DNA from: an uncultured Piscirickettsiaceae bacterium | Lineage (GTDB): Bacteria > Pseudomonadota > Gammaproteobacteria > GCF-002020875 | Reading direction: 5' to 3' | DNA: 48,847 nt | Assembly: GCA_964344805.1 (NCBI GenBank) | Contig: CAYFOU010000002.1 | Location: forward strand, 1-48,847 | Shown here: piece by piece, positions 1 through 48,847 of the stretch | Numbering within the stretch: position 1 is the stretch's first letter | Layout: each line of letters begins with the position of its first letter | Made by a program: the position numbers and the translations under genes | The notes under the pieces: model-generated | The model's input: the letters and a program-made list of their open reading frames with translations, nothing else | Told to the model about the DNA's origin: nothing | The model's database searches: none

Positions 1-56
1 TGGGGGTGTCAGTAATTGTGACTTTCATGTTGTCGATCTCCGAGTAGATTGGGAAT

Positions 57-81
57 GGGGTTATCTCTTGGGGTTATCTCT
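57..81. repeat. tandem direct repeat GGGGTTATCTCT x2 (57-68, 70-81), candidate operator or iteron
   Basis: Two adjacent identical 12-mers. They lie in the intergenic stretch upstream (minus sense) of a leftward ORF whose ATG is at 27-25 and which runs off the window start. Confidence 0.6.
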
Positions 82-183
82 AAGGTGGATTAGGGTGATG
101 AGGAATTTTTTTCTATTTTTATTCTGCTGTTTTCTACAATTGCGTCGTCTCTGGTCATTGTCTTTGCCCTCTTGGTTAAGTCT

Positions 184-393
184 TTACGCTACTGCTGCAA
201 ACTGGTGCCCGTAGTGCTGCAAGGTTCTGAGGTTGCCGCCCATCAATCGGGTGAGCTGCTCTTTCAGCTGGTCTACGTACTGGCAATAAGCCAGACCACC
301 AACATCAACACCAGACTCTTCGATAAGCCTGTAGGCTCCTTCGATGTTGCCTTGATCTGCGTAGGCGACGATTCTGATCTGTGTGTTGTTCAT
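184..393 (-). CDS. hypothetical small protein (69 aa)
   Basis: Intact minus-strand ORF with a weak GAGA-type RBS and no recognised motif. The overlapping + strand ORF 172-420 looks less protein-like. Confidence 0.4.
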   Translation of the reverse strand: MNNTQIRIVAYADQGNIEGAYRLIEESGVDVGGLAYCQYVDQLKEQLTRLMGGNLRTLQHYGHQFAAVA

Positions 394-722
394 TATTCTC
401 TAGGCAATCTCACTTTATAACCCGAATTATAACTACCTCTATATACAAAGGCAAGCACTTTTTTACTCTTTTTTTAACTATTTCACTTTTGTAACATGCA
501 GTTACGTGTAGTTAGGTGAATTCTCGATAGGGGAGATTAGGGGGATTGTTGTATTTGCTGTAGATCTTTCCAGAGAAATAGCTCCTCATTCTCTCCGGCT
601 GCGCCCACATCAGGGGATCTCTGAATTTTCATACCATGGCAAGGCCCCAGAATAGCGCCTCTCACAGGGCTATTTAGGGAGCGTAGACACACACAGAGGT
701 GCAGGGGAGCACGGATTACTTG

Positions 723-734
723 GGGAATATTCCC
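723..734. promoter_or_regulatory. perfect 12-bp palindrome GGGAATATTCCC, candidate dimeric regulator site
   Basis: Read directly from the sequence inside the ORF-poor region. No functional data. Confidence 0.3.
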
Positions 735-786
735 ATCAGGACTACAGAGCCGTGCCCGTGCAACACTTCCCCTCTACTGCCTCTCA

Positions 787-805
787 ATCACGTTACTATC
801 ACGTT
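787..805. repeat. direct repeat ATCACGTT x2 with 11-bp period
   Basis: ATCACGTT occurs at 787-794 and 798-805, one helical turn apart. Confidence 0.5.
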
Positions 806-1130
806 TTGCATCTTGGATTAGAGTAATATGTTGATATAAAAGGAAATATTGGGTATGCACGACGGGTTAATCAGCCGTCGTGTATGGGTTTCTGGTGCTT
901 TATCGTGCGCTACGTGCCTGCAGGGCGAGCACCGAGGCGTATACCCTGCGTAATATTCGTGAGAGCGTGTTTTATTCCCTAGGTGACAGGGTGAGCAAGG
1001 GGGCAGGGGGCTATTGGTCTGGCTGGTGCATATTCTCGGTATGGGTGTATCGACATGGGGAGGGGCAGGGCCAGCAGATCTACCTATAGCCTCGGCCTAC
1101 GATCTAGGGGAACCCCCTACCTTTCCTCCT

Positions 1131-1139
1131 CCCCCCCCC
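1131..1139. repeat. C9 homopolymer tract
   Basis: Nine consecutive C in non-coding context. A second C9 tract lies at 1289-1297. Confidence 0.9.
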
Positions 1140-1165
1140 TACAAACCAATACCCAGTACCCATAA

Positions 1166-1242
1166 GGTTGACAATAATCCTCCCAAAACCCCTAGTAACC
1201 AATTGAAAATAAAAGCTGTCATGGTGCAGTGGTTGACAATAA
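1166..1242. repeat. two copies of GGTTGACAATAA (1166-1177, 1231-1242)
   Basis: Identical 12-mers 65 bp apart. Each contains TTGACA, but no convincing -10 box follows at 16-18 nt. Confidence 0.6.
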
Positions 1243-1288
1243 CTACGCATATTCCAGAGCTTTCACTAGCAGGAGCATCACCAGAGAT

Positions 1289-1297
1289 CCCCCCCCC
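1289..1297. repeat. C9 homopolymer tract
   Basis: Nine consecutive C, 158 bp from the first C9 tract. Confidence 0.9.
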
Positions 1298-1410
1298 TGA
1301 ACCTGAGCTGGGAGTCCCAGAAAAAATAGCGATATTCAATCAAATACCATAGTGCTCATAAAATAAGCAGCTGTATTGGTAGGTCACCGGTATACACCCC
1401 CGGGAGAGAG

Positions 1411-1601
1411 TTAACTAAGGCGCTGAAAGATAACGACCTACTGAATTGTGAAAATCGGTATGAAGGGGGTGAGGTGACCACCCTATGCCTGTGGATAAGT
1501 TGGGCAGGCACGAATGAGTTTGATGGTGGATCATAGGGGAAGGATAACGACCATGCTCAGGAGCGCAATAAAGCGCCCGCTGAGGCTTGAACTTAACTAA
1601 G
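1411..1601. repeat. paired short repeats: TTAACTAAG (1411-1419, 1593-1601) and GATAACGACC (1429-1438, 1543-1552)
   Basis: The two motif pairs are arranged in mirror order around a CTCAG...CTGAG stem-loop (about 1553-1585), just upstream of the first + strand ORF. Confidence 0.5.
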
Positions 1602-1639
1602 AACGTGACGCCTTATTACGTCGCCTGGAGCTACTTGTT

Positions 1640-1897
1640 ATGCGTGGACTTGACCTTAAACTCGCACTTTCCGGTATCGACAATGGACGATTTGAAGATG
1701 TAATTCACACGTTTTCTATTACCGACGCATGCGCTAAATGTGACTTCTTTAATTTAGCCATCAAGGACGGTAGACAGGCATACCGATGCAGATGCTCTCC
1801 ATCGTGTATTGCTGCAACCTTGCATCCAGACATAGTTAGTTATCTCAAATGGATAGGCGAAGACGAACATAGAAGCAACCTGCGTTTAGGCGCATAA
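1640..1897 (+). CDS. hypothetical Cys-rich early protein (85 aa)
   Basis: ORF with GGAG 9 nt upstream of the ATG. It contains seven Cys, including CAKC and CRCSPSC. Confidence 0.45.
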   Translation: MRGLDLKLALSGIDNGRFEDVIHTFSITDACAKCDFFNLAIKDGRQAYRCRCSPSCIAATLHPDIVSYLKWIGEDEHRSNLRLGA

Positions 1898-1986
1898 CAG
1901 ATTGCTGTGCTGAACAAAGATGTTTCACATCTGATGATATGGGGCAGCGAAACTGGCATTTTGAGTTTCAGGGTTACGCAAATTGA
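1873..1986 (+). pseudogene. orphan C-terminal segment (..CFTSDDMGQRNWHFEFQGYAN*) homologous to the end of ORF 2442-2729
   Basis: This frame is open from 1873 but has no ATG, GTG or TTG before the ATG at 1939. It carries a 55-nt copy of the 2655-2712 repeat. It is either a decayed duplicate or is reached by recoding. Confidence 0.35.
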
Positions 1987-1989
1987 TGG

Positions 1990-2124
1990 ATGAGCTTTGA
2001 TATGAAGACGGCAAGAGAGAAGTACATGAATGATGCGCTGCAGGTGCTGGATGAATACGTGAGTCGGGTGCCGAAAAGGAGCCCCAGTGGCCCCAGGAGC
2101 ATAGTGGGTTCGCGTGGATTCTGA
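1990..2124 (+). CDS. possible small ORF (44 aa), start region resembles ORF 2734-3000 (..MNDALQVLDEY vs MNDRYQHAVDEI)
   Basis: Found by hand translation. It sits after repeat copy 1 in the same relative position that ORF 2734 holds after repeat copy 2. Confidence 0.25.
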   Translation: MSFDMKTAREKYMNDALQVLDEYVSRVPKRSPSGPRSIVGSRGF

Positions 2125-2305
2125 GGTCAGGATCAAATTCAGTGTGCTCTGGGGCAGTCTTGAGTTGATGCCGTGTGGTGGCGTTAGGTGGCATCCAAAT
2201 CTCGATCTGAAGATGTCGGCTGATGAGCAGTTTAGAGAGAACCAGAAGAACGGGCACTTCAAGGGCAGGCGTCTGGTTAGTAAATACAACGGGGTTTCTG
2301 CATGA
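2114..2305 (+). CDS. hypothetical small protein (63 aa, GTG start uncertain)
   Basis: ORF-track entry. Its TGA overlaps the next ATG (ATGA at 2302-2305). Confidence 0.3.
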   Translation: MDSEVRIKFSVLWGSLELMPCGGVRWHPNLDLKMSADEQFRENQKNGHFKGRRLVSKYNGVSA

Positions 2306-2448
2306 GCAAAATAGCTGAACTTCTTTTTCCGGCATCGGTGGCATCAACCGTCATCAGCCTTCCGGATCATCCATTGGGCGGGGCGGTATCAATTGGAATC
2401 ATGGTGTTCTCTGCGTTGGTGTTGATCGCCTGGGAGCAGCGGTGGTGA
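2302..2448 (+). CDS. possible 48-aa membrane peptide (MSKIAELLFPASVASTVISLPDHPLGGAVSIGIMVFSALVLIAWEQRW)
   Basis: Found by hand translation. It has an ATGA overlap upstream, overlaps the GTG start of the next ORF downstream, and has a hydrophobic C-terminal segment. Confidence 0.35.
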   Translation: MSKIAELLFPASVASTVISLPDHPLGGAVSIGIMVFSALVLIAWEQRW

Positions 2449-2729
2449 TCAAGCGCTTGGTCTGTTGGTGGCGTTTGAAAAAAGCGCGGCGAGCAGCAAA
2501 GAGGTACGGCCTTGATTTTGAGCATCGGTGCTGCTTCAGGCACCAAGTCGCAAGCATTGGTGAGGGTATTCAACATGGTGATGGCGAGATTGCCAGGGTA
2601 CCCATGAAGAGCGGGAAAGTCGCGTTGTACAAGGTGACCAGTGAGAGGTTTGGCTTCACATCTGCTGATGATACGGGGCAACGAAACTGGCATTTTGAGT
2701 TCCAGGGTTATGTAGACCAAAGGGAGTAA
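2442..2729 (+). CDS. hypothetical early protein (95 aa) ending ..TSADDTGQRNWHFEFQGYVDQRE
   Basis: ORF in the overlapping gene chain. Its C-terminus is repeat copy 2 (2655-2712). Confidence 0.5.
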   Translation: MVIKRLVCWWRLKKARRAAKRYGLDFEHRCCFRHQVASIGEGIQHGDGEIARVPMKSGKVALYKVTSERFGFTSADDTGQRNWHFEFQGYVDQRE

Positions 2730-2733
2730 GGCG

Positions 2734-3000
2734 GTGAATGACAGATATCAACATGCTGTAGATGAGATTCGAGCAGTGTGCAAAAAGCACGGGGTTTTCT
2801 TGGTGGGAACCTGCATGAGTGAAGGAATCTATGGAGAGATCCTTGTTGGAGACTCCAATGATCCGGAGGCATCTGGCTGGCTCAATGTGGAGGATCGCCT
2901 CAGAAATACGGTTGAAATAGAGCCGTCGGGCTCCGGTGGCTTCTTTTGCGTACATGGCATTGGAGAAATAGATACTTGCATGGCATTGGAGAATAGATGA
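2734..3000 (+). CDS. hypothetical early protein (88 aa)
   Basis: ORF with a GTG start 5 nt after the previous stop. Its stop overlaps the next start. Confidence 0.5.
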   Translation: MNDRYQHAVDEIRAVCKKHGVFLVGTCMSEGIYGEILVGDSNDPEASGWLNVEDRLRNTVEIEPSGSGGFFCVHGIGEIDTCMALENR

Positions 3001-3269
3001 TTGATGGTTTCATAGTGGTTAGAGAGGAGCGGCATATCGATGACAAGCACTGGGTTTGTCATGAGCTAGATGACGCATTGAAGATTGCCAACGATGTTTG
3101 TGATTACTGGAAGAATCAATACGAGGTTGGGAGCGGGGATGGCTGCGTTGATGAAACCTTGTACGAAGGGCTGCTTTTCCATTTCAGTGCTGAAGAGGCT
3201 TTTCGAGTGCATGTCGAACCGGTAGAGATCAGGGCGGCCGGTGAAAACGAGGCAGCTGATGGCAACTAA
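2997..3269 (+). CDS. hypothetical acidic early protein (90 aa)
   Basis: ATGA-type overlap with the previous ORF. Its 3' end overlaps the DHFR start. Confidence 0.5.
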   Translation: MIDGFIVVREERHIDDKHWVCHELDDALKIANDVCDYWKNQYEVGSGDGCVDETLYEGLLFHFSAEEAFRVHVEPVEIRAAGENEAADGN

Positions 3270-3753
3270 AATCACCCTGATTGCCGCAATGGCAATGAAC
3301 CGAGTCATCGGGATCAACAACACCTTGCCGTGGGATCTTCCAGAGGATTTGCAGCACTTCCGCGAACAGACCATGGGCAAGCCGGTGGTGATGGGCCGGA
3401 AGACTTTCGAGTCAATCGGGCGACCGCTGCCTGGCCGCAACAACATTGTAATCAGCAGGAACTCATCGCTGGAGATCGATGGTGTCACGATTGTGGGCTC
3501 GATCGATGAGGCAATTGAGGCAGCAGGTGTGGTACCGGAGGTGATGGTGATCGGCGGGGCCTCGCTGTATGAACTGGCTCTACCGATGGCCGACAAGATG
3601 GTGCTGACAATAATCGGCATCGATCCGGTAGGGGATGCCAAATTCCCAGAGTGGAATCCACTCGAATGGACACCGGTGTGGCGCGAGGATCGTGTGATAA
3701 ATGATCCAATCCAGATGGAGTTCTCGTTCCTTACTCTCGAACGAAGATGGTGA
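3259..3753 (+). CDS. folA: dihydrofolate reductase (164 aa)
   Basis: Classic DHFR N-terminus [62 protein letters not shown] and a size typical of FolA. The ATG at 3259 has GAGG 7 nt upstream; GTG 3241 is an alternative start. Confidence 0.9.
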   Translation: [164 protein letters not shown]

Positions 3754-3927
3754 AAATCGTATAGGGGGTGAATTTTCCCCATAGGCCATATTTTCACCCT
3801 CCGGAAGGGTGCGTCAACGCCATAAAAACATTCAGTGCCGTTGCCGTCGAAACAACCCCATGTTTTCTGTAGGGTTCGCTGTAGCGTGACGATTGCTTCG
3901 CGCTTTTGTTGACTGGGTTAGTGCGTC

Positions 3928-3971
3928 AGCCCGGGTTTCCTGTAGCAGGGGAGCCCGGGCTTTTATTTTTT
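3928..3971 (+). terminator. rho-independent terminator
   Basis: Stem AGCCCGGG (3928-3935) pairs with CCCGGGCT (3954-3961), followed by TTTTATTTTTT. Confidence 0.75.
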
Positions 3972-3982
3972 CGGAGTCTGGA

Positions 3983-4528
3983 ATGGGAACACCAAATATC
4001 GAGGAGGTCCAGGGGAAGGCGGCGATGCTGTTCCGTACTACCCATATGAAGTTGTCCGAGATCGGTGAAGCCGTTGGTGCGCCTGAATCTCAGATCCGGA
4101 AGTGGGTCAAAGACGGTCGCTGGAAGAAGGACTTCTCGCAGATCACGGCCAACAAGGTGCGTCGTGCAGTTGCTACCGGTACCTCCGCGCAGCTGAGCGA
4201 TCAGGAAGCAGAGGAAGCATCCGAAAAACGAGCAGCTGAGATTGCCGATGGCATGGAGAGGGCTTTTTATAACGCCTCGGACATGATTGATCGAGTAGGT
4301 GATCTGATTGGAGAAGCCGATACTGGCGGCAAGTTGAAGGCGTTGGTTGAGGCAAACCACAAAGCTGTGGGTACTTTACGCGATATCGCCGACCTGAACC
4401 GGGATGACAACAACGAGCAGGCTGTCGACCAGATGGTCGCGTCACTGCTTGGTGAAGCGGAAGCGGCGATCAGCACATCTGAACAGAATTTCGAGCAGTC
4501 TGGAGCAAACCAGGAGCTGCGACACTAA
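3983..4528 (+). CDS. terS: terminase small subunit (181 aa), HTH-containing
   Basis: It lies immediately upstream of terL and has an HTH-like segment MKLSEIGEAVGAPESQIRKWVKDGRWKK and an acidic coiled C-terminus. The ORF-track start 3893 would include the terminator, so the ATG at 3983 is preferred. Confidence 0.65.
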   Translation: MGTPNIEEVQGKAAMLFRTTHMKLSEIGEAVGAPESQIRKWVKDGRWKKDFSQITANKVRRAVATGTSAQLSDQEAEEASEKRAAEIADGMERAFYNASDMIDRVGDLIGEADTGGKLKALVEANHKAVGTLRDIADLNRDDNNEQAVDQMVASLLGEAEAAISTSEQNFEQSGANQELRH

Positions 4529-7297
4529 ATGGCGGTAGTTGCGAGAAACAGCCTGGCCGCCCAGGTTGGGGCTCTTCGTGCCGATTTTGTGGGATTCTCG
4601 GCCGCCACCTTGAAGATCAAGGACAAGGACTCGGGGATCTTGGTGCCGTTCAAGATGAACGTTGCCCAGATTTACACCCATCGGAAGATTGAGGAGCAGC
4701 GGGCGAAGACCGGCAAGGTCCGGATCATTGCCAGCAAGGGCCGTCAGCAGGGGATTTCCACTTATGCGGAGGGCCGCTACTACTGGCGGACAACCGGCTC
4801 CCAAGGGAAGAATGCCTTCATCCTGACCCATGATCAGGGGGCGACCGACAATCTGTTCTCGATGGTAGAGCGGTTTCACACCTCTTTTCCAGAGCAGCTG
4901 CGGCCACAACTCGGAACCGCGAACGCCAAGGAGCTGCAGTTCAAGTCACTGGGCTCCGGGTACAAGGTGGGTACCGCCGGCAACAAGGCAGTTGGCCGAA
5001 GCTCAACAGTGCATTTCTTCCATGGGTGTCTGGGTGAAGATACTCCAGTGCTTTTTCCAGATGGTCGGCTCACACCGATCAAGGATGTTGATGCTGGCTT
5101 TGAGGTTGTTACCCACACCGGGAAGACTGCGGCAGTCACATTCAAGAGCAAGCAGGAGAAAGGGTGCCTTTCTGTGAAGCTCAGAGGGCTGACAAAGTTT
5201 CCTCTGATTGCGACACCAGAGCATAGGTTCTGGACGCAAGATGGATGGAGGGAGCTGCGAGATATCAAAGCTGGAGATTCAATAGGATTTCCGGTGAGAA
5301 CAATCACAGATGAGCGTGAGCTGTTTGTGATTGATGGATACAAGCCGGAGAGGGAGCAGAAGGGTGGTAGCCACCATATTCCTGCAAAGCCTTATGTTTA
5401 TGCCGATTTTGATTTTGGCAGAGTGCTTGGATTGTATCTGGCAGAAGGGTTGGTAATCCTTCAGAACAAAGATCCGCATTATCCAAGTGCGGTGAATTTT
5501 ACGGTACATAGAGATGAGGTTGATAGAACGCTTGAGTGGCTGAAACCATTCGAGGAAATCTACTCTTCGATCTCCGTGCGAGAGAACAAAGATACTCTGG
5601 CGCGGCAAGTTGTTGTGTACGGAACCAATTTTGCCCGGACAGTTCTCGGTTTGTGCAAAAGAACGGACGATAAGCAGCTCCCGTCAAATTGGTGGAGCTA
5701 TGGTGAAGAGTTTGCCAAAGGTCTGCTGGTTGGATATCTGTCTGGTGATGGGCATGTTGCAGTAAAAGAGCGTCGTATCCGTGCAACTTCTACGCGAGAA
5801 GCCATAACTACCGGCATGAGGGATGTTACAGCCTCTCTGGGGTATGGATGGGCCTCTATTGAATACAAGGTGGCTGCCGAGCGTCACGGACGCAATGAGC
5901 AGGCTGCATACACCTATTCTCTGTGTGGTGATGGTGCTGTTGATGTGAGTGAGATGCTTGATAAGCCCATTCCCAAACGGGAGCGCAAAAGATCGACAGG
6001 CAAGATTGGAAATGCAGCGACAACCACCAAAGTTGAAGGTGGTTACGCCTGGATTAGGGTTCGCAGTATTGAGGATGCCGGGCTGAGAACAGTGTATGAC
6101 CTGGAGATTGGTCACGGTGACCATTCCTACTGCACGATTCATGGCGCCACACATAACTCTGAAGTTGCCTTCTGGCCCAATGCAGAGGAGCACCTTTCCG
6201 GTGTGCTGCAGGCGGTACCGGATGCCCCGGGCACGGAAGTGATTCTGGAATCTACCTCGAACGGGGTGGGCGGCGTCTATTACGACTACGTGATGGAGGC
6301 CATGGCCGGTGACGGAGAGTACGAGCTGGTGTTTGTGCCCTGGTACTGGCAGCCAGAGTACCGGAAATTCAGCTTCCGGCAGGGTGGCGTTCGTCATACC
6401 AGCGAAAATATTGCGCTGGATGATGAGGAGAAGTACCTCGTTGCGGAATATGGGCTGGATAACGCCCAAGTGCTGTGGCGCAGATCCAAGATCCATGAGT
6501 TGAAGAGTGAGGATTACTTCAAGCAGGAGTACCCCTTTACGGTGATGGAGAGCTTCATTGCTTCCGGCCGAGGAGTGTTTGCCGGTAAGTGGCTCCAGTC
6601 TGCGACAGATGAATGCTTCAATCCACGGATGATCGCCACGGTCGACACCGTTCGGATCATTGCGCGGGCGGATGGTGAACTCCATGTGTGGGAGAGCCCG
6701 CGCCCGGGGAAGAAATACTTCATTGCGGCAGATCCGGCTGAGGGCCTGGCCTCCGGTGACTGGTCTACCGCCCAGGTGATTGATGAGCTTGGCAATCAGG
6801 TGGCTGAGTACCGGGCGCATGTTGATCCTGACCTGTTTGCGCATCACCTCAAAACATTGGGCAAGTGGTACAACAAGGCGCTGCTGATTGTGGAGCGCAA
6901 CAACCATGGCCAACTCGTCAACCATAAGCTCGCCCGGGAGATCGGGTACCCACGCCTCTATATGGAGGAGGCAGAGGATCATATGGCTGACGGCAAAGTC
7001 GTCAGAAAGTATGGCTGGCTGACGACCACCCGCACCAAACCGATGGTGATCGATAATCTGGTGGCCCTGGTCCGAGATGGAACCAGTGGAATCGTAAGCC
7101 GACGCCTGATCACTGAGATGCAAACGTTCGTCGTAGATGACCGAGGCCGGACCAATGCGCAGTCCGGAAAGCATGATGATCTGCTGATGGCCTACGCCAT
7201 TGCCCAGTACGTTCGATCGAAGAACGTCAAAAAGAAAAACAACCGGATCTGGAAAGGCCAGAAGCGACGGGTTGTGGATCAAATCGCAGGATTTTAA
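4529..7297 (+). CDS. terL: terminase large subunit, intein-containing precursor (922 aa; about 545 aa after splicing)
   Basis: Walker-A-like KGRQQGISTY, the terminase-type motif FFHG/SEVAFW reconstituted across the intein, a C-terminal nuclease-type region ending ..KHDDLLMAYAIA, and a position upstream of the portal gene. Confidence 0.9.
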   Translation: MAVVARNSLAAQVGALRADFVGFSAATLKIKDKDSGILVPFKMNVAQIYTHRKIEEQRAKTGKVRIIASKGRQQGISTYAEGRYYWRTTGSQGKNAFILTHDQGATDNLFSMVERFHTSFPEQLRPQLGTANAKELQFKSLGSGYKVGTAGNKAVGRSSTVHFFHGCLGEDTPVLFPDGRLTPIKDVDAGFEVVTHTGKTAAVTFKSKQEKGCLSVKLRGLTKFPLIATPEHRFWTQDGWRELRDIKAGDSIGFPVRTITDERELFVIDGYKPEREQKGGSHHIPAKPYVYADFDFGRVLGLYLAEGLVILQNKDPHYPSAVNFTVHRDEVDRTLEWLKPFEEIYSSISVRENKDTLARQVVVYGTNFARTVLGLCKRTDDKQLPSNWWSYGEEFAKGLLVGYLSGDGHVAVKERRIRATSTREAITTGMRDVTASLGYGWASIEYKVAAERHGRNEQAAYTYSLCGDGAVDVSEMLDKPIPKRERKRSTGKIGNAATTTKVEGGYAWIRVRSIEDAGLRTVYDLEIGHGDHSYCTIHGATHNSEVAFWPNAEEHLSGVLQAVPDAPGTEVILESTSNGVGGVYYDYVMEAMAGDGEYELVFVPWYWQPEYRKFSFRQGGVRHTSENIALDDEEKYLVAEYGLDNAQVLWRRSKIHELKSEDYFKQEYPFTVMESFIASGRGVFAGKWLQSATDECFNPRMIATVDTVRIIARADGELHVWESPRPGKKYFIAADPAEGLASGDWSTAQVIDELGNQVAEYRAHVDPDLFAHHLKTLGKWYNKALLIVERNNHGQLVNHKLAREIGYPRLYMEEAEDHMADGKVVRKYGWLTTTRTKPMVIDNLVALVRDGTSGIVSRRLITEMQTFVVDDRGRTNAQSGKHDDLLMAYAIAQYVRSKNVKKKNNRIWKGQKRRVVDQIAGF
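5027..6157 (+). mobile_element. intein (377 aa) with LAGLIDADG homing-endonuclease domain
   Basis: It starts CLGEDTPVLFPDG (Cys1 at 5027-5029) and has block B TPEH. The two dodecapeptide motifs are LGLYLAEGLV and LLVGYLSGDGHV. It has VYDLEIGHGDHSY and ends ..GATHN (6155-6157), followed by the +1 Ser (6158). Confidence 0.88.
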
Positions 7298-7452
7298 TGA
7301 AAAAAAGATGCAAGTTTTGCTCTGAATACCGGGGCGACAGGACAAATTCAGGAGTTTGCAGAGTCAAAAACCGACGGGTATCCGATAACAAACGATGCCC
7401 TGAGTTCAAGCCGAATGATAGGACCGCAGGAAAATCCGATACTGGGGGGTAA
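7297..7452 (+). CDS. possible 51-aa basic four-Cys peptide (MKKRCKFCSEYRGDRTNSGVCRVKNRRVSDNKRCPEFKPNDRTAGKSDTGG)
   Basis: Found by hand translation. Its ATG shares the TAATG with the terL stop. It overlaps the annotated portal start and no SD is seen. Confidence 0.25.
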   Translation: MKKRCKFCSEYRGDRTNSGVCRVKNRRVSDNKRCPEFKPNDRTAGKSDTGG

Positions 7453-9610
7453 TGCCCTCACAAATCAGTTGATGATGAGTCTTGCGCCGGAAGGAGCAGG
7501 GCCTGCGGAAGTAGAAGGGCATGCTCTTGAGCAATTTGTGATCGACAGCCTCGGCGGTACGCTGCAAGGGATGTTTGATGAGTGGCGGATGGCGCGGCAG
7601 CCGACTGAAGATGAGTGGCTGAAGGATCTGCGAGCTTTCAATTCGCAGTATGACCAGGCCACTCTGGACCAGATCGGGGATCGGTCAAAGATCTATGTTC
7701 CACTGACGCACACCAAAACGATGGCTGCATTCAGCCGGATCGTCGACATGCTGTTCTCATCGACAATCAAGCCGTGGTCGGTAAAAGAGACGCCTATCCC
7801 GTCCGCAATTCCCGATCCCGAGGGCCGGGCTCAGTATGAGCAGATTCAGCGTGAGTTGAGTGCCGCCATCAACAGTGGTGAGTTCCCTGCAGATCAAGAC
7901 CCCCGGGTGGTGATCGCTCAGCGGATGAAGCAGTTTCAGGAGGAATTCCGGCTGCGTCAGAAGAAGTTGGCCCGCGAAGCTGCGCGACTGATGACGGAGC
8001 AGATTGACGATCAGCTGCAGGAGATCAGCTTCGAGTCCACGGTGAAGCGTGCGCTGCAGGAGATGTGCATTATCGGCACCGGTGCCATCAAGGGAGCCAC
8101 AATGAAGGTGGCTAACACCCGGGGCTGGCAGATGAGTGACGGCAAAGAGAGCTGGGAAATTGCATTTACCCAGACCCCTCGACCGGATGCGACTGCAGTT
8201 TCCGTGTTTGACCTGTACCCAGACCCATACTCTGCAGACCTGAACCAAGTTCCGGCCATCTTCCGGAGGCACGTAATGACTCGGACGCAGTTCCGGGCAC
8301 TGTATGCGAATCCAAAGTTCAGCAAGGAGGTTATTGAGGAGCTGATTACCTCCCATCCCGGGGGTAACCATACCGATCTGCCCCATGAGATTGAGCGCCG
8401 TCGTATCGGCAACGTGCATGTCTCCGGCAACTCCGGGCGCTTTGAGGTGCTCGAATACTGGGGCAATGTTGATGGCAATGACCTGCGTCGTGCTGGTGTT
8501 GAGGTGAAAGATCCCTCGCGGGAGTACCAGGCGAATGTGTGGATCTGTGCCGGCAGGGTGATTATGGCCCGCCTGAACCCGACGCCAGAGAAGAGAATTC
8601 CATATCAGCTGGTGCCCTTTGAGCGCCTGCCGCATCAGCTTTGGGGGATCGGTCCTCCACGCATGATGCGAGGCTCTCAGGCAACGCTGAATGCCTCCGC
8701 CCGGGCGCTGCTCGATAACTTGGGTGTCACCTCCGGTCCTCAGTTTGAGGTCAACCTCGACATGCTGGCCGATGGCGAAGACCCCACGGATATTCGATCG
8801 TTCAAGGCGTGGATGCGTGAAGGTGGTGATCCAAATACACCCATGATTCGCCAGTTCCAGCCCAACAGCAATACAGGAAATCTGGTTGCGGTGATGAACA
8901 CCTTCCGTGAATACGCGGATGAGGAGACCAGTCTGCCGCGCTACATGCACGGTGAAGGTACCGGTGGCACACGTACCACTGGCGGCCTATCCATGCTGAT
9001 GGGGGCGGCCAATCTGAGCATCAAGAGCATCATCAAGAATGTTGATGATTACCTCTTCTCACCGTTGGTCCACTCATTCTACGACTGGAACATGCGCTGG
9101 AATCCGCGCCAGGATATCAAGGGAGATATGCGAATCATCGCTCAGGGCTCAACCTCTCTGGTTGCCCGTGAAGTTCAGTCTGAACGCATGCTCCAGTTTG
9201 CCAACATGACGGCATCAGAATACTTCGCATCGAAGGTCGACCATGAGGCGATCCTGAAGGAAATTGCCCGGGCCATGGAACTGCCGGCTGACCTGATCAT
9301 CAATCAGGATGGGCCAACCGAAGAAGAAGTCCTGGCCAAGAAGATGGCGCAGCGTAAGGCTGAACTTGATATCGAGCTGGATGAGGCGAAGCTGCAGAAA
9401 CTGCAGTCTGAGTCGCATAGAGCGACTGTGGACGCAGAGACCATGCCGATTGTCAGACACTCGGAAAGCCAGAAAGATCTGGCGGTAGCCCAACGTGCTG
9501 CAGCTGAAATTGCGCTGCAGCAGGATCAGGCAGTTGAGGCGCCGCCCATCCCCCAGTCGATGCAACGGGCACCTGATCGATCCGTTTCATCTCAAATGCA
9601 ATACGCCTGA
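7415..9610 (+). CDS. portal protein (731 aa; exact start uncertain)
   Basis: A large ORF directly after terL and before scaffold/MCP, with size and position typical of a portal. No SD precedes 7415; the ATGs at 7472/7475 are alternatives. Confidence 0.75.
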   Translation: MIGPQENPILGGNALTNQLMMSLAPEGAGPAEVEGHALEQFVIDSLGGTLQGMFDEWRMARQPTEDEWLKDLRAFNSQYDQATLDQIGDRSKIYVPLTHTKTMAAFSRIVDMLFSSTIKPWSVKETPIPSAIPDPEGRAQYEQIQRELSAAINSGEFPADQDPRVVIAQRMKQFQEEFRLRQKKLAREAARLMTEQIDDQLQEISFESTVKRALQEMCIIGTGAIKGATMKVANTRGWQMSDGKESWEIAFTQTPRPDATAVSVFDLYPDPYSADLNQVPAIFRRHVMTRTQFRALYANPKFSKEVIEELITSHPGGNHTDLPHEIERRRIGNVHVSGNSGRFEVLEYWGNVDGNDLRRAGVEVKDPSREYQANVWICAGRVIMARLNPTPEKRIPYQLVPFERLPHQLWGIGPPRMMRGSQATLNASARALLDNLGVTSGPQFEVNLDMLADGEDPTDIRSFKAWMREGGDPNTPMIRQFQPNSNTGNLVAVMNTFREYADEETSLPRYMHGEGTGGTRTTGGLSMLMGAANLSIKSIIKNVDDYLFSPLVHSFYDWNMRWNPRQDIKGDMRIIAQGSTSLVAREVQSERMLQFANMTASEYFASKVDHEAILKEIARAMELPADLIINQDGPTEEEVLAKKMAQRKAELDIELDEAKLQKLQSESHRATVDAETMPIVRHSESQKDLAVAQRAAAEIALQQDQAVEAPPIPQSMQRAPDRSVSSQMQYA

Positions 9611-9852
9611 TGAAATTGAATGAAGCACAAGCCGAGGCCATTTTATGGCTGAGCAGTGGTGGCAATGCCGCAGCATGGAAGGTGATCGAGGATATGTTCG
9701 ACAAATCTCTGGAATCTGCCAGAGATGATCTGGAGAAGAACAGTGATCCACATTTTCTGCACAAGAGACAGGGGGCAGCAGAAGCCTATCGAGGCATGAA
9801 GGATCTCCGGGAGAGAGCGGAGAAGCTTTTAGTGAACAAACAACGTCCCTGA
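9610..9852 (+). CDS. hypothetical protein (80 aa)
   Basis: Its ATG overlaps the portal TGA (TGATG) and a terminator follows. Confidence 0.5.
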   Translation: MKLNEAQAEAILWLSSGGNAAAWKVIEDMFDKSLESARDDLEKNSDPHFLHKRQGAAEAYRGMKDLRERAEKLLVNKQRP

Positions 9853-9893
9853 TTCCAACAGGGGACAACGAATTGCGGCTGATGCCGCATACG

Positions 9894-9930
9894 AGCCGGA
9901 ACAGCCCGTGAGGGTCTCCGGCTTTTTTTA
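9894..9930 (+). terminator. rho-independent terminator
   Basis: Stem AGCCGGA (9894-9900) pairs with TCCGGCT (9917-9923), followed by a T7 run. Confidence 0.75.
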
Positions 9931-10013
9931 TGGATGAAGGAGAGGCGGCGGGTTCCGTTTTACGGGTAGACCAGGTGACAAGCTCCCGACATCCCTTTTG
10001 TGTTGGAGAAAAC

Positions 10014-11057
10014 ATGAGTCACGAAGATGATCTGGTAGCACGCCTCGACGCGGATGCGGAGAAGGCGTTATTGGATGCTGCTGGGGCAAATGACGCCGGA
10101 GAGCAGGCGGATGTTGCTGAGCAGCAAAATGATGAGCCACAACAAGGTTCGCAACAGCAGGAACCACAGGAAGCAACGGTCTCCCCAGAGGAACAGCCGG
10201 TAGTAACTGAGCCTCCTGCTGAACAAGCGAGTAGCCAGGATACAGGGCCATCAGTGGATGGACTAACACTTGAGAATGCTCAAGAGCGACTGAGAAATGC
10301 TGAAGCTGCGGTTCGCGGTGCACAGCGGAAGATGACCGAGGCGACCCAAGAGGCCAGCAAACTCCGAAAGGAGAATGATGAGCTGAAGGTGCTGTTGAAG
10401 GATACCCGTGAAGCGGCCAATGGGCTGCGTGAGCAGGTAGAGCAAATTCGGGCAGGAGCTGCACAGCAGCAAGAGCCGCAGAAACCTGATATCAGCAATG
10501 TTGTTGAGGACTATGGAGAAGGGCTTGCACCTCTGGTGGAAGGCGTTACCCAGACTCGGGACGCAGTTGAGAAGACACAGCTGGAAAACAGGGAATTACG
10601 CAACGATCTCGACGAGATTCGCAAGCGTCAAGAGGCTCGCGAGGCCGAGGATGCGAAAGCGATCTGGAAGCGAGAGATCCTTGAGAAACACCCCGATGCG
10701 TTCCAGCTATCCGAGACCATGGACTTTCAGGGCTGGCTTTCGCGCCAGACTGATCTGATCCAGGGCATTTTCAAAAGTGGCGGTTCAGCCGATGTGACCA
10801 TGATGTTCGACCTCTACAAGCGAGATGTTGGAGTGCAGACACAGCAATCCCAACAGCAGCAACAGGAGGATCAGCGACTGAATGAGGCACTCGAATCCGC
10901 AGAACCGAACGTGGAGTCAGTGCAAGTCGATCCAAGTGCGGATACTTCGCCGTCATTTACCACCAAGCAACTCGGACAGCTCAACCAGAGCTATGACGAA
11001 TGGGTGAAAAACGAGGCTGCGATCGATGCAGCCATGGCAGCGGGGAACGTCCGTTAA
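10014..11057 (+). CDS. scaffolding protein (347 aa), acidic Q/E-rich coiled coil
   Basis: It lies between portal and MCP and has low-complexity acidic/Gln-rich helical sequence. GGAGA lies 6 nt upstream of ATG 10014; the ORF-track start 9930 lies within the terminator. Confidence 0.65.
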   Translation: MSHEDDLVARLDADAEKALLDAAGANDAGEQADVAEQQNDEPQQGSQQQEPQEATVSPEEQPVVTEPPAEQASSQDTGPSVDGLTLENAQERLRNAEAAVRGAQRKMTEATQEASKLRKENDELKVLLKDTREAANGLREQVEQIRAGAAQQQEPQKPDISNVVEDYGEGLAPLVEGVTQTRDAVEKTQLENRELRNDLDEIRKRQEAREAEDAKAIWKREILEKHPDAFQLSETMDFQGWLSRQTDLIQGIFKSGGSADVTMMFDLYKRDVGVQTQQSQQQQQEDQRLNEALESAEPNVESVQVDPSADTSPSFTTKQLGQLNQSYDEWVKNEAAIDAAMAAGNVR

Positions 11058-11095
11058 TCCACTGATATTCAGTAGCTGATCCATAAAGAAATCAG

Positions 11096-11123
11096 ACCGC
11101 CAACAGGCGGTTTTTTTGTTTTT
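11096..11123 (+). terminator. rho-independent terminator
   Basis: ACCGCC-AACA-GGCGGT hairpin followed by TTTTTTTGTTTTT. Confidence 0.8.
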
Positions 11124-11136
11124 GGAGTAAGCAAAA

Positions 11137-12075
11137 ATGGCTACTACTTTCTACAGTAATCAGAACCTGGCATCGGCCTCTCCGGCCAACTTCGTGCCAG
11201 AGTATTGGTCTGGCAAGATGTTGGCTCGTTTCTACGAGTCCACTATCCTGCCTTCACTGGTGAACACAGACTACGAAGGCGAGATTAAAGCCTCCGGCTC
11301 AACAGTCCGTATTCGCCGCCCCCCAGTTGTGGTCGTGAAGGACTACAAGCCTTCCGGTACCCCCGGATATGATCCGGTCGCCGATGGCATCACCTATGAC
11401 GAACTCTCGGCAGAGGAGATCGTCATGGAGATCAACCAGGCGAAGATGTATGCGTTCAAGGTTGATGATGTGTTGGCTGCACAGGCAGACATCAAGATCG
11501 TGAGCGAAGCCATGAAGGATGCCGCTCAGAACATGAAGATCGTGGTCGAGCGTGAGACATTCGAGTACATGTACACCGGTGTCGATGCGGCGAATCAGGT
11601 CGGTTCTGATGTGGCTCCTGAAGTTGTGGGTGCCAACAACATCATGGAATACGTTCTGGAACTGGGGCAGCGCCTTGATGAGGCCAACATCCCTGAAGAG
11701 GGTCGTTATCTGGTCATTCCACCATGGATGGCGAGTCGTGCGAAGAACTCTGATCTGCGCCAGGTCAGCGTAACCGGTGATAACAAGTCGCCTCTGCGCA
11801 ATGGCGTGGTCGGCCAGCTGGATCGCTTCACCATCTATCAGTCCAACCTGTTGCCACAGGTTTCTGACGGTGCGGGCGGTTTCTCCACTGCTGTCATTGG
11901 TGGTACGAAGGCGTTCTGCTCCTTCGCTACCCAGATCGTGAAGACCGAGGACGTTCGTCTTGAGAAGCAGTTCGGCGACGGTGTTCGTGGTCTGCAGGTC
12001 TATGGCCGCAAGGTGGTACAGCCGAAGGCTGGTCTGGTGCTGTTCGCCAAGCCTGGTCAGATGAACCCTAACTAA
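11137..12075 (+). CDS. major capsid protein (312 aa), P22-coat-like N-terminal signature
   Basis: It follows the scaffold gene. The N-terminal pattern ..PEYWSGKMLARFYESTILPSLVNTDYEGEIKASGSTVRIRRP resembles P22-type coat proteins. It has a strong leader (TTGGAGTAAGCAAA) and is bracketed by terminators. Confidence 0.8.
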   Translation: MATTFYSNQNLASASPANFVPEYWSGKMLARFYESTILPSLVNTDYEGEIKASGSTVRIRRPPVVVVKDYKPSGTPGYDPVADGITYDELSAEEIVMEINQAKMYAFKVDDVLAAQADIKIVSEAMKDAAQNMKIVVERETFEYMYTGVDAANQVGSDVAPEVVGANNIMEYVLELGQRLDEANIPEEGRYLVIPPWMASRAKNSDLRQVSVTGDNKSPLRNGVVGQLDRFTIYQSNLLPQVSDGAGGFSTAVIGGTKAFCSFATQIVKTEDVRLEKQFGDGVRGLQVYGRKVVQPKAGLVLFAKPGQMNPN

Positions 12076-12086
12076 TGGGTGTGATG

Positions 12087-12119
12087 AACCCCCGTTCCAG
12101 AGATGGAGCGGGGGTTTTT
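12087..12119 (+). terminator. rho-independent terminator
   Basis: Stem of about 10 bp (CCCCCGTTCC pairing with GGAGCGGGGG), followed by TTTTT. Confidence 0.8.
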
Positions 12120-12143
12120 CTATGAATGAATGGAGAGAAAACG

Positions 12144-12536
12144 ATGAGTGAAACAATCACCAACCCCATGGAGATGGATAAGGATCAGCTTGCTGAGTAC
12201 GCGAAAGAGCAGCATGGCGTGACCTTTACCGCTCAAGAGATGCGTATGGGCATCGACAAGCTGCGCAAGCGTGTTGCAGAGATGGACAGCAAGAAGGCTG
12301 AACAAGAACCTCCTGTTGAGGATGAGGCTGCGGAACCGATGCCTGATTCTGAGCCTGCAGAGGTCGAGGTGACTTCAAGTGATGAGGTAACTGATGAAGT
12401 TGTTGTAGAGAAAGCATTGCCACTAGGCCGCTATGTTCAAAATCCTGTTACTGGAGCGATCTTCAGTGCGACAGGCAAGATGGCCCGAGAGCATCCTGAC
12501 TGGCCGGCCTGCGATGAGAATGGAAAGAGCCTGTAA
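12144..12536 (+). CDS. acidic head-associated hypothetical protein (130 aa) with C-terminal NPVTG..MAREHPDW motif
   Basis: GGAGAG lies 7 nt upstream of ATG 12144. The middle of the protein is very acidic. The C-terminal 30 aa are shared with the 1325-aa protein. Confidence 0.55.
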   Translation: MSETITNPMEMDKDQLAEYAKEQHGVTFTAQEMRMGIDKLRKRVAEMDSKKAEQEPPVEDEAAEPMPDSEPAEVEVTSSDEVTDEVVVEKALPLGRYVQNPVTGAIFSATGKMAREHPDWPACDENGKSL

Positions 12537-13168
12537 TGGCCTTTTTCAAGGATCTTCTGGATGGAGTGCTTCCTGAAGTAACAGGATGCCCGAAATCCGT
12601 TGCGATCAAGGAGATCAGAAACAGTGCAATCGAGCTTTGTCGACATGCACCAATCTGGACTGACCTGATCGATGGGATTGAGACAGACGCAGATGATGCA
12701 CAGGTAGAGCTTGATGCTCTGATCCCGACCGACTCGTCCATTCACAAGGTCCTTTCTCTTACCAATGGTGGAAGGGAGATGACTCCAGAAGTTGTCTCCT
12801 CATTCCATCGATTTGATTCCAGATATTCAGTACCTGGTCGGCCACGGGTCTATGTCTCCCCAGCACCCAATCTCGTAGTGGTGTCGCCGATACCTGATGG
12901 AGTCTATGAGTTGAAGGCGGCGGTATCCCTTACGCCAACAGGCGCAGCAGAAGTGGTTGATGACGATGTATTCAGTGTGTGGGGGCAGACCATGGTGAAT
13001 GGAGCCCTTCACAGACTGATGCGATACACCTCAACCCCATGGGGAAACCCAGATCTATCTGCTTATTACGGGCAACTGTTCCAGGCTGACAAGAGCCGGG
13101 CTCGCCGTGAAAGCGTGACCACCCACAGTGCCATGAGCCGGACGATCAAGCCGGTGTCATTTATTTAG
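12536..13168 (+). CDS. virion structural protein, head-completion/adaptor-like (210 aa)
   Basis: TAATG overlap with the previous gene and a position in the head-tail joining block. Function is inferred from position only. Confidence 0.5.
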   Translation: MAFFKDLLDGVLPEVTGCPKSVAIKEIRNSAIELCRHAPIWTDLIDGIETDADDAQVELDALIPTDSSIHKVLSLTNGGREMTPEVVSSFHRFDSRYSVPGRPRVYVSPAPNLVVVSPIPDGVYELKAAVSLTPTGAAEVVDDDVFSVWGQTMVNGALHRLMRYTSTPWGNPDLSAYYGQLFQADKSRARRESVTTHSAMSRTIKPVSFI

Positions 13169-13178
13169 GAGAGCGAAG

Positions 13179-13892
13179 ATGGCTACAGTTTTGGCCGATC
13201 ACATTCTGGATCGTGCAGCAACGATCCTCCAGGACACCACCGGTACGCGATGGCCGAAGGATGAGCTATTGGGCTGGTTGAATGATGGGCAGCGAGAAGT
13301 TGTTCTTCATCGTCCGGATACCGGTGCAATTAATGCGGCTATCCCCATTACTGCCGCCAAGAGCAAGCAGACACTGCCTGCGGCAGCATTGAAGCTGATT
13401 AATATCACTCGGAATGTGACAGCGACTGATCCTGATACGATCACAGCATCGGGAGGGGCAATCCGCAGGATTGAGCGCCGCGTGCTGGATGATCAGGTTC
13501 CTGATTGGCACTCAATGACTGATAGCAAGGTTGCACATTTTGTCTATGACGAGCGTGATCCCAAGACTTTCTATGTATACCCGCAGCTGAGTGCTGATGG
13601 ATATGTTGAAGGGGTCTACTCATCAGCCCCTGCAGATGTAACAACGCCGGACTCTGAGGTTATCTCGCTGGATGACATCTATGCAAATGCAATTCTGGAT
13701 TATGTGTTGTTCAGAGCCTATTCGAAGGATGCGGATTATGCGGCTAATTCCCAGCGTGCGGTAGGGCACTACCAGTCATTCATGGGTAGCCTGGGTGTGA
13801 GCATTCAGAGTGATCTGCAAGTCGCAGTTCAGGGGACAACCAATGATGGTACACCTGGCAATGCAGTTGTGCCAAAGCCTCCGCGAGCGTAA
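13179..13892 (+). CDS. structural protein, paralogue A1 (237 aa)
   Basis: AGGAGA RBS. It shares W-KDELLGWLNDGQ.., DERDPK-FYVYP and LDD-Y-N-ILDY-L-RAYSKDADYA-N with the next gene. Confidence 0.6.
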   Translation: MATVLADHILDRAATILQDTTGTRWPKDELLGWLNDGQREVVLHRPDTGAINAAIPITAAKSKQTLPAAALKLINITRNVTATDPDTITASGGAIRRIERRVLDDQVPDWHSMTDSKVAHFVYDERDPKTFYVYPQLSADGYVEGVYSSAPADVTTPDSEVISLDDIYANAILDYVLFRAYSKDADYAANSQRAVGHYQSFMGSLGVSIQSDLQVAVQGTTNDGTPGNAVVPKPPRA

Positions 13893-13910
13893 CAGAGGGG
13901 TGAGGCAGAG

Positions 13911-14573
13911 ATGGCTACAACGAAGGTTGTCGACCTGATTGCGAGGGCTGGAGAGCTGTTGCATGACCCTACATATATTAAATGGACCAAAAGTGAACTG
14001 CTGTCTTGGTTGAATGCTGCACAGAAAGCCATTGTGCTGCAAAAACCAGACACTTATGTCGTGAATGAGGAGTTCACTTGTGTTTCTGGAGAGACAAAAC
14101 AGACCTTGCCATCCAATGGACTTCGGCTGCTTGAGGTTGTGCGGAACCTGACAGATGGCTCGACCGGTGAGGCGATTTCAATCGTGTCTCGTAGTGTGAT
14201 GGATACCACAGTGCCAAATTGGCACTCATCAGCGGCAACCATCAATCTTGAGAACTATATCTTCGATGAGCGCGATCCCAAGCACTTCTACGTGTATCCG
14301 GTCCCAGATGTCGATGTGGTCATTGAAATTATCTACTCAAAAGCACCGGATCTAATCAGCGTAACCAATTATGAAACGGACACTCAGGTTATCGCGCTGG
14401 ATGATGTGTATGAGAACGTGATTCTCGACTACATCCTCTACCGGGCCTATTCAAAGGACGCTGATTATGCCTCCAACGGGCGGAAGGCAATCAGCCACTA
14501 CAACGATTTTGCCAATGCAATTGGCCTCAAGATGAAGGCGGACATTGTTTCCAGTCCGAATGCTCAGCCATGA
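13911..14573 (+). CDS. structural protein, paralogue A2 (220 aa)
   Basis: It matches 13179-13892 along its whole length (WTKSELLSWLNAAQ.., DERDPKHFYVYP, LDDVYENVILDYILYRAYSKDADYASN). Confidence 0.6.
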   Translation: MATTKVVDLIARAGELLHDPTYIKWTKSELLSWLNAAQKAIVLQKPDTYVVNEEFTCVSGETKQTLPSNGLRLLEVVRNLTDGSTGEAISIVSRSVMDTTVPNWHSSAATINLENYIFDERDPKHFYVYPVPDVDVVIEIIYSKAPDLISVTNYETDTQVIALDDVYENVILDYILYRAYSKDADYASNGRKAISHYNDFANAIGLKMKADIVSSPNAQP

Positions 14574-14917
14574 AAAGAGATGTGCTTGAAATCGTCCAGG
14601 GGGACAGCAGATTCCCATTGGAGGTTCAGCTGTGGGAGCGGACAGATACTCCTGAAGAGGACCGTCCCATTGATCTGTCTGATGCGAGAAAGATTTTGCT
14701 GCATCTCTTTTTCAAAGGGGAGCCAATCCACACCTTTGAGATGTCGATCTACACCAACCCCAAAAATGGCACCGTAATGAATGAATTCTGGGGGGATGTC
14801 TGGAGAGAAAAAGGTTCCTATCGAGCAGATGTAGAGATCCAGTACCTGGACGGTGGTGGCTCCAAAACAATGCAGAACCAGATCTTTTTCAAGGTCCGGG
14901 AGAAGGGTGGGAAGTGA
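14570..14917 (+). CDS. small beta-sandwich (Ig/BppU-N-like) structural protein (115 aa)
   Basis: ATGA overlap with the previous gene. The pattern ..IVQGDSRFPLEVQLW....PIDLSDA..ILL resembles the N-terminal Ig-like domains of phage baseplate/fibre proteins. ORF 18022 shows a similar pattern. Confidence 0.5.
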   Translation: MKRDVLEIVQGDSRFPLEVQLWERTDTPEEDRPIDLSDARKILLHLFFKGEPIHTFEMSIYTNPKNGTVMNEFWGDVWREKGSYRADVEIQYLDGGGSKTMQNQIFFKVREKGGK

Positions 14918-15072
14918 GTAGGTTTCGGCACAAACAGAACTACCAATTCCGCTTGGTGGTGAAGAAAAAGCGATTTGAGTTGACTGCTCGTATACGCCCC
15001 AAAAAACCTTCTGACTACAAGACAAGCCGACTGGGTGAGGAGCTGATCGGCAACTTCAGGATAGGGGAATAG
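14914..15072 (+). CDS. possible 52-aa basic peptide
   Basis: Found by hand translation. A GTGA overlap joins it to the previous stop, and it ends 3 nt before the next GTG start, filling an otherwise unexplained 158-nt gap. Confidence 0.3.
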   Translation: MSRFRHKQNYQFRLVVKKKRFELTARIRPKKPSDYKTSRLGEELIGNFRIGE

Positions 15073-15075
15073 CTG

Positions 15076-15615
15076 GTGTCTGTTCAATTTAGCAATGATG
15101 CCTACGGGATCGTAGTGGCGCCGATCGGGGTTGATGACACCATAATCGAAATAGACCCGGACTTCTGGGACATGTTCCCAGACCTGACTGGTGAGTATTA
15201 CTGCTACCTCTCGATAGTGCCATCGGGTGAGCAGAAAACAGCCGAGATCGTGAAGGCAACCGACTTCACAGATGGTGTTTTCACTGTTGAACGAGGGGTG
15301 GATGGAACTACGGCCAAATCCCACAAACGTGGCTGTCGGGTCGGCATGAGGTTGGTCAGTGCTGCGTTATATGCGCTCAAGGATGATCTCGCAAACCAAG
15401 CGCTACGCAGCAATACCAGGTTGGTGGATACGCTTAATGAGCAGCTTGCTCATTACTCAGAAATTCTGACTGCAGAACTCCCTGTGCGTAATGAAGAAGA
15501 TGAGATCAATGAGGACACGCTGAACAAACAGGCGCGATTCCTCGATCAGAAGGTGGCTGCAATTGCCAGCGCCCTTTCCGTGTTTGCAACCCAGACATCA
15601 GCACGGCAGCAATAA
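15076..15615 (+). CDS. short fibre/adaptor protein (179 aa) with conserved phage-fibre N-terminal domain
   Basis: GTG start with an AGGGGA RBS. The N-terminus (F-NDA..I..D-T-I-I..P-L-G-Y-Y..AE-V....TV-RG-DGT-A) aligns with the N-terminus of ORF 23381. The C-terminus is coiled coil. Confidence 0.55.
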   Translation: MSVQFSNDAYGIVVAPIGVDDTIIEIDPDFWDMFPDLTGEYYCYLSIVPSGEQKTAEIVKATDFTDGVFTVERGVDGTTAKSHKRGCRVGMRLVSAALYALKDDLANQALRSNTRLVDTLNEQLAHYSEILTAELPVRNEEDEINEDTLNKQARFLDQKVAAIASALSVFATQTSARQQ

Positions 15616-15744
15616 CGAGTAATGGTGGATGGCGTTGGGTTGCGTTAAGGGGTTGGTGCTCCTGATGCCGTCTACCACCCATTTCCGATGAGGTTGCCCT
15701 CTGTGATTGAGATTCGATTGCAGAGGCCAACCCCAATCAAGTCG

Positions 15745-15765
15745 CCCCGCAAGGGGTTTTTTTTT
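15745..15765 (+). terminator. rho-independent terminator (CCCC-GCAA-GGGG plus T9)
   Basis: Short GC stem with a GCAA loop followed by nine T. A longer imperfect hairpin at about 15690-15733 precedes it. Confidence 0.65.
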
Positions 15766-15791
15766 GCTCCAAATATTTAGGAGAACTATTA

Positions 15792-16736
15792 ATGGCGACA
15801 CAAGCTGAAATCGAGACCCCCGTAGTGGTCTCACTGGACCAGGTTGCAAACGTTGATGCGGCTGCGATCTCTTCACCAAAACCCACTGACGTTGCTGCTG
15901 TAGCTGCAGAGAGCAAGTCTACTCCACAATCTGTTACCGCACCTGCGGCTCCAACCTACCAGACCATCTCTACTGCAGAAGTGGTTACTGATGAGGTGCT
16001 CAACCGAAATGCAGAAACGCTGGCTGCGAGCGTCAACCAGATTCTCAGTGATTGGTCTACCGTTCTGAACGGCATCATCTCAGATGTGGGTTCTGATGCC
16101 GGTGCTCAGGTTATTGAGTTCAACAACAAGATTGAGCTGATGCGTGCTGGCATCAATTCTGCTCTGGCGGATGTGCGCAATGCAAACGTCACTCAGAACG
16201 CAGATATTGCTGCGGCTGTAAACGCTCGAATGGGCGTGGTTGCCGGCAATATGAACAAGCTTCTGGTTGCTCTGGAAGAGATCGACGGCAAGGTTGTTGC
16301 TCTGGATAGCGTTTATGGCACTGATCAGGATATTGCTGCGAAGGTCGCCAATATCAATGCTCAGCTGGAGTCCATGAATGCTGCTGATCTGGATATCGCC
16401 GGTCTGCTGACCAACACCGCCGCTGAGCTGGATGCTGTACTGCGAATCCAGCGCAAGGAGGTCACTGTGGCAGCTGGTACCGGTACCTATGCGTTCAATC
16501 TGGACAGTGAGGGCATCGGTGCATTTGCTGCGGTTGCCGACTACAGCTGTTCAATCGAAGTGGTTGGTAACCCCCAGGTTGCCGGCACCATCATGCACAA
16601 GACCGCAACCGGCTTCGAGATTGTTCTGAAATCTCAGGGCGTTCACTTTGTCCCACAGCCATGGGATGCAGCAACCGTTCCTGTCGCCGTTGAGGTGACT
16701 GTCGCGCATGCGCCGCGTACACAGGTGTCCGTTTGA
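15792..16736 (+). CDS. fibre/decoration-like structural protein, paralogue F1 (314 aa)
   Basis: Strong AGGAGA RBS. It has an Ala/Thr-rich N-terminus, a helical middle and a C-terminal beta region (..HFVPQPWDAATVPVAVEVTVAHAPRT) shared with ORF 16919. Terminators flank it on both sides. Confidence 0.6.
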   Translation: MATQAEIETPVVVSLDQVANVDAAAISSPKPTDVAAVAAESKSTPQSVTAPAAPTYQTISTAEVVTDEVLNRNAETLAASVNQILSDWSTVLNGIISDVGSDAGAQVIEFNNKIELMRAGINSALADVRNANVTQNADIAAAVNARMGVVAGNMNKLLVALEEIDGKVVALDSVYGTDQDIAAKVANINAQLESMNAADLDIAGLLTNTAAELDAVLRIQRKEVTVAAGTGTYAFNLDSEGIGAFAAVADYSCSIEVVGNPQVAGTIMHKTATGFEIVLKSQGVHFVPQPWDAATVPVAVEVTVAHAPRTQVSV

Positions 16737-16825
16737 CCCGGGCAATGGGAGCGGTGAATCCACAATAGGCAGCAATACCATTGGTAGCAACACCATGGGC
16801 TGATGTCTTGAGTGGGATCAGAAAG

Positions 16826-16857
16826 GGAGAGGGGCTTCGGCCTCTCTCCTTTTTTTA
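16826..16857 (+). terminator. rho-independent terminator with UUCG tetraloop
   Basis: Stem GGAGAGGGGC pairs with GCCTCTCTCC around a TTCG loop, followed by T7. Confidence 0.85.
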
Positions 16858-16918
16858 TGGACTACCCGTAGTAAGTGCCTGGGCACTTCCTACTGGATGA
16901 CCGTAAGGAGATATTGAG

Positions 16919-18016
16919 ATGGCACAGGAAAATACCGGATTGAGCGGGGAATCAGATACTGAGGAGGTCGTTTCTGATCCAACCCCGATGGGATCACCAG
17001 CAACGCAAGCTGAACTGGATACGGAGCACGTTGTCAGCATTACTTCGCCGGCGGCAATGAATTCAGCCTCTATTGCTGTACCAACAACACCTCAGCTTCA
17101 TGATCCAGATGTTTCAAACAAGATCTCTATCCCTGGTGTTACTGCTGGAACGGTCACCTACACGCCGCAGAGCACAGATGATGAGATCAACAACACTACG
17201 TTGAATGTTGCAGCTGAATCGCTGAAAGAAAATATCAATCTGAAGCTCTCGGAGCTGGCAAATAATGTCACGCAAGCGATTGGCACGGTCAATACCGATA
17301 TGGTCGCACAGATTGGTGATTTCAATAGTCAGCTGGATTCGTTCAAGATTTCTGTACTTAGAGCTTTTGATGATCTGAAATTGTCTGAAGTTGAGCAGAA
17401 TGATGGCATTGCCAGTGAGGTCAACCGGATTGCAGGAACACTGCTGGAGAATATCAGGGTTGTCGCAGAAGGCGTTGCCGATGCGCAATCAAAGATTGCG
17501 GCAATTGATGATCTCTATGGTAGCAGTTCAGATACGGCCAAGATCGTTTCTGAAATCCAGGGGATGATCGATACCCTGCGCGGCACCGATCTCTCTGCCT
17601 TGCAGGCAGTGGATGGTGCAATCGATGCCGTCAATGGGATGACCAGAGTCTTTCAGAAAGAGGTAGAGATGACCTCCAGCACGGGACGCTACAACTTCAA
17701 TCTGGCTCTGGAAGAGGCTCCGTCATTTGCTGTGGTTGGGGATTATGTGGTCACAGCTAATGTTGTGAACAATCCACAGGCCATGGTCTTTATCGAGAAT
17801 AAGAAGAGCGATAGCGTCGATCTCCTGGTCAAGTCATATGGGCGTCATTATGTTCCGCAGCCAGTTGATGGGGCGACTACGCCAGTGCTGATTGCGGTAT
17901 CGATCACGCATGCGCCTACGGCGAAGCTGACAAATGTTGTTCCTGTGCTGAAGGCTGATGGCTCCGGTACGGACAACGTGACTGTTGGTGAAGAGCCTGT
18001 CGTCACCGGAGGTTGA
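16919..18016 (+). CDS. fibre/decoration-like structural protein, paralogue F2 (365 aa)
   Basis: AAGGAGA RBS and the same three-part layout as F1. The C-terminal match is ..HYVPQPVDGATTPVLIAVSITHAPTA. Confidence 0.6.
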   Translation: MAQENTGLSGESDTEEVVSDPTPMGSPATQAELDTEHVVSITSPAAMNSASIAVPTTPQLHDPDVSNKISIPGVTAGTVTYTPQSTDDEINNTTLNVAAESLKENINLKLSELANNVTQAIGTVNTDMVAQIGDFNSQLDSFKISVLRAFDDLKLSEVEQNDGIASEVNRIAGTLLENIRVVAEGVADAQSKIAAIDDLYGSSSDTAKIVSEIQGMIDTLRGTDLSALQAVDGAIDAVNGMTRVFQKEVEMTSSTGRYNFNLALEEAPSFAVVGDYVVTANVVNNPQAMVFIENKKSDSVDLLVKSYGRHYVPQPVDGATTPVLIAVSITHAPTAKLTNVVPVLKADGSGTDNVTVGEEPVVTGG

Positions 18017-18021
18017 TCGTC

Positions 18022-18432
18022 ATGGCCTACAGACAACCAGTAATCAAGCTGACTCAGAGCGATACGCTGCCGCCTATTGATCTGACGGTTCTTGATAGTG
18101 AACACCCACAGCCGGGGATGGACCTGGACAGGAATAATCCTGATACATGGGCTCGCATCAATTTGTCTGCTGTGAAGCGGGTTGTCCTTCTTTTCAAGCT
18201 GAAGGAAGAGTTCAGTGAGCCTGCAGAAATTCCATGTGAGATTGTCAATGCTGCAAAGGGTAGTGTGCGAGTCGAGTGGTCAGAAGGCGACTTGGATATT
18301 TCAGGAGATTATGAAGGGAAACTGCGCATTGAATACCATGACGCAGTGAATGAACTAGAAGGCATTAAGCCTCGTTTGCTGCAGTGGACATCGACTGTTG
18401 AGTTGAAATTCAAGGTAAGCCCTCTGTTCTGA
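18022..18432 (+). CDS. small beta-sandwich (Ig-like) structural protein (136 aa)
   Basis: GGAGG lies 9 nt upstream of ATG 18022. The pattern ..IKLTQSDTLPPIDLTVLD......INLSAVKRVVLLF resembles ORF 14570. Confidence 0.5.
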   Translation: MAYRQPVIKLTQSDTLPPIDLTVLDSEHPQPGMDLDRNNPDTWARINLSAVKRVVLLFKLKEEFSEPAEIPCEIVNAAKGSVRVEWSEGDLDISGDYEGKLRIEYHDAVNELEGIKPRLLQWTSTVELKFKVSPLF

Positions 18433-18433
18433 A

Positions 18434-21400
18434 ATGAAAGGTTTTGAGGACATTCTTGCAGCGACCCAGGATGGACAGGGTATTGAGATAAAGGCGAGCC
18501 CTGATGGGTTGAGCGCGGTAACTGACCTCTATTCTCTGTCGTTCAAGGCACAGCCGGTTGATCTGAACTCTTATATCAACAGCCACAGGGTCTTTGAGTC
18601 TGAGGCGCTGATGGTGAGCAGCGTAAGCATTCAGCTTCTTCAGGATCTGGATGACTCTCAAATCAAGTCTGTGATTGCATTTGCAGAGGACGTTGCTCCT
18701 GTACTGGTTCGCAATATGACGCCAATTGAGCTTGGCCTTGGGGATGTTGCGGTTGTTGTTCCAGAGAAGGTGTTTGTTGATAGCTACACCATGGTGGATG
18801 AGACGAAGGTCTATCTTGAGTCGTACCATGGAACCCGGATGGGCTTAGATGAGACCCTCTCATCTGAGATCAATCATGTATTTGGGATCACTGTTGGGTT
18901 CAGCGGGCAAAATCTGGTATTCGTCAATGACAAGGGCCTCTCGCATTCGTTTGATGTGGTGAGTGAATCCAGTGTAGAGGTTGTTAAAGGGCCATTTGTT
19001 GAAACAGTTTCAGCATCTGATCAATTCAGCATTGAGCCGGAATTTCGTCTCAATGATTTCGTGGTGCTTGGATTGCGGCATCATAGAGAGATTGAGAAGC
19101 CGTTCTTTAAGACACTAACTCTTCCGAGTCGTGTTGCATCAGAGATTATCAGGAGCATCCCTGACGGCATTGTAACGGCCAATGATGCAGCCTCGATTGA
19201 AGCTGATAAGCCATTTGGCAGTGAGATTGTGGTTGGCGACCTCTCTTTGTCTGAAGTTGAAAAGCGAGCAAACTCATCATTGCATATAGATCACCATATC
19301 TATGCGCCATGGGCGCACTATGGCCGTATTTCACGCTTGCCATTACCGGTCGTTACCCAGAAAGAGTTCAGCTTCAATGCGCCTCTGGACAGGCTTGCAA
19401 TAGAGGATTGCATTTTTGTTCGCAAAAAATTGAGCAGGATCTGGTATTCAAATGCCGTAATACAGGATGCTCATGGGGTCGAAGTGGTTAAGGGCTTTGC
19501 TTCATCAGCAGGTACCAGCAGTCGTATGGCTGCCCGTATGGCATCGGCGTATACCAGCAAGACCAGATTGAGTGACCAGATGGTCACTGAGATCAGTCAG
19601 TATCATCACAGCATCGCCTCGCTGAGAGATCAGATAAAGATTGGAAAAATGATCTCGGAAGCTATGAATAGTGGAGTTTCCGTTATTGACTGGCAGAAAT
19701 TGATGGCAAAGAAAAACCCTATGGTTCCGCTGGGTTTTTCTCACAGCAGTTCAGTCTATGGCAGACAGAGCTTTTTTGATGCTGTGTCGTTACTGTCAGA
19801 CAGAATCGATATTGATCGATTCTCAAGGCTTATTGATAAGCTGGGGATCAAAGATGAGATTAATGTTTTAGCTGTATTTCAAAGGCCACTATTTGATTCA
19901 TTTGGCTACTCAAATACACGCACCATTGGAGTATTCAAATCCCCAATAGACTCAGCCACATTGACTGATCAGGCATCCAGGAGATCTGAAAAGTGTGTTG
20001 ATGATGCTTTTCTGTATAGCCATCAAATTGGTTATGAGGGGCGTTTAAATCTGAGTTCAGTGTTCGGATGGAGCAGTGATATCAATATCTACGCCCTGAA
20101 GCAAAAAGGGTTGCAGTGTGAGTTTGGGTATTCACAAGTCGTCACTGAGGTGGTTGATAAAGGGCTCCAGATTGATTTGGGTATGGTGAGCAGACCATCT
20201 ATCTTCAATGGTAAGAGCCTGGGTGAGGAGATGAATAGCCATTCTGCACTGGGCAAAGACACATTCCATGCGCTGTACTCCGGGTTTGGCTTTGACTGCA
20301 TGATCAATATGTATGCCCTGCGTATGCATTCTATGGGTGATCATTTTGGATTCAATGGGCAATCATGGGCGTATTCTCGGAAGGGGATTTCTGATGTTGC
20401 TGAATTGGGATCAGCGACAGCGGTTGAGGCTTCAGCCGAAAGGAGTAGCAGGCTCCTATCCCGCAACGATCTGAGTAAATCGCTGAGCAGACCACTGTCT
20501 ACTCAATTTGGGTTTGGCAATTACGTTGATTTGTATTCGCTGCTCAAGGCCAGCAATGAATCAATATTTGGCTTCTCTGGTGAGCAGCGTCATCTGGTTG
20601 CTCCTGGGGCGGTCTCTGTATCCTTGATTGAGAGCCGTGCAGGGAAAGGGGTCTCGAAACAAACGTCCTCTTCTGTGGAGATGACCATACGTATTGGTAC
20701 CTTCCAAAACAGAAGATTTAATGATGTTCTGGGCTTGCGATCACAATCTGGCCTGGTGAAACGCAGGGATGCTTTTGTGGAAAGCAGCCCTCTTTGGTTT
20801 AACTGTAATAGTGCATTGAGCACAACTGTATCGACCGCCTCTAGGTTTGACATGTACTGTGTCACAGGAGTTATACAGGATATGTCTACTGATGGTGTGA
20901 TTGGCTTTGATCACCGATACAGGTTTCAGAATGAGATAGGGGTAAATGATTCCACGGATGTGGTGCTAAATACTGGTGATGGAGAGCACCGTTATCTCAT
21001 GAATCCTGTTACAGGAGAGTGCTTTCTTGATAACGGGGATATGGCAAGAGCTCATCCTACATGGGGGCCTTGCAAGGGGCCTTCTCAGTGGAATCAAACG
21101 GTAGATTTCTATATTAGAGGCAGCCATGATTTTGCTTCTGAACTTGGTTTTTCCCAGTTTGTTGGAAAGATGCCGGTCCATGTCGATAACAGCGGGCATG
21201 TAATCGACCTCCATCAGTTCAAGTATTTTGATGGCAAAAATGATACCTATCCAACCCCATACGATACCGATTTTGACTTTCATGAGTATGGCGCAATCCT
21301 GACCAGCCGGAAGGTTAATGATGACATTAAGTTTGGGCAGTCGACGCATATCGTTGCGGTGAAGCCATTCAAGCTGGTTGATCAATTCCTGCTGCAGGTG

Positions 21401-22411
21401 GATGACATTCTCCTCTTCAGGGAGCTTGGTTTTGATGATGCGCTAGATTTTACGCACATAGGTGATTTCGTGTCTCAATGGACCGGACACTATGAGTATG
21501 ACTATGAAGTCAATCATGTGCTCAGTTTTGCAGATCGCCTTGTCAGGATGCGATTGGTTGATGTTGATGGGCAGATCTTGCTGGCTGATGACTTCAGACG
21601 CCTGCTGATTCGCAATCTGAATGATTCGGTTGTCGTTATGCAGAACCTTGCTGTGATGACTGATATTGCTTCAGATCAAATTCTTGGACTAGGCGATGAA
21701 CTTGCGAAAATGTTGGAGAGTGCAGGGCATGATGATGGATTCAGTCTTGCTGATGAAACGGTTGAGAAGCTGTTGCGCGTATACAGGCTGGAAAATCAGC
21801 TCTCATATGCTGATGCAGCATCAATGGAGACTCGGACACTTCTGACTTCTGAGCTCCATTATGCAGCTTCAACAGTGATTGCTGGAGCATATGAACTGCA
21901 GCAAGAGCAGCAAATTGAAAACCGGTTCTTCTCCAATTTCAGGTATCTGGCAGAAGCCATGGCCGTTGGTGACCATGCTGAGCTTATGCCTGATCATGCA
22001 CATAATGATTCACCGATCGGGCTGTCTGAGGTCATGGAAGATCAGCGAATTATTGCTCCATCTTTTTCAGATGGCTTTGGTATGGGTATGGCGCACTACA
22101 AATGGGGTAGTGCTGGCATTACTGATCCCATGCAAATTCAGAATCAATTTTCGTATGAATATGTGTCTCATGCTGGTGTGAGTGACGGCTTTGGCTTTGA
22201 TTCTCATCTTGGCTTCGGGCGCTATATGACTACCGAAAGTCAGATCGGATTATTTAGTGATATTGAGTACATCGTGATCAGGGATCTTGCAATCAGCGAT
22301 GGAATCGGATTCGTGTCGTCGTTCGATAGCGCCCAGCACGTAGATACACCAGACACCAATACATCAGCGCTATTCAACACATTCAGGTTCAACACTAGAA
22401 CGATCAACTAA
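18434..22411 (+). CDS. giant tail/fibre-associated structural protein (1325 aa) with about 20 dispersed (F/L/I)G(F/L/Y/W)(S/D) motifs
   Basis: Long uninterrupted ORF in the tail block, followed by tandem terminators. It has recurrent FGF-type motifs and an internal NPVTG..MARAHPTW motif (20990-21073). Confidence 0.6.
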   Translation: MKGFEDILAATQDGQGIEIKASPDGLSAVTDLYSLSFKAQPVDLNSYINSHRVFESEALMVSSVSIQLLQDLDDSQIKSVIAFAEDVAPVLVRNMTPIELGLGDVAVVVPEKVFVDSYTMVDETKVYLESYHGTRMGLDETLSSEINHVFGITVGFSGQNLVFVNDKGLSHSFDVVSESSVEVVKGPFVETVSASDQFSIEPEFRLNDFVVLGLRHHREIEKPFFKTLTLPSRVASEIIRSIPDGIVTANDAASIEADKPFGSEIVVGDLSLSEVEKRANSSLHIDHHIYAPWAHYGRISRLPLPVVTQKEFSFNAPLDRLAIEDCIFVRKKLSRIWYSNAVIQDAHGVEVVKGFASSAGTSSRMAARMASAYTSKTRLSDQMVTEISQYHHSIASLRDQIKIGKMISEAMNSGVSVIDWQKLMAKKNPMVPLGFSHSSSVYGRQSFFDAVSLLSDRIDIDRFSRLIDKLGIKDEINVLAVFQRPLFDSFGYSNTRTIGVFKSPIDSATLTDQASRRSEKCVDDAFLYSHQIGYEGRLNLSSVFGWSSDINIYALKQKGLQCEFGYSQVVTEVVDKGLQIDLGMVSRPSIFNGKSLGEEMNSHSALGKDTFHALYSGFGFDCMINMYALRMHSMGDHFGFNGQSWAYSRKGISDVAELGSATAVEASAERSSRLLSRNDLSKSLSRPLSTQFGFGNYVDLYSLLKASNESIFGFSGEQRHLVAPGAVSVSLIESRAGKGVSKQTSSSVEMTIRIGTFQNRRFNDVLGLRSQSGLVKRRDAFVESSPLWFNCNSALSTTVSTASRFDMYCVTGVIQDMSTDGVIGFDHRYRFQNEIGVNDSTDVVLNTGDGEHRYLMNPVTGECFLDNGDMARAHPTWGPCKGPSQWNQTVDFYIRGSHDFASELGFSQFVGKMPVHVDNSGHVIDLHQFKYFDGKNDTYPTPYDTDFDFHEYGAILTSRKVNDDIKFGQSTHIVAVKPFKLVDQFLLQVDDILLFRELGFDDALDFTHIGDFVSQWTGHYEYDYEVNHVLSFADRLVRMRLVDVDGQILLADDFRRLLIRNLNDSVVVMQNLAVMTDIASDQILGLGDELAKMLESAGHDDGFSLADETVEKLLRVYRLENQLSYADAASMETRTLLTSELHYAASTVIAGAYELQQEQQIENRFFSNFRYLAEAMAVGDHAELMPDHAHNDSPIGLSEVMEDQRIIAPSFSDGFGMGMAHYKWGSAGITDPMQIQNQFSYEYVSHAGVSDGFGFDSHLGFGRYMTTESQIGLFSDIEYIVIRDLAISDGIGFVSSFDSAQHVDTPDTNTSALFNTFRFNTRTIN

Positions 22412-22453
22412 AGAGATTTTCTGCTGTGCGGTAACCCGGCAGCGGATCAAGCA

Positions 22454-22511
22454 GGTCGCTCCTCTAAAAAGAGGGGCGGCCTTTTTTTTGGCCCGCATCA
22501 GGGCCTTTTTT
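22454..22511 (+). terminator. tandem rho-independent terminators
   Basis: The first hairpin (22454-22481) has a 12-bp stem with an AAAA loop, followed by T8. The second hairpin is GGCCC-GCATCA-GGGCC (22490-22505), followed by T6. Confidence 0.85.
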
Positions 22512-22529
22512 GTTCATTGGAGTAAGCAA

Positions 22530-23249
22530 ATGATCAGTGACGGAATGCAACTGAAAGGCCGTGTATCGGTAGAGAAGAATGGGGTTGTGGTTGTCGATAA
22601 GCCAAACCTCGTAACAATGGAGGGGCGTGAGTGGGTCGCCGCCCGATTCAAGGATTCGTTTGACCACGATCTCAACAGCACAGGCGTAGGCGGTCGCAGT
22701 AATGCGCAGATCCACTATATGTCTGTAGGTACCGGTGGATATGACGGCAATCCAAGCCTGATTGATACCGGTGGCACTGGGTTCCCCGCTGGCTATGGCG
22801 TGACTGATGATCCAACTGTCAGCTATCAGGCTGAGAAGACCGACGTGCTGATGGGGCAGCCAACCTGGAATGCTGCGCTCCAGAATGAGGTGGATCGTGT
22901 AGAGCTGGGCGTGGAAGGCTCGATGAGTGATGCGGTCAACTTTGGCGGGAACGTCATGGATAACAAGATCGTCTTCATCGCTGAGTTCCATCCTGACACT
23001 CGTTATGGCACCGAGCTGAGCATGCAGGAAGATCAGTTCCAGCCACTGTGTGAGGCGGGCCTCCACAATGTCGGCCTGGACATCTTCGCAGAGTCTACTG
23101 ACTATGTGAATGGTCGTGGCTCCGCTGGTAATGCAACGTGGTCTCAGCCATCGCATGACCGCATGGTTGCTCGCGTCACCTTCCCAACCATCTCGAAGGG
23201 GCCTCTGGATCTGATCCGTATCACCTGGACTATCACCGTAGGTGGCTAG
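22530..23249 (+). CDS. abundant virion/tail structural protein (239 aa)
   Basis: Its leader TTGGAGTAAGCAAA is identical to the MCP leader. The ORF-track start 22488 lies inside the terminators. No motif was recognised. Confidence 0.55.
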   Translation: MISDGMQLKGRVSVEKNGVVVVDKPNLVTMEGREWVAARFKDSFDHDLNSTGVGGRSNAQIHYMSVGTGGYDGNPSLIDTGGTGFPAGYGVTDDPTVSYQAEKTDVLMGQPTWNAALQNEVDRVELGVEGSMSDAVNFGGNVMDNKIVFIAEFHPDTRYGTELSMQEDQFQPLCEAGLHNVGLDIFAESTDYVNGRGSAGNATWSQPSHDRMVARVTFPTISKGPLDLIRITWTITVGG

Positions 23250-23380
23250 TCCCCGGGCCAGGCGGTTGCGGGGCTCTTGCCCCGTAACTGCCATCAGTTT
23301 TTTCGAATTCAGTGACGCCATACAGATTGCGTCTAATTCAGCAATTACAGCTTATTGCTGACAGCTTTGAGGATATACAA

Positions 23381-25951
23381 ATGGGCAGACTACGTTTTGA
23401 GAATGATGCGAGTTGGAAGCTTGCCGCACAAATCACCGCTGACACAACTGAGATTCCGATTGAATCATCAGTTGGGTTGCCGGTGCTGAATGATGGTGAC
23501 TACTTCTATGCGACGATGGAAGAAGGTCAGAATGCTGAGGTGGTGCGTGTTGATTCCATTGCACTCAATGCGGATACTGGAGGTGCTGTGTTGACTGTTC
23601 AGCGAGCACAAGACAACACCTCACCGTATCAGTTCAATGCCAATGTGACAATTGAGATGCGGGTCAATGCGGCAATTATGCGTGACGTGATCTCTGAGCG
23701 TTTGGCTCTGGAGCAGCGGACTATCGACAATGCTGCTGCAGACAAGGCTGAGTTGACTGCCATGATTAGTGCCAATGGTGCGGGTGGCTCAACCAGTCAG
23801 CTGGTGGCATCTGCGATGAATCGGGTGTTGTGTGATCAGATGCTGACAATTCCGGCCGGGAGCACTCATGTGTTCTCTCACGCCTCTGACCCATACAAAA
23901 TACGTAGTGTCTTCATTGAAAAGGAGGTCCCGGGTATCACTAAAAGTGTAGAGATTTCTCAGCTATCGTATGTGATGACTGATGCTGCACTGAGCACGAT
24001 TGTTGATGGAGCAGCCATCGTTGATGGCCCAGGACTTCGAGCAGGAGATGTGTCGCTGGACGACTTACTGAAGGGAACCCAGAAACCCACTTGGGGTGGA
24101 TTCTGTGGAATATCCACAATGGCTTTGGGTGACCACACCATCACTGCGGCAGATGGAAAGCTGTTTGGTGCAACAGAGATCAGGCATGTTTCAAGCTCGT
24201 CTGCCTTCGATGTGCATGTGTCAGACAATGGAACAGACTGGGACACTGTGTATTCATGGGCTCCAAATGGGGCCGTTGAGATGGTTATCTCACCTATCAA
24301 TATCCGCAATAAGCACATTAGAATTTCAATGACGGGATGGGATGCAGGGTATGAGAACCGGTATGCCTCCATATTCTGTAACGGTTCGGAAGTGGGCGAC
24401 GCAGGTGCCAACGGGGTATTTGATCTGAAGGAGTATGAGCTCAGTGGGCTGTCGGTCCAGGGGGAAACTATCCTCCCTGATTCTATATCTGTGCTCGCAG
24501 TGGCGACAGTGCAGCAGACTGCGATGGTAGCCAATAATGCAAAGACTGCTCTCTCATTTGATGATGGAGCCACCTGGGGAGCATTTTCTGTAGATCATGG
24601 TTCTGTTGCGGTGCCAAATGGTGCCTCCAATATGAAAATCAAGGTTTTGAATGAGGCTGAAGAGTCCGATTTTGCCTCTATTGTATTTGATAAGGTCGGT
24701 GTATCCAGTTGGTTGCTCGACAATGAGACGATGTGGGAAGTGAATATGGGGTTATCAACATCCACCAATACACCGATCACAAATGTCAGTGGTGAGGATA
24801 AGAGTGTCCGTGTGCGTATCGGCGCGACTTCGGTGCTTAAATATGACTTTACCAAGACCATTCCTACAGGCAGTTCTGAGGTGCTGGAGCTTCCTGTGGC
24901 GCATGGTGGAAACACGGTTGCCCATCTGAAACAGTATGTCCCAGGGGATATGGTCAGTGATGTGAAATGGGATTTTGACGTGGTTGATCGAGGCAGTTGG
25001 GATGGTGGCTCAATCCGTTTTGGTGCTATTGGGCTGGAAGATGAGTCTGTCGTGCTTGCAAGCCAGCAGGCTCCGGGAGATTTCTCACAGTTTGTGCAGC
25101 AAGCTACGACTATTACCAACACCAGCTATAGTGGCTATCCACCCATGTCAGATACATCCCTCGGCTCTCATGGTGAGTTGGGAACATCATGGACCTATGT
25201 GGGTGATGCTGGTGCAGGCAATGTATGGAATGTCAGCACCGTAACTGCTTTGGCACGGAGTGGCACATACCCGTACACAGCAAAGTGTGAGTGGTTCCTG
25301 TCTGATGATGGGAGTAGCTGGGTGAAGATTGGTGAGAGTCAGGGTGGAGTGACTGGGCAGGATGAGGTCATTGCCATGGATGGGGCAAAGTATGGTCGGT
25401 ATTTGAAGATTTATCACCACCCACAGCCCAGGAACGGTCATTCGCTATCGATTGTGAATTATGACAATACTGATCTGAAGATCCTGACATTGAAATATGC
25501 TCCATCTAGCTTGATTACCTCTCTGTCGCCTGTTTCAACAGCCTTGGCTGAGTCTGTGTCTGGTGTGTCGGCTGCAGAGAGCAAACCGTCTGGAACCGAT
25601 ATTCGTTATGCCCTCAGCTTTGATGAGAAGCAGACATGGAGAGGGGTTGGAGGTGTTGTGGTGTTTGATGTTGCCACAGAAGGGATGACTAAAGCAGAGA
25701 TGGAGTCTTTTGATTTCTCATCCGTCTCTATTGGTGAGTTTCTTGATGTTGCTATCGCACTATCAAGTACGGACCAGGTTGTTACTCCTACAGTCGACCA
25801 GATTAGTGTCAACATGACGACAGCAGGGATGTGGGCACATACAGCTGCTAATCCTGATAGCTTGATTGTTGCAGAGGATGGAGAGAGGACAGTCCTTGTG
25901 ACCAACAACTCTGGAACAGAGAAAACGCTGAGAATAACAGTCGAAGTATAA
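23381..25951 (+). CDS. tail fibre/spike protein (856 aa) with two discoidin-like (galactose-binding-like) segments
   Basis: GAGGAT RBS before ATG 23381. It has a conserved fibre N-terminal domain (..GDYFYATMEEGQNAEVVRV....LTVQRAQDNT). The segments ..VHVSDNGTDWDTVYSW.. and ..WFLSDDGSSWVKIG....GRYLKIY resemble F5/8 type C modules. Confidence 0.6.
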   Translation: MGRLRFENDASWKLAAQITADTTEIPIESSVGLPVLNDGDYFYATMEEGQNAEVVRVDSIALNADTGGAVLTVQRAQDNTSPYQFNANVTIEMRVNAAIMRDVISERLALEQRTIDNAAADKAELTAMISANGAGGSTSQLVASAMNRVLCDQMLTIPAGSTHVFSHASDPYKIRSVFIEKEVPGITKSVEISQLSYVMTDAALSTIVDGAAIVDGPGLRAGDVSLDDLLKGTQKPTWGGFCGISTMALGDHTITAADGKLFGATEIRHVSSSSAFDVHVSDNGTDWDTVYSWAPNGAVEMVISPINIRNKHIRISMTGWDAGYENRYASIFCNGSEVGDAGANGVFDLKEYELSGLSVQGETILPDSISVLAVATVQQTAMVANNAKTALSFDDGATWGAFSVDHGSVAVPNGASNMKIKVLNEAEESDFASIVFDKVGVSSWLLDNETMWEVNMGLSTSTNTPITNVSGEDKSVRVRIGATSVLKYDFTKTIPTGSSEVLELPVAHGGNTVAHLKQYVPGDMVSDVKWDFDVVDRGSWDGGSIRFGAIGLEDESVVLASQQAPGDFSQFVQQATTITNTSYSGYPPMSDTSLGSHGELGTSWTYVGDAGAGNVWNVSTVTALARSGTYPYTAKCEWFLSDDGSSWVKIGESQGGVTGQDEVIAMDGAKYGRYLKIYHHPQPRNGHSLSIVNYDNTDLKILTLKYAPSSLITSLSPVSTALAESVSGVSAAESKPSGTDIRYALSFDEKQTWRGVGGVVVFDVATEGMTKAEMESFDFSSVSIGEFLDVAIALSSTDQVVTPTVDQISVNMTTAGMWAHTAANPDSLIVAEDGERTVLVTNNSGTEKTLRITVEV

Positions 25952-25961
25952 AGGGACCATG

Positions 25962-25989
25962 GAGCCTGACCCTCAACAGGGTCAGGCTC
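25962..25989 (+). other. perfect 12-bp stem-loop (GAGCCTGACCCT-CAAC-AGGGTCAGGCTC) without U-tract
   Basis: Read directly from the sequence, 10 nt after the fibre-gene stop. It could be an RNA stability or processing element, or a weak terminator. Confidence 0.5.
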
Positions 25990-26020
25990 AGATGCATGCA
26001 ATTGGGCAGGAGTAAACCTT

Positions 26021-26698
26021 GTGAGCACAGCAGAGGCCCCATCAAGCAGCCATGAGATTGAGGTCCATAAGTTTTATGGGCAGGTTGCTGGCGATCTCAA
26101 GTGTTTGGATGAGAAGCAAAAGAGGCTGGAGGGAGACCTCAAGGAGTCCAAATCAGATTTTGATTCTGGAATGAAGTCAGCCCGAGAGGGGATGAGTGGC
26201 CTGCACCATGAAATTGATGGGCTTGGTTCATCCATTCGGAAACTGGTTGATAGTAAAGAAGAGAAGTATCGAGAAAAACTTGGTCAGGAGACAGAGGGGC
26301 TGAAGAAGTCGATCTCACTGTGTGCGACACAAGAATCACATGTGCATCTTAGTCAGAGAGTTGGAACTAGAGCATCAAAAGTAGCACTTGGCGATCTTTC
26401 TGCACGGGTTGATGTCCTGGAAGACAGTGATAACGAGCGCATCGGTGCGACCAAAGCCAGTGTTCGGGCGGTCGGTTGGTGGGCAGCTGTAGCTGGATTC
26501 ATTCTGACAGTGCTTATCACGGGATCAAGTGTCTGGTTTACCTATTCGATGCAAATAGAGAGAGAGCAAAAAGAGTTTGAGAAGAACACCCTCAAGAAAG
26601 ACCTGGAACGCTATGAGAAGAGGATCGAGCTTCTTGAGCAGATACTGATTTGGGGGAAAGAAGGCCCCCAATATTCCCCCCCCATCCCAAAACAATAG
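26021..26698 (+). CDS. single-pass membrane coiled-coil protein (225 aa)
   Basis: GTG start with AGGAG 8 nt upstream. A hydrophobic span VGWWAAVAGFILTVLITGSSVWFTY is flanked by charged helical regions. Confidence 0.55.
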   Translation: MSTAEAPSSSHEIEVHKFYGQVAGDLKCLDEKQKRLEGDLKESKSDFDSGMKSAREGMSGLHHEIDGLGSSIRKLVDSKEEKYREKLGQETEGLKKSISLCATQESHVHLSQRVGTRASKVALGDLSARVDVLEDSDNERIGATKASVRAVGWWAAVAGFILTVLITGSSVWFTYSMQIEREQKEFEKNTLKKDLERYEKRIELLEQILIWGKEGPQYSPPIPKQ

Positions 26699-26710
26699 AA
26701 GGAGAACCAT

Positions 26711-26923
26711 ATGTCATGGTTAATGATTTTGCAGGTGCTGATCGGTGACCTGCTGAACTTTTTGGCAATCGCGTTTCCCAAGAGAACGCGATATGAGGTC
26801 TTGCTGAGGCTTGCCGAGAGGGCGGCAGATGAGAGTGAGAACAAGCTCGATGATGATGCCGTTGCAGCGCTTCGGAAGAACTTCGATGAGTACATGGGCG
26901 AGAGCCAGTCAGAGTCCAAGTAA
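26711..26923 (+). CDS. small membrane protein (70 aa), holin-like topology
   Basis: Strong AAGGAG RBS. It has an N-terminal hydrophobic helix (WLMILQVLIGDLLNFLAIAF) followed by a highly charged tail. Confidence 0.55.
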   Translation: MSWLMILQVLIGDLLNFLAIAFPKRTRYEVLLRLAERAADESENKLDDDAVAALRKNFDEYMGESQSESK

Positions 26924-26927
26924 CGTA

Positions 26928-28697
26928 ATGATTGACGTAAAGTCATTTGGTGGAGAGAGTCCGCTGCATGCAGCTGACAAGCTGGAGGCGTGGCAGGCTC
27001 AGCAGGCTACTGACTGTGTATTCCTGAATGGGAACCTGCGGCCAGCCAGAACCAATGCTGTGACCTCATTGAATGTGCAGTCCGATGTGAAAACGCTGGC
27101 CCTGTTGACTACGTTGAAGGATTCAGCGGGGAATACCCAATCGGCAGTTGATGGAGGTGTCTGGTTGCGATGGACCAAGGATGTTGATACAGCCAAGGCC
27201 CCTATACAGAACGACAACCTCCACTATATGTTCTACACCGGTGATGGGTACCCGAAAATGACGTGGTACGGGAAATCTCATACTGGTTCGCCTGCATATC
27301 CGCCAGGGGATAACCATGAGCGTATTGGGGTGCCCCCGCCAGAGAGTGCGATGACGGTTACGGTGTCTGGTGAGAGTTCAGTGCCTGCTGCTGTTCCAAC
27401 CAATCGCCCCTACGTGTTCACTTATGTGAATAAGGGGGGGATGAGTGCTTATCAGCAAGAGGGCGTTCAGTCTCCTGCTGCCGTTGTCGATTGGCTCCCT
27501 GGGCAGGCGGTAACGCTGTCAGATATTGCTGTTCCAACCGGTGAGTCCGGTGTGACCCACAAGAGGATCTACCGGTATCGGCAGGGCAGCGGCGGTGGAG
27601 CCTTCTATCTGGTTGCAGAGATTGATGTAAGCGAAACCACGTTTGTTGACAGCCTGGACGACAGTGATCTGCCCGGAGGTGTTCTGGAAACATCGACTTT
27701 TATGCCTCCCCCCGATGACCTGCAGGGCATTGTGACGCTCGCCGGCGGCGTGATGGCGGGATTCTCTGGGCGGGACATCTGGTTTTCTGACCCCAACCAC
27801 CCATTCGCATGGCCGCTGGAGTACCGCATGACGGTTGACTTTGACCCTGTGACGCTCTCTCCGCTTGGAAATGGTGTGGTGGTGTTGACCACGGGGTACC
27901 CCTATATTATCGCTGGATCTACTCCTGCGAGCTTTGGCAGGCAGCGCCTCGGCATTGATCAGGCGTGTGTCTCGAAGCGATCAGTGGTCTCTGATGGGAA
28001 CTTTGTTATTTATGCCGCACCTGACGGCCTTGTGGGGGTTTCATTGGGCAAAGCGGATCTTTTGACAGTAAACGTCATGACTCCCACACAGTGGAGATCC
28101 CTGAAGCCAGAAACCATGCGCTGCGAGGTTCATGAGTCTCAGGTTGTTGTGTTTTACGATGATGGCGCAACGAAAGGCTCGTTTGTTCTTGATCCAAAGA
28201 ACCCGCGCAATGGACTGTCATTTTCTGACTTCCATACTGATATTTCGTACCGGGATCTGGTCGATGACACCTTGTATGTAAGAGGTTCGGCGGGGCTTGA
28301 GACGTGGAGATCGGGTGGTGATCTGAAGAAATACCAATGGCGGTCGAAGAAGTTCACTTTCGGTATGCCGGTATCGATGTCATCCCTGAAAATCGAGACA
28401 GTGCAGAGCGCGACCGATTCTGTTGTTGCCCGGACGGGGAACAGCCCCGTCGCCTCGGCTGCCAGATCAGTTGCAATCAAGGTCTATGCAGACGGGGTAG
28501 TGCTGAAGAATGCTGATGGTTCGGACTTCACGCTTACCTATAAAGGTGCCGATGATGCCGATGCTGCTCATTTTGACAGTGGTTTTGTACATCGCCTCCC
28601 TGCATGCGGGGCTGCCCATGTCTGGGAGTTTGAGCTTGCTGGAGACGCTGAGGTCCGGTCAGTGAAGATTGCCCCATCAGTTTCAGGATTGCATTGA
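26928..28697 (+). CDS. large tail structural protein (589 aa), nozzle/tubular-type suspected
   Basis: ATG 26928 follows the previous stop by 4 nt. The ORF-track start 26811 overlaps the 70-aa gene. The sequence is beta-rich and sits in the tail block; the specific role is inferred only. Confidence 0.5.
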   Translation: MIDVKSFGGESPLHAADKLEAWQAQQATDCVFLNGNLRPARTNAVTSLNVQSDVKTLALLTTLKDSAGNTQSAVDGGVWLRWTKDVDTAKAPIQNDNLHYMFYTGDGYPKMTWYGKSHTGSPAYPPGDNHERIGVPPPESAMTVTVSGESSVPAAVPTNRPYVFTYVNKGGMSAYQQEGVQSPAAVVDWLPGQAVTLSDIAVPTGESGVTHKRIYRYRQGSGGGAFYLVAEIDVSETTFVDSLDDSDLPGGVLETSTFMPPPDDLQGIVTLAGGVMAGFSGRDIWFSDPNHPFAWPLEYRMTVDFDPVTLSPLGNGVVVLTTGYPYIIAGSTPASFGRQRLGIDQACVSKRSVVSDGNFVIYAAPDGLVGVSLGKADLLTVNVMTPTQWRSLKPETMRCEVHESQVVVFYDDGATKGSFVLDPKNPRNGLSFSDFHTDISYRDLVDDTLYVRGSAGLETWRSGGDLKKYQWRSKKFTFGMPVSMSSLKIETVQSATDSVVARTGNSPVASAARSVAIKVYADGVVLKNADGSDFTLTYKGADDADAAHFDSGFVHRLPACGAAHVWEFELAGDAEVRSVKIAPSVSGLH

Positions 28698-29950
28698 TGG
28701 CTAGTCAGCTACCCTCTGTTCCAGAGTCGATTGCCACCTCATCACCAGAAATTGCTCAGTATCTGGAGTCATTACGGCAGGCGGCTGACAATCAACTGCA
28801 GGCCCTTGGAAATCTGGTCAACAATGCACTTACATTGCCGCACGGGACTGCGACACTCCCTGTTGGGTTAACTGACAATGAAACGCCCGTCTACTATGGG
28901 GCTCCGCCAATGTTGTTGGGGGTCGTGGCCGGCGGCGCGATCAATCATGTCATGTTGCGCTGGAACAGCCCGAACAACAGCAACCATTCCCATGTTGAGG
29001 TATGGCGAGCCACGTCAAACTACATCGTTGGTGCAGAAAGAATAGGGACAACCTACAGCAACAATTTCTCTGACGAGGTTGACCCGGGGAAAACCTATTT
29101 CTATTGGGTCCGGGCGGTATCGAAGGCCAATGTCCTGGGGCCATGGCAATCAGACGAGGGGGTCCAGGGCAGTACAGAGCAAGATTCTGCGCACATTATT
29201 GATGTTCTCACGACGAAGGTTGATGGCTATTGCGTTGATGGCGGCGGTGTGATCCTTCATGACTATGATGGGAACGAGTCTGGCTGTACTGCAGATGGTC
29301 ACCAATGGGTTGCAACCAACTATATTCGGTTGCCATTCAAGCTGGTTGAGATTGGATATTGCATCAATAACGATGGAGATCCTCTGACCGAATATCAGAG
29401 CCAAACCACTTGTGACGCAGCCGGCGGGGCCTGGGTGGAGCCCGGTGTGTATATGGATGCTGCGTGGATCATCAAAGCCTCGATCACCTCTGCGCATATC
29501 GCCCAGTTGTATGCCGATGATATTGATGTGGACGAGCTGTCAGCATTTACGGCGAATCTTGGTGATGTGGTGGCCGGCACCCTGAAGGGGCCGAGAGGGA
29601 ATTTTCAGGTTGATCTGTGGAAAGGGCAGCTCAACGTATTTGATGACACCGGCCAGCTTCGGGTTCGCCTTGGTGAACTTGGGGAGATCGTCACCTCCGT
29701 GGGACAGCAGACCATCAAGATGATTAATGAGATGGATTACCGGCCTCCGGGGGAGGAGGGGGTATCGATCCTCAACGCTGATGTTTATCAGTGGATTGAG
29801 ACCAACAAGATGACCCAAATTGAATTCTGGACCTACCTGATGCAGAGCGACAATAAGGATCTGTTTGTTGTCTGGGCGAAAGATGCAGCAGGGTTGTGCT
29901 CCCTGATGACCGAGGCAGCCGGGGCTGAATTGAACTGGAGTTGCGCATAG
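28697..29950 (+). CDS. tail fibre/host-specificity (J-like) protein (417 aa) with FN3-like module
   Basis: TGATG overlap with the previous gene. The segment ..VMLRWNSPNNSNHSHVEVWRA....GKTYFYWVRAVSKANVLGPWQ is FN3-like, as in central-fibre proteins. The C-terminal ..GVYMDAAWIIKASITSAHIAQL.. resembles J-type tips. Confidence 0.55.
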   Translation: MASQLPSVPESIATSSPEIAQYLESLRQAADNQLQALGNLVNNALTLPHGTATLPVGLTDNETPVYYGAPPMLLGVVAGGAINHVMLRWNSPNNSNHSHVEVWRATSNYIVGAERIGTTYSNNFSDEVDPGKTYFYWVRAVSKANVLGPWQSDEGVQGSTEQDSAHIIDVLTTKVDGYCVDGGGVILHDYDGNESGCTADGHQWVATNYIRLPFKLVEIGYCINNDGDPLTEYQSQTTCDAAGGAWVEPGVYMDAAWIIKASITSAHIAQLYADDIDVDELSAFTANLGDVVAGTLKGPRGNFQVDLWKGQLNVFDDTGQLRVRLGELGEIVTSVGQQTIKMINEMDYRPPGEEGVSILNADVYQWIETNKMTQIEFWTYLMQSDNKDLFVVWAKDAAGLCSLMTEAAGAELNWSCA

Positions 29951-30255
29951 TGGGCCAGCACGATCACACAGGGCTTCATGGCCTTGATCTGGTGAATCCA
30001 GATGGCTCTATTGCCTATTCAACTACGGAGGTTTCATGGAGTCAGGTTGGTTTTTTTGTTGCCCCGGCTAATAAAGAGACATCAATTGATCTGCCCGGGG
30101 CGGGCGGTTTGGAGCTGGCAACAATGCAATTTCCTGTGTACATGAATGATATGGAAGGTATTGCAGTCAAGGCACATGAGGTGACGATCTCAGGGACAAA
30201 AATCACGGCCTCTGGTGGGGAGGCTGCCAGCTCGATCTTGGTATTGGGGAGATAG
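29950..30255 (+). CDS. hypothetical tail-associated protein (101 aa)
   Basis: Its GTG overlaps the previous TAG by 1 nt, and GGAG lies 9 nt upstream. Confidence 0.45.
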   Translation: MGQHDHTGLHGLDLVNPDGSIAYSTTEVSWSQVGFFVAPANKETSIDLPGAGGLELATMQFPVYMNDMEGIAVKAHEVTISGTKITASGGEAASSILVLGR

Positions 30256-30257
30256 GC

Positions 30258-32252
30258 ATGGGTATTCGACTGGAGGCTGAGCCTATCGCCGGTGAGGTTG
30301 CCTGCCCTTTGGGATCAAGCCCGGTTTCTTCATCAAGCAATCATTGCTTCAGGGTGTCGGCAGATGCAGCAGGTATTGGTGAGAATAATGAGTGTGCCGG
30401 CACGCTATTGGAGTTGGGAGGAGAATACTATTCTGTAGCTTCTCCTGACTACGACGAGAGCTTGCTGCAGACTTCTGGAGCAGAATTTCAGGTGGCTGCT
30501 CCTGATGGAAAACAGTGTAGTGCGGGTCTGCTGACTGTCAAAATGCTTGGCAAAGTGCCTGACGCAGGATATACCTCGTTGAGTGGTTTTGGTGACATGA
30601 TCAATCCTCAGTTGCCGGTTTTCAACGATGATTGGAGCTGGTTTGAGTATAGGATCAGCGATCCATCTACTGATACGGGGGAGTTTTCAGGAATTGAGCT
30701 TGTCCTTGGTGGTGTGACCTATCTGGTGGACAGTGCATTCGACCCAAACACAGTGATTCCTGGAACGTTCAATGTCTATTTGAATGACCCGCTGCCTGAG
30801 CCAGAGCCTCCACCGGACCCGCTTCCAATAGACTGGGTTGCTCCGCCTGATCCTGAGCCTACCCACTCCATATTTGTTGTAGAGGTGAAGGAGATTCAGG
30901 CGGCTGCACCTGATGCTGGATTTGTTCAGTCAGAAACGCTGGTTTTCCCCGGGGGGGAGAGAGGGGCTGGCAGGTGGAGTATCACAGATTTCGCCACGTT
31001 TGCCTCTGTAGAGGCGAGAACAGACCTGGCTGGTGCAGCCTGCTCTTCGAGAACAGAAAAGCTTGCGCTGCATCAAAATGTCCCTGGATTCGGTACCGAG
31101 ATCAGCGTTGAGGCTAATTTTGATGAGTCAATGCTGAAGACAGATGGTGCCTCATTCTATTTCTTTGCCACTTTCTTCTGCAGCCTCTACACAGTTGCCA
31201 TTTCAGAAAAGGTGAAAGCGTGCCCTGAAGGGTATTTCTATAACGCTGAGCTCGATATATGCCAGTCAATTGTTGAATATGAGGTTGAGCTGGATGCTGA
31301 CCGTGAGAGCCAGAAGAGTGGTGATCACTTTGTCTATACAGACACTGTACATGGCCTCAAGGTGTTCAATGACAGTAATAAGGTGATGCTGAATTCTGAT
31401 ATGAAGCAGTTTCACTATTACGGTAAAGCAGCGTATCACTCGCTAATTAACAGTCACAGCGAGTATGGCGGGATGGGTTTTCATACCTACGACATCTATT
31501 TGTCCAAGGACATTTTTCCGCTGGTGTTTATCCGGCCTGCTGATTATTTAAAATTGCACGCGCTGCTCTCGGTTAGAACGGTTGGTGAAGGACGCTGGAT
31601 TTGTGATGTGGCTGTTGGTGGAATAGGCACTGAGCCCCCTGAGATCCATGTGTTTGTCACGCCTGATTCTGTTGAGGAGCCTGATGATAGGTATGGCATG
31701 CAGACCTTTACTGGAGAGGGCGAACTGTCATTTGATAGCCGAAGAAAACCATTGGTCATATTTGATGGTGGAGGAACTCATGTTGATGCCATCCCATCAT
31801 TGGGGGGCAAGAACCTCAATCCTGCTGTTCCATATGAAATTGATTTGTCTGATGATTTGGGTACGAGTAATGATGATTTGATGTTCAGCGCCCCCAGTCT
31901 TGCACATGCGGAGCGTGAATATACGGAGTCTGCTGGCGATACCTGGTGTTTCCCATGTTGCTCTTGTGAGATCTACAAGAAATGGTGGAAATCCATTGAT
32001 GTGAATTGGGCTTTTTACCGAAACGGCTTCACCATTGAGGGTGGCAAGTTCAAATCTGGGTGGATTACCTTTTTGTCTGGAAACATTCATCGTCATCAGA
32101 GTGGTTCTGGGTTAAGCCTGTTTGGCATGATCGACTTGTTCTCTTGGGGGGAGCGTGACACGGCAAGTGGCTCCCCTCCGCTCAGAAATGACTCATGTAA
32201 TGTGACTATCCCAAATACCTACTTGATCACCAAAGTATCGAGGTATGTATGA
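30258..32252 (+). CDS. large hypothetical virion/tail protein (664 aa) with Pro/Glu/Asp linker (PLPEPEPPPDPLPIDWVAPPDPEP)
   Basis: Long ORF with a GGGGAGA RBS and an internal duplicated segment (DYDESLLQTSGAEFQV vs NFDESMLKTDGASFYF). No enzymatic motif was recognised. Confidence 0.55.
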   Translation: MGIRLEAEPIAGEVACPLGSSPVSSSSNHCFRVSADAAGIGENNECAGTLLELGGEYYSVASPDYDESLLQTSGAEFQVAAPDGKQCSAGLLTVKMLGKVPDAGYTSLSGFGDMINPQLPVFNDDWSWFEYRISDPSTDTGEFSGIELVLGGVTYLVDSAFDPNTVIPGTFNVYLNDPLPEPEPPPDPLPIDWVAPPDPEPTHSIFVVEVKEIQAAAPDAGFVQSETLVFPGGERGAGRWSITDFATFASVEARTDLAGAACSSRTEKLALHQNVPGFGTEISVEANFDESMLKTDGASFYFFATFFCSLYTVAISEKVKACPEGYFYNAELDICQSIVEYEVELDADRESQKSGDHFVYTDTVHGLKVFNDSNKVMLNSDMKQFHYYGKAAYHSLINSHSEYGGMGFHTYDIYLSKDIFPLVFIRPADYLKLHALLSVRTVGEGRWICDVAVGGIGTEPPEIHVFVTPDSVEEPDDRYGMQTFTGEGELSFDSRRKPLVIFDGGGTHVDAIPSLGGKNLNPAVPYEIDLSDDLGTSNDDLMFSAPSLAHAEREYTESAGDTWCFPCCSCEIYKKWWKSIDVNWAFYRNGFTIEGGKFKSGWITFLSGNIHRHQSGSGLSLFGMIDLFSWGERDTASGSPPLRNDSCNVTIPNTYLITKVSRYV

Positions 32253-32458
32253 GCACGCAGTTGACCAAAGTTGAATTCCAGGTGCGTGAGCTGGAATCTG
32301 GCGTAGGCATTCTGGTGATGGTCGAGCGATTAAAGGTATCGCCTACAGGTGAGCAAAAAGAGTCGTCTGATACAGTTTTTCTTGATGCAGATATTCCAGC
32401 TGATGAGGTGACCGAGAGCTGGGTAAGAGCAGAGCTGAAGAAAGAGGGGATGCTATGA
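32249..32458 (+). CDS. hypothetical acidic protein (69 aa)
   Basis: ATGA overlaps at both ends suggest translational coupling. Confidence 0.5.
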   Translation: MSTQLTKVEFQVRELESGVGILVMVERLKVSPTGEQKESSDTVFLDADIPADEVTESWVRAELKKEGML

Positions 32459-33063
32459 CTTCAGTAAGGGAGGAAATCAACACCTATGCAGCAGCAGTGG
32501 CATCAGCTGTTTCGAGTGTTGATGCATTCAAATTTAAGCACATGAGGGGGGCCATGGGCGGATACCTCTCAGCGATATCGGTTGCATTGTGTTTTGCTGA
32601 TTACTCAAAGATCCCAGGTGCGACCCAGGAGAAGGTGATTAACACTATCCTGTCCAACTCAGTCAGATCAGCATTTTCGGCGCAGAAGCGACTGCTCCTC
32701 GATATGCAGAAACGGAAGTCGAATGCTACAGCAGGCGATGCTCGCTTAAAGGGTGTGGTGTATACGGACAATCCGCATGAAATCACTGATTTTTTTGCAG
32801 GCAGATACTGCTCACTGGCTCCATATTCAAGCGGGGCTCCGTGCTTCGCAAAGCTTGTGCTGACCGGTGATACACCGCTATACAAGCAGGCAGGGTATGA
32901 GGTGATGCCTGATAATCTGGTCTTGTTTGGGGTCTACAACCCTGAAGAAGAGGTTGTCCACGTATTTGGGAACCCCATCTCTTTCACAGTAGATCTGAAT
33001 TCAGCGGTGCTCGCGTCGGTTGAGCTATTTGATGTCGTAGTCAGGCAGGATGAGGATCAGTAG
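32455..33063 (+). CDS. hypothetical protein (202 aa)
   Basis: ATGA overlap upstream. No motif recognised. Confidence 0.5.
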   Translation: MTSVREEINTYAAAVASAVSSVDAFKFKHMRGAMGGYLSAISVALCFADYSKIPGATQEKVINTILSNSVRSAFSAQKRLLLDMQKRKSNATAGDARLKGVVYTDNPHEITDFFAGRYCSLAPYSSGAPCFAKLVLTGDTPLYKQAGYEVMPDNLVLFGVYNPEEEVVHVFGNPISFTVDLNSAVLASVELFDVVVRQDEDQ

Positions 33064-33078
33064 GAAGGAGGGTTCGCA

Positions 33079-33345
33079 TTGTTCGGGATTTTCTCTGAAT
33101 ATAGGAACTTCATGATTGATGGCCGTCCTGTTGAGGTCGGCATGACGGAAGTGCGAGACTTCTATGTTCATCTTGGTTCGGGCGGCTATAGGTTACAGCC
33201 TGCTGATGAAGAGGATGGCTGGCTGGTGTTCAACGGGTCTCTCTATGAGCTTCAGGAGATGGTCTTGATTGATGGTCAATTGGAAGTTGCTGCTGATACT
33301 GATCTTGATGGCAAGCTGGTAACAGTCTTGTCTCGCATGGGGTAG
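33079..33345 (+). CDS. hypothetical protein (88 aa, TTG start)
   Basis: Strong AAGGAGG lies 7 nt upstream of TTG 33079. Confidence 0.5.
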   Translation: MFGIFSEYRNFMIDGRPVEVGMTEVRDFYVHLGSGGYRLQPADEEDGWLVFNGSLYELQEMVLIDGQLEVAADTDLDGKLVTVLSRMG

Positions 33346-33351
33346 AGCAAT

Positions 33352-33678
33352 ATGACATTCGAACATTTTCTTGAGCTGTTCAATTTGGCGGCTTATGAAG
33401 CGGCAGTTGATAAAGCCTCTGTCGTTACGGCCACAAGCAAAGAGGATGAGATCCGATCCTCTGGCCTGGACAGCTTGGACTGGAGCGTCGCCATGATGTA
33501 CATGGGTGACATGTTCGGTATTTCAGATGAGCAGATGGGCGATGTTCAGGATCTAATTGTTGAGGGGCGCACGCTTTCTGACCTGTATGGATTTGTGCTT
33601 GAGCACAAAACAAAAGACATGGAGCTTGAAGAAGCTGAGGCGATGATCAAAGCCGATTCTGCTGAGGATATTGCATGA
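33352..33678 (+). CDS. acyl carrier protein-like (108 aa)
   Basis: Carrier-protein signature SGLDSLDWSVAMMYMGDMFGISDEQM, with Ser41 (33472-33474) at the phosphopantetheine position. It is a small acidic helical protein. Confidence 0.8.
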   Translation: MTFEHFLELFNLAAYEAAVDKASVVTATSKEDEIRSSGLDSLDWSVAMMYMGDMFGISDEQMGDVQDLIVEGRTLSDLYGFVLEHKTKDMELEEAEAMIKADSAEDIA

Positions 33679-34742
33679 ATCTGCGGCATATCAGCTCTGT
33701 CTATTCGACCTCTGTCACCGCGATTCATGACTGCAGTTACCCGTCAAACGTCCATGCGGTGATCACAAAACAGAACCGAAAAGTAGCAGCGGGCTACACT
33801 ATCATTCCGCATGCCTTAATTGAAAAATGTCTTCGGCCTTATGCCGAACAGCTGAAGGCGGCTGCCAGTAAGGGGCGCTCTGGATTTATCTTGGCAACAG
33901 GAAATACTCACTGGGACGGGTATCAGGTCAAGCGAAAAAGAGAGCCGTCAAATGTACCCACATTCAGGACTGTCGCTCTATCAACCACCAATATCTATGC
34001 AGGAAGAATCGCTAATTCTCTGGGCTATAACGACTATATCTCAACTGATGCAACTGCCTGTTTGTCAGCATACAGCGCAATGTTCGTGGCGCAGATGCTG
34101 ATTGAGAGTCAGCGTCTGGAACGTGTTCTTGTTGTTGCCGCTGAAGACGCAACCGCACACGACAGTATAGAGTTCTTTGGTGAATACCATGCAGCAGTAA
34201 CGCTAGAAGATGAGCAGAATGGCAAATTGCCAAGCGCCTTTGATGATCGGCACGGGGGGTTCCGTATCGGGCATGGTGCAGGATTTGTGCTGCTGGAGCG
34301 CAGCGGACCAGGCCCGGAAATTGATGTCGCGGTAAATGCTGAGCCATTTGGCAATGCTCTCGGTCAGAGCGAGTCAGGAGACGGGTATGTCACAGCAATG
34401 AGAAGCGTGGAGCTTGATGGCGTGGACCTGATCAAGACCCACGGCACCGGGACTCCAACGAACAATCAGGCTGAGCGATCGGCCATTGAGAGTGTGTTTG
34501 GCGATGATTTTGTAGCAACCAGTTACAAGCCGATGATCGGTCACACAATGGCCCCGAACGGGATCATTGAGCTGGACATCCTCCTGCAGGACATGTCCAG
34601 AGGGGTGGTGTCAGGGATAAAAAATCGCACAGTCGATGATGATCAATTTTTATCTGCAGACAGAGAGATGTCTGTCAGAAAGGCGCTGTGCCTGGGGAGT
34701 GGGATGGGGAACGGATTCGCGGCAATGACTGTAACCGTGTGA
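33675..34742 (+). CDS. beta-ketoacyl-ACP synthase, KAS I/II (FabB/FabF/NodE)-like (355 aa)
   Basis: It carries DATAC(129)LSAYSAM, FDDRHGGFRIGHGAGFVLLE, KTH(256)GTGTPTNNQAE, KPMIGH(290)TMAPNG and C-terminal LGSGMGNGFAAM, in the order and spacing expected for a Cys-His-His condensing enzyme. Its ATG overlaps the ACP TGA. Confidence 0.82.
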   Translation: MNLRHISSVYSTSVTAIHDCSYPSNVHAVITKQNRKVAAGYTIIPHALIEKCLRPYAEQLKAAASKGRSGFILATGNTHWDGYQVKRKREPSNVPTFRTVALSTTNIYAGRIANSLGYNDYISTDATACLSAYSAMFVAQMLIESQRLERVLVVAAEDATAHDSIEFFGEYHAAVTLEDEQNGKLPSAFDDRHGGFRIGHGAGFVLLERSGPGPEIDVAVNAEPFGNALGQSESGDGYVTAMRSVELDGVDLIKTHGTGTPTNNQAERSAIESVFGDDFVATSYKPMIGHTMAPNGIIELDILLQDMSRGVVSGIKNRTVDDDQFLSADREMSVRKALCLGSGMGNGFAAMTVTV

Positions 34743-34799
34743 CAGTTGGCATGCTGCTTGCTCAGGATAGTCGAATCTTTCAAGCAAGTGGAGGGAGTG

Positions 34800-35306
34800 A
34801 TGGAAAAAGTCGTGTTATTGGCGTTTTTTGCTGTGGGGGCAGCACAGGCCAACGAAAATTCGGCGTTCATGTCGATCAATGGGTTTGCAGGGGATTCCGG
34901 CACCAAAGGCAGTTATGATGGATATTCTGTGGGGGCCGGGTATTCATTCAATGAGCACTTCTCTCTGGATGGTTCATACTATGTGGAAAATGGTGAGACC
35001 TATCAGGTGAATGGAGCCGATGTCACTGATAAAGGGGATGGTTGGACGCTTGGTGGCGCGATTTCATCCCCTGTTCTTGACAGCCTTACACTTGGTGTCA
35101 GGGCTGGAGCCATACACTGGCGGAATGAGACCGAGCCTGCTGGTGCTGCGACAGTGCATACTGATGGTACCGAGCCTTATTATGGACTTGAGGCTGAGGT
35201 CTCTTTGACAGAGGCTCTTTCGTTCACCGCTGAATACACCCACTATGAGGTGGACAGTATCAATGAGGTTGATGTTCTGAGTGGTGGGCTCCAAGTCCGT
35301 TTCTGA
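34800..35306 (+). CDS. small outer-membrane beta-barrel protein (168 aa), OmpX/Ail/Lom-like
   Basis: GGAGGGA RBS. It has a signal peptide MEKVVLLAFFAVGAAQA/NE, amphipathic strands (GYSVGAGYSFNEHFSLDGSYY.., YYGLEAEVSLTEALSFTAEY) and a terminal ..GGLQVRF. Confidence 0.7.
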   Translation: MEKVVLLAFFAVGAAQANENSAFMSINGFAGDSGTKGSYDGYSVGAGYSFNEHFSLDGSYYVENGETYQVNGADVTDKGDGWTLGGAISSPVLDSLTLGVRAGAIHWRNETEPAGAATVHTDGTEPYYGLEAEVSLTEALSFTAEYTHYEVDSINEVDVLSGGLQVRF

Positions 35307-35342
35307 GCGGGGCAGTCATAAAAAAAACTTGCTCGCTAACCG

Positions 35343-35370
35343 TTGAGCACAGGATTCCTATATTCATAAT
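35343..35370 (+). promoter_or_regulatory. candidate sigma70-type promoter (TTGAGC-16 nt-CATAAT)
   Basis: The hexamers lie at 35343-35348 and 35365-35370 in the 100-nt gap after the OMP gene. Confidence 0.35.
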
Positions 35371-35371
35371 G

Positions 35372-35407
35372 TGGTGTGGACTTTCCGGTTTTCAGGAGAC
35401 CACACCA
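35372..35407 (+). promoter_or_regulatory. hairpin pairing TGGTGTGG with CCACACCA, enclosing the AGGAGA RBS and touching the start codon
   Basis: 8-bp stem (35372-35379 with 35400-35407). The SD at 35394-35399 abuts the 3' arm. Confidence 0.4.
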
Positions 35408-35862
35408 TGTCAAACCAAAACGAAGAGGCTTTTCTATTCAAGGTTATACGTGACCCCGATGCTGTTCGTTTTGCGCAACTGATTTTTCGTGCGAGTCAGG
35501 TGCTTGATGATCTCTATGATCAGGACCGAGAGGTCAGTAAAGATCTTGTTGTAAGGACGTTCTGGGAGCTTTTGGTAGAGCTGCCAAACAACCCGTTCTA
35601 TTTGCGAAATATCTCAACTTTAACGCCGCTGATCCAGTCGATGATGGTCGATTGGATGGATTCGTGTGTTCTGGAAAAAAGTGGTGATGAGGAAGAGCTG
35701 AGGATTGCGTATGTACTCAGAGACAGTATCAGCGCTCTGACGATCCACTGCGCATATCTGGTTAATGGATATGAGTGGATGCTGAAAGTATCGCCAGAGG
35801 TGCGGCGACTTGTGTTTGATGAGCCGATTGAAGAGTACCAGGAGAGTTTGGGCAATGGGTAG
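35407..35862 (+). CDS. hypothetical helical protein (151 aa) with DDLYD (DDxxD-type) motif
   Basis: AGGAGA lies 8 nt upstream. The segment ..LIFRASQVLDDLYDQD.. plus ..AYVLRDS.. is reminiscent of isoprenoid-synthase acidic motifs, but the protein is about half the size of such enzymes. Confidence 0.45.
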   Translation: MSNQNEEAFLFKVIRDPDAVRFAQLIFRASQVLDDLYDQDREVSKDLVVRTFWELLVELPNNPFYLRNISTLTPLIQSMMVDWMDSCVLEKSGDEEELRIAYVLRDSISALTIHCAYLVNGYEWMLKVSPEVRRLVFDEPIEEYQESLGNG

Positions 35863-36439
35863 CTTTAGTGGTGGAGGTGGGGGCAGCAATAAGGTTGAAG
35901 CATCACCTCTTGAAATTGAGAACGCTGAGATCAGCCGGGAGAAATGGGATCGTTACAAGGGTAGCTTCCGGGAGAAAGTGGAATCCAAGTTCCGTGAGCG
36001 TGTAAATGCAATGGGGGTTGAGGGTGCCAGCAATGCCGCTGCGAGCATGGCTGAGGTGTCTCTGTCCAATAAGTTTCGTGATCATGCAAAAAGCACTATT
36101 GCATCTGAAATGCAGAATAGTGGCGTGAGTGCCCGTAGCGGGAGAATGATCGGTCTGAGGGCCAAGACACAGCGCATGGGTGCAGGGATGAATACAGCTT
36201 CAAAAGGGCGAGCCCGATCCGGTCAAAAAGACCGCCATTACGGAGGCAAGATGAATGGTCTCAGTATTGGTCAAGGACAAGCTGTATCTGCGCAAAATTC
36301 GATGATGGGACTTGTTGATGATGCGGTCAAAGAGCAGCAGCAGAAGGCAATTGCGAAGTGGAATGACAGCAATATGTTGCAAACCACTGCAGTTCAGACT
36401 GGTACTTTGGGTGCCATGTACTTCAAGCGCAAGGGGTAG
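35855..36439 (+). CDS. internal virion/ejection-type protein, paralogue 1 (194 aa), N-terminus MGSFSGGGGGS
   Basis: Its ATG overlaps the previous stop (ATGGGTAG). It is Gly/Ser/Ala/Gln-rich and sits in the block preceding the giant protein. Confidence 0.55.
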   Translation: MGSFSGGGGGSNKVEASPLEIENAEISREKWDRYKGSFREKVESKFRERVNAMGVEGASNAAASMAEVSLSNKFRDHAKSTIASEMQNSGVSARSGRMIGLRAKTQRMGAGMNTASKGRARSGQKDRHYGGKMNGLSIGQGQAVSAQNSMMGLVDDAVKEQQQKAIAKWNDSNMLQTTAVQTGTLGAMYFKRKG

Positions 36440-36442
36440 ATT

Positions 36443-36862
36443 ATGGGCAGTATGAGTGGCGGCGGTGGTGGAGGGCAGCCTCAACAAGACTGGACAGCAG
36501 CCAATATCTCAGTAGATGTCTCAAGGGATATTTGGGAGACCTACAAGGCGGACTATACGCAGTGGGAAAACGACCTGATTGCTGCCTCGACCGATACCAG
36601 TGCTGATATGGCGGAATCGGATGCCTTTGCAATGACGGATGTGGATGAGTCTTTCCGAAAGGCTGGAAATGAGTTCTCCATGGTCAACGCCAGAATGGGG
36701 GTCCAGATTAATGGTCGAGATCAGTCGATCCTCGACCGCCAGAGCAATCTTGACGCGGCCTTGGCGAAGGCGAATGCCATCAATACAGGGCGTCATGATG
36801 TTGACGAGAGGGCGCTGCAGTTAATGACTGGCGGTGTTAAGGCAAAAAACAGCGTTGCATAG
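36443..36862 (+). CDS. internal virion/ejection-type protein, paralogue 2 (139 aa), N-terminus MGSMSGGGGGG
   Basis: AAGGGG RBS. It shares its N-terminus and the ..SR-(K/I)W-(R/T)YK.. segment with ORF 35855. Confidence 0.55.
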   Translation: MGSMSGGGGGGQPQQDWTAANISVDVSRDIWETYKADYTQWENDLIAASTDTSADMAESDAFAMTDVDESFRKAGNEFSMVNARMGVQINGRDQSILDRQSNLDAALAKANAINTGRHDVDERALQLMTGGVKAKNSVA

Positions 36863-36874
36863 AGGGGGTTCAAT

Positions 36875-37141
36875 ATGAGCGGATTAATCAATGCGGGGAT
36901 TAAAGGGTACCAAGAGCCTGCGCTAAAAGGGTTCCAGGTTGCTGCTGAAGGTGAGTTTGCAAGAAATGGCACTGCACGTGATATTGATGCACAGGATAAG
37001 GCGCTGCAGATGCAGACGGTCATGACTGGTGCAGGGATGGGAATGTATTACGGCATGAGCGAGGCTGGTGCTGCACTTGGGGGGCCGGCGGGAGCTGCTA
37101 TTGGTGCTGGGATCGGGTTGCTGATTGATGGATTGTTCTGA
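36875..37141 (+). CDS. glycine-zipper membrane protein (88 aa)
   Basis: GAGGGGG RBS. The C-terminal half, GAGMGMYYGMSEAGAALGGPAGAAIGAGIGLLIDGLF, is a GxxxG-rich hydrophobic segment. Confidence 0.6.
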   Translation: MSGLINAGIKGYQEPALKGFQVAAEGEFARNGTARDIDAQDKALQMQTVMTGAGMGMYYGMSEAGAALGGPAGAAIGAGIGLLIDGLF

Positions 37142-38994
37142 TGAAACTACATACTCCTAATTTGATGGGCGGCGTCAAGGACGCTATCGCGCTTGGACAT
37201 GCTTTGTTTGGCGACAAAGAGGGTGAGACCCCGACTTCTGCCAGCACCAACAAGAAGAATGGTGCGGCGGCTCGAAAAGAGGATGCACTTGCGGACAAGT
37301 ACAGTGCGGAAGCAGATTCGACAAGGGCAAAAATGCCTCGGGAGGTGGAGAAGCTTGGTGCCCAGGTGGGCTCTGAGCGGGCGAAAGGCAGAAAGTATGA
37401 TGCTGAGGCAGCTGATGCGGATTCTTCGACCCGGGCGAGAGATGCCAAGTTGCCGCATGAGGTGGAGAAGCTTGGTGCCGAAATAGGTGACAAGCGGGCT
37501 TCTGCCAAGAAAAAAGAGGAAGAGACAAGGAAGCTGGCAATCGAGCGCCGGAAGCAGGCCACAACAAGTGCAATTACCGGATTTTACGATGCAGCGATGT
37601 CTCTCCCGGCCGGGGCCTCCGGCGAGGAGCTGAATCGACTGGTCAGTCACTATCAGGGAGTGATCGACGATGAGGGTGAGATGTTCGATCTTGCGGCCAC
37701 GCTTTCTGGAGATGGCGGTTTCTCAGCCGCCCATCGAATGACAGAGATGATTGATGACATCCGGCGCATGCAGAATGCAGGCACCTATGAGGGAGGCAAT
37801 CGGACATGGCGTGAAGAGGACGGCATGCGAACAGAAAAGCTGCAGGGTTATAAGGATGAGGCGCTGTCCATTCTGCAGAACGACCCTCACATCCAGAGGA
37901 TGATTGATCGCGGCAATGGTGGAAGAAAGGTGCTTTCTGATATTGTCCCGGGAAGTGAGATCTCGGATTCTCTGCCTGATGATCACCTCTACGTCGAGCT
38001 GGAGGTGACCCGGCCAGATGGTTCTGTCTCTTATGAGTTGATGACGATGAATCGGGGCACCAAGGAAGAGGGTGACGACCGAGCAAAACCAGTCGCGCTG
38101 AGAGACATCCAGCAGCATTTCTATGGTCAGCAGAAGATCGCATCAGCACTGGAGCCGTTCCGAAAAGTTCTCCAGAGGAGGCAGCAGGAAGGTTATTACA
38201 GTGCAACGACTGATCCCACGACCCATCAATCTAACCTGAGATTGGGAGAGAACCTCATCACCAAGGGGATCGATACTCGAAATACGCTGGAGGGTGAGGC
38301 AACAGGGCGATATCAGCAGCAAGTCGATGCTCTGATGGAAAGTGGTCTTGGAGCCCTGCGGCAGGCACGGGCGGCAGAGCAGGCCGGCGGTGAGAAGATG
38401 GGCGATGATGACCGTGCAGCTTTGCTTGCGATGGAAAACCAGCTGGATGACCTCGAAGCAGAACATCAGCTGGGCATGTTGTCGGCTCAGAGGCGCGGAG
38501 CCACATACCTTCAGGCAGCGGATAAAGTGCGGGATGGCCAGGCCAAGCCACCAACCGCAAGTTTGGGATCAGCTGCGTTCAGCTCGACTGCTCCAGCAAC
38601 TGCTGCACCTGCTCCAGCGGTTAATACGGTGACGCCGACACAGCGTGCTACCGGTTCATTGTCGTCTATGGTTGCTCAAACCATGGCGAACCACCCAGAT
38701 CAGCCTCCAGTCAGCGAAGCTCCGACCGCTCAGGTAGCTCCAGCAGCGGATGATGAGGGCGCTGATCAGGCCCTTCATGGTCTGCAGGGTATTGTTCACT
38801 CAACTGATGCAGGGCTTAGCGAGGGTGATGCGCGTGCAAAAATCAGGGAGCTGAACCGGATCTATGAGCTGGCCAAGAGCAATCCGGCATTAATGAGCAA
38901 GCTTGTCTCCCGTACCGGGGCGAAAACAGTCGAACAATTCTTCCGTGAATTGATGGCAAGATTGATGAAGCAAGCGGGCATCAGGGGTGGTTGA
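37141..38994 (+). CDS. internal virion/ejection protein (617 aa) with a 39-aa tandem repeat
   Basis: ATGA overlap upstream. The exact 21-nt repeat GAGGTGGAGAAGCTTGGTGCC occurs at 37342 and 37459 (..P(R/H)EVEKLGA..). The protein is charged and helical with an Ala/Pro-rich C-terminal part. Confidence 0.55.
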   Translation: MKLHTPNLMGGVKDAIALGHALFGDKEGETPTSASTNKKNGAAARKEDALADKYSAEADSTRAKMPREVEKLGAQVGSERAKGRKYDAEAADADSSTRARDAKLPHEVEKLGAEIGDKRASAKKKEEETRKLAIERRKQATTSAITGFYDAAMSLPAGASGEELNRLVSHYQGVIDDEGEMFDLAATLSGDGGFSAAHRMTEMIDDIRRMQNAGTYEGGNRTWREEDGMRTEKLQGYKDEALSILQNDPHIQRMIDRGNGGRKVLSDIVPGSEISDSLPDDHLYVELEVTRPDGSVSYELMTMNRGTKEEGDDRAKPVALRDIQQHFYGQQKIASALEPFRKVLQRRQQEGYYSATTDPTTHQSNLRLGENLITKGIDTRNTLEGEATGRYQQQVDALMESGLGALRQARAAEQAGGEKMGDDDRAALLAMENQLDDLEAEHQLGMLSAQRRGATYLQAADKVRDGQAKPPTASLGSAAFSSTAPATAAPAPAVNTVTPTQRATGSLSSMVAQTMANHPDQPPVSEAPTAQVAPAADDEGADQALHGLQGIVHSTDAGLSEGDARAKIRELNRIYELAKSNPALMSKLVSRTGAKTVEQFFRELMARLMKQAGIRGG

Positions 38995-41900
38995 TGTCTG
39001 AATTCAGTCTTGCTGGTGAACTGGGGCAAACCCAGTTGAGTAAAGAAGAGCTGCAGATCATTGAGGCGAACAGACGACGCAAGGAGGAGCGGGCGAGACT
39101 GTTCGAGCAGGAGCAGCGAAATAATCAGGGGCTTCAGCCGCTGCACGCCCTTGTAAGGGGGGCGGTTAGTTCTGTTCAGTCGCTTGGCAGTGGGCTGAAG
39201 TTTGTTGGTGCAGAAGAGACCGGTCAGGCTATTGAAGGCTGGGCTGAAGAGACCAATCAGGATATCTATGATGATATGTCTGATAAGACCCGGGAGGCCA
39301 TCAGCACCCCTTTGACCGTCGAGAATGAGGATGCCCTGCTTGGTGTCTCTCTCAATCCTGATGCCGGCTGGGAAGATTTCTTTATGGGGGCAATGGAGGG
39401 CAGTGGCTCTGCTATTGCTTCGGTTGCCGCCGGTGGCCCTGCCAGTGCCGGTGTAAAAGCCGCGCTGAACAAAGGGTCTCAATGGGCTGCAAAGCGGATG
39501 AGCCGTGAAGCAAAGGCCCTGATTCAGGATGGCGCTGATCCAGGCAAGGCTGCTGAACTGGTGCTCTCCCAGTACAAGGTAGGAAAGTTCTCAGTTCCAG
39601 AGACTGTTGCCGGGGTGACCGGTGCAGCAGTTGGTTTTGGTGGTACCGGCGCCTTGATGGAGGGCGGTGGCGCAGCATCAGAAGTGGAGGATGCAGTCCT
39701 TCAGCTGCCATGGAAAGAGGCGAACCAGATCGAGCGATTTGGTGAGATTTACCACCAGCAGGTAGAGGGGGATGAAAATCTCCGTGATCTTCCGCTTGCA
39801 GAGAAGCATCGGATCGCGCTGAAGCTCTATGCCCGGGAAGAGGCGGATCGGGCATTTGATGACATGGCCGTGAAGGCCGGGATCACCTCTGTGGTCGCTG
39901 GGCCGATGTTGCAAAAAGCCATGCTCGGGAGGTCATCCTCAGTGGGGAGAGGGTTTGCATCAGGTGTTGTGGCTGAATCAGCTGAAGAGGGGTATATCGC
40001 CGGTGAGACCCAGCAGAATATCAATACTGCCACCGGCCGTCCGGAGGATGAAGGGGTCGCCCAGGCGCGTGCCGAAGGTGCAGTGCGCGGTGGTATGGCC
40101 GGTGGTGCGGTCTCGGCTCCCAATGCGCTCATGCGTGGTGCCCAGGGAACCCTGCAGAAGGCAGATATTGAGGCTGCAGATGCGGTTGCTGACGAGAAGC
40201 GCACCAAGCACCTGGATGCAATTAACCAGTCGAGAGAAGCAATGGGGCTCTCCCCGATGCAGTCTCTGGATGAATTTGAGGACCGGTACAGAGTAATCCC
40301 TGGTGCAGACGATGGTGATCCTTTCATCATATATGACACCCATGAGCGGAAGACAGTCGGCCATAAAGAGGATGAAGGGAAGGCTGCACACTTGGCTAAA
40401 TTGAAGAATCTGGAGCACAACATTGCTCGGGGGGAGCCGGTGAGTGACGCTCCCGCTGAAGCGGACCCAGAGACCCCGGCCGAGGCCCCGGTGGATGAAG
40501 AGGTTCCTGCTGAGGATGTTCCTGTCCCTGCAGAGGAGGGTGAAGCGAGCAAAAGTGCTGACAGCTCACGCGAAGCAGTCGAACGTGGAGAGGTGTATAG
40601 CGCATCTTCTCAGGGCGCGTCGCTCGAAGAAGCTCACATAAAGCTTGCCGAGAAGAAGGCCGAAGGTGCCAGGGAAGCATTGCAGCGATTGTTGATGAAA
40701 AATGACCCCGCCGCTGTATCAATCATGCTGCCCAATGGAGAGCGAGTGAGTGGTCAGCAGGCCGGGGACTTGATCGAAAAGCTGGTTCTTGCCGGCAACG
40801 ATGGCTCTGACATCCTAGGCCGTATGCCAGCCATGTTTGAGCAGTCCTCTATTGAGCCCCTGCAGGCTGAAGAGGTTGAATCACCAGCAGCAGAAGAGGT
40901 GCCGGGGCCGGAGGCTCAAGAAGTATCAATCCCAGAGGTAGCTGAGGTTCGCATGTCAGATGCCCGGGGCTGGGGGTTGCCGGAGCTGCAGGCCCAATCA
41001 GAGATGCGCGGTCTGCCAACAACAGATCTCTCTGGCAAGGGGCTGACGATCAATCAGATGCTCGATAATCTGGATGACTTCCAGCGTGGCCGCAAGGTGG
41101 AGGCCGCCGGTGAACTGAGAAACCCTGCGGATAAGATGCTGGCCCACCCGGTCCAGGCGCTGATCAAGAGGATGGGGGGCGTGAACCCGGCCTCTCCGAT
41201 CGGAAAGGAGCTGCGAGCTACCGATGCACATTCATGGATTTTCAATAATGAGGGGCTGGGATCTCTGGACGGTATTGTCCAGAGTGAGCATGAAGAATTC
41301 AGCTTGTTGCCGCCGGCAGAGGATCTGAACGGTTTTGTTGATGAGAGTGTGATTGTTGATCTTGTGCGCGAGGAGCTGTCTGGCAATCCTCTGCGAAGTA
41401 GTCGGCAACAGGAGGCGATAGACAGCTACCAGATGGACCTGTTGGCAGGCAAGCAGGCTGAGGCCGATGCTGAGATGCGGGCACTTGGTGATGGGCATGA
41501 TGAGTTGTCGAATTTTGAGCTAGACAGATTGGACTACGATCAAGACTGGGGGGATTTCCACAGCCAGACAGTTGACCTTTACCAAAGGGCCGCTCAATAT
41601 GATGAAGAGGCAGCAGATCGATTGATGGGTGACCTGGAGGTCAATCCAGTTGATTTGCAAAATCAGCTGCAGGGGATCGTTACCCTATTTGAGGAGCAAA
41701 ACAGTGAGCATGTCGCCGGAAGACCGGAAGATCAGGGAGTCCCAAGTGGCCTGGATGAAGAGGCACAAGGAGAAGAAGTTGGGGCAGTCGAGCCCGCCGC
41801 CGCAGGAGCAGAAGGACAGCAAGAAATAGAGGGGCTTGGCAGCCCGATCGATCAGGCTGCTCATGAAGCGGCCACTTCCCCGCTCAATGATCATCCTGAG

Positions 41901-44900
41901 CCAACTGATGGGCAGAAGAAGGCGGGGAACTACAAACTGGGGCCGGTGAAAGTCCATGGACTTGATATAAGTATCGAGAATCCAAAAGGTTCCGTGCGCC
42001 GTGGGGTAGGCCGTAACGACAAAGAGTGGGCGGTAAAGCTGCAGTCTCACTATGGCTATATCAAAGGGACTGTCGGCAAAGATAAGGATCATGTGGATGT
42101 GTTCCTGGGTGACAATGTAGAAAGCCCTGATCTGCCAGTATTTGTTGTGGATCAGGTTGACCCGGCCAGCAGAAAATTCGATGAGCATAAGGTCATCATG
42201 GGAGCCGCTACCCGGGAAGAGGCTGAGGCGATTTACCTCTCGAATTATGAGGCTGGATGGACCGGTCTGGACGGCATTACCGAAATGCCCCTGGATGAGT
42301 TCAAGGCATGGGTGAAAGACTCGAAGAAAACGCAAAATCGATTGAGTGATGCTGATCCTCAATTTGCGCGTCATTCAGAAGATGGTCAGGAGGGTGGCTA
42401 CAAAAAATTGCCAAGATCCAGGGTTCAGCTGTATGCTAACCAGCTCAATACGTATCTCAGCAAAGAACCAGAGATTGGAGTAAGACACGCTTATGAACAG
42501 GTTGATATGCCTGACACCTCTGTTGGATGGGTCCGGGCGTTTGAAGAAGCTCTTGGACGAAAGGTCGTCTTTATCCAGCCAAACCACCCCAGAGCCAAAG
42601 GCTTCATCAATGGAGCCTACGTCAAAGGAGATATCCTCTACATCTCAGCAGAAGCCGGAGAACCCAACTTCGTCCAAGTAGCTGGGCATGAATTCCTCCA
42701 TTCTCTGCAGAAAAACAATAGCGACCTGCATCGTTATCTAGTCGACAACCTGACAAAATATGTTACGCCTGAGAAGATGCGGGAGCATCATCTCAAGCTG
42801 CGCGAGATCACTGATTACAGTTCTGAAGTAACCAGAAACGAATTGCTTGCCGATTTCGTTGGAGATGCGTTCAACGATACCGAATTCGTGAAGCAACTGG
42901 CCGAGGACAACCCCTCCAAATTCAAATCTCTGCTCAATAGCCTGATCGATTTCTTCTCTGGACTTGCGGACAAGCTGCAGAAGCCTGATGACAGATCTTC
43001 GAAATATTTCCATGATGTGGCCGGAATGCGCGACCATCTCAGGACCGTTATGGATGCCTATGTAAATGGAAAAAGCATTGATGAGGTGACTGAGGATAAG
43101 CCCCTGTACCAAAGGCAGAGTCCCGCACCAGCTCATGGAACTGCAGAGGACCAAGCCGGTAGCAATAGAGTTCTGAGTGGCTTCGGTCAGGGTATCGCTT
43201 CCGGGTTGAAACGTAACGGCCTCACCTGGAGAACAGTCAAGGACACGATCCGCCCGGGGATGCTCTGGGGGATGACCGGTAAACAGATTCTTGAGGTTTA
43301 TGGTGGCAAACTGCGCGGCTCATTGAGGCAGTACACCCATCTTCTTGATCAGATGCGCGAAGAGAAGAGCCGCCTGATCAACCGTGCCGACAGCATCGAG
43401 AAACGGTGGAATCGCCATGTCGATGCGACGGAGATTGGCGAGATTCTGCTGGATGGCACCTTCAACCAGGTCGACCCACTGATGTCATTTGATGACCATG
43501 AGCATATCCGCAAGAAGCGCGAGAAGATCCATGGGCTGACTCGGGATCTGCGCATGATGGATGAGATGTCTCCGGATCAGGCTTATTTGGAGGACCAGCT
43601 GCTTGATCTGGAAACGGAGATGGACGGGCTGAAGGAGACGCACGCGATGCTGCAGGGGCGGTACCAGTCCCTCGACAGCAGCGGCCAGAGAATCTATCAA
43701 GAGGTCCGAGACTCCTATTCAGATGGTCTGCAGGAGTATAAGGAGGCGTTGCTGGAGCGGATTCAGCGCAGTGAAATGGGGGGTAAGGCAAAGGTCGCTG
43801 CTCGCAGCCAGGTTGAACTGATGTTTGCTGAGATGGCGCATCAGGTTGCCTACTTCCCTTTGAAGCGATTCGGCCAGAACATTGTTCTCGCTGAGATCGA
43901 TGGCGAGCGTCACGTCATGAAGTTCGACCGAGTGTCCGATGCCGAGGCAGAAAAGAACCGCATTGTTGATGAGGGCGGGATCGCTGAGCGCCACACAGAA
44001 ATGGACTACCTGAAGAGTGATAACACGGTGACTCCTCAGTTCATGACGGATGTCGAGGCCATGCTCGAAGGAAACGGCTTGATGTCTCAGGATCTTCGAG
44101 ATTCGCTGAACCAGCTTTATCTCAACTACCTGCCGGAAAGCTCTTCCAGAAAGCAGTTCATGCACCGAAATTATGTGCTGGGCTTCTCCCGCGATGCAAT
44201 CAGATCTTTCTCACACTCCATGTTCCATGGTGCTCACCACATGGCCAAGATCAAGTTTGCAGACAAGATGCAGGATGAGCTGAGCCGGATGGAGCAGATG
44301 ACGAATTGGAAAACCTACAAGATATTTGCCTCGGAGCAGGCAAAGCAGGTTGCCGATTACGAGGATGAAAATGCGGCTCTGCGTGCGGCAGCAGAGGCGA
44401 GAAAAACGCATCCTGATTGGGATGTAAGTGTCGATCCAGATGATGCCGGCAACTGGGTGGTGACCATCAAACCGGTCAACAACCGGGAGGAGGTTGGCAG
44501 CTTCAGCACCGAGATTGAGGCCCGGGAAGCGCGGGTCACAATGATGGAGAAAATGCCAGAGTCCGAGTTCACCATTGTGCCCGAGACCAATCCTGATCTG
44601 GCTTCTGACCTCAAGGACTCAGAGTCTCTTGCTCATGTCGTCAATCACATGAAGAAGCGTCATGAGGTGCTGATGAACCCCGCCGGCTCCAGATTGGCGA
44701 ACGCACTGAGTGGATATGGCTTTCTGATGTATCTCGGCTTTACGCCGGCTGCCGCCATGGTGAATATGTCCCAGACTGGTTTGGTGGCCCTGCCGCAGTT
44801 GGCAGCTCGGCATGGCTGGAACAGGGCTCAAAAGGCGCTGCATGGTTATGTGAAGGATATCGCGGTCGGTGGGCATATCGACGGGGTGGATGATATTGAA

Positions 44901-46376
44901 ACTGATGAAATCATGACCCCGGAGAGAAGGGCTGAGCTGAAGCGGATTGTTGATGGCCGTAAGGAGACCCGGGCGATTGACCGGACCCTCCGGACGTTAC
45001 TGACCGGGAAGAAGCTGAACAATCGCCAGCGGGTGGCCCTGATGCACCTGTATGACTCCGGCAACCTGGATCTCAGCCAGAACAGCAATCTGGCTACGGT
45101 GGCCCACAATGACTTGAATGTTCGAATGGGTGGGGTAGTTCCGATGAAGGGGGTCGTGGAGGCTTCCGGGTACCTGTTTCACAATGTTGAGGTATTCAAC
45201 CGCGAGGTCACCGGCTTGGCGGCCTATGATTTGGCTTTCGAAGACGCTATTGAGGAAGGATTGTCCGAGGTAGATGCTCACAATAGGGCAGCTGATGCGG
45301 CGGTTGAGGCCAATGACCGGGGGCATTTCGATTACTCGACCGAAAACCGTGCGATGCTGATGCAGAGCAATGTGGCCCGGGTGGTGACCCAGTTCAAGCA
45401 ATATTCTCAGAATATGACCTTCAGGCTCCTGCGCGACCTTCATCAAACATTCCAGGGAGAGTCGCCGGAGGATAGGGCTGTTGCCCGCCGTCAGCTGATC
45501 GGCACCCTCGGCATGCACTCCATTTTCGCCGGTGCGGCCGGCTTGCCGTTCGTAACGTTGCCGATGCTGTTCAATATAGCGAGCATGACCATGGGAGATG
45601 ACGATGAACCGGTGGACGCCGAGGTGGAGTTCAAGAATTTCCTCGCCGACAATTACGGCCAGAAGACGGCGGAAGTGGTGATGAACGGTGTTCTCCGTGG
45701 AATTCCCGGGATCAGTGCTGCAGATGTCTCCTCCAGAATCAGCCTCAGAGATCTGTGGATCAGAAGCAGTGACTGGGACAAGGGTGACGATGGAGAGATG
45801 GTGGATATCTTCAAGATGGTCATGGGGCCACAGGCGTCACTGTGGATTGAGAACCCGGTGAAGGCAGCCGGTCACTTTGGCCGTGGCGACTATTACAAAG
45901 GGTTTGAGTCGATAACCCCGAAAGTGATGAAAAACTTCATCAAGGCTGTCCGGAACATGAATGAGGGGGAGCGATCGAAGGCCGGCATTGTGCAGTTGGA
46001 TGCTGATCAGTTTGATTGGGTCGACACCACAGTCCAGATGGCCGGGTTTACTCCGACAAGAAAATCCCAGATGTATGAGTATCGGAATGCTGTCTACGGC
46101 AAGGAGCAGGCCCTCAGCCGTCGGCGCACGGACCTGAAGAATATGTGGGTTGAAGGGAAGATGGCCGGTGACAGCAAGATGGTGCTGGAGGCGAAACAGC
46201 AGATTACGGCATTCAACAAGAAGAACCCTGAAATGGCATTGACCGAGCGGTCGCTGAAGCGGTCACTGAAGGCGAAACGGAAGCGTCAGGAGCGCACCAA
46301 GTACGGGGTTCACACCTACAAGAATCGTGAGCATCTGCGCGAGGAGGGGCGTTTCGCCCGGGTTGAGGAGTGGTAA
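38994..46376 (+). CDS. giant multidomain (polyvalent-type) virion protein (2460 aa)
   Basis: TGATG overlap upstream. It has a Gly/Ala-rich hydrophobic N-terminus and a pyrophosphatase-like segment at about 41925-42320 (ISIENPKGS.., HYGYIKGTVGKDKDHVDVFLG, VFVVDQVD..DEHKVIMG). It also has HEFLH at 42687-42701, PLKRFG at 43857-43874 and hydrophobic helices near the C-terminus. Confidence 0.7.
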   Translation: MSEFSLAGELGQTQLSKEELQIIEANRRRKEERARLFEQEQRNNQGLQPLHALVRGAVSSVQSLGSGLKFVGAEETGQAIEGWAEETNQDIYDDMSDKTREAISTPLTVENEDALLGVSLNPDAGWEDFFMGAMEGSGSAIASVAAGGPASAGVKAALNKGSQWAAKRMSREAKALIQDGADPGKAAELVLSQYKVGKFSVPETVAGVTGAAVGFGGTGALMEGGGAASEVEDAVLQLPWKEANQIERFGEIYHQQVEGDENLRDLPLAEKHRIALKLYAREEADRAFDDMAVKAGITSVVAGPMLQKAMLGRSSSVGRGFASGVVAESAEEGYIAGETQQNINTATGRPEDEGVAQARAEGAVRGGMAGGAVSAPNALMRGAQGTLQKADIEAADAVADEKRTKHLDAINQSREAMGLSPMQSLDEFEDRYRVIPGADDGDPFIIYDTHERKTVGHKEDEGKAAHLAKLKNLEHNIARGEPVSDAPAEADPETPAEAPVDEEVPAEDVPVPAEEGEASKSADSSREAVERGEVYSASSQGASLEEAHIKLAEKKAEGAREALQRLLMKNDPAAVSIMLPNGERVSGQQAGDLIEKLVLAGNDGSDILGRMPAMFEQSSIEPLQAEEVESPAAEEVPGPEAQEVSIPEVAEVRMSDARGWGLPELQAQSEMRGLPTTDLSGKGLTINQMLDNLDDFQRGRKVEAAGELRNPADKMLAHPVQALIKRMGGVNPASPIGKELRATDAHSWIFNNEGLGSLDGIVQSEHEEFSLLPPAEDLNGFVDESVIVDLVREELSGNPLRSSRQQEAIDSYQMDLLAGKQAEADAEMRALGDGHDELSNFELDRLDYDQDWGDFHSQTVDLYQRAAQYDEEAADRLMGDLEVNPVDLQNQLQGIVTLFEEQNSEHVAGRPEDQGVPSGLDEEAQGEEVGAVEPAAAGAEGQQEIEGLGSPIDQAAHEAATSPLNDHPEPTDGQKKAGNYKLGPVKVHGLDISIENPKGSVRRGVGRNDKEWAVKLQSHYGYIKGTVGKDKDHVDVFLGDNVESPDLPVFVVDQVDPASRKFDEHKVIMGAATREEAEAIYLSNYEAGWTGLDGITEMPLDEFKAWVKDSKKTQNRLSDADPQFARHSEDGQEGGYKKLPRSRVQLYANQLNTYLSKEPEIGVRHAYEQVDMPDTSVGWVRAFEEALGRKVVFIQPNHPRAKGFINGAYVKGDILYISAEAGEPNFVQVAGHEFLHSLQKNNSDLHRYLVDNLTKYVTPEKMREHHLKLREITDYSSEVTRNELLADFVGDAFNDTEFVKQLAEDNPSKFKSLLNSLIDFFSGLADKLQKPDDRSSKYFHDVAGMRDHLRTVMDAYVNGKSIDEVTEDKPLYQRQSPAPAHGTAEDQAGSNRVLSGFGQGIASGLKRNGLTWRTVKDTIRPGMLWGMTGKQILEVYGGKLRGSLRQYTHLLDQMREEKSRLINRADSIEKRWNRHVDATEIGEILLDGTFNQVDPLMSFDDHEHIRKKREKIHGLTRDLRMMDEMSPDQAYLEDQLLDLETEMDGLKETHAMLQGRYQSLDSSGQRIYQEVRDSYSDGLQEYKEALLERIQRSEMGGKAKVAARSQVELMFAEMAHQVAYFPLKRFGQNIVLAEIDGERHVMKFDRVSDAEAEKNRIVDEGGIAERHTEMDYLKSDNTVTPQFMTDVEAMLEGNGLMSQDLRDSLNQLYLNYLPESSSRKQFMHRNYVLGFSRDAIRSFSHSMFHGAHHMAKIKFADKMQDELSRMEQMTNWKTYKIFASEQAKQVADYEDENAALRAAAEARKTHPDWDVSVDPDDAGNWVVTIKPVNNREEVGSFSTEIEAREARVTMMEKMPESEFTIVPETNPDLASDLKDSESLAHVVNHMKKRHEVLMNPAGSRLANALSGYGFLMYLGFTPAAAMVNMSQTGLVALPQLAARHGWNRAQKALHGYVKDIAVGGHIDGVDDIETDEIMTPERRAELKRIVDGRKETRAIDRTLRTLLTGKKLNNRQRVALMHLYDSGNLDLSQNSNLATVAHNDLNVRMGGVVPMKGVVEASGYLFHNVEVFNREVTGLAAYDLAFEDAIEEGLSEVDAHNRAADAAVEANDRGHFDYSTENRAMLMQSNVARVVTQFKQYSQNMTFRLLRDLHQTFQGESPEDRAVARRQLIGTLGMHSIFAGAAGLPFVTLPMLFNIASMTMGDDDEPVDAEVEFKNFLADNYGQKTAEVVMNGVLRGIPGISAADVSSRISLRDLWIRSSDWDKGDDGEMVDIFKMVMGPQASLWIENPVKAAGHFGRGDYYKGFESITPKVMKNFIKAVRNMNEGERSKAGIVQLDADQFDWVDTTVQMAGFTPTRKSQMYEYRNAVYGKEQALSRRRTDLKNMWVEGKMAGDSKMVLEAKQQITAFNKKNPEMALTERSLKRSLKAKRKRQERTKYGVHTYKNREHLREEGRFARVEEW

Positions 46377-46482
46377 TGCTATAATGGCGCTGCAGTCATA
46401 TGAACGGAGCCACTTATTGGTGTGATTGCGCCGCCTGATTTGTCAGGTCTCCAGCGGGTCTGGAGATATTGAAGAGTTCCGG

Positions 46483-46509
46483 AAGCCCGCGTTGAGCGGG
46501 CTTTTTTTA
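46483..46509. terminator. rho-independent terminator at the convergence of the + late operon and the minus-strand integrase cassette
   Basis: AGCCCGC-GTTGA-GCGGGCT hairpin followed by T7. A second hairpin, TCTCCAG-CGGGT-CTGGAGA, lies just upstream (about 46449-46467). Confidence 0.75.
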
Positions 46510-46527
46510 TGGCGGCATATTGTGGTG

Positions 46528-46785
46528 TTAGGCAGACAAGCATTCTGAACATTTTTCAATAATCAATCCGCAGGTTCTCTTGACGCGAAGTCTGCCTTTC
46601 CGGAATACGGAACAGCGATAGTGGCTCATCTCTCCGGGAGGCCCTAGTCCATCCTCCCAGCCAACAGTCTGAGATGATTCTTCAAGCTGTTCGCATGGTT
46701 CAACCCTTTTCACATCCTTACCAAGGCATACACAGTATTTTCCATCAGGTGCGGTCACATGTAAGGTTATTGTAAGTTTAGGCAT
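46528..46785 (-). CDS. hypothetical Cys-rich protein (85 aa) downstream of the integrase
   Basis: GGAGG lies 9 nt upstream of the ATG on the minus strand. The protein has seven Cys, including CVC and CSEC. Confidence 0.5.
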   Translation of the reverse strand: MPKLTITLHVTAPDGKYCVCLGKDVKRVEPCEQLEESSQTVGWEDGLGPPGEMSHYRCSVFRKGRLRVKRTCGLIIEKCSECLSA

Positions 46786-46815
46786 AACAACATTCCTCCA
46801 AAAAGGTCGTGCCGG

Positions 46816-47832
46816 TTAATATGGGTGTTGGAGCAACGGCATTTGATCTGGCGATGCTGCCTGGACAATATTTCCCGACGTTTTGAGTAGATGCCTACTG
46901 GACAAGTGGCTGTAGCGGAGCACCATTTCATAGGTCTTCCATCCGCCCAGATCCATCAGCTCCCGTAATGTTGTTTCGGTTTGTACGTGCCAGCTTGCCC
47001 AGGTGTGACGCAGGTCATGCCATTTGAAGTTTGTAATGCCGGCTTTCTTCAGAGATTTTGCCCAGGTTCGTGAGTCAATCCCGGGGATTTTGTTGCCTTT
47101 GCGGTTGGTGAAAACATATTCCCCAGACCTTTTATTGGCTCTACTGTAGAGGATGTTCATGGCAATTTCGTTGAGGGGGACGGCGATATCGTCCTCGCCT
47201 TTTGCCTGGTCACCATAGATCCACGCAGTTTTTCTGAGAAGATCGATCTGTGACCACTGCAGCCCCAGTACGTTGCTTTGCCGAAGGCCCACTTGCAGAG
47301 AGAATTCGGCAGGCTCCTGGAGGTAGTCCGGCAGTGCGGCTATCAGTCGGTTTGCCTCTTCCCGGGTTATCCATCGAATTCTCTTGTTGGGCTCCTTCTC
47401 GATGTGGATGTAGGGGACAGAGTGAGTCCAGCCCCAATTCTTGTTCGCAGTCTTGAGGAAGCTCTTGAGGGTGGTCTTGTAGCGGTTCGCAGTGGAAATG
47501 GTGAATGGTAGCTCTATGTCGCTGATCACCTCAGTGGTGACATCGCTGAGCTTGAGGTGACCGAGATATTCCTCCCAGAAGTCCATGTGCCTGGTGATGT
47601 CAGCAATACTTTTCTTGGGGGCCTTCTCGCGCAGGAATTTGGCTTTGCCTTCGCTCCACTTTCTGGGCTTTTTCAGCCCTTGGTCCTGCATCCATAGCTC
47701 ACGCTGGAGCTTGTCATGGACCAGCTGGGCTTCAGTTTTTTTCTTGGTTTTTGTGCTGCGCCGGATGGTCTCGCCGTTGGCGCTCAGCAGCACCCACCAG
47801 TATGAGCTGTCGGGCCTTTTATATAGAGACAT
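46816..47832 (-). CDS. int: tyrosine recombinase / phage integrase (338 aa)
   Basis: Integrase-type N-terminus MSLYKRPDSSYWWVLL..GETIRRSTKTKKKTEAQ and catalytic region ..HDLRHTWASWHVQ....LGGWKTYEMVLRYSHL. GAGGAAAG RBS before ATG 47832; the ORF-track start 47889 is less likely. Confidence 0.9.
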   Translation of the reverse strand: MSLYKRPDSSYWWVLLSANGETIRRSTKTKKKTEAQLVHDKLQRELWMQDQGLKKPRKWSEGKAKFLREKAPKKSIADITRHMDFWEEYLGHLKLSDVTTEVISDIELPFTISTANRYKTTLKSFLKTANKNWGWTHSVPYIHIEKEPNKRIRWITREEANRLIAALPDYLQEPAEFSLQVGLRQSNVLGLQWSQIDLLRKTAWIYGDQAKGEDDIAVPLNEIAMNILYSRANKRSGEYVFTNRKGNKIPGIDSRTWAKSLKKAGITNFKWHDLRHTWASWHVQTETTLRELMDLGGWKTYEMVLRYSHLSSRHLLKTSGNIVQAASPDQMPLLQHPY

Positions 47833-47962
47833 ATTGCTTTCCTCGCGTAGAAAACATCGCGGTTTTAACAGTAACGCATGACGGCCCACCGCGAAACGGG
47901 GATTCGGCCGCTAAACCTAGTCATGCGCAAATCGATTATATGGTGAAGAAGGAGTGTGTGCC

Positions 47963-48523
47963 ATGGGGAGTTTTGATGGAAATAGCAAGAAATTGGCCGA
48001 GAAGAGGGACGATGTAGCGAGAGTCGATCCTGGCCGGTTTGATCGTGCGCTCGATTTCTATTTGGAGAATGAAGGCGGCGATGTCGATCATGAGAGTGAT
48101 CCCGGGGGCGTAACGAGCCGAGGGATCTCAGCTGAATACAATCCGGAGCTGGAAGATGTGACCCGACTGTCTGATGCAGAGGTGAGAGAGCACTACCGGA
48201 AGAAATACTGGAGGCGAGTTTTCGGGCGCCTCAAGAGCGACGATGTTGCGATCAAGATCTTCGATATATCGACCAATGCTGGCTTCGATGATGCGAGCAT
48301 GGTGCTGCAGCGGGCCATCAACGACTGCGGTGGAGAGGTCATGGTTGACGGGGTGATGGGTAGCAGAACGGTGGCAGGGGCCAACTCTGTGGACCAGCTG
48401 CGGCTGCTCCGAGCGGTATGCCAGCGGCAGTGGCTCATGTACCAGGAGAAAATGGAGCAGGCACCGGAGAAGATTGCTTTTTACAATGGCTGGATGAGGC
48501 GAGCGAAGAGGGTGCCAGCATGA
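47963..48523 (+). CDS. endolysin, GH108-type muramidase with C-terminal peptidoglycan-binding-like region (186 aa)
   Basis: ..LENEGGDVDHESDPGGVTSRGIS.. matches the GH108 EGG...DPGG-T--GI signature. The C-terminal ..FYNGWMRRAKR resembles PG_binding_3. AAGGAG lies upstream. Confidence 0.8.
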   Translation: MGSFDGNSKKLAEKRDDVARVDPGRFDRALDFYLENEGGDVDHESDPGGVTSRGISAEYNPELEDVTRLSDAEVREHYRKKYWRRVFGRLKSDDVAIKIFDISTNAGFDDASMVLQRAINDCGGEVMVDGVMGSRTVAGANSVDQLRLLRAVCQRQWLMYQEKMEQAPEKIAFYNGWMRRAKRVPA

Positions 48524-48542
48524 GTGAACTGTAAAAAACCCT

Positions 48543-48788
48543 GTGGATTTTGTTGTGTCTGATAACAAGGCATATTTTGAGGTTCGGTGCAGGAAGGGGT
48601 GCGGCAGATTGGCCTATAGCCGAATTGGCTTGAATGAGGCTATTTTGTTATGGAACGAGGGCGTCACAATGGAGAGGCCAAAAATCAAGAAGCGAGGGGC
48701 GAAGGATGTAATTCTTGATGAGGAGCTTAATAAGGTTCTTGAGCAGGCAGGGGCTGATATGGTTGCTGAAGGGAGCTGGATTGAATAG
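48543..48788 (+). CDS. hypothetical protein (81 aa), weak Lar-like (restriction-alleviation) half-motif
   Basis: ..YFEVRCRKGCGRLAYSRIGLNEAILLWNEG resembles the C-terminal V-C--CG....EAI--WN part of Lar-family proteins. The N-terminal CxxC is absent, the start is GTG and there is no clear RBS. Confidence 0.3.
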   Translation: MDFVVSDNKAYFEVRCRKGCGRLAYSRIGLNEAILLWNEGVTMERPKIKKRGAKDVILDEELNKVLEQAGADMVAEGSWIE

Positions 48789-48847
48789 CCGCGCCTAGGA
48801 GCCTGTCGGGTTTAGTGCACCGATGAACACATCAAGCCACTTTGCCC

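Follow-up and report, generated by a model that had tools for sequence, protein, structure and literature searches.

The ACP, ketosynthase and barrel genes

Three neighbouring genes were studied in the window, by which we mean the whole 48,847-nucleotide stretch of DNA that was analysed. An initial annotation had described them as encoding an acyl carrier protein (ACP), a KAS I/II-type ketosynthase (KS) with a Cys-His-His triad and a small outer-membrane barrel (OMP); Pfam searches, alignments and structural models agree with this description. The features are listed below.

33352–33678, + strand: divergent dedicated acyl carrier protein, 108 residues (family profile, hhalign, AF2 model)
33472–33474, + strand: Ser41 codon AGC, predicted phosphopantetheine attachment site in D40-S41-L42-D43 (invariance, model)
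33675–34742, + strand: compact KAS I/II-type beta-ketoacyl synthase, 355 residues (Pfam, PDB alignment, AF2 model)
34059–34061, + strand: Cys129 codon, predicted active-site nucleophile (FabF alignment, invariance)
34440–34442, + strand: His256 codon, first catalytic His (KTHGTGT), aligned on the HGT His of FabF and invariant
34542–34544, + strand: His290 codon, second catalytic His (K285-x3-G-H290), aligned on the K-x4-H His of FabF and invariant
34800–35306, + strand: OmpA-like eight-stranded outer-membrane beta-barrel, 168 residues, with signal peptide (PF13505, PF01389)

The KS contains the motifs DATAC(129)LS, KTH(256)GTGTP and IGH(290)TMAPNG. It matched PF00109 with 41.8 bits and PF02801 with 46.9 bits (gathering cutoff 20.8 in both cases) and phrog_35856 at 2e-42; the best PDB match was FabF (1j3n, E = 3e-15). 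HMMER alignments to FabF structures placed C129, H256, K285 and H290 on the corresponding catalytic residues (Cys, His, Lys, His), and all four are invariant in two alignments of 25 and 59 family members. The AF2 model (pLDDT 91.9, pTM 0.92) contains a low-confidence loop at residues 82–86. Using Foldseek, query-normalised TM scores of 0.78–0.83 to FabF, FabB and the actinorhodin KS were obtained, with E-values down to 4e-20. The modelled fold superposes on that of FabF and the sequence alignment puts C129, H256 and H290 in catalytic positions, in line with the initial annotation, and ORF 33675–34742 is a KAS I/II condensing enzyme by its domains, its triad and its five-layer thiolase fold.

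The enzyme is about 55 residues shorter than FabF, with which it shares ~17–23% identity in structural alignments and up to ~30% locally. All 18 NCBIfam models compared scored below cutoff, TIGR03150 (fabF) giving 90.4 bits (cutoff 493.75) and the FabB model NF005935 giving 42.9 (cutoff 630). In the alignment to 5sxo, Met344 (GMGN) falls on the gating Phe of FabF, the second Phe of FGFG; Asn264 stands where FabF has Asp. Both residues are invariant in the family, which argues for a conserved but altered KS chemistry. With the equivalog cutoff missed and the gating Phe absent, the KS is, as judged from its sequence, not a FabF or FabB ortholog. In an unbootstrapped neighbour-joining (NJ) tree it occupies a long separate branch.

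The 108-residue ORF at 33352–33678 contains GLDSLDWSVAMMYMGDMFGI, and its Ser41 codon was read as AGC at the position originally assigned. Searched alone, the protein matched neither PF00550 nor any PDB chain, and a single-sequence search recovered only the query; relatives were found by profile search, a single sequence being insufficient. When a family profile of 30 sequences was run against the PDB, the best 60 of 110 matches were all ACPs (best E = 5.5e-5), and NodF (1fh1) was among the matches. PF00550 was matched individually by 14 of the 30 members. Comparison of the family with Escherichia coli AcpP in hhalign gave 90% probability and aligned Ser41 on Ser36. Across two independent alignments of the family, no columns but Asp40 and Ser41 are invariant. 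In the AF2 model (pLDDT 91.1) Ser41 is the first residue of helix II (41–55), and an extra C-terminal helix is present beyond the small helical-bundle carrier fold. The top Foldseek matches of this model were ACPs and PCPs (1x3o, probability 0.96, target-normalised TM 0.61), with weak E-values (≥0.18). Specialised ACPs of the AcpXL type (RPA2022, 2kw2/3lmo) were found among both the sequence and the fold matches.

ORF 33352–33678 is a divergent but genuine ACP, whose carrier-protein nature is visible only at the level of family profile and structure. Of the profile searches suggested in the initial annotation, those with PF00109/PF02801 and PF13505 were positive and that with PF00550 on the window ACP alone was negative. 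Taking the sequence comparisons together, the two genes very probably encode a genuine ACP and an active KS. Their stop and start codons overlap as ATGA at 33675–33678, as annotated, and the KS gene is translationally coupled to the ACP gene through this overlap.

The OMP gene starts with an ATG at 34800, preceded by its own GGAGGG Shine–Dalgarno sequence; the gap from the KS stop is 57 nt (previously counted as 58). Its product matched PF13505 (E = 1.5e-13, 51.7 bits, cutoff 28.7) and PF01389 (2.3e-6), and its weak PDB matches were to the transmembrane domain of OmpA. Reading of the sequence confirmed both a signal peptide that ends in AQA|NE and the C-terminal LQVRF with its terminal Phe.

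Conservation and phage settings of the pair

KS relatives are encoded on at least 563 IMG/VR viral contigs, so that the pair, present in hundreds of uncultivated phages, is no rarity. The reference species genomes (185,579) contain 18 loci, all from MAGs. The KS family is discrete, with about 43 clusters (50% identity, E ≤ 1e-30). An ACP gene lies at most 1 kb upstream of the KS gene in 83 of 84 unique loci, and within 30 nt in 80 of those 83. The neighbourhood comparison covers the fetched regions, about 6 kb on each side of the pair.

The initial annotation had combined ACP, KS and OMP in one cassette, to which flanking ORFs might belong. When 89 unique loci were clustered, the OMP, the 69-, 202- and 88-residue ORFs and a 151-residue 'DDxxD' ORF were all singletons; the flanking ORFs were accordingly rejected as members, and conserved synteny in related phages was found for ACP–KS only. 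The OMP had no match in 50,697 phage records; like the small flanking ORFs it is specific to its lineage, and it is cargo rather than a partner conserved with ACP–KS. No Pfam match was obtained for the ORFs at 32249–33345 or for the 151-residue ORF. The sole cultured-phage homolog of the latter is encoded by Achromobacter phage CF418P1, a phage without a KS, at the corresponding point of the backbone, and this ORF was rejected as a cassette member because it is a backbone gene. The conserved unit is ACP + KS alone.

The pair occurs in at least three phage backbones or architectures. In the window and in architecture I it directly precedes ejection-type proteins; in another lineage (architecture II) it lies inside a primase–helicase–exonuclease–SSB replication module, and in a third it stands ahead of the portal gene. 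It is cleanly absent from two genomes with an otherwise identical backbone, which marks it as a facultative mobile accessory cassette. Its position in a virion operon, which the initial annotation had stressed, is therefore one setting of several. ACP and KS travel together across several phage backbones and a small number of bacterial operons. In a sister phage lineage a gene for a DUF2269 inner-membrane protein is located between the ACP and KS genes, and in two phage loci FabZ directly follows KS. A protein of about 143 residues ('type A'/c3) comes after KS in most podovirus-type loci. It was considered as a cryptic acyltransferase and rejected: it showed no similarity to PDB chains, HlyC or window proteins, and it is a backbone gene because it is also present without the cassette.

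No DNA-level similarity to known phages was found for the window, and searches for RNA elements and tRNAs gave none. The pair is situated just past tail-fibre-like genes, a typical site for morons, and adjoins the OMP gene. An integrase is encoded at 46816–47889, from which the phage is taken to be temperate. A Pfam scan of the 43 further window ORFs revealed no PPTase, malonyl transferase, reductase, dehydratase, thioesterase or acyltransferase domain; for all but the last of these, absence had already been noted in the initial annotation. Since the window holds no other pathway gene, we infer that the pair must rely on host enzymes.

Bacterial relatives and known systems

Bacterial relatives of the pair were found in two types of operon, namely RTX/type I secretion loci and small lipid operons. 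In the first type HlyC (PF02794) directly follows KS (loci L098, L113/L114, L115 and L116), and these loci also hold TolC-like OEP genes, type I secretion ABC/MFP genes and genes for giant proteins; an RTX-repeat protein is encoded in locus L094. The second type is represented by TetR-controlled Campylobacterota operons with a 274-residue weakly ferritin-like protein, ACP, KS, an MBL-fold protein, an SDR or flavodoxin-like reductase and a 4HBT thioesterase, which look like small-lipid biosynthetic clusters. All of the sampled bacterial relatives lie in specialised operons and none in fab clusters.

Dedicated ACP + KS pairs are already known from rhizobial Nod-factor and lipid A pathways. In rhizobia, NodF and NodE, a dedicated ACP and a KAS II-like synthase, make the special acyl chain of Nod factors. 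As here, an ACP gene is directly followed by a KAS I/II-type KS gene with no other pathway genes; housekeeping FAS II supplies the remaining cycle and the chain reaches a single acceptor on its private carrier, as is proposed for the phage pair. The present pair differs in that the carrier is phage-borne, the KS is some 50 residues shorter, on its own long branch and with Met for the gating Phe, and no acceptor-side enzyme equivalent to NodA is known for it. AcpXL with FabF1XL/FabF2XL is the very-long-chain acyl donor for lipid A, likewise a specialised ACP with dedicated condensing enzymes feeding one envelope acylation; the AcpXL cluster additionally has a FabZ of its own, a dehydrogenase and LpxXL, an acyltransferase, all of which the window lacks.

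Two protein-acylating systems were also compared. IacP, encoded in the Salmonella SPI-1 translocation-machine operon, is a dedicated ACP that acylates the pore-forming translocator SipB, which is S-acylated on a conserved Cys; a separate acyltransferase is not known (PMC5279801). The similarity lies in the position of the phage ACP–KS directly before ejection-type proteins in the window and in architecture I. In contrast, IacP has no partner KS, the window proteins directly downstream have no Cys, and the phage pair is also found away from ejection genes. In the HlyC/HlyA system (TAAT, PF02794) an acyl-ACP is likewise the donor for protein acylation, and the bacterial KS/ACP relatives precede HlyC genes; unlike that system, the window contains no HlyC-like gene. 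In its classical form HlyC draws on the cell's canonical ACP (PMC5279801).

Possible use of the pair

We propose that the pair acts as a two-gene accessory cassette which draws on host FAS II to keep up a private supply of acyl-ACP, a reading from sequence comparison for which the case is evenly balanced. The role of private acyl donor in itself is fairly probable, and the bacterial relatives lend it concrete support. In the proposed scheme the phage ACP would become holo-ACP through a host PPTase and would be charged with malonate by host FabD. Cys129 of the KS would receive an acyl primer from the host pool and condensation with malonyl-ACP would follow, any reduction or dehydration steps being carried out by host FabG, FabZ and FabI. 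The product would be a (3-oxo)acyl chain of particular length, held on a carrier apart from the host AcpP pool, and this private acyl-ACP would then be delivered to one particular envelope acceptor.

AcpP docks FAS II enzymes through acidic residues of helix II. Read directly from the sequence, the phage ACP's helix II (SLDWSVAMMYMGDMF) is without most of these acidic residues, and the use of host FabD, FabG, FabZ and FabI is for this reason an assumption. Three further points count against the private-donor reading. An acyltransferase or acceptor was not recognisable in the window by Pfam or the HlyC profile; the replication-gene setting that one large lineage of phages shows would suit a general metabolic gene as readily as a virion-linked one; and the unbootstrapped NJ tree groups the window KS with the Campylobacterota MBL/SDR/4HBT operons, not with the HlyC clade.

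For the private acyl-ACP, acylation of a membrane-active protein, of phage or host, would be the most likely use, with envelope-lipid remodelling next; the first is ranked highest because of the HlyC-linked bacterial operons and the IacP precedent. That the acceptor is specifically a protein is a tentative suggestion and rather unlikely. By analogy, the phage acyl-ACP might lipidate a membrane-active phage protein such as an ejection or trans-envelope channel protein encoded just downstream, which we consider doubtful. The HlyC profile found nothing in the window, the neighbouring ORFs or the phage c3 family, and a cryptic HlyC-like protein in the window was rejected. The proteins encoded directly downstream (35855–36439, 36443–36862 and 36875–37141) contain no Cys. 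An N-terminal Met-Gly motif (MGSxSGGGGG) in two downstream proteins was examined as a cassette-linked N-acylation signal and rejected, because the equivalent protein of the KS-less phage CF418P1 starts MGC and Gly after Met is not universal among the architecture I downstream proteins.

Four other explanations were weighed. The pair might be a classical AMG that boosts metabolism generally, providing extra host FAS II elongation for phospholipid supply with no special product or acceptor; to this we assign a low probability. It would fit the facultative occurrence of the pair, the lack of a consumer gene beside it in most phages and the architecture II setting in a replication or early-type module, sometimes with FabZ. 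Predicted prophages have been reported to carry canonical fabG–acpP–fabF sets (PMC8224337). The pair has the same folds and Cys-His-His chemistry as FabF/FabB with AcpP, and its ACP-then-KS order is that of acpP–fabF. It departs from them in its low identity, its sub-cutoff KS, an ACP that PF00550 alone misses and the absence of fabG/fabD. The KS is far from the housekeeping enzymes (90 bits against the 494-bit FabF equivalog cutoff, and below every NCBIfam cutoff), lies on a separate long branch and carries the invariant Met in place of the gating Phe; the sampled bacterial relatives are all in specialised operons instead of fab clusters. AcpP is abundant in the host, so a booster would have no need of its own ACP, and one as divergent as this would be superfluous.

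It is quite improbable that the pair produces a short lipid of beta-keto or polyketide-like type (a signal, a toxin or the precursor of a methyl ketone) which, once released, acts on the host or on neighbouring cells. The apparent small-lipid operons of the Campylobacterota relatives, and the position of the window KS near them on the NJ tree (no support values), are consistent with such a product, and the non-acidic ACP helix II could exclude host reductases and lead to unreduced products. The KS fold matches the actinorhodin and anthraquinone KSs about as well as FabF, and a stand-alone ACP is shared with minimal type II PKS. Such systems require a chain-length-factor partner, whereas the window has a single KS-family ORF and no chain-length-factor paralog, cyclase or ketoreductase; a thioesterase, cyclase or release enzyme is also absent from the window and from most phage loci.

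Very unlikely, in our estimate, is an AcpXL-like envelope conversion during lysogeny, in which ACP–KS and the barrel would alter outer-membrane lipid or lipid A and block superinfection. The temperate nature of the phage, the moron-type site next to the OMP gene and the DUF2269 inner-membrane protein of the sister lineage would suit it. Against it, the OMP is not conserved with the pair and matches only OmpA-type, non-enzymatic barrels, so that an enzymatic barrel (PagP/PagL) was rejected; no LpxXL-like acyltransferase is present in the window, and most carriers of the pair are without lysogeny genes within the fetched regions. Autonomous moron transcription likewise gained no support, promoter and terminator signals being no more frequent than chance (six promoter-like sites against 7.3 expected, and terminator-like sites near the OMP gene that were weak only). 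Insertion into a conserved backbone and the facultative presence of the insert are both established.

An artefact of mis-assembled host DNA, or a catalytically dead remnant in structural use, is effectively refuted: although the contig is metagenomic, the KS short and its loop 82–86 of low confidence, the same gene arrangement was found in two other independent metagenome assemblies, the cassette agrees in GC, GC3 and codon usage with the structural genes of the phage itself, the pair is present on hundreds of viral contigs, and neither the catalytic residues nor the ACP serine vary. The assembly chimera that the initial annotation had allowed for is rejected on the first two of these grounds, and so is a recent transfer.

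The literature search returned only the canonical fabG–acpP–fabF prophage report (PMC8224337) and the IacP paper (PMC5279801); no published description of a phage ACP/KS module or of an ACP–KS–HlyC operon was found in the literature searched, in which this discrete, strongly conserved and mainly phage-borne ACP + KS family is likewise not described. The family implies that many environmental phages perform a specific acyl-chain reaction in the infected cell, and its strictly conserved active site makes that reaction directly testable. Through its bacterial relatives the family is tied to HlyC-type protein lipidation, a concrete hypothesis for the phage role, and to RTX-like secretion loci that appear to have their own acyl supply, in contrast to the textbook system, which depends on the housekeeping ACP. 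If the protein-acylation reading is correct, the phage pair would be a counterpart of IacP–SipB or HlyC–HlyA, and a genome-delivery protein carrying a lipid modification would be seen for the first time in a tailed phage; with the bacterial ACP–KS–HlyC operons, RTX-type toxin activation would for the first time have an acyl supply dedicated to it.

Phage genome and gene coordinates

The window represents the genome of a temperate phage of podovirus type, almost all of whose genes lie on the + strand. Gene identities were obtained from PHROG and Pfam scans, which also recognised tail-fibre proteins.

Features of the phage genome in the window (coordinates; description)
4529–7297; terminase (PHROG/Pfam)
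7415–9610; portal, SU10/P22-type (PHROG/Pfam)
11137–12075; major head protein (PHROG/Pfam)
26811–28697; internal virion protein (PHROG/Pfam)
33352–33678; acyl carrier protein (ACP), 108 aa
33675–34742; ketosynthase (KS), 355 aa
34800–35306; outer-membrane barrel (OMP), 168 aa
35810–37141; small virion proteins (PHROG/Pfam)
38991–46376; polyvalent DarB-like protein with a lytic transglycosylase region, 2461 aa
46816–47889, minus strand; integrase
47954–48523; GH108/PG_binding_3 endolysin

The structural proteins have distant relatives (~30% identity) in Vibrio phage douglas 12A4, Stx-converting phages, Burkholderia phage CSP3 and Pseudomonas phage Itty13; no similarity to any deposited phage was found at the DNA level. 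The right end (46816–48523) holds the minus-strand integrase and the endolysin, and no tRNA gene, Rfam match or terminal overlap was found on the contig. The terminase large-subunit ORF is unusually long (922 aa) and weakly matches a ribonucleotide-reductase PHROG at residues 350–423; together with a LAGLIDADG-like domain match located among the window ORFs, though not mapped to this one, this suggests an intein or homing-endonuclease insertion. The ORFs at 15792–16736 and 16919–18016 are tandem paralogs (both phrog_20948), and three ORFs matched the SU10 adaptor protein in the whole-window Pfam scan. The 2461-aa protein has its lytic-transglycosylase-like region at residues ~950–1120 and a DarB-like C-terminal part, and probably accommodates the InPase and LPD39 domains detected in the same scan.

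The ACP, KS and OMP ORFs lie exactly where the initial annotation had placed them. The ACP gene starts at the ATG at 33352, its GLDSLD motif is encoded by GGC CTG GAC AGC TTG GAC (Ser41 codon at 33472–33474), and its stop overlaps the KS start as ATGA (33675–33678), coupling both genes. The KS gene ends with TGA at 34740–34742; the OMP ATG (34800) follows 57 nt past this stop, preceded by a GGAGGG ribosome-binding site. The same gene order was found in two other metagenome assemblies from the same project, and in GC content, GC3 and codon adaptation the three genes lie within the spread of the structural genes of this phage, which rules out an assembly chimera with host DNA, as envisaged in the initial annotation, as well as any very recent acquisition.

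Ketosynthase and carrier protein

The proposal that the 355-aa protein is a condensing enzyme was borne out by matches to both Pfam ketoacyl-synthase domains, the closest solved structures being FabF enzymes (best 1j3n, E = 3e-15). The proposed triad of Cys129, His256 and His290, together with Lys285, aligns with the FabF Cys, His, His and Lys, and all four residues are invariant across alignments of 25 and of 59 family members. When superposed on FabF, FabB and type II PKS ketosynthases, the AlphaFold model calculated from the 59-sequence alignment (pLDDT 91.9, pTM 0.92) reaches a query-normalised TM of ~0.8. Assignment as a FabF or FabB ortholog was rejected, since no NCBIfam model scores the protein above its curated cutoff (fabF: 90 bits, cutoff 494). 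It is ~55 residues shorter than FabF owing to a compressed N-terminal third, which has one low-confidence loop (82–86). Family-invariant motifs are HGTGTxSNN where HGTSTPxGD is usual and GMGN in place of GFGG, with Met344 at the position of the gating Phe. When 1.84 billion representative proteins were searched exhaustively, a discrete family emerged of 43 clusters at E ≤ 1e-30, separated by a clear gap from PKS megasynthases and housekeeping synthases, which begin near 1e-22. In an unbootstrapped NJ tree all family members fall into a single clade, which a long branch separates from a canonical FabF.

The 108-aa ACP alone matched neither PF00550 nor any PDB chain, and a word-indexed search with it returned nothing. 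Relatives were therefore collected by their position upstream of KS. Among unique loci with enough upstream sequence, 83 of 84 have a ~93-aa ORF within 1 kb, and 80 of these 83 end within 30 nt of the KS start, mostly overlapping it. Asp40 and Ser41, inside G-[LI]-D-S-[LFM]-D, are the only invariant columns in the family alignment (n = 30) and again in a second, independent set (n = 32). When the family profile was compared with the PDB, the best 60 of 110 matches were all ACPs (best E = 5.5e-5), the Asp-Ser aligning with their DSL motif. The expected PF00550 domain, absent from the window protein taken alone, was detected individually in 14 of 30 family members, and hhalign matched the protein to Escherichia coli AcpP at 90% probability, with Ser41 opposite Ser36. 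In the AlphaFold model (pLDDT 91.1), a helical bundle, Ser41 opens the second long helix; ACPs or PCPs make up nearly all of the model's top fold matches, with the weak E-values expected of so small a fold. Helix II (SLDWSVAMMYMGDMF) reads as far less acidic than that of AcpP (SLDTVELVMALEEEF), which suggests that the phage ACP may be partly insulated from housekeeping partners.

ACP and KS thus belong to known superfamilies. Judged from residue conservation, the conserved KS should be catalytically intact and is coupled to a conserved ACP with an intact attachment site, the same ACP-then-KS logic as in NodF/NodE and AcpXL.

Genomic contexts of the pair

80 viral and 18 genome loci were fetched with a KS profile and supplemented by protein look-up (L-numbers denote loci), and all neighbouring ORFs were clustered (c-numbers). 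The sole constant companion of KS is ACP. The pair recurs in four contexts, architectures I–III in phages and IV in bacteria.

Architecture I (podovirus-type) consists of virion/tail proteins c5, c6 and c4, a small ORF, ACP, KS, c3 and two large ejection-like proteins, and is matched by the deposited uncultured phage MW202545. In the latter, the first ejection-like protein past c3 (L001:13494–15413) has a Gly/Val-rich amphipathic N-terminus followed by an extremely Cys-rich stretch with many CxxC-like repeats. The c3 protein (~143 aa; L010:11091–11522; 24-sequence alignment) follows KS in most podovirus-type loci; its invariant polar residues are Ser6 in an N-terminal VDSK motif, Gly52-Asn53, Asp74 and Asn78, and no similarity to PDB or Pfam entries was found. 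In architecture II the pair forms part of a replication module (primase, helicase, ACP, KS, small ORFs, exonuclease, Gp2.5-like SSB). Architecture III contains the closest relatives of the window KS (52–56% identity) in the order tail-fibre-like c82 and c83, which the window shares, ACP, DUF2269 membrane protein, KS and portal. The integral-membrane DUF2269 gene lies between ACP and KS at L014:1179–1637 and L015:5561–6004, and also in L006–L008.

Among loci fetched independently through c3, 70 of 72 have ACP-KS immediately upstream, whereas in L149 and L157, whose backbone is identical, c3 comes directly after c7 and ACP and KS are wholly absent. Together the two genes therefore form a cleanly inserted, facultative unit, mobile and dispensable, which in the window has tail-fibre-like genes on one side and the ejection-protein block on the other. 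The sequence observations of the initial annotation stand; its framing as three genes bound to the virion operon, together with flanking ORFs, gives way to a mobile ACP-KS pair. The next ORF downstream of OMP (151 aa), which it had tentatively included, is a backbone gene, its sole cultured homolog occupying the same position in the KS-less Achromobacter phage CF418P1. Two consecutive small virion-type proteins (35855–36439 and 36443–36862) begin MGS-x-SGGGGG; a link of this motif to the cassette was rejected since the CF418P1 equivalent begins MGC, making it a backbone trait. OMP, which resembles the non-enzymatic OmpA transmembrane barrel, accompanies the pair in the window phage only, among the clustered loci and the phage collection searched, and is best read as separate moron-type cargo adjoining it by chance. 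Promoter and terminator scans gave no evidence of independent transcription.

Only 18 loci encoding a relative, all from MAGs, were found in 185,579 reference species genomes, and the bacterial operons are of two kinds. The first, from Campylobacterota (Sulfurovum and relatives), opens with a TetR regulator gene, followed by genes for a weakly ferritin-like protein of 274 aa, ACP, KS, a protein of the MBL fold, a reductase (SDR or flavodoxin-like) and a thioesterase of the 4HBT type, and looks like a small lipid-biosynthetic cluster; L004 has a second, canonical KS nearby. In the second, from L094 and L098 (Burkholderiales MAGs) and from L113–L116 (metagenomic contigs obtained through protein look-up), whose KS is 44–46% identical to that of the window, a HlyC-family toxin-activating acyltransferase (PF02794; 5e-21 in L098) lies directly 3' of the pair and a HlyC-like paralog without the catalytic His precedes it. 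Neighbouring genes encode TolC-like OEPs, LuxR-type regulators and proteins of >2000 aa, with a type I secretion ABC/MFP pair in L116 and an 807-aa RTX-repeat protein (PF00353, 2e-44) in L094. In the unbootstrapped NJ tree the HlyC-linked clade is sister to architectures I and II and the window groups with architecture III nearer the MBL-type operons, whereas pairwise identity puts the window nearer the HlyC-linked group.

Loci with additional lipid- or acylation-related genes
L025:7118–7549; L058:4168–4632; FabZ/FabA dehydratase after KS, phage replication-module loci
L002:5782–10969; L004:5474–14542; L095; L097; L100; Campylobacterota (Sulfurovum-type) operon
L098:4170–6021; L113:7891–11819; L115:101–4793; L116:4360–10613; L094:5453–12331; ACP-KS-HlyC/secretion operons

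Possible function

No other fatty-acid pathway step was found in the window phage. Host PPTase and FabD would activate and load the phage ACP, KS would elongate a host-derived primer using malonyl-ACP, and the product would remain on its private carrier for delivery to a specific acceptor. A genuine FabZ/FabA dehydratase directly 3' of KS in two architecture II loci (PF07977, 5.8e-30) links the pair with chemistry of the usual FAS II type.

HlyC-type enzymes take an acyl chain from acyl-ACP and attach it to lysines of pore-forming proteins that are secreted. In the classical system the donor is the housekeeping ACP (PMC5279801), so that the HlyC-linked operons, with a private ACP-KS, resemble RTX-type toxin-activation systems that supply the acyl donor themselves. 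In Salmonella SPI-1, the dedicated ACP IacP, from the operon of a translocation machine, acylates the pore-forming translocator SipB, no separate acyltransferase being known (PMC5279801). The HlyC genes next to bacterial relatives of the pair and the IacP-SipB precedent make acylation of a membrane-active protein the most concrete candidate role. In the window and architecture I the pair lies immediately 5' of proteins expected to form a trans-envelope ejection channel. Against protein acylation, no acyltransferase or acceptor was detectable in the searches made, the three small proteins directly downstream contain no cysteine, and in architecture II the pair lies among replication genes. Among the rival roles, a general booster of fatty-acid synthesis is unlikely, a small-lipid product rather less probable, and envelope-lipid conversion jointly with OMP the most doubtful.

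Neither a phage ACP-KS module nor an ACP-KS-HlyC operon was found described in full-text literature searches, the sole related report being of fabG-acpP-fabF of the canonical type in predicted prophages of roseobacters (PMC8224337). In databases the family appears under automatic annotation only: one deposited uncultured phage, one BFVD entry labelled 'FabB', and phrog_35856, labelled 'unknown function'. The family is of fairly high interest because it is large, phage-centred, uncharacterised and directly testable.

What the first reader, a model, noticed from the sequence alone, without database searches (positions are those of the whole stretch)
38994..46376. 2460-aa giant virion protein combining a pyrophosphatase-like module, an HExxH site and a PLxRFG region
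Seen in the sequence, in order along the protein:
- A Gly/Ala-rich hydrophobic N-terminal part of about 450 aa.
- Acidic Pro/Glu linkers.
- A segment at about 41925-42320 reading ISIENPKGSVRRG ... SHYGYIKGTVGKDKDHVDVFLG ... VFVVDQVDPASRKFDEHKVIMG. This tracks the family I inorganic pyrophosphatase core (compare E. coli [20 protein letters not shown]).
- HEFLH at 42687-42701.
- PLKRFG at 43857-43874.
- Long helical regions and two hydrophobic helix clusters near the C-terminus.

Established: huge polyvalent proteins of phages and conjugative elements concatenate enzymatic effector modules and are delivered with the DNA. PLxRFG is a named signature of one such family of giant proteins.

Inference: this is an injected multi-effector or ejectosome protein. 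A pyrophosphatase-fold module in this context is unusual. It could act on nucleotide-derived defence signals or on nucleotide pools rather than on PPi.
Basis: partly seen in the sequence, partly recalled or inferred. Interest (0 to 1): 0.7.

Follow-up and report, generated by a model that had tools for sequence, protein, structure and literature searches.

The report
Giant phage ejection protein carrying enzymes
This 2460-residue gene at the end of a short-tailed prophage's virion operon is a divergent member of an already described class of giant internal-virion "polyvalent" proteins, in which a conserved ejection tail is fused to enzyme modules, so its pyrophosphatase-like part is typical of the class, not unusual.

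Summary
One ORF (38994-46376, +, 2460 aa) contains every listed feature at the stated coordinates.

The modules, in order along the protein:
- **Pyrophosphatase-like segment:** it matches Pfam PF18823 "InPase" (E=3e-53), a family defined from phage polyvalent proteins. Its model has the family I pyrophosphatase fold, and the metal-binding acidic residues are kept.
- **HEFLH site:** it lies in a domain where H1232, E1233, H1236 and E1283 are invariant in 29 diverse relatives. That is a gluzincin signature. The same domain occurs in solved phiKMV-type ejection proteins.
- **PLKRFG motif:** it opens the about 850-aa all-helical NCBIfam NF032893 "PLxRFG" tail (E=1e-167). No solved structure resembles this tail.

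Phage proteins that match the tail include F116 p60 and Vibrio douglas 12A4 gp62. Hardies et al. 2016 placed both in the extended T7 gp16 (IVP-D) internal virion protein family.

The protein and 81 of its 111 relatives contain no cysteine.

The "injected ejectosome/multi-effector" reading is therefore supported by homology and gene context. The claim that the pyrophosphatase module is unusual is not: Iyer et al. 2017 described it and proposed the same hypothesis.

What is new is modest:
- The sequence is very divergent.
- The N-terminal about 940 aa holds conserved modules that match no Pfam family.
- The zincin domain links this class to proteins of solved ejectosomes.

Verdict: new member of a known kind, interest about 0.3.

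The parts
38994..46376 (+). Giant gene, 2460 aa, no cysteine. It is the last gene of the virion operon.
   Evidence: ORF. Start context TGATG plus a Shine-Dalgarno-like run. Cysteine count 0, against 0.66% in the other window proteins.
39075..40148 (+). N-terminal Gly/Ala-rich conserved module (aa 28-385). It matches no Pfam family.
   Evidence: 60% identical, without gaps, to MAG protein P0113. A few further relatives were found in 1.84 billion representatives; two of them also carry InPase or ddrB-ParB. No Pfam hit.
40443..40541 (+). Acidic Pro/Glu linker 1 (about aa 484-516).
   Evidence: Sequence; composition.
40638..40853 (+). Small conserved module (aa 549-620).
   Evidence: 43% identical to P0113 over aa 549-693.
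40854..40949 (+). Acidic Pro/Glu linker 2 (aa 621-652).
41079..41537 (+). Conserved module B (aa about 696-848), shared with shorter phage proteins.
   Evidence: More than 20 hits with E from 3e-14 to 8e-4. No Pfam family among those scanned. Several of the proteins that carry it match PHROGs 342 or 6651, annotated as internal virion proteins.
41706..41888 (+). Acidic, Gly-rich linker 3 (about aa 905-965).
41910..42317 (+). InPase domain (aa 973-1108): a family I pyrophosphatase fold with E995, Y1020, D1030, D1032, D1035, D1053, D1063/E1064 and K1066 retained.
   Evidence: PF18823 E=3e-53. AF2 pLDDT above 90 over this domain. The Foldseek PDB top 50 are all family I PPases, mostly at probability 0.9-1.0. 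Alignment to E. coli PPase, with that sequence verified. Conservation counts.
42513..43070 (+). Zincin-like (gluzincin-type) domain, aa about 1174-1359. HEFLH is at 42687-42701 and the third putative ligand E1283 at 42840-42842.
   Evidence: H1232, E1233, H1236 and E1283 are invariant in 29 sequences. Profile against PDB: 9sfn_G 4e-18, 8vb2_A 2e-4, 23sg_S 9e-4, anthrax lethal factor about 0.01. Pfam ATLF in 4 members, best 5e-7. In the AF2 model a beta-sheet precedes the HExxH helix, and a later helix carries E1283.
43242..43790 (+). LPD39 (aa 1417-1599), the helical segment just upstream of the PLxRFG motif.
   Evidence: PF18858 E=1e-16. In P0009, LPD39 ends exactly at PLARFG.
43791..46328 (+). 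PLxRFG tail (NF032893 'tail-700'). It is nearly all alpha-helical. The PLKRFG motif is at 43857-43874.
   Evidence: NF032893 E=1.1e-167, 559.6 bits against a cut-off of 100, in two stretches. AF2 pLDDT 77, pTM 0.69. No significant PDB fold match, best E=0.3. 68 BFVD matches, many to C-terminal parts of giant phage proteins. 72 phage records match by tblastn.
44391..44591 (+). Lineage-specific insert inside the tail (aa about 1800-1866).
   Evidence: Only 2 of 111 homologues cover aa 1801-1850. The NF032893 match is split in two. Weak sub-threshold SPOR and T4_Y13H hits.
44706..44762 (+). Conserved hydrophobic segment 1 (aa 1905-1923).
   Evidence: Kyte-Doolittle 1.24. Conserved block 'SPAxALVNLxQ' in the family consensus.
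45495..45611 (+). Conserved hydrophobic segment 2 (aa 2168-2200), followed by the acidic motif GDDDEP (aa 2201-2206).
   Evidence: Kyte-Doolittle 1.69, the only 19-mer at or above 1.4. Family consensus 'AGxxGxP...FGDDDEPxDxE'.
46194..46373 (+). Strongly basic C-terminal end (aa 2401-2460, 30% Lys+Arg).
   Evidence: Composition; sequence.
37141..38994 (+). Upstream 617-aa gene, translationally coupled, cysteine-free, no known family. It is a candidate partner virion protein.

Best explanation
The gene encodes an internal virion (ejection) protein of a temperate short-tailed phage. It has two parts:
- **Constant C-terminal part, about 1250 aa:** a zincin-like HExxH...E domain, then LPD39, then the PLxRFG helical tail with two conserved hydrophobic segments and a basic end.
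- **Variable N-terminal part, about 1100 aa:** a Gly/Ala-rich module, a module of about 150 aa shared with shorter phage proteins (several of which match PHROGs annotated as internal virion proteins), and a pyrophosphatase-fold InPase. Flexible acidic linkers separate these modules.

Proposed mechanism:
1. A few copies are packaged inside the capsid.
2. At infection they leave through the portal and tail ahead of the DNA, largely unfolded.
3. The helical tail helps build or anchor the conduit across the envelope. The hydrophobic segments insert into the membrane.
4. The N-terminal modules reach the periplasm or cytoplasm.
5. The zincin domain either cuts the polyprotein into working pieces or cleaves a host envelope target.
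6. The InPase hydrolyses a phosphoanhydride substrate early in infection. This could be PPi or a nucleotide-derived molecule.

Shown here: the domain identities, the conserved catalytic residues, the gene position and the homologies. Inferred: packaging, ejection, membrane insertion, processing and the substrate.
For: **Gene context**
- It is the last gene of a + strand operon: terminase, portal, major capsid, tail fibres, internal virion protein.
- An integrase and a muramidase follow it.
- F116 has the same layout, with p59/p60 followed by holin and lysis genes.
- The portal is closest to marine podophages.

**Tail**
- NF032893 E=1e-167.
- It matches 72 phage records, mostly about 55-66 kb. 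These include F116 p60, H66 'structural protein', PBC5 orf23 and douglas 12A4 gp62.
- PMC4819975 Table 2 lists IVP-D (T7 gp16) homologues in all four of these phages and names F116 p60 and douglas 12A4 gp62 by accession. It reports HMM-HMM E=8e-19 between the joined sets.

**Zincin domain**
- Four invariant residues.
- Profile hits to the solved ejection proteins 9sfn_G (4e-18) and PhiM1 gp48 (2e-4), and to anthrax lethal factor.

**InPase**
- Evidence: - The same domain is fused to the Pa193 portal.

**No cysteine**
- 0 in 2460 aa, where about 16 would be expected. 82 of the 112 proteins (this one and 111 relatives) have none.
- This fits passage through an oxidising periplasm in an unfolded state (my inference).

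**Indirect evidence from related giant proteins found in virions by mass spectrometry**
- JC1 gp69 (PMC9144972) shares the HExxH domain with family member P0011.
- phi24B gp47 is proposed as an ejection protein (bioRxiv 10.64898/2026.04.10.717836).
Against: - There is no direct evidence that this protein, or any PLxRFG-tail protein I could trace in the held literature, has been seen in particles. The exceptions are the GenBank label 'structural protein' on H66 and Hardies' statement about it.
- I could not reproduce similarity of the tail to a T7/phiKMV-type IVP-D beyond the zincin domain. hmmsearch found only the HExxH domain. hhalign of the tail against the phiKMV gp37 C-terminal part gave P=0.04, against 0.16-0.77 for shuffles. 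Foldseek against PDB, which holds 8vb2 and 9sfn, found nothing.
- JC1 gp69, the homologue with proteomic support, lacks a detectable PLxRFG tail.
- No lysozyme or transglycosylase domain is present, unlike many IVP-D proteins.
- Only one segment reaches classical transmembrane hydrophobicity.
Confidence: 0.75

Rival explanations
1. It is a DarB-like antirestriction protein, as PHROG 10089 and many GenBank records label its relatives. On this reading it protects the incoming DNA from type I restriction by methylation or helicase action.
For: PHROG 10089 'DarB-like antirestriction' matches at E=4e-157. Many tblastn hits fall under features with that name.
Against: - The PHROG match covers only the C-terminal tail: profile positions 4116-4639 of 4647.
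- Pfam finds no methyltransferase or helicase domain in this protein at E up to 0.1.
- Iyer et al. describe the DarB archetype as an LPD36-MTase-SF2 helicase unit.
- The label therefore travels with the shared tail, not with the DarB catalytic module.
Confidence: 0.05
2. It is mainly a structural conduit or scaffold protein, and its enzyme-like modules are relics. The InPase and HExxH domains would serve as folded spacers or interaction surfaces, without catalysis.
For: - Several E. coli pyrophosphatase active-site positions, as I recall them (E31, R43, Y51), have no aligned counterpart.
- Iyer et al. note that the beta-hairpin is missing in this clade.
- The InPase on the Pa193 portal is disordered in the virion map.
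- The tail is a long helical protein with no enzyme-like fold match.
Against: - The metal-binding carboxylates and K1066 are conserved in about 90% or more of 33-36 aligned sequences. D1053 is less strict: 26 D and 7 N of 36.
- H, E, H and E of the zincin site are invariant in 29 sequences that share only 9-24% identity with this protein.
- That pattern is what selection on catalysis produces.
Confidence: 0.1
3. The HExxH domain is a cell-wall-degrading enzyme, not a self-processing protease. It would act in the periplasm on peptidoglycan peptide links to let the conduit reach the inner membrane.
For: - The homologous region of PhiM1 gp48 (aa 268-528) was called 'endolysin/exotransglycosidase-like' (PMC11440229).
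- phiKMV gp37 is annotated 'internal virion protein with endolysin domain'.
- The phi24B authors propose that a metallopeptidase domain of gp47 degrades peptidoglycan.
- This protein has no other muralytic domain.
Against: - The profile's non-phage matches are protein-cleaving zincins: anthrax lethal factor, M48, IrrE and SprT-like. None is a peptidoglycan peptidase family.
- Iyer et al. argue that the metallopeptidases of polyvalent proteins process the polyprotein.
- Neither role has been tested for any member.
Confidence: 0.3
4. It is not a virion protein at all. It would be a cell-made toxin or effector of the prophage, for example a secreted polymorphic toxin that merely sits next to the late genes.
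For: - No proteomic data exist for this element.
- Acidic linkers and modular enzyme domains also occur in polymorphic toxins.
Against: - It is translationally coupled to the preceding late gene and lies on the same strand as the whole virion module.
- No signal peptide-like N terminus is evident in the sequence.
- All tail homologues with genome context that I examined lie in phage genomes.
- Two modules are shared with solved or PHROG-annotated internal virion proteins.
Confidence: 0.03

Closest known systems
PLxRFG-tail giant proteins of F116-group podophages. Members include Pseudomonas F116 p59/p60, H66 gp60, Vibrio douglas 12A4 gp62, Sinorhizobium PBC5 orf23, Erwinia PEp14, Klebsiella LASTA/SopranoGao and Serratia Parlo. 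Hardies et al. 2016 treat the group as IVP-D (T7 gp16) homologues.
   Same: - They share the C-terminal tail: 24-32% identity over about 90% of aa 1867-2460.
- Many relatives also carry LPD39, and an HExxH domain upstream of the tail is nearly invariant in the family alignment.
- The gene sits at the end of the virion module, before the lysis genes.
- Hosts are podophages, with matching records mostly of about 55-66 kb.
   Different: - The cargo differs. Many relatives carry methyltransferase, helicase, ART, LPD1/3/5, MuF-C or transglycosylase modules.
- This protein has InPase plus N-terminal modules that match no Pfam family, and no MTase, helicase or muralytic domain.
- Overall identity is low, and no relative covers more than 43% of the query.
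Phage polyvalent proteins with the InPase domain (Iyer, Burroughs, Anand, de Souza and Aravind 2017; Pfam PF18823).
   Same: - The InPase clade is the same, with a full-length model match.
- It has the phage-type context, the zincin metallopeptidase theme and LPD39.
- The functional hypotheses are the same ones: nucleotide signal or PPi clearance.
   Different: - The HExxH domain here does not match Pfam's MPTase-PolyVal model, or any other Pfam model, above threshold.
- The N-terminal 940 aa matches no Pfam family, including the Pfam LPD models.
phiKMV-type tetrameric ejection proteins: phiKMV gp37, PDB 9sfn_G, and PhiM1 gp48 (PDB 8vb2).
   Same: - They share the HExxH...E domain: profile E=4e-18 and 2e-4, and hmmsearch 1.4e-11 to gp37.
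- They are large, mostly helical proteins, and the solved ones are packaged inside the capsid.
   Different: - No detectable similarity exists outside that domain.
- Those proteins are about 1250-1340 aa and carry no InPase.
Bcep22-like 'DarB-like' giant virion proteins (Burkholderia JC1 gp69, Bcep22 gp75).
   Same: - It is a giant cysteine-free protein (JC1 gp69: 0 Cys in 4515 aa).
- It is the last gene of the virion module.
- It has an HExxH domain related to that of family member P0011.
- It was found in virions by mass spectrometry.
   Different: - It has no PLxRFG tail by NF032893, by the family HMM or by BLASTP.
- It carries MTase and helicase modules that are absent here.
Family I soluble inorganic pyrophosphatase (E. 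coli Ppa).
   Same: - The fold is the same (Foldseek, mostly probability 0.9-1.0).
- E20, Y55, D65, D67, D70, D97 and K104 are identical in the alignment. D102 is replaced by Glu, and K29 aligns with a conserved Arg.
   Different: - Identity is 25% in the pairwise alignment and 11-23% in the Foldseek alignments.
- A stretch of about 11 residues containing R43 is missing, and E31 and Y51 are not conserved.
- Here it is a domain inside a 2460-aa protein, not a free-standing cytoplasmic protein.

Membership tests
Pfam PF18823 InPase (polyvalent-protein pyrophosphatase clade) | Full-length match to the family model above the gathering score | tested here: met
   179.7 bits against a cut-off of 26.8, model positions 2-135 of 135.
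Pfam PF18823 InPase (polyvalent-protein pyrophosphatase clade) | Family I pyrophosphatase (OB-type) fold | tested here: met
   AF2 pLDDT above 90 over the domain. The Foldseek PDB top 50 are all family I PPases, E from 7e-4.
Pfam PF18823 InPase (polyvalent-protein pyrophosphatase clade) | Conserved acidic metal ligands | tested here: met
   D1030, D1032, D1035, D1053 and D1063/E1064 align with E. coli D65, D67, D70, D97 and D102. They are conserved in the family; D1053 is D in 26 of 36 and N in 7.
Pfam PF18823 InPase (polyvalent-protein pyrophosphatase clade) | Lacks the beta-hairpin between strands 1 and 2 that solved PPases have (Iyer 2017) | tested here: inconclusive
   The pairwise alignment shows a gap of about 11 residues opposite E. 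coli 36-46, which is consistent. I did not superpose structures.
Pfam PF18823 InPase (polyvalent-protein pyrophosphatase clade) | Hydrolysis of PPi or another phosphoanhydride | not testable with these tools
   This needs an enzyme assay.
NCBIfam NF032893 PLxRFG domain ('tail-700') | Model match above the curated cut-off, plus the PLxRFG motif | tested here: met
   559.6 bits against a cut-off of 100. PLKRFG at aa 1622.
Phage polyvalent protein (Iyer et al. 2017) | Giant polypeptide that joins several unrelated enzymatic or LPD domains, including a zincin metallopeptidase | tested here: met
   InPase and LPD39. An HExxH...E domain with invariant residues and lethal-factor-like profile matches.
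Phage polyvalent protein (Iyer et al. 2017) | Encoded with virion or packaging genes | tested here: met
   Terminase, portal, capsid, tail fibres and internal virion protein lie upstream on the same strand.
Phage polyvalent protein (Iyer et al. 2017) | Packaged in the particle and delivered to the host | not testable with these tools
   This needs virion proteomics and infection experiments.
Extended T7 gp16 / IVP-D internal virion protein family (Hardies et al. 2016) | Sequence homology to listed members of the F116 subgroup | tested here: met
   tblastn of the tail to douglas 12A4 VPAG_00062 (3e-62), PBC5 orf23 (6e-65) and F116 p60 (1e-7). IVP-D homologues in these phages are listed in Table 2 of PMC4819975, with douglas 12A4 gp62 and F116 p60 matched by accession.
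Extended T7 gp16 / IVP-D internal virion protein family (Hardies et al. 2016) | Detectable homology of the helical body to T7- or phiKMV-type IVP-D | tested here: inconclusive
   Only the HExxH domain matches phiKMV gp37. Tail against the gp37 C-terminal part by hhalign gave P=0.04. Foldseek against PDB found nothing. Hardies' link used joined multi-family HMMs that I could not rebuild.
Extended T7 gp16 / IVP-D internal virion protein family (Hardies et al. 2016) | Extensively alpha-helical large protein | tested here: met
   The AF2 model of aa 1420-2460 is almost entirely helical.
P1 DarB-type antirestriction protein | N6-adenine methyltransferase fused to an SF2 helicase (with LPD36) | tested here: not met
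   No MTase, helicase or LPD36 hit in Pfam at E up to 0.1. The PHROG 'DarB-like' match covers only the tail.
Gluzincin-type zinc metallopeptidase | HExxH on a helix plus a downstream Glu as third ligand, conserved across the family | tested here: met
   H1232, E1233, H1236 and E1283 are invariant in 29 sequences. Both elements lie in predicted helices that follow a small beta-sheet.
Gluzincin-type zinc metallopeptidase | Structural match to a solved zincin; zinc binding; proteolysis | tested here: inconclusive
   Only sequence-profile matches, at E about 0.01, to lethal factor, snapalysin and M48. The Foldseek list was saturated by PPase hits. Zinc binding and activity cannot be tested here.

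The most novel reading that the evidence does not exclude
The InPase module is an injected counter-defence enzyme. Its metal core is intact, but the PPi-binding periphery of classical pyrophosphatases is changed: R43, E31 and Y51 have no counterpart. It might therefore cleave a pyrophosphate-containing immune or alarm molecule at the moment of DNA entry, and not bulk PPi. Candidates are ADP-ribose-derived signals, (p)ppGpp/(p)ppApp-type alarmones, or modified NTPs made by defence systems. The neighbouring zincin domain would release it from the ejection tail.
Probability: 0.12. Interest if true: 0.75.

Novelty: new member of a known kind. Interest (0 to 1): 0.3.

Why it matters
If the explanation is right, this is one more example of podophages using their ejection protein as a carrier for enzymes that act in the first seconds of infection. 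Here the cargo is a simple set (InPase plus zincin), which could make the InPase function easier to study than in relatives of 3000-4500 aa with many domains.

Three points may be useful beyond this locus:
- **The HExxH...E domain is shared.** It is nearly invariant just upstream of LPD39 and the PLxRFG tail. It also occurs in solved phiKMV-type ejection proteins, where the papers I read call the region endolysin-like and do not mention a metallopeptidase motif.
- **Most of the family has no cysteine.** This is a simple, testable signature of proteins that cross the periplasm unfolded.
- **The PLxRFG tail has no solved structural relative.** It matches 72 phage records and many metagenomic proteins.

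None of this changes the classification. The class, the InPase domain and its hypothesised roles were published in 2016-2017.

Tried and rejected
- **Single-sequence PDB searches.** The whole protein found only the Pa193 portal C-terminal region, which has no density in that structure. The C-terminal 1319 aa found nothing.
- **Foldseek of the aa 1420-2460 model against PDB.** Nothing was significant. Low-probability hits to colicin Ia and IpaB were not used as evidence.
- **Testing tail homology to phiKMV gp37.** hmmsearch and hhalign found only the HExxH domain. A low-stringency hhalign alignment spanning 840 columns was discarded because that domain drives it.
- **Using JC1 gp69 as a proteomically confirmed homologue.** I rejected this for the tail: NF032893, the family HMM and BLASTP are all negative. 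It is kept only as an indirect link through the HExxH domain of P0011.
- **N-terminal region.** phmmer of aa 1-480 against the 111 relatives found nothing. Earlier weak BLASTP hits were treated as compositional.
- **Close relatives and host.** Scans of genome contigs and viral contigs with the whole protein found none, so the host stays unidentified. The closest N-terminal relative comes from a gammaproteobacterial MAG.
- **Genome ends.** No tRNA and no terminal repeat were found, so the ends and the att site are unresolved.
- **Literature.** One search returned only irrelevant virology papers. No paper showed proteomics of a PLxRFG-tail protein.
- **HExxH in module-B proteins.** I looked for HExxH in the short module-B-containing proteins P0120-P0129 and found none. 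I therefore make no claim that the two modules co-occur there.


Full report
**1. The observation**

The window has a single ORF from 38991 (TTG) or 38994 (ATG) to 46376 on the + strand, 2460 aa from the ATG. The ATG overlaps the stop of the preceding 617-aa gene (TGATG) and follows a GGGGTGG run, so the two genes look translationally coupled.

- HEFLH is the only HExxH, at aa 1232 (nt 42687-42701). PLKRFG is the only PLxRFG, at aa 1622 (nt 43857-43874).
- The pyrophosphatase-like sequence lies at aa 992-1070.
- Gly+Ala reaches 27-37% over aa 101-400.
- Acidic, proline-rich linkers lie near aa 484-516, 621-652 and 905-965.
- The two most hydrophobic C-terminal stretches are aa 1905-1923 and aa 2177-2195.

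**2. Surroundings**

The window (51.8% G+C) is the late region of a temperate phage.
- The + strand encodes a large terminase, portal, major capsid protein, structural proteins, tail fibres and an internal virion protein (PHROG 511). Several genes of unknown function, the 617-aa gene and the giant gene follow.
- Downstream lie a tyrosine integrase on the - strand and a muramidase-like gene.
- The portal is about 30% identical to portals of marine podophages, namely pelagiphages HTVC033P/115P and roseophages CRP.
- No tRNA, terminal repeat or close relative in the genome or viral contig collections was found.

**3. The pyrophosphatase-like module**

- Pfam PF18823 "InPase" matches aa 973-1108 over its whole length (E=3e-53).
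- An AlphaFold2 model of aa 940-1420, built on a 36-sequence alignment, has pLDDT above 90 across this domain. Its 50 best Foldseek matches in the PDB are all family I inorganic pyrophosphatases, mostly at probability 0.9-1.0.
- I aligned it to E. coli pyrophosphatase.
  - E20, Y55, D65, D67, D70, D97 and K104 are identical.
  - D102 is replaced by Glu, next to an Asp. K29 aligns with a conserved Arg.
  - About 11 residues that include R43 are absent. E31 and Y51 are not kept.
- Most of the retained residues are conserved in about 90% or more of the aligned InPase domains. D1053 is less strict: 26 D and 7 N of 36.

The metal core is therefore intact, while the periphery differs from classical enzymes.

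This is not an unusual find. Iyer et al. 2017 describe exactly this clade. They say it is restricted to phage-type polyvalent proteins and portal fusions and lacks a beta-hairpin. They propose that it either targets nucleotides made in response to infection or clears PPi (PMC5512222). About half of the 111 relatives I retrieved carry PF18823. The only solved-structure sequence match is the Pa193 portal C-terminal region, where that part has no density (PMC11456595).

**4. The HExxH site**

- No Pfam family covers this region in this protein or in four relatives.
- In an alignment of 29 diverse homologous segments (9-24% identity to this protein), H1232, E1233, H1236 and E1283 are the only invariant columns. 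That is HExxH plus a Glu 46 residues downstream (NELLAD), which is a gluzincin pattern.
- In the model a small beta-sheet precedes the HExxH helix, and E1283 lies on a later helix.
- A profile of this alignment finds the following in the PDB:
  - a 1337-aa "internal virion protein", 9sfn_G (E=4e-18);
  - the PhiM1 tetrameric ejection protein gp48, 8vb2_A (E=2e-4);
  - gp10, 23sg_S (E=9e-4);
  - then anthrax lethal factor, snapalysin, an M48 peptidase, IrrE and thermolysin at E from 0.01 to 1.
- Four members match Pfam ATLF (best 5e-7) and four match SprT-like.
- phiKMV gp37, also 1337 aa, has HEAVH at aa 423 and matches the family HMM only in this domain.
- The PhiM1 paper calls the corresponding region "endolysin/exotransglycosidase-like". 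Neither it nor the Ar-KM preprint mentions a metallopeptidase motif.
- In the wider family alignment, the HExxH...E domain is nearly invariant just upstream of LPD39.

**5. The PLxRFG region**

- NCBIfam NF032893 ("tail-700", PLxRFG domain-containing protein) matches at E=1.1e-167, 559.6 bits against a cut-off of 100. The match is in two stretches, the larger covering aa 1867-2445.
- Pfam LPD39 (aa 1417-1599) is the helical segment just before the motif.
- Only 2 of 111 relatives cover aa about 1800-1850, so this stretch is a local insert.
- The model of aa 1420-2460 (pLDDT 77, pTM 0.69) is almost entirely helical.
- It has no significant match in the PDB, best E=0.3.
- It has 68 matches in BFVD. 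Many are C-terminal pieces of giant phage proteins, and their descriptions point to very different N-terminal domains.
- The family consensus conserves both hydrophobic segments and a GDDDEP motif after the second one.

**6. Link to ejection proteins**

- tblastn of aa 1867-2460 finds 72 phage records, mostly about 55-66 kb. They include F116, H66 (annotated "structural protein"), PBC5, douglas 12A4, PEp14, Parlo, LASTA/SopranoGao, Skulduggery and Atu_ph08.
- The matched genes are F116 p60 (YP_164324) and douglas 12A4 VPAG_00062 (YP_007877487).
- Hardies et al. 2016 list both, together with homologues in H66 and PBC5, as F116-group homologues of T7 internal virion protein D (gp16). They report HMM-HMM E=8e-19 between joined sets. 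They note that IVP-D proteins host lysozyme domains and cytoplasm-destined domains (PMC4819975).
- I could not reproduce the distant link to T7/phiKMV-type proteins outside the zincin domain.
- In F116 the giant gene pair is followed directly by holin and lysis genes. In this window the giant gene likewise closes the virion module.

**7. The N-terminal 940 residues**

No Pfam family matches here, but the region is not junk.
- aa 28-385 is 60% identical, without gaps, to a partial protein from a gammaproteobacterial MAG. aa 549-693 is 43% identical to the same protein, while the linkers differ.
- A full HMMER scan of 1.84 billion representatives found 33 other proteins.
  - A few share the first module. 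Two of them also carry InPase or ddrB-ParB.
  - More than 20 share a module of about 150 aa (aa about 696-848). Several of these match PHROGs annotated as internal virion proteins.

**8. Cysteine**

- The protein has no cysteine. The other 22 window proteins that I counted average 0.66%, so about 16 would be expected.
- 82 of the 112 proteins (this one and its 111 relatives) have none. The upstream 617-aa protein has none, and neither does JC1 gp69, with 4515 aa.
- I read this as a mark of proteins that cross the oxidising periplasm unfolded. This is an inference and was not tested.

**9. Mechanism and rivals**

The best-supported reading is an IVP-D-type ejection protein with cargo. It would be packaged in the head and expelled through the tail before the DNA. 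The helical tail with its hydrophobic segments would contribute to the envelope-spanning conduit. The N-terminal modules would be delivered to the host. The zincin would either process the polyprotein (Iyer's proposal) or attack an envelope target (the phi24B and PhiM1 authors' view). The InPase would hydrolyse a phosphoanhydride.

Proteomic support exists only for related giants. JC1 gp69 gave 51 unique peptides. phi24B gp47 is proposed as an ejection protein. JC1 gp69 lacks the PLxRFG tail.

The "DarB-like antirestriction" label fails its membership test: no methyltransferase or helicase is present, and the PHROG match covers only the tail.

**10. Verdict**

This is a new, very divergent member of a known kind.

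The points of some interest are:
- the zincin domain shared with solved ejectosome proteins;
- the absence of cysteine across most of the family;
- conserved N-terminal modules that match no Pfam family;
- a widespread tail fold with no solved relative.

Noticed in passing
window 4529-7297 (+): The large terminase is 922 aa, unusually long. It has a LAGLIDADG_3 hit at aa 395-438 and a PHROG match of aa 350-423 to a family annotated as an anaerobic ribonucleotide reductase large subunit. The terminase nuclease domain is at aa 732-890. This looks like an intein or homing-endonuclease insertion in TerL.
   Followed up: partly
window 33675-34742 (+): A 355-aa beta-ketoacyl synthase-like protein (PF00109, PF02801, ACP_syn_III) is encoded among the virion genes. 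It is an odd metabolic-type gene for a structural operon.
   Followed up: no
L001:6567-10580 (phiKMV gp37); PDB 9sfn_G and 8vb2_A: phiKMV-type tetrameric ejection proteins carry an HExxH...E zincin-like domain: HEAVH at gp37 aa 423, and the same motif is visible in the 9sfn_G and 8vb2_A alignments. The PhiM1 paper calls this region endolysin/exotransglycosidase-like. Neither paper I read mentions a metallopeptidase motif.
   Followed up: partly
window 38994-46376 and 37141-38994; homologues P0002-P0112; L002:2124-15671: There are no cysteines in the giant protein, in the upstream 617-aa protein, in 81 of 111 relatives, or in JC1 gp69 (4515 aa). The other window proteins average 0.66% Cys.
   Followed up: partly
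L002:2124-15671 (Burkholderia phage JC1 gp69): The Bcep22-like 'DarB-like' giant virion protein shares the MTase/helicase and HExxH parts with PLxRFG-family member P0011. Its last 900 aa or so show no detectable PLxRFG tail. Giant virion proteins therefore seem to come with at least two different C-terminal tails.
   Followed up: partly
window 44391-44591 (aa about 1800-1866): This is a short insert inside the PLxRFG tail, predicted as a beta-hairpin plus a short helical segment. It has weak sub-threshold hits to SPOR and T4 Y13H models, and only 2 of 111 relatives cover it.
   Followed up: no
window 18434-22411 (+): A 1325-aa protein in the tail region matches no PHROG or Pfam family.
   Followed up: no
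window 1-4500 and 46400-48847: The stretch holds virion genes plus an integrase and a muramidase-like gene. No replication or regulation genes turned up among the ORFs I scanned, and ORFs in 1-4500 were not scanned. No tRNA and no terminal repeat were found. It is probably an incomplete phage genome, or the prophage ends are not in view.
   Followed up: partly
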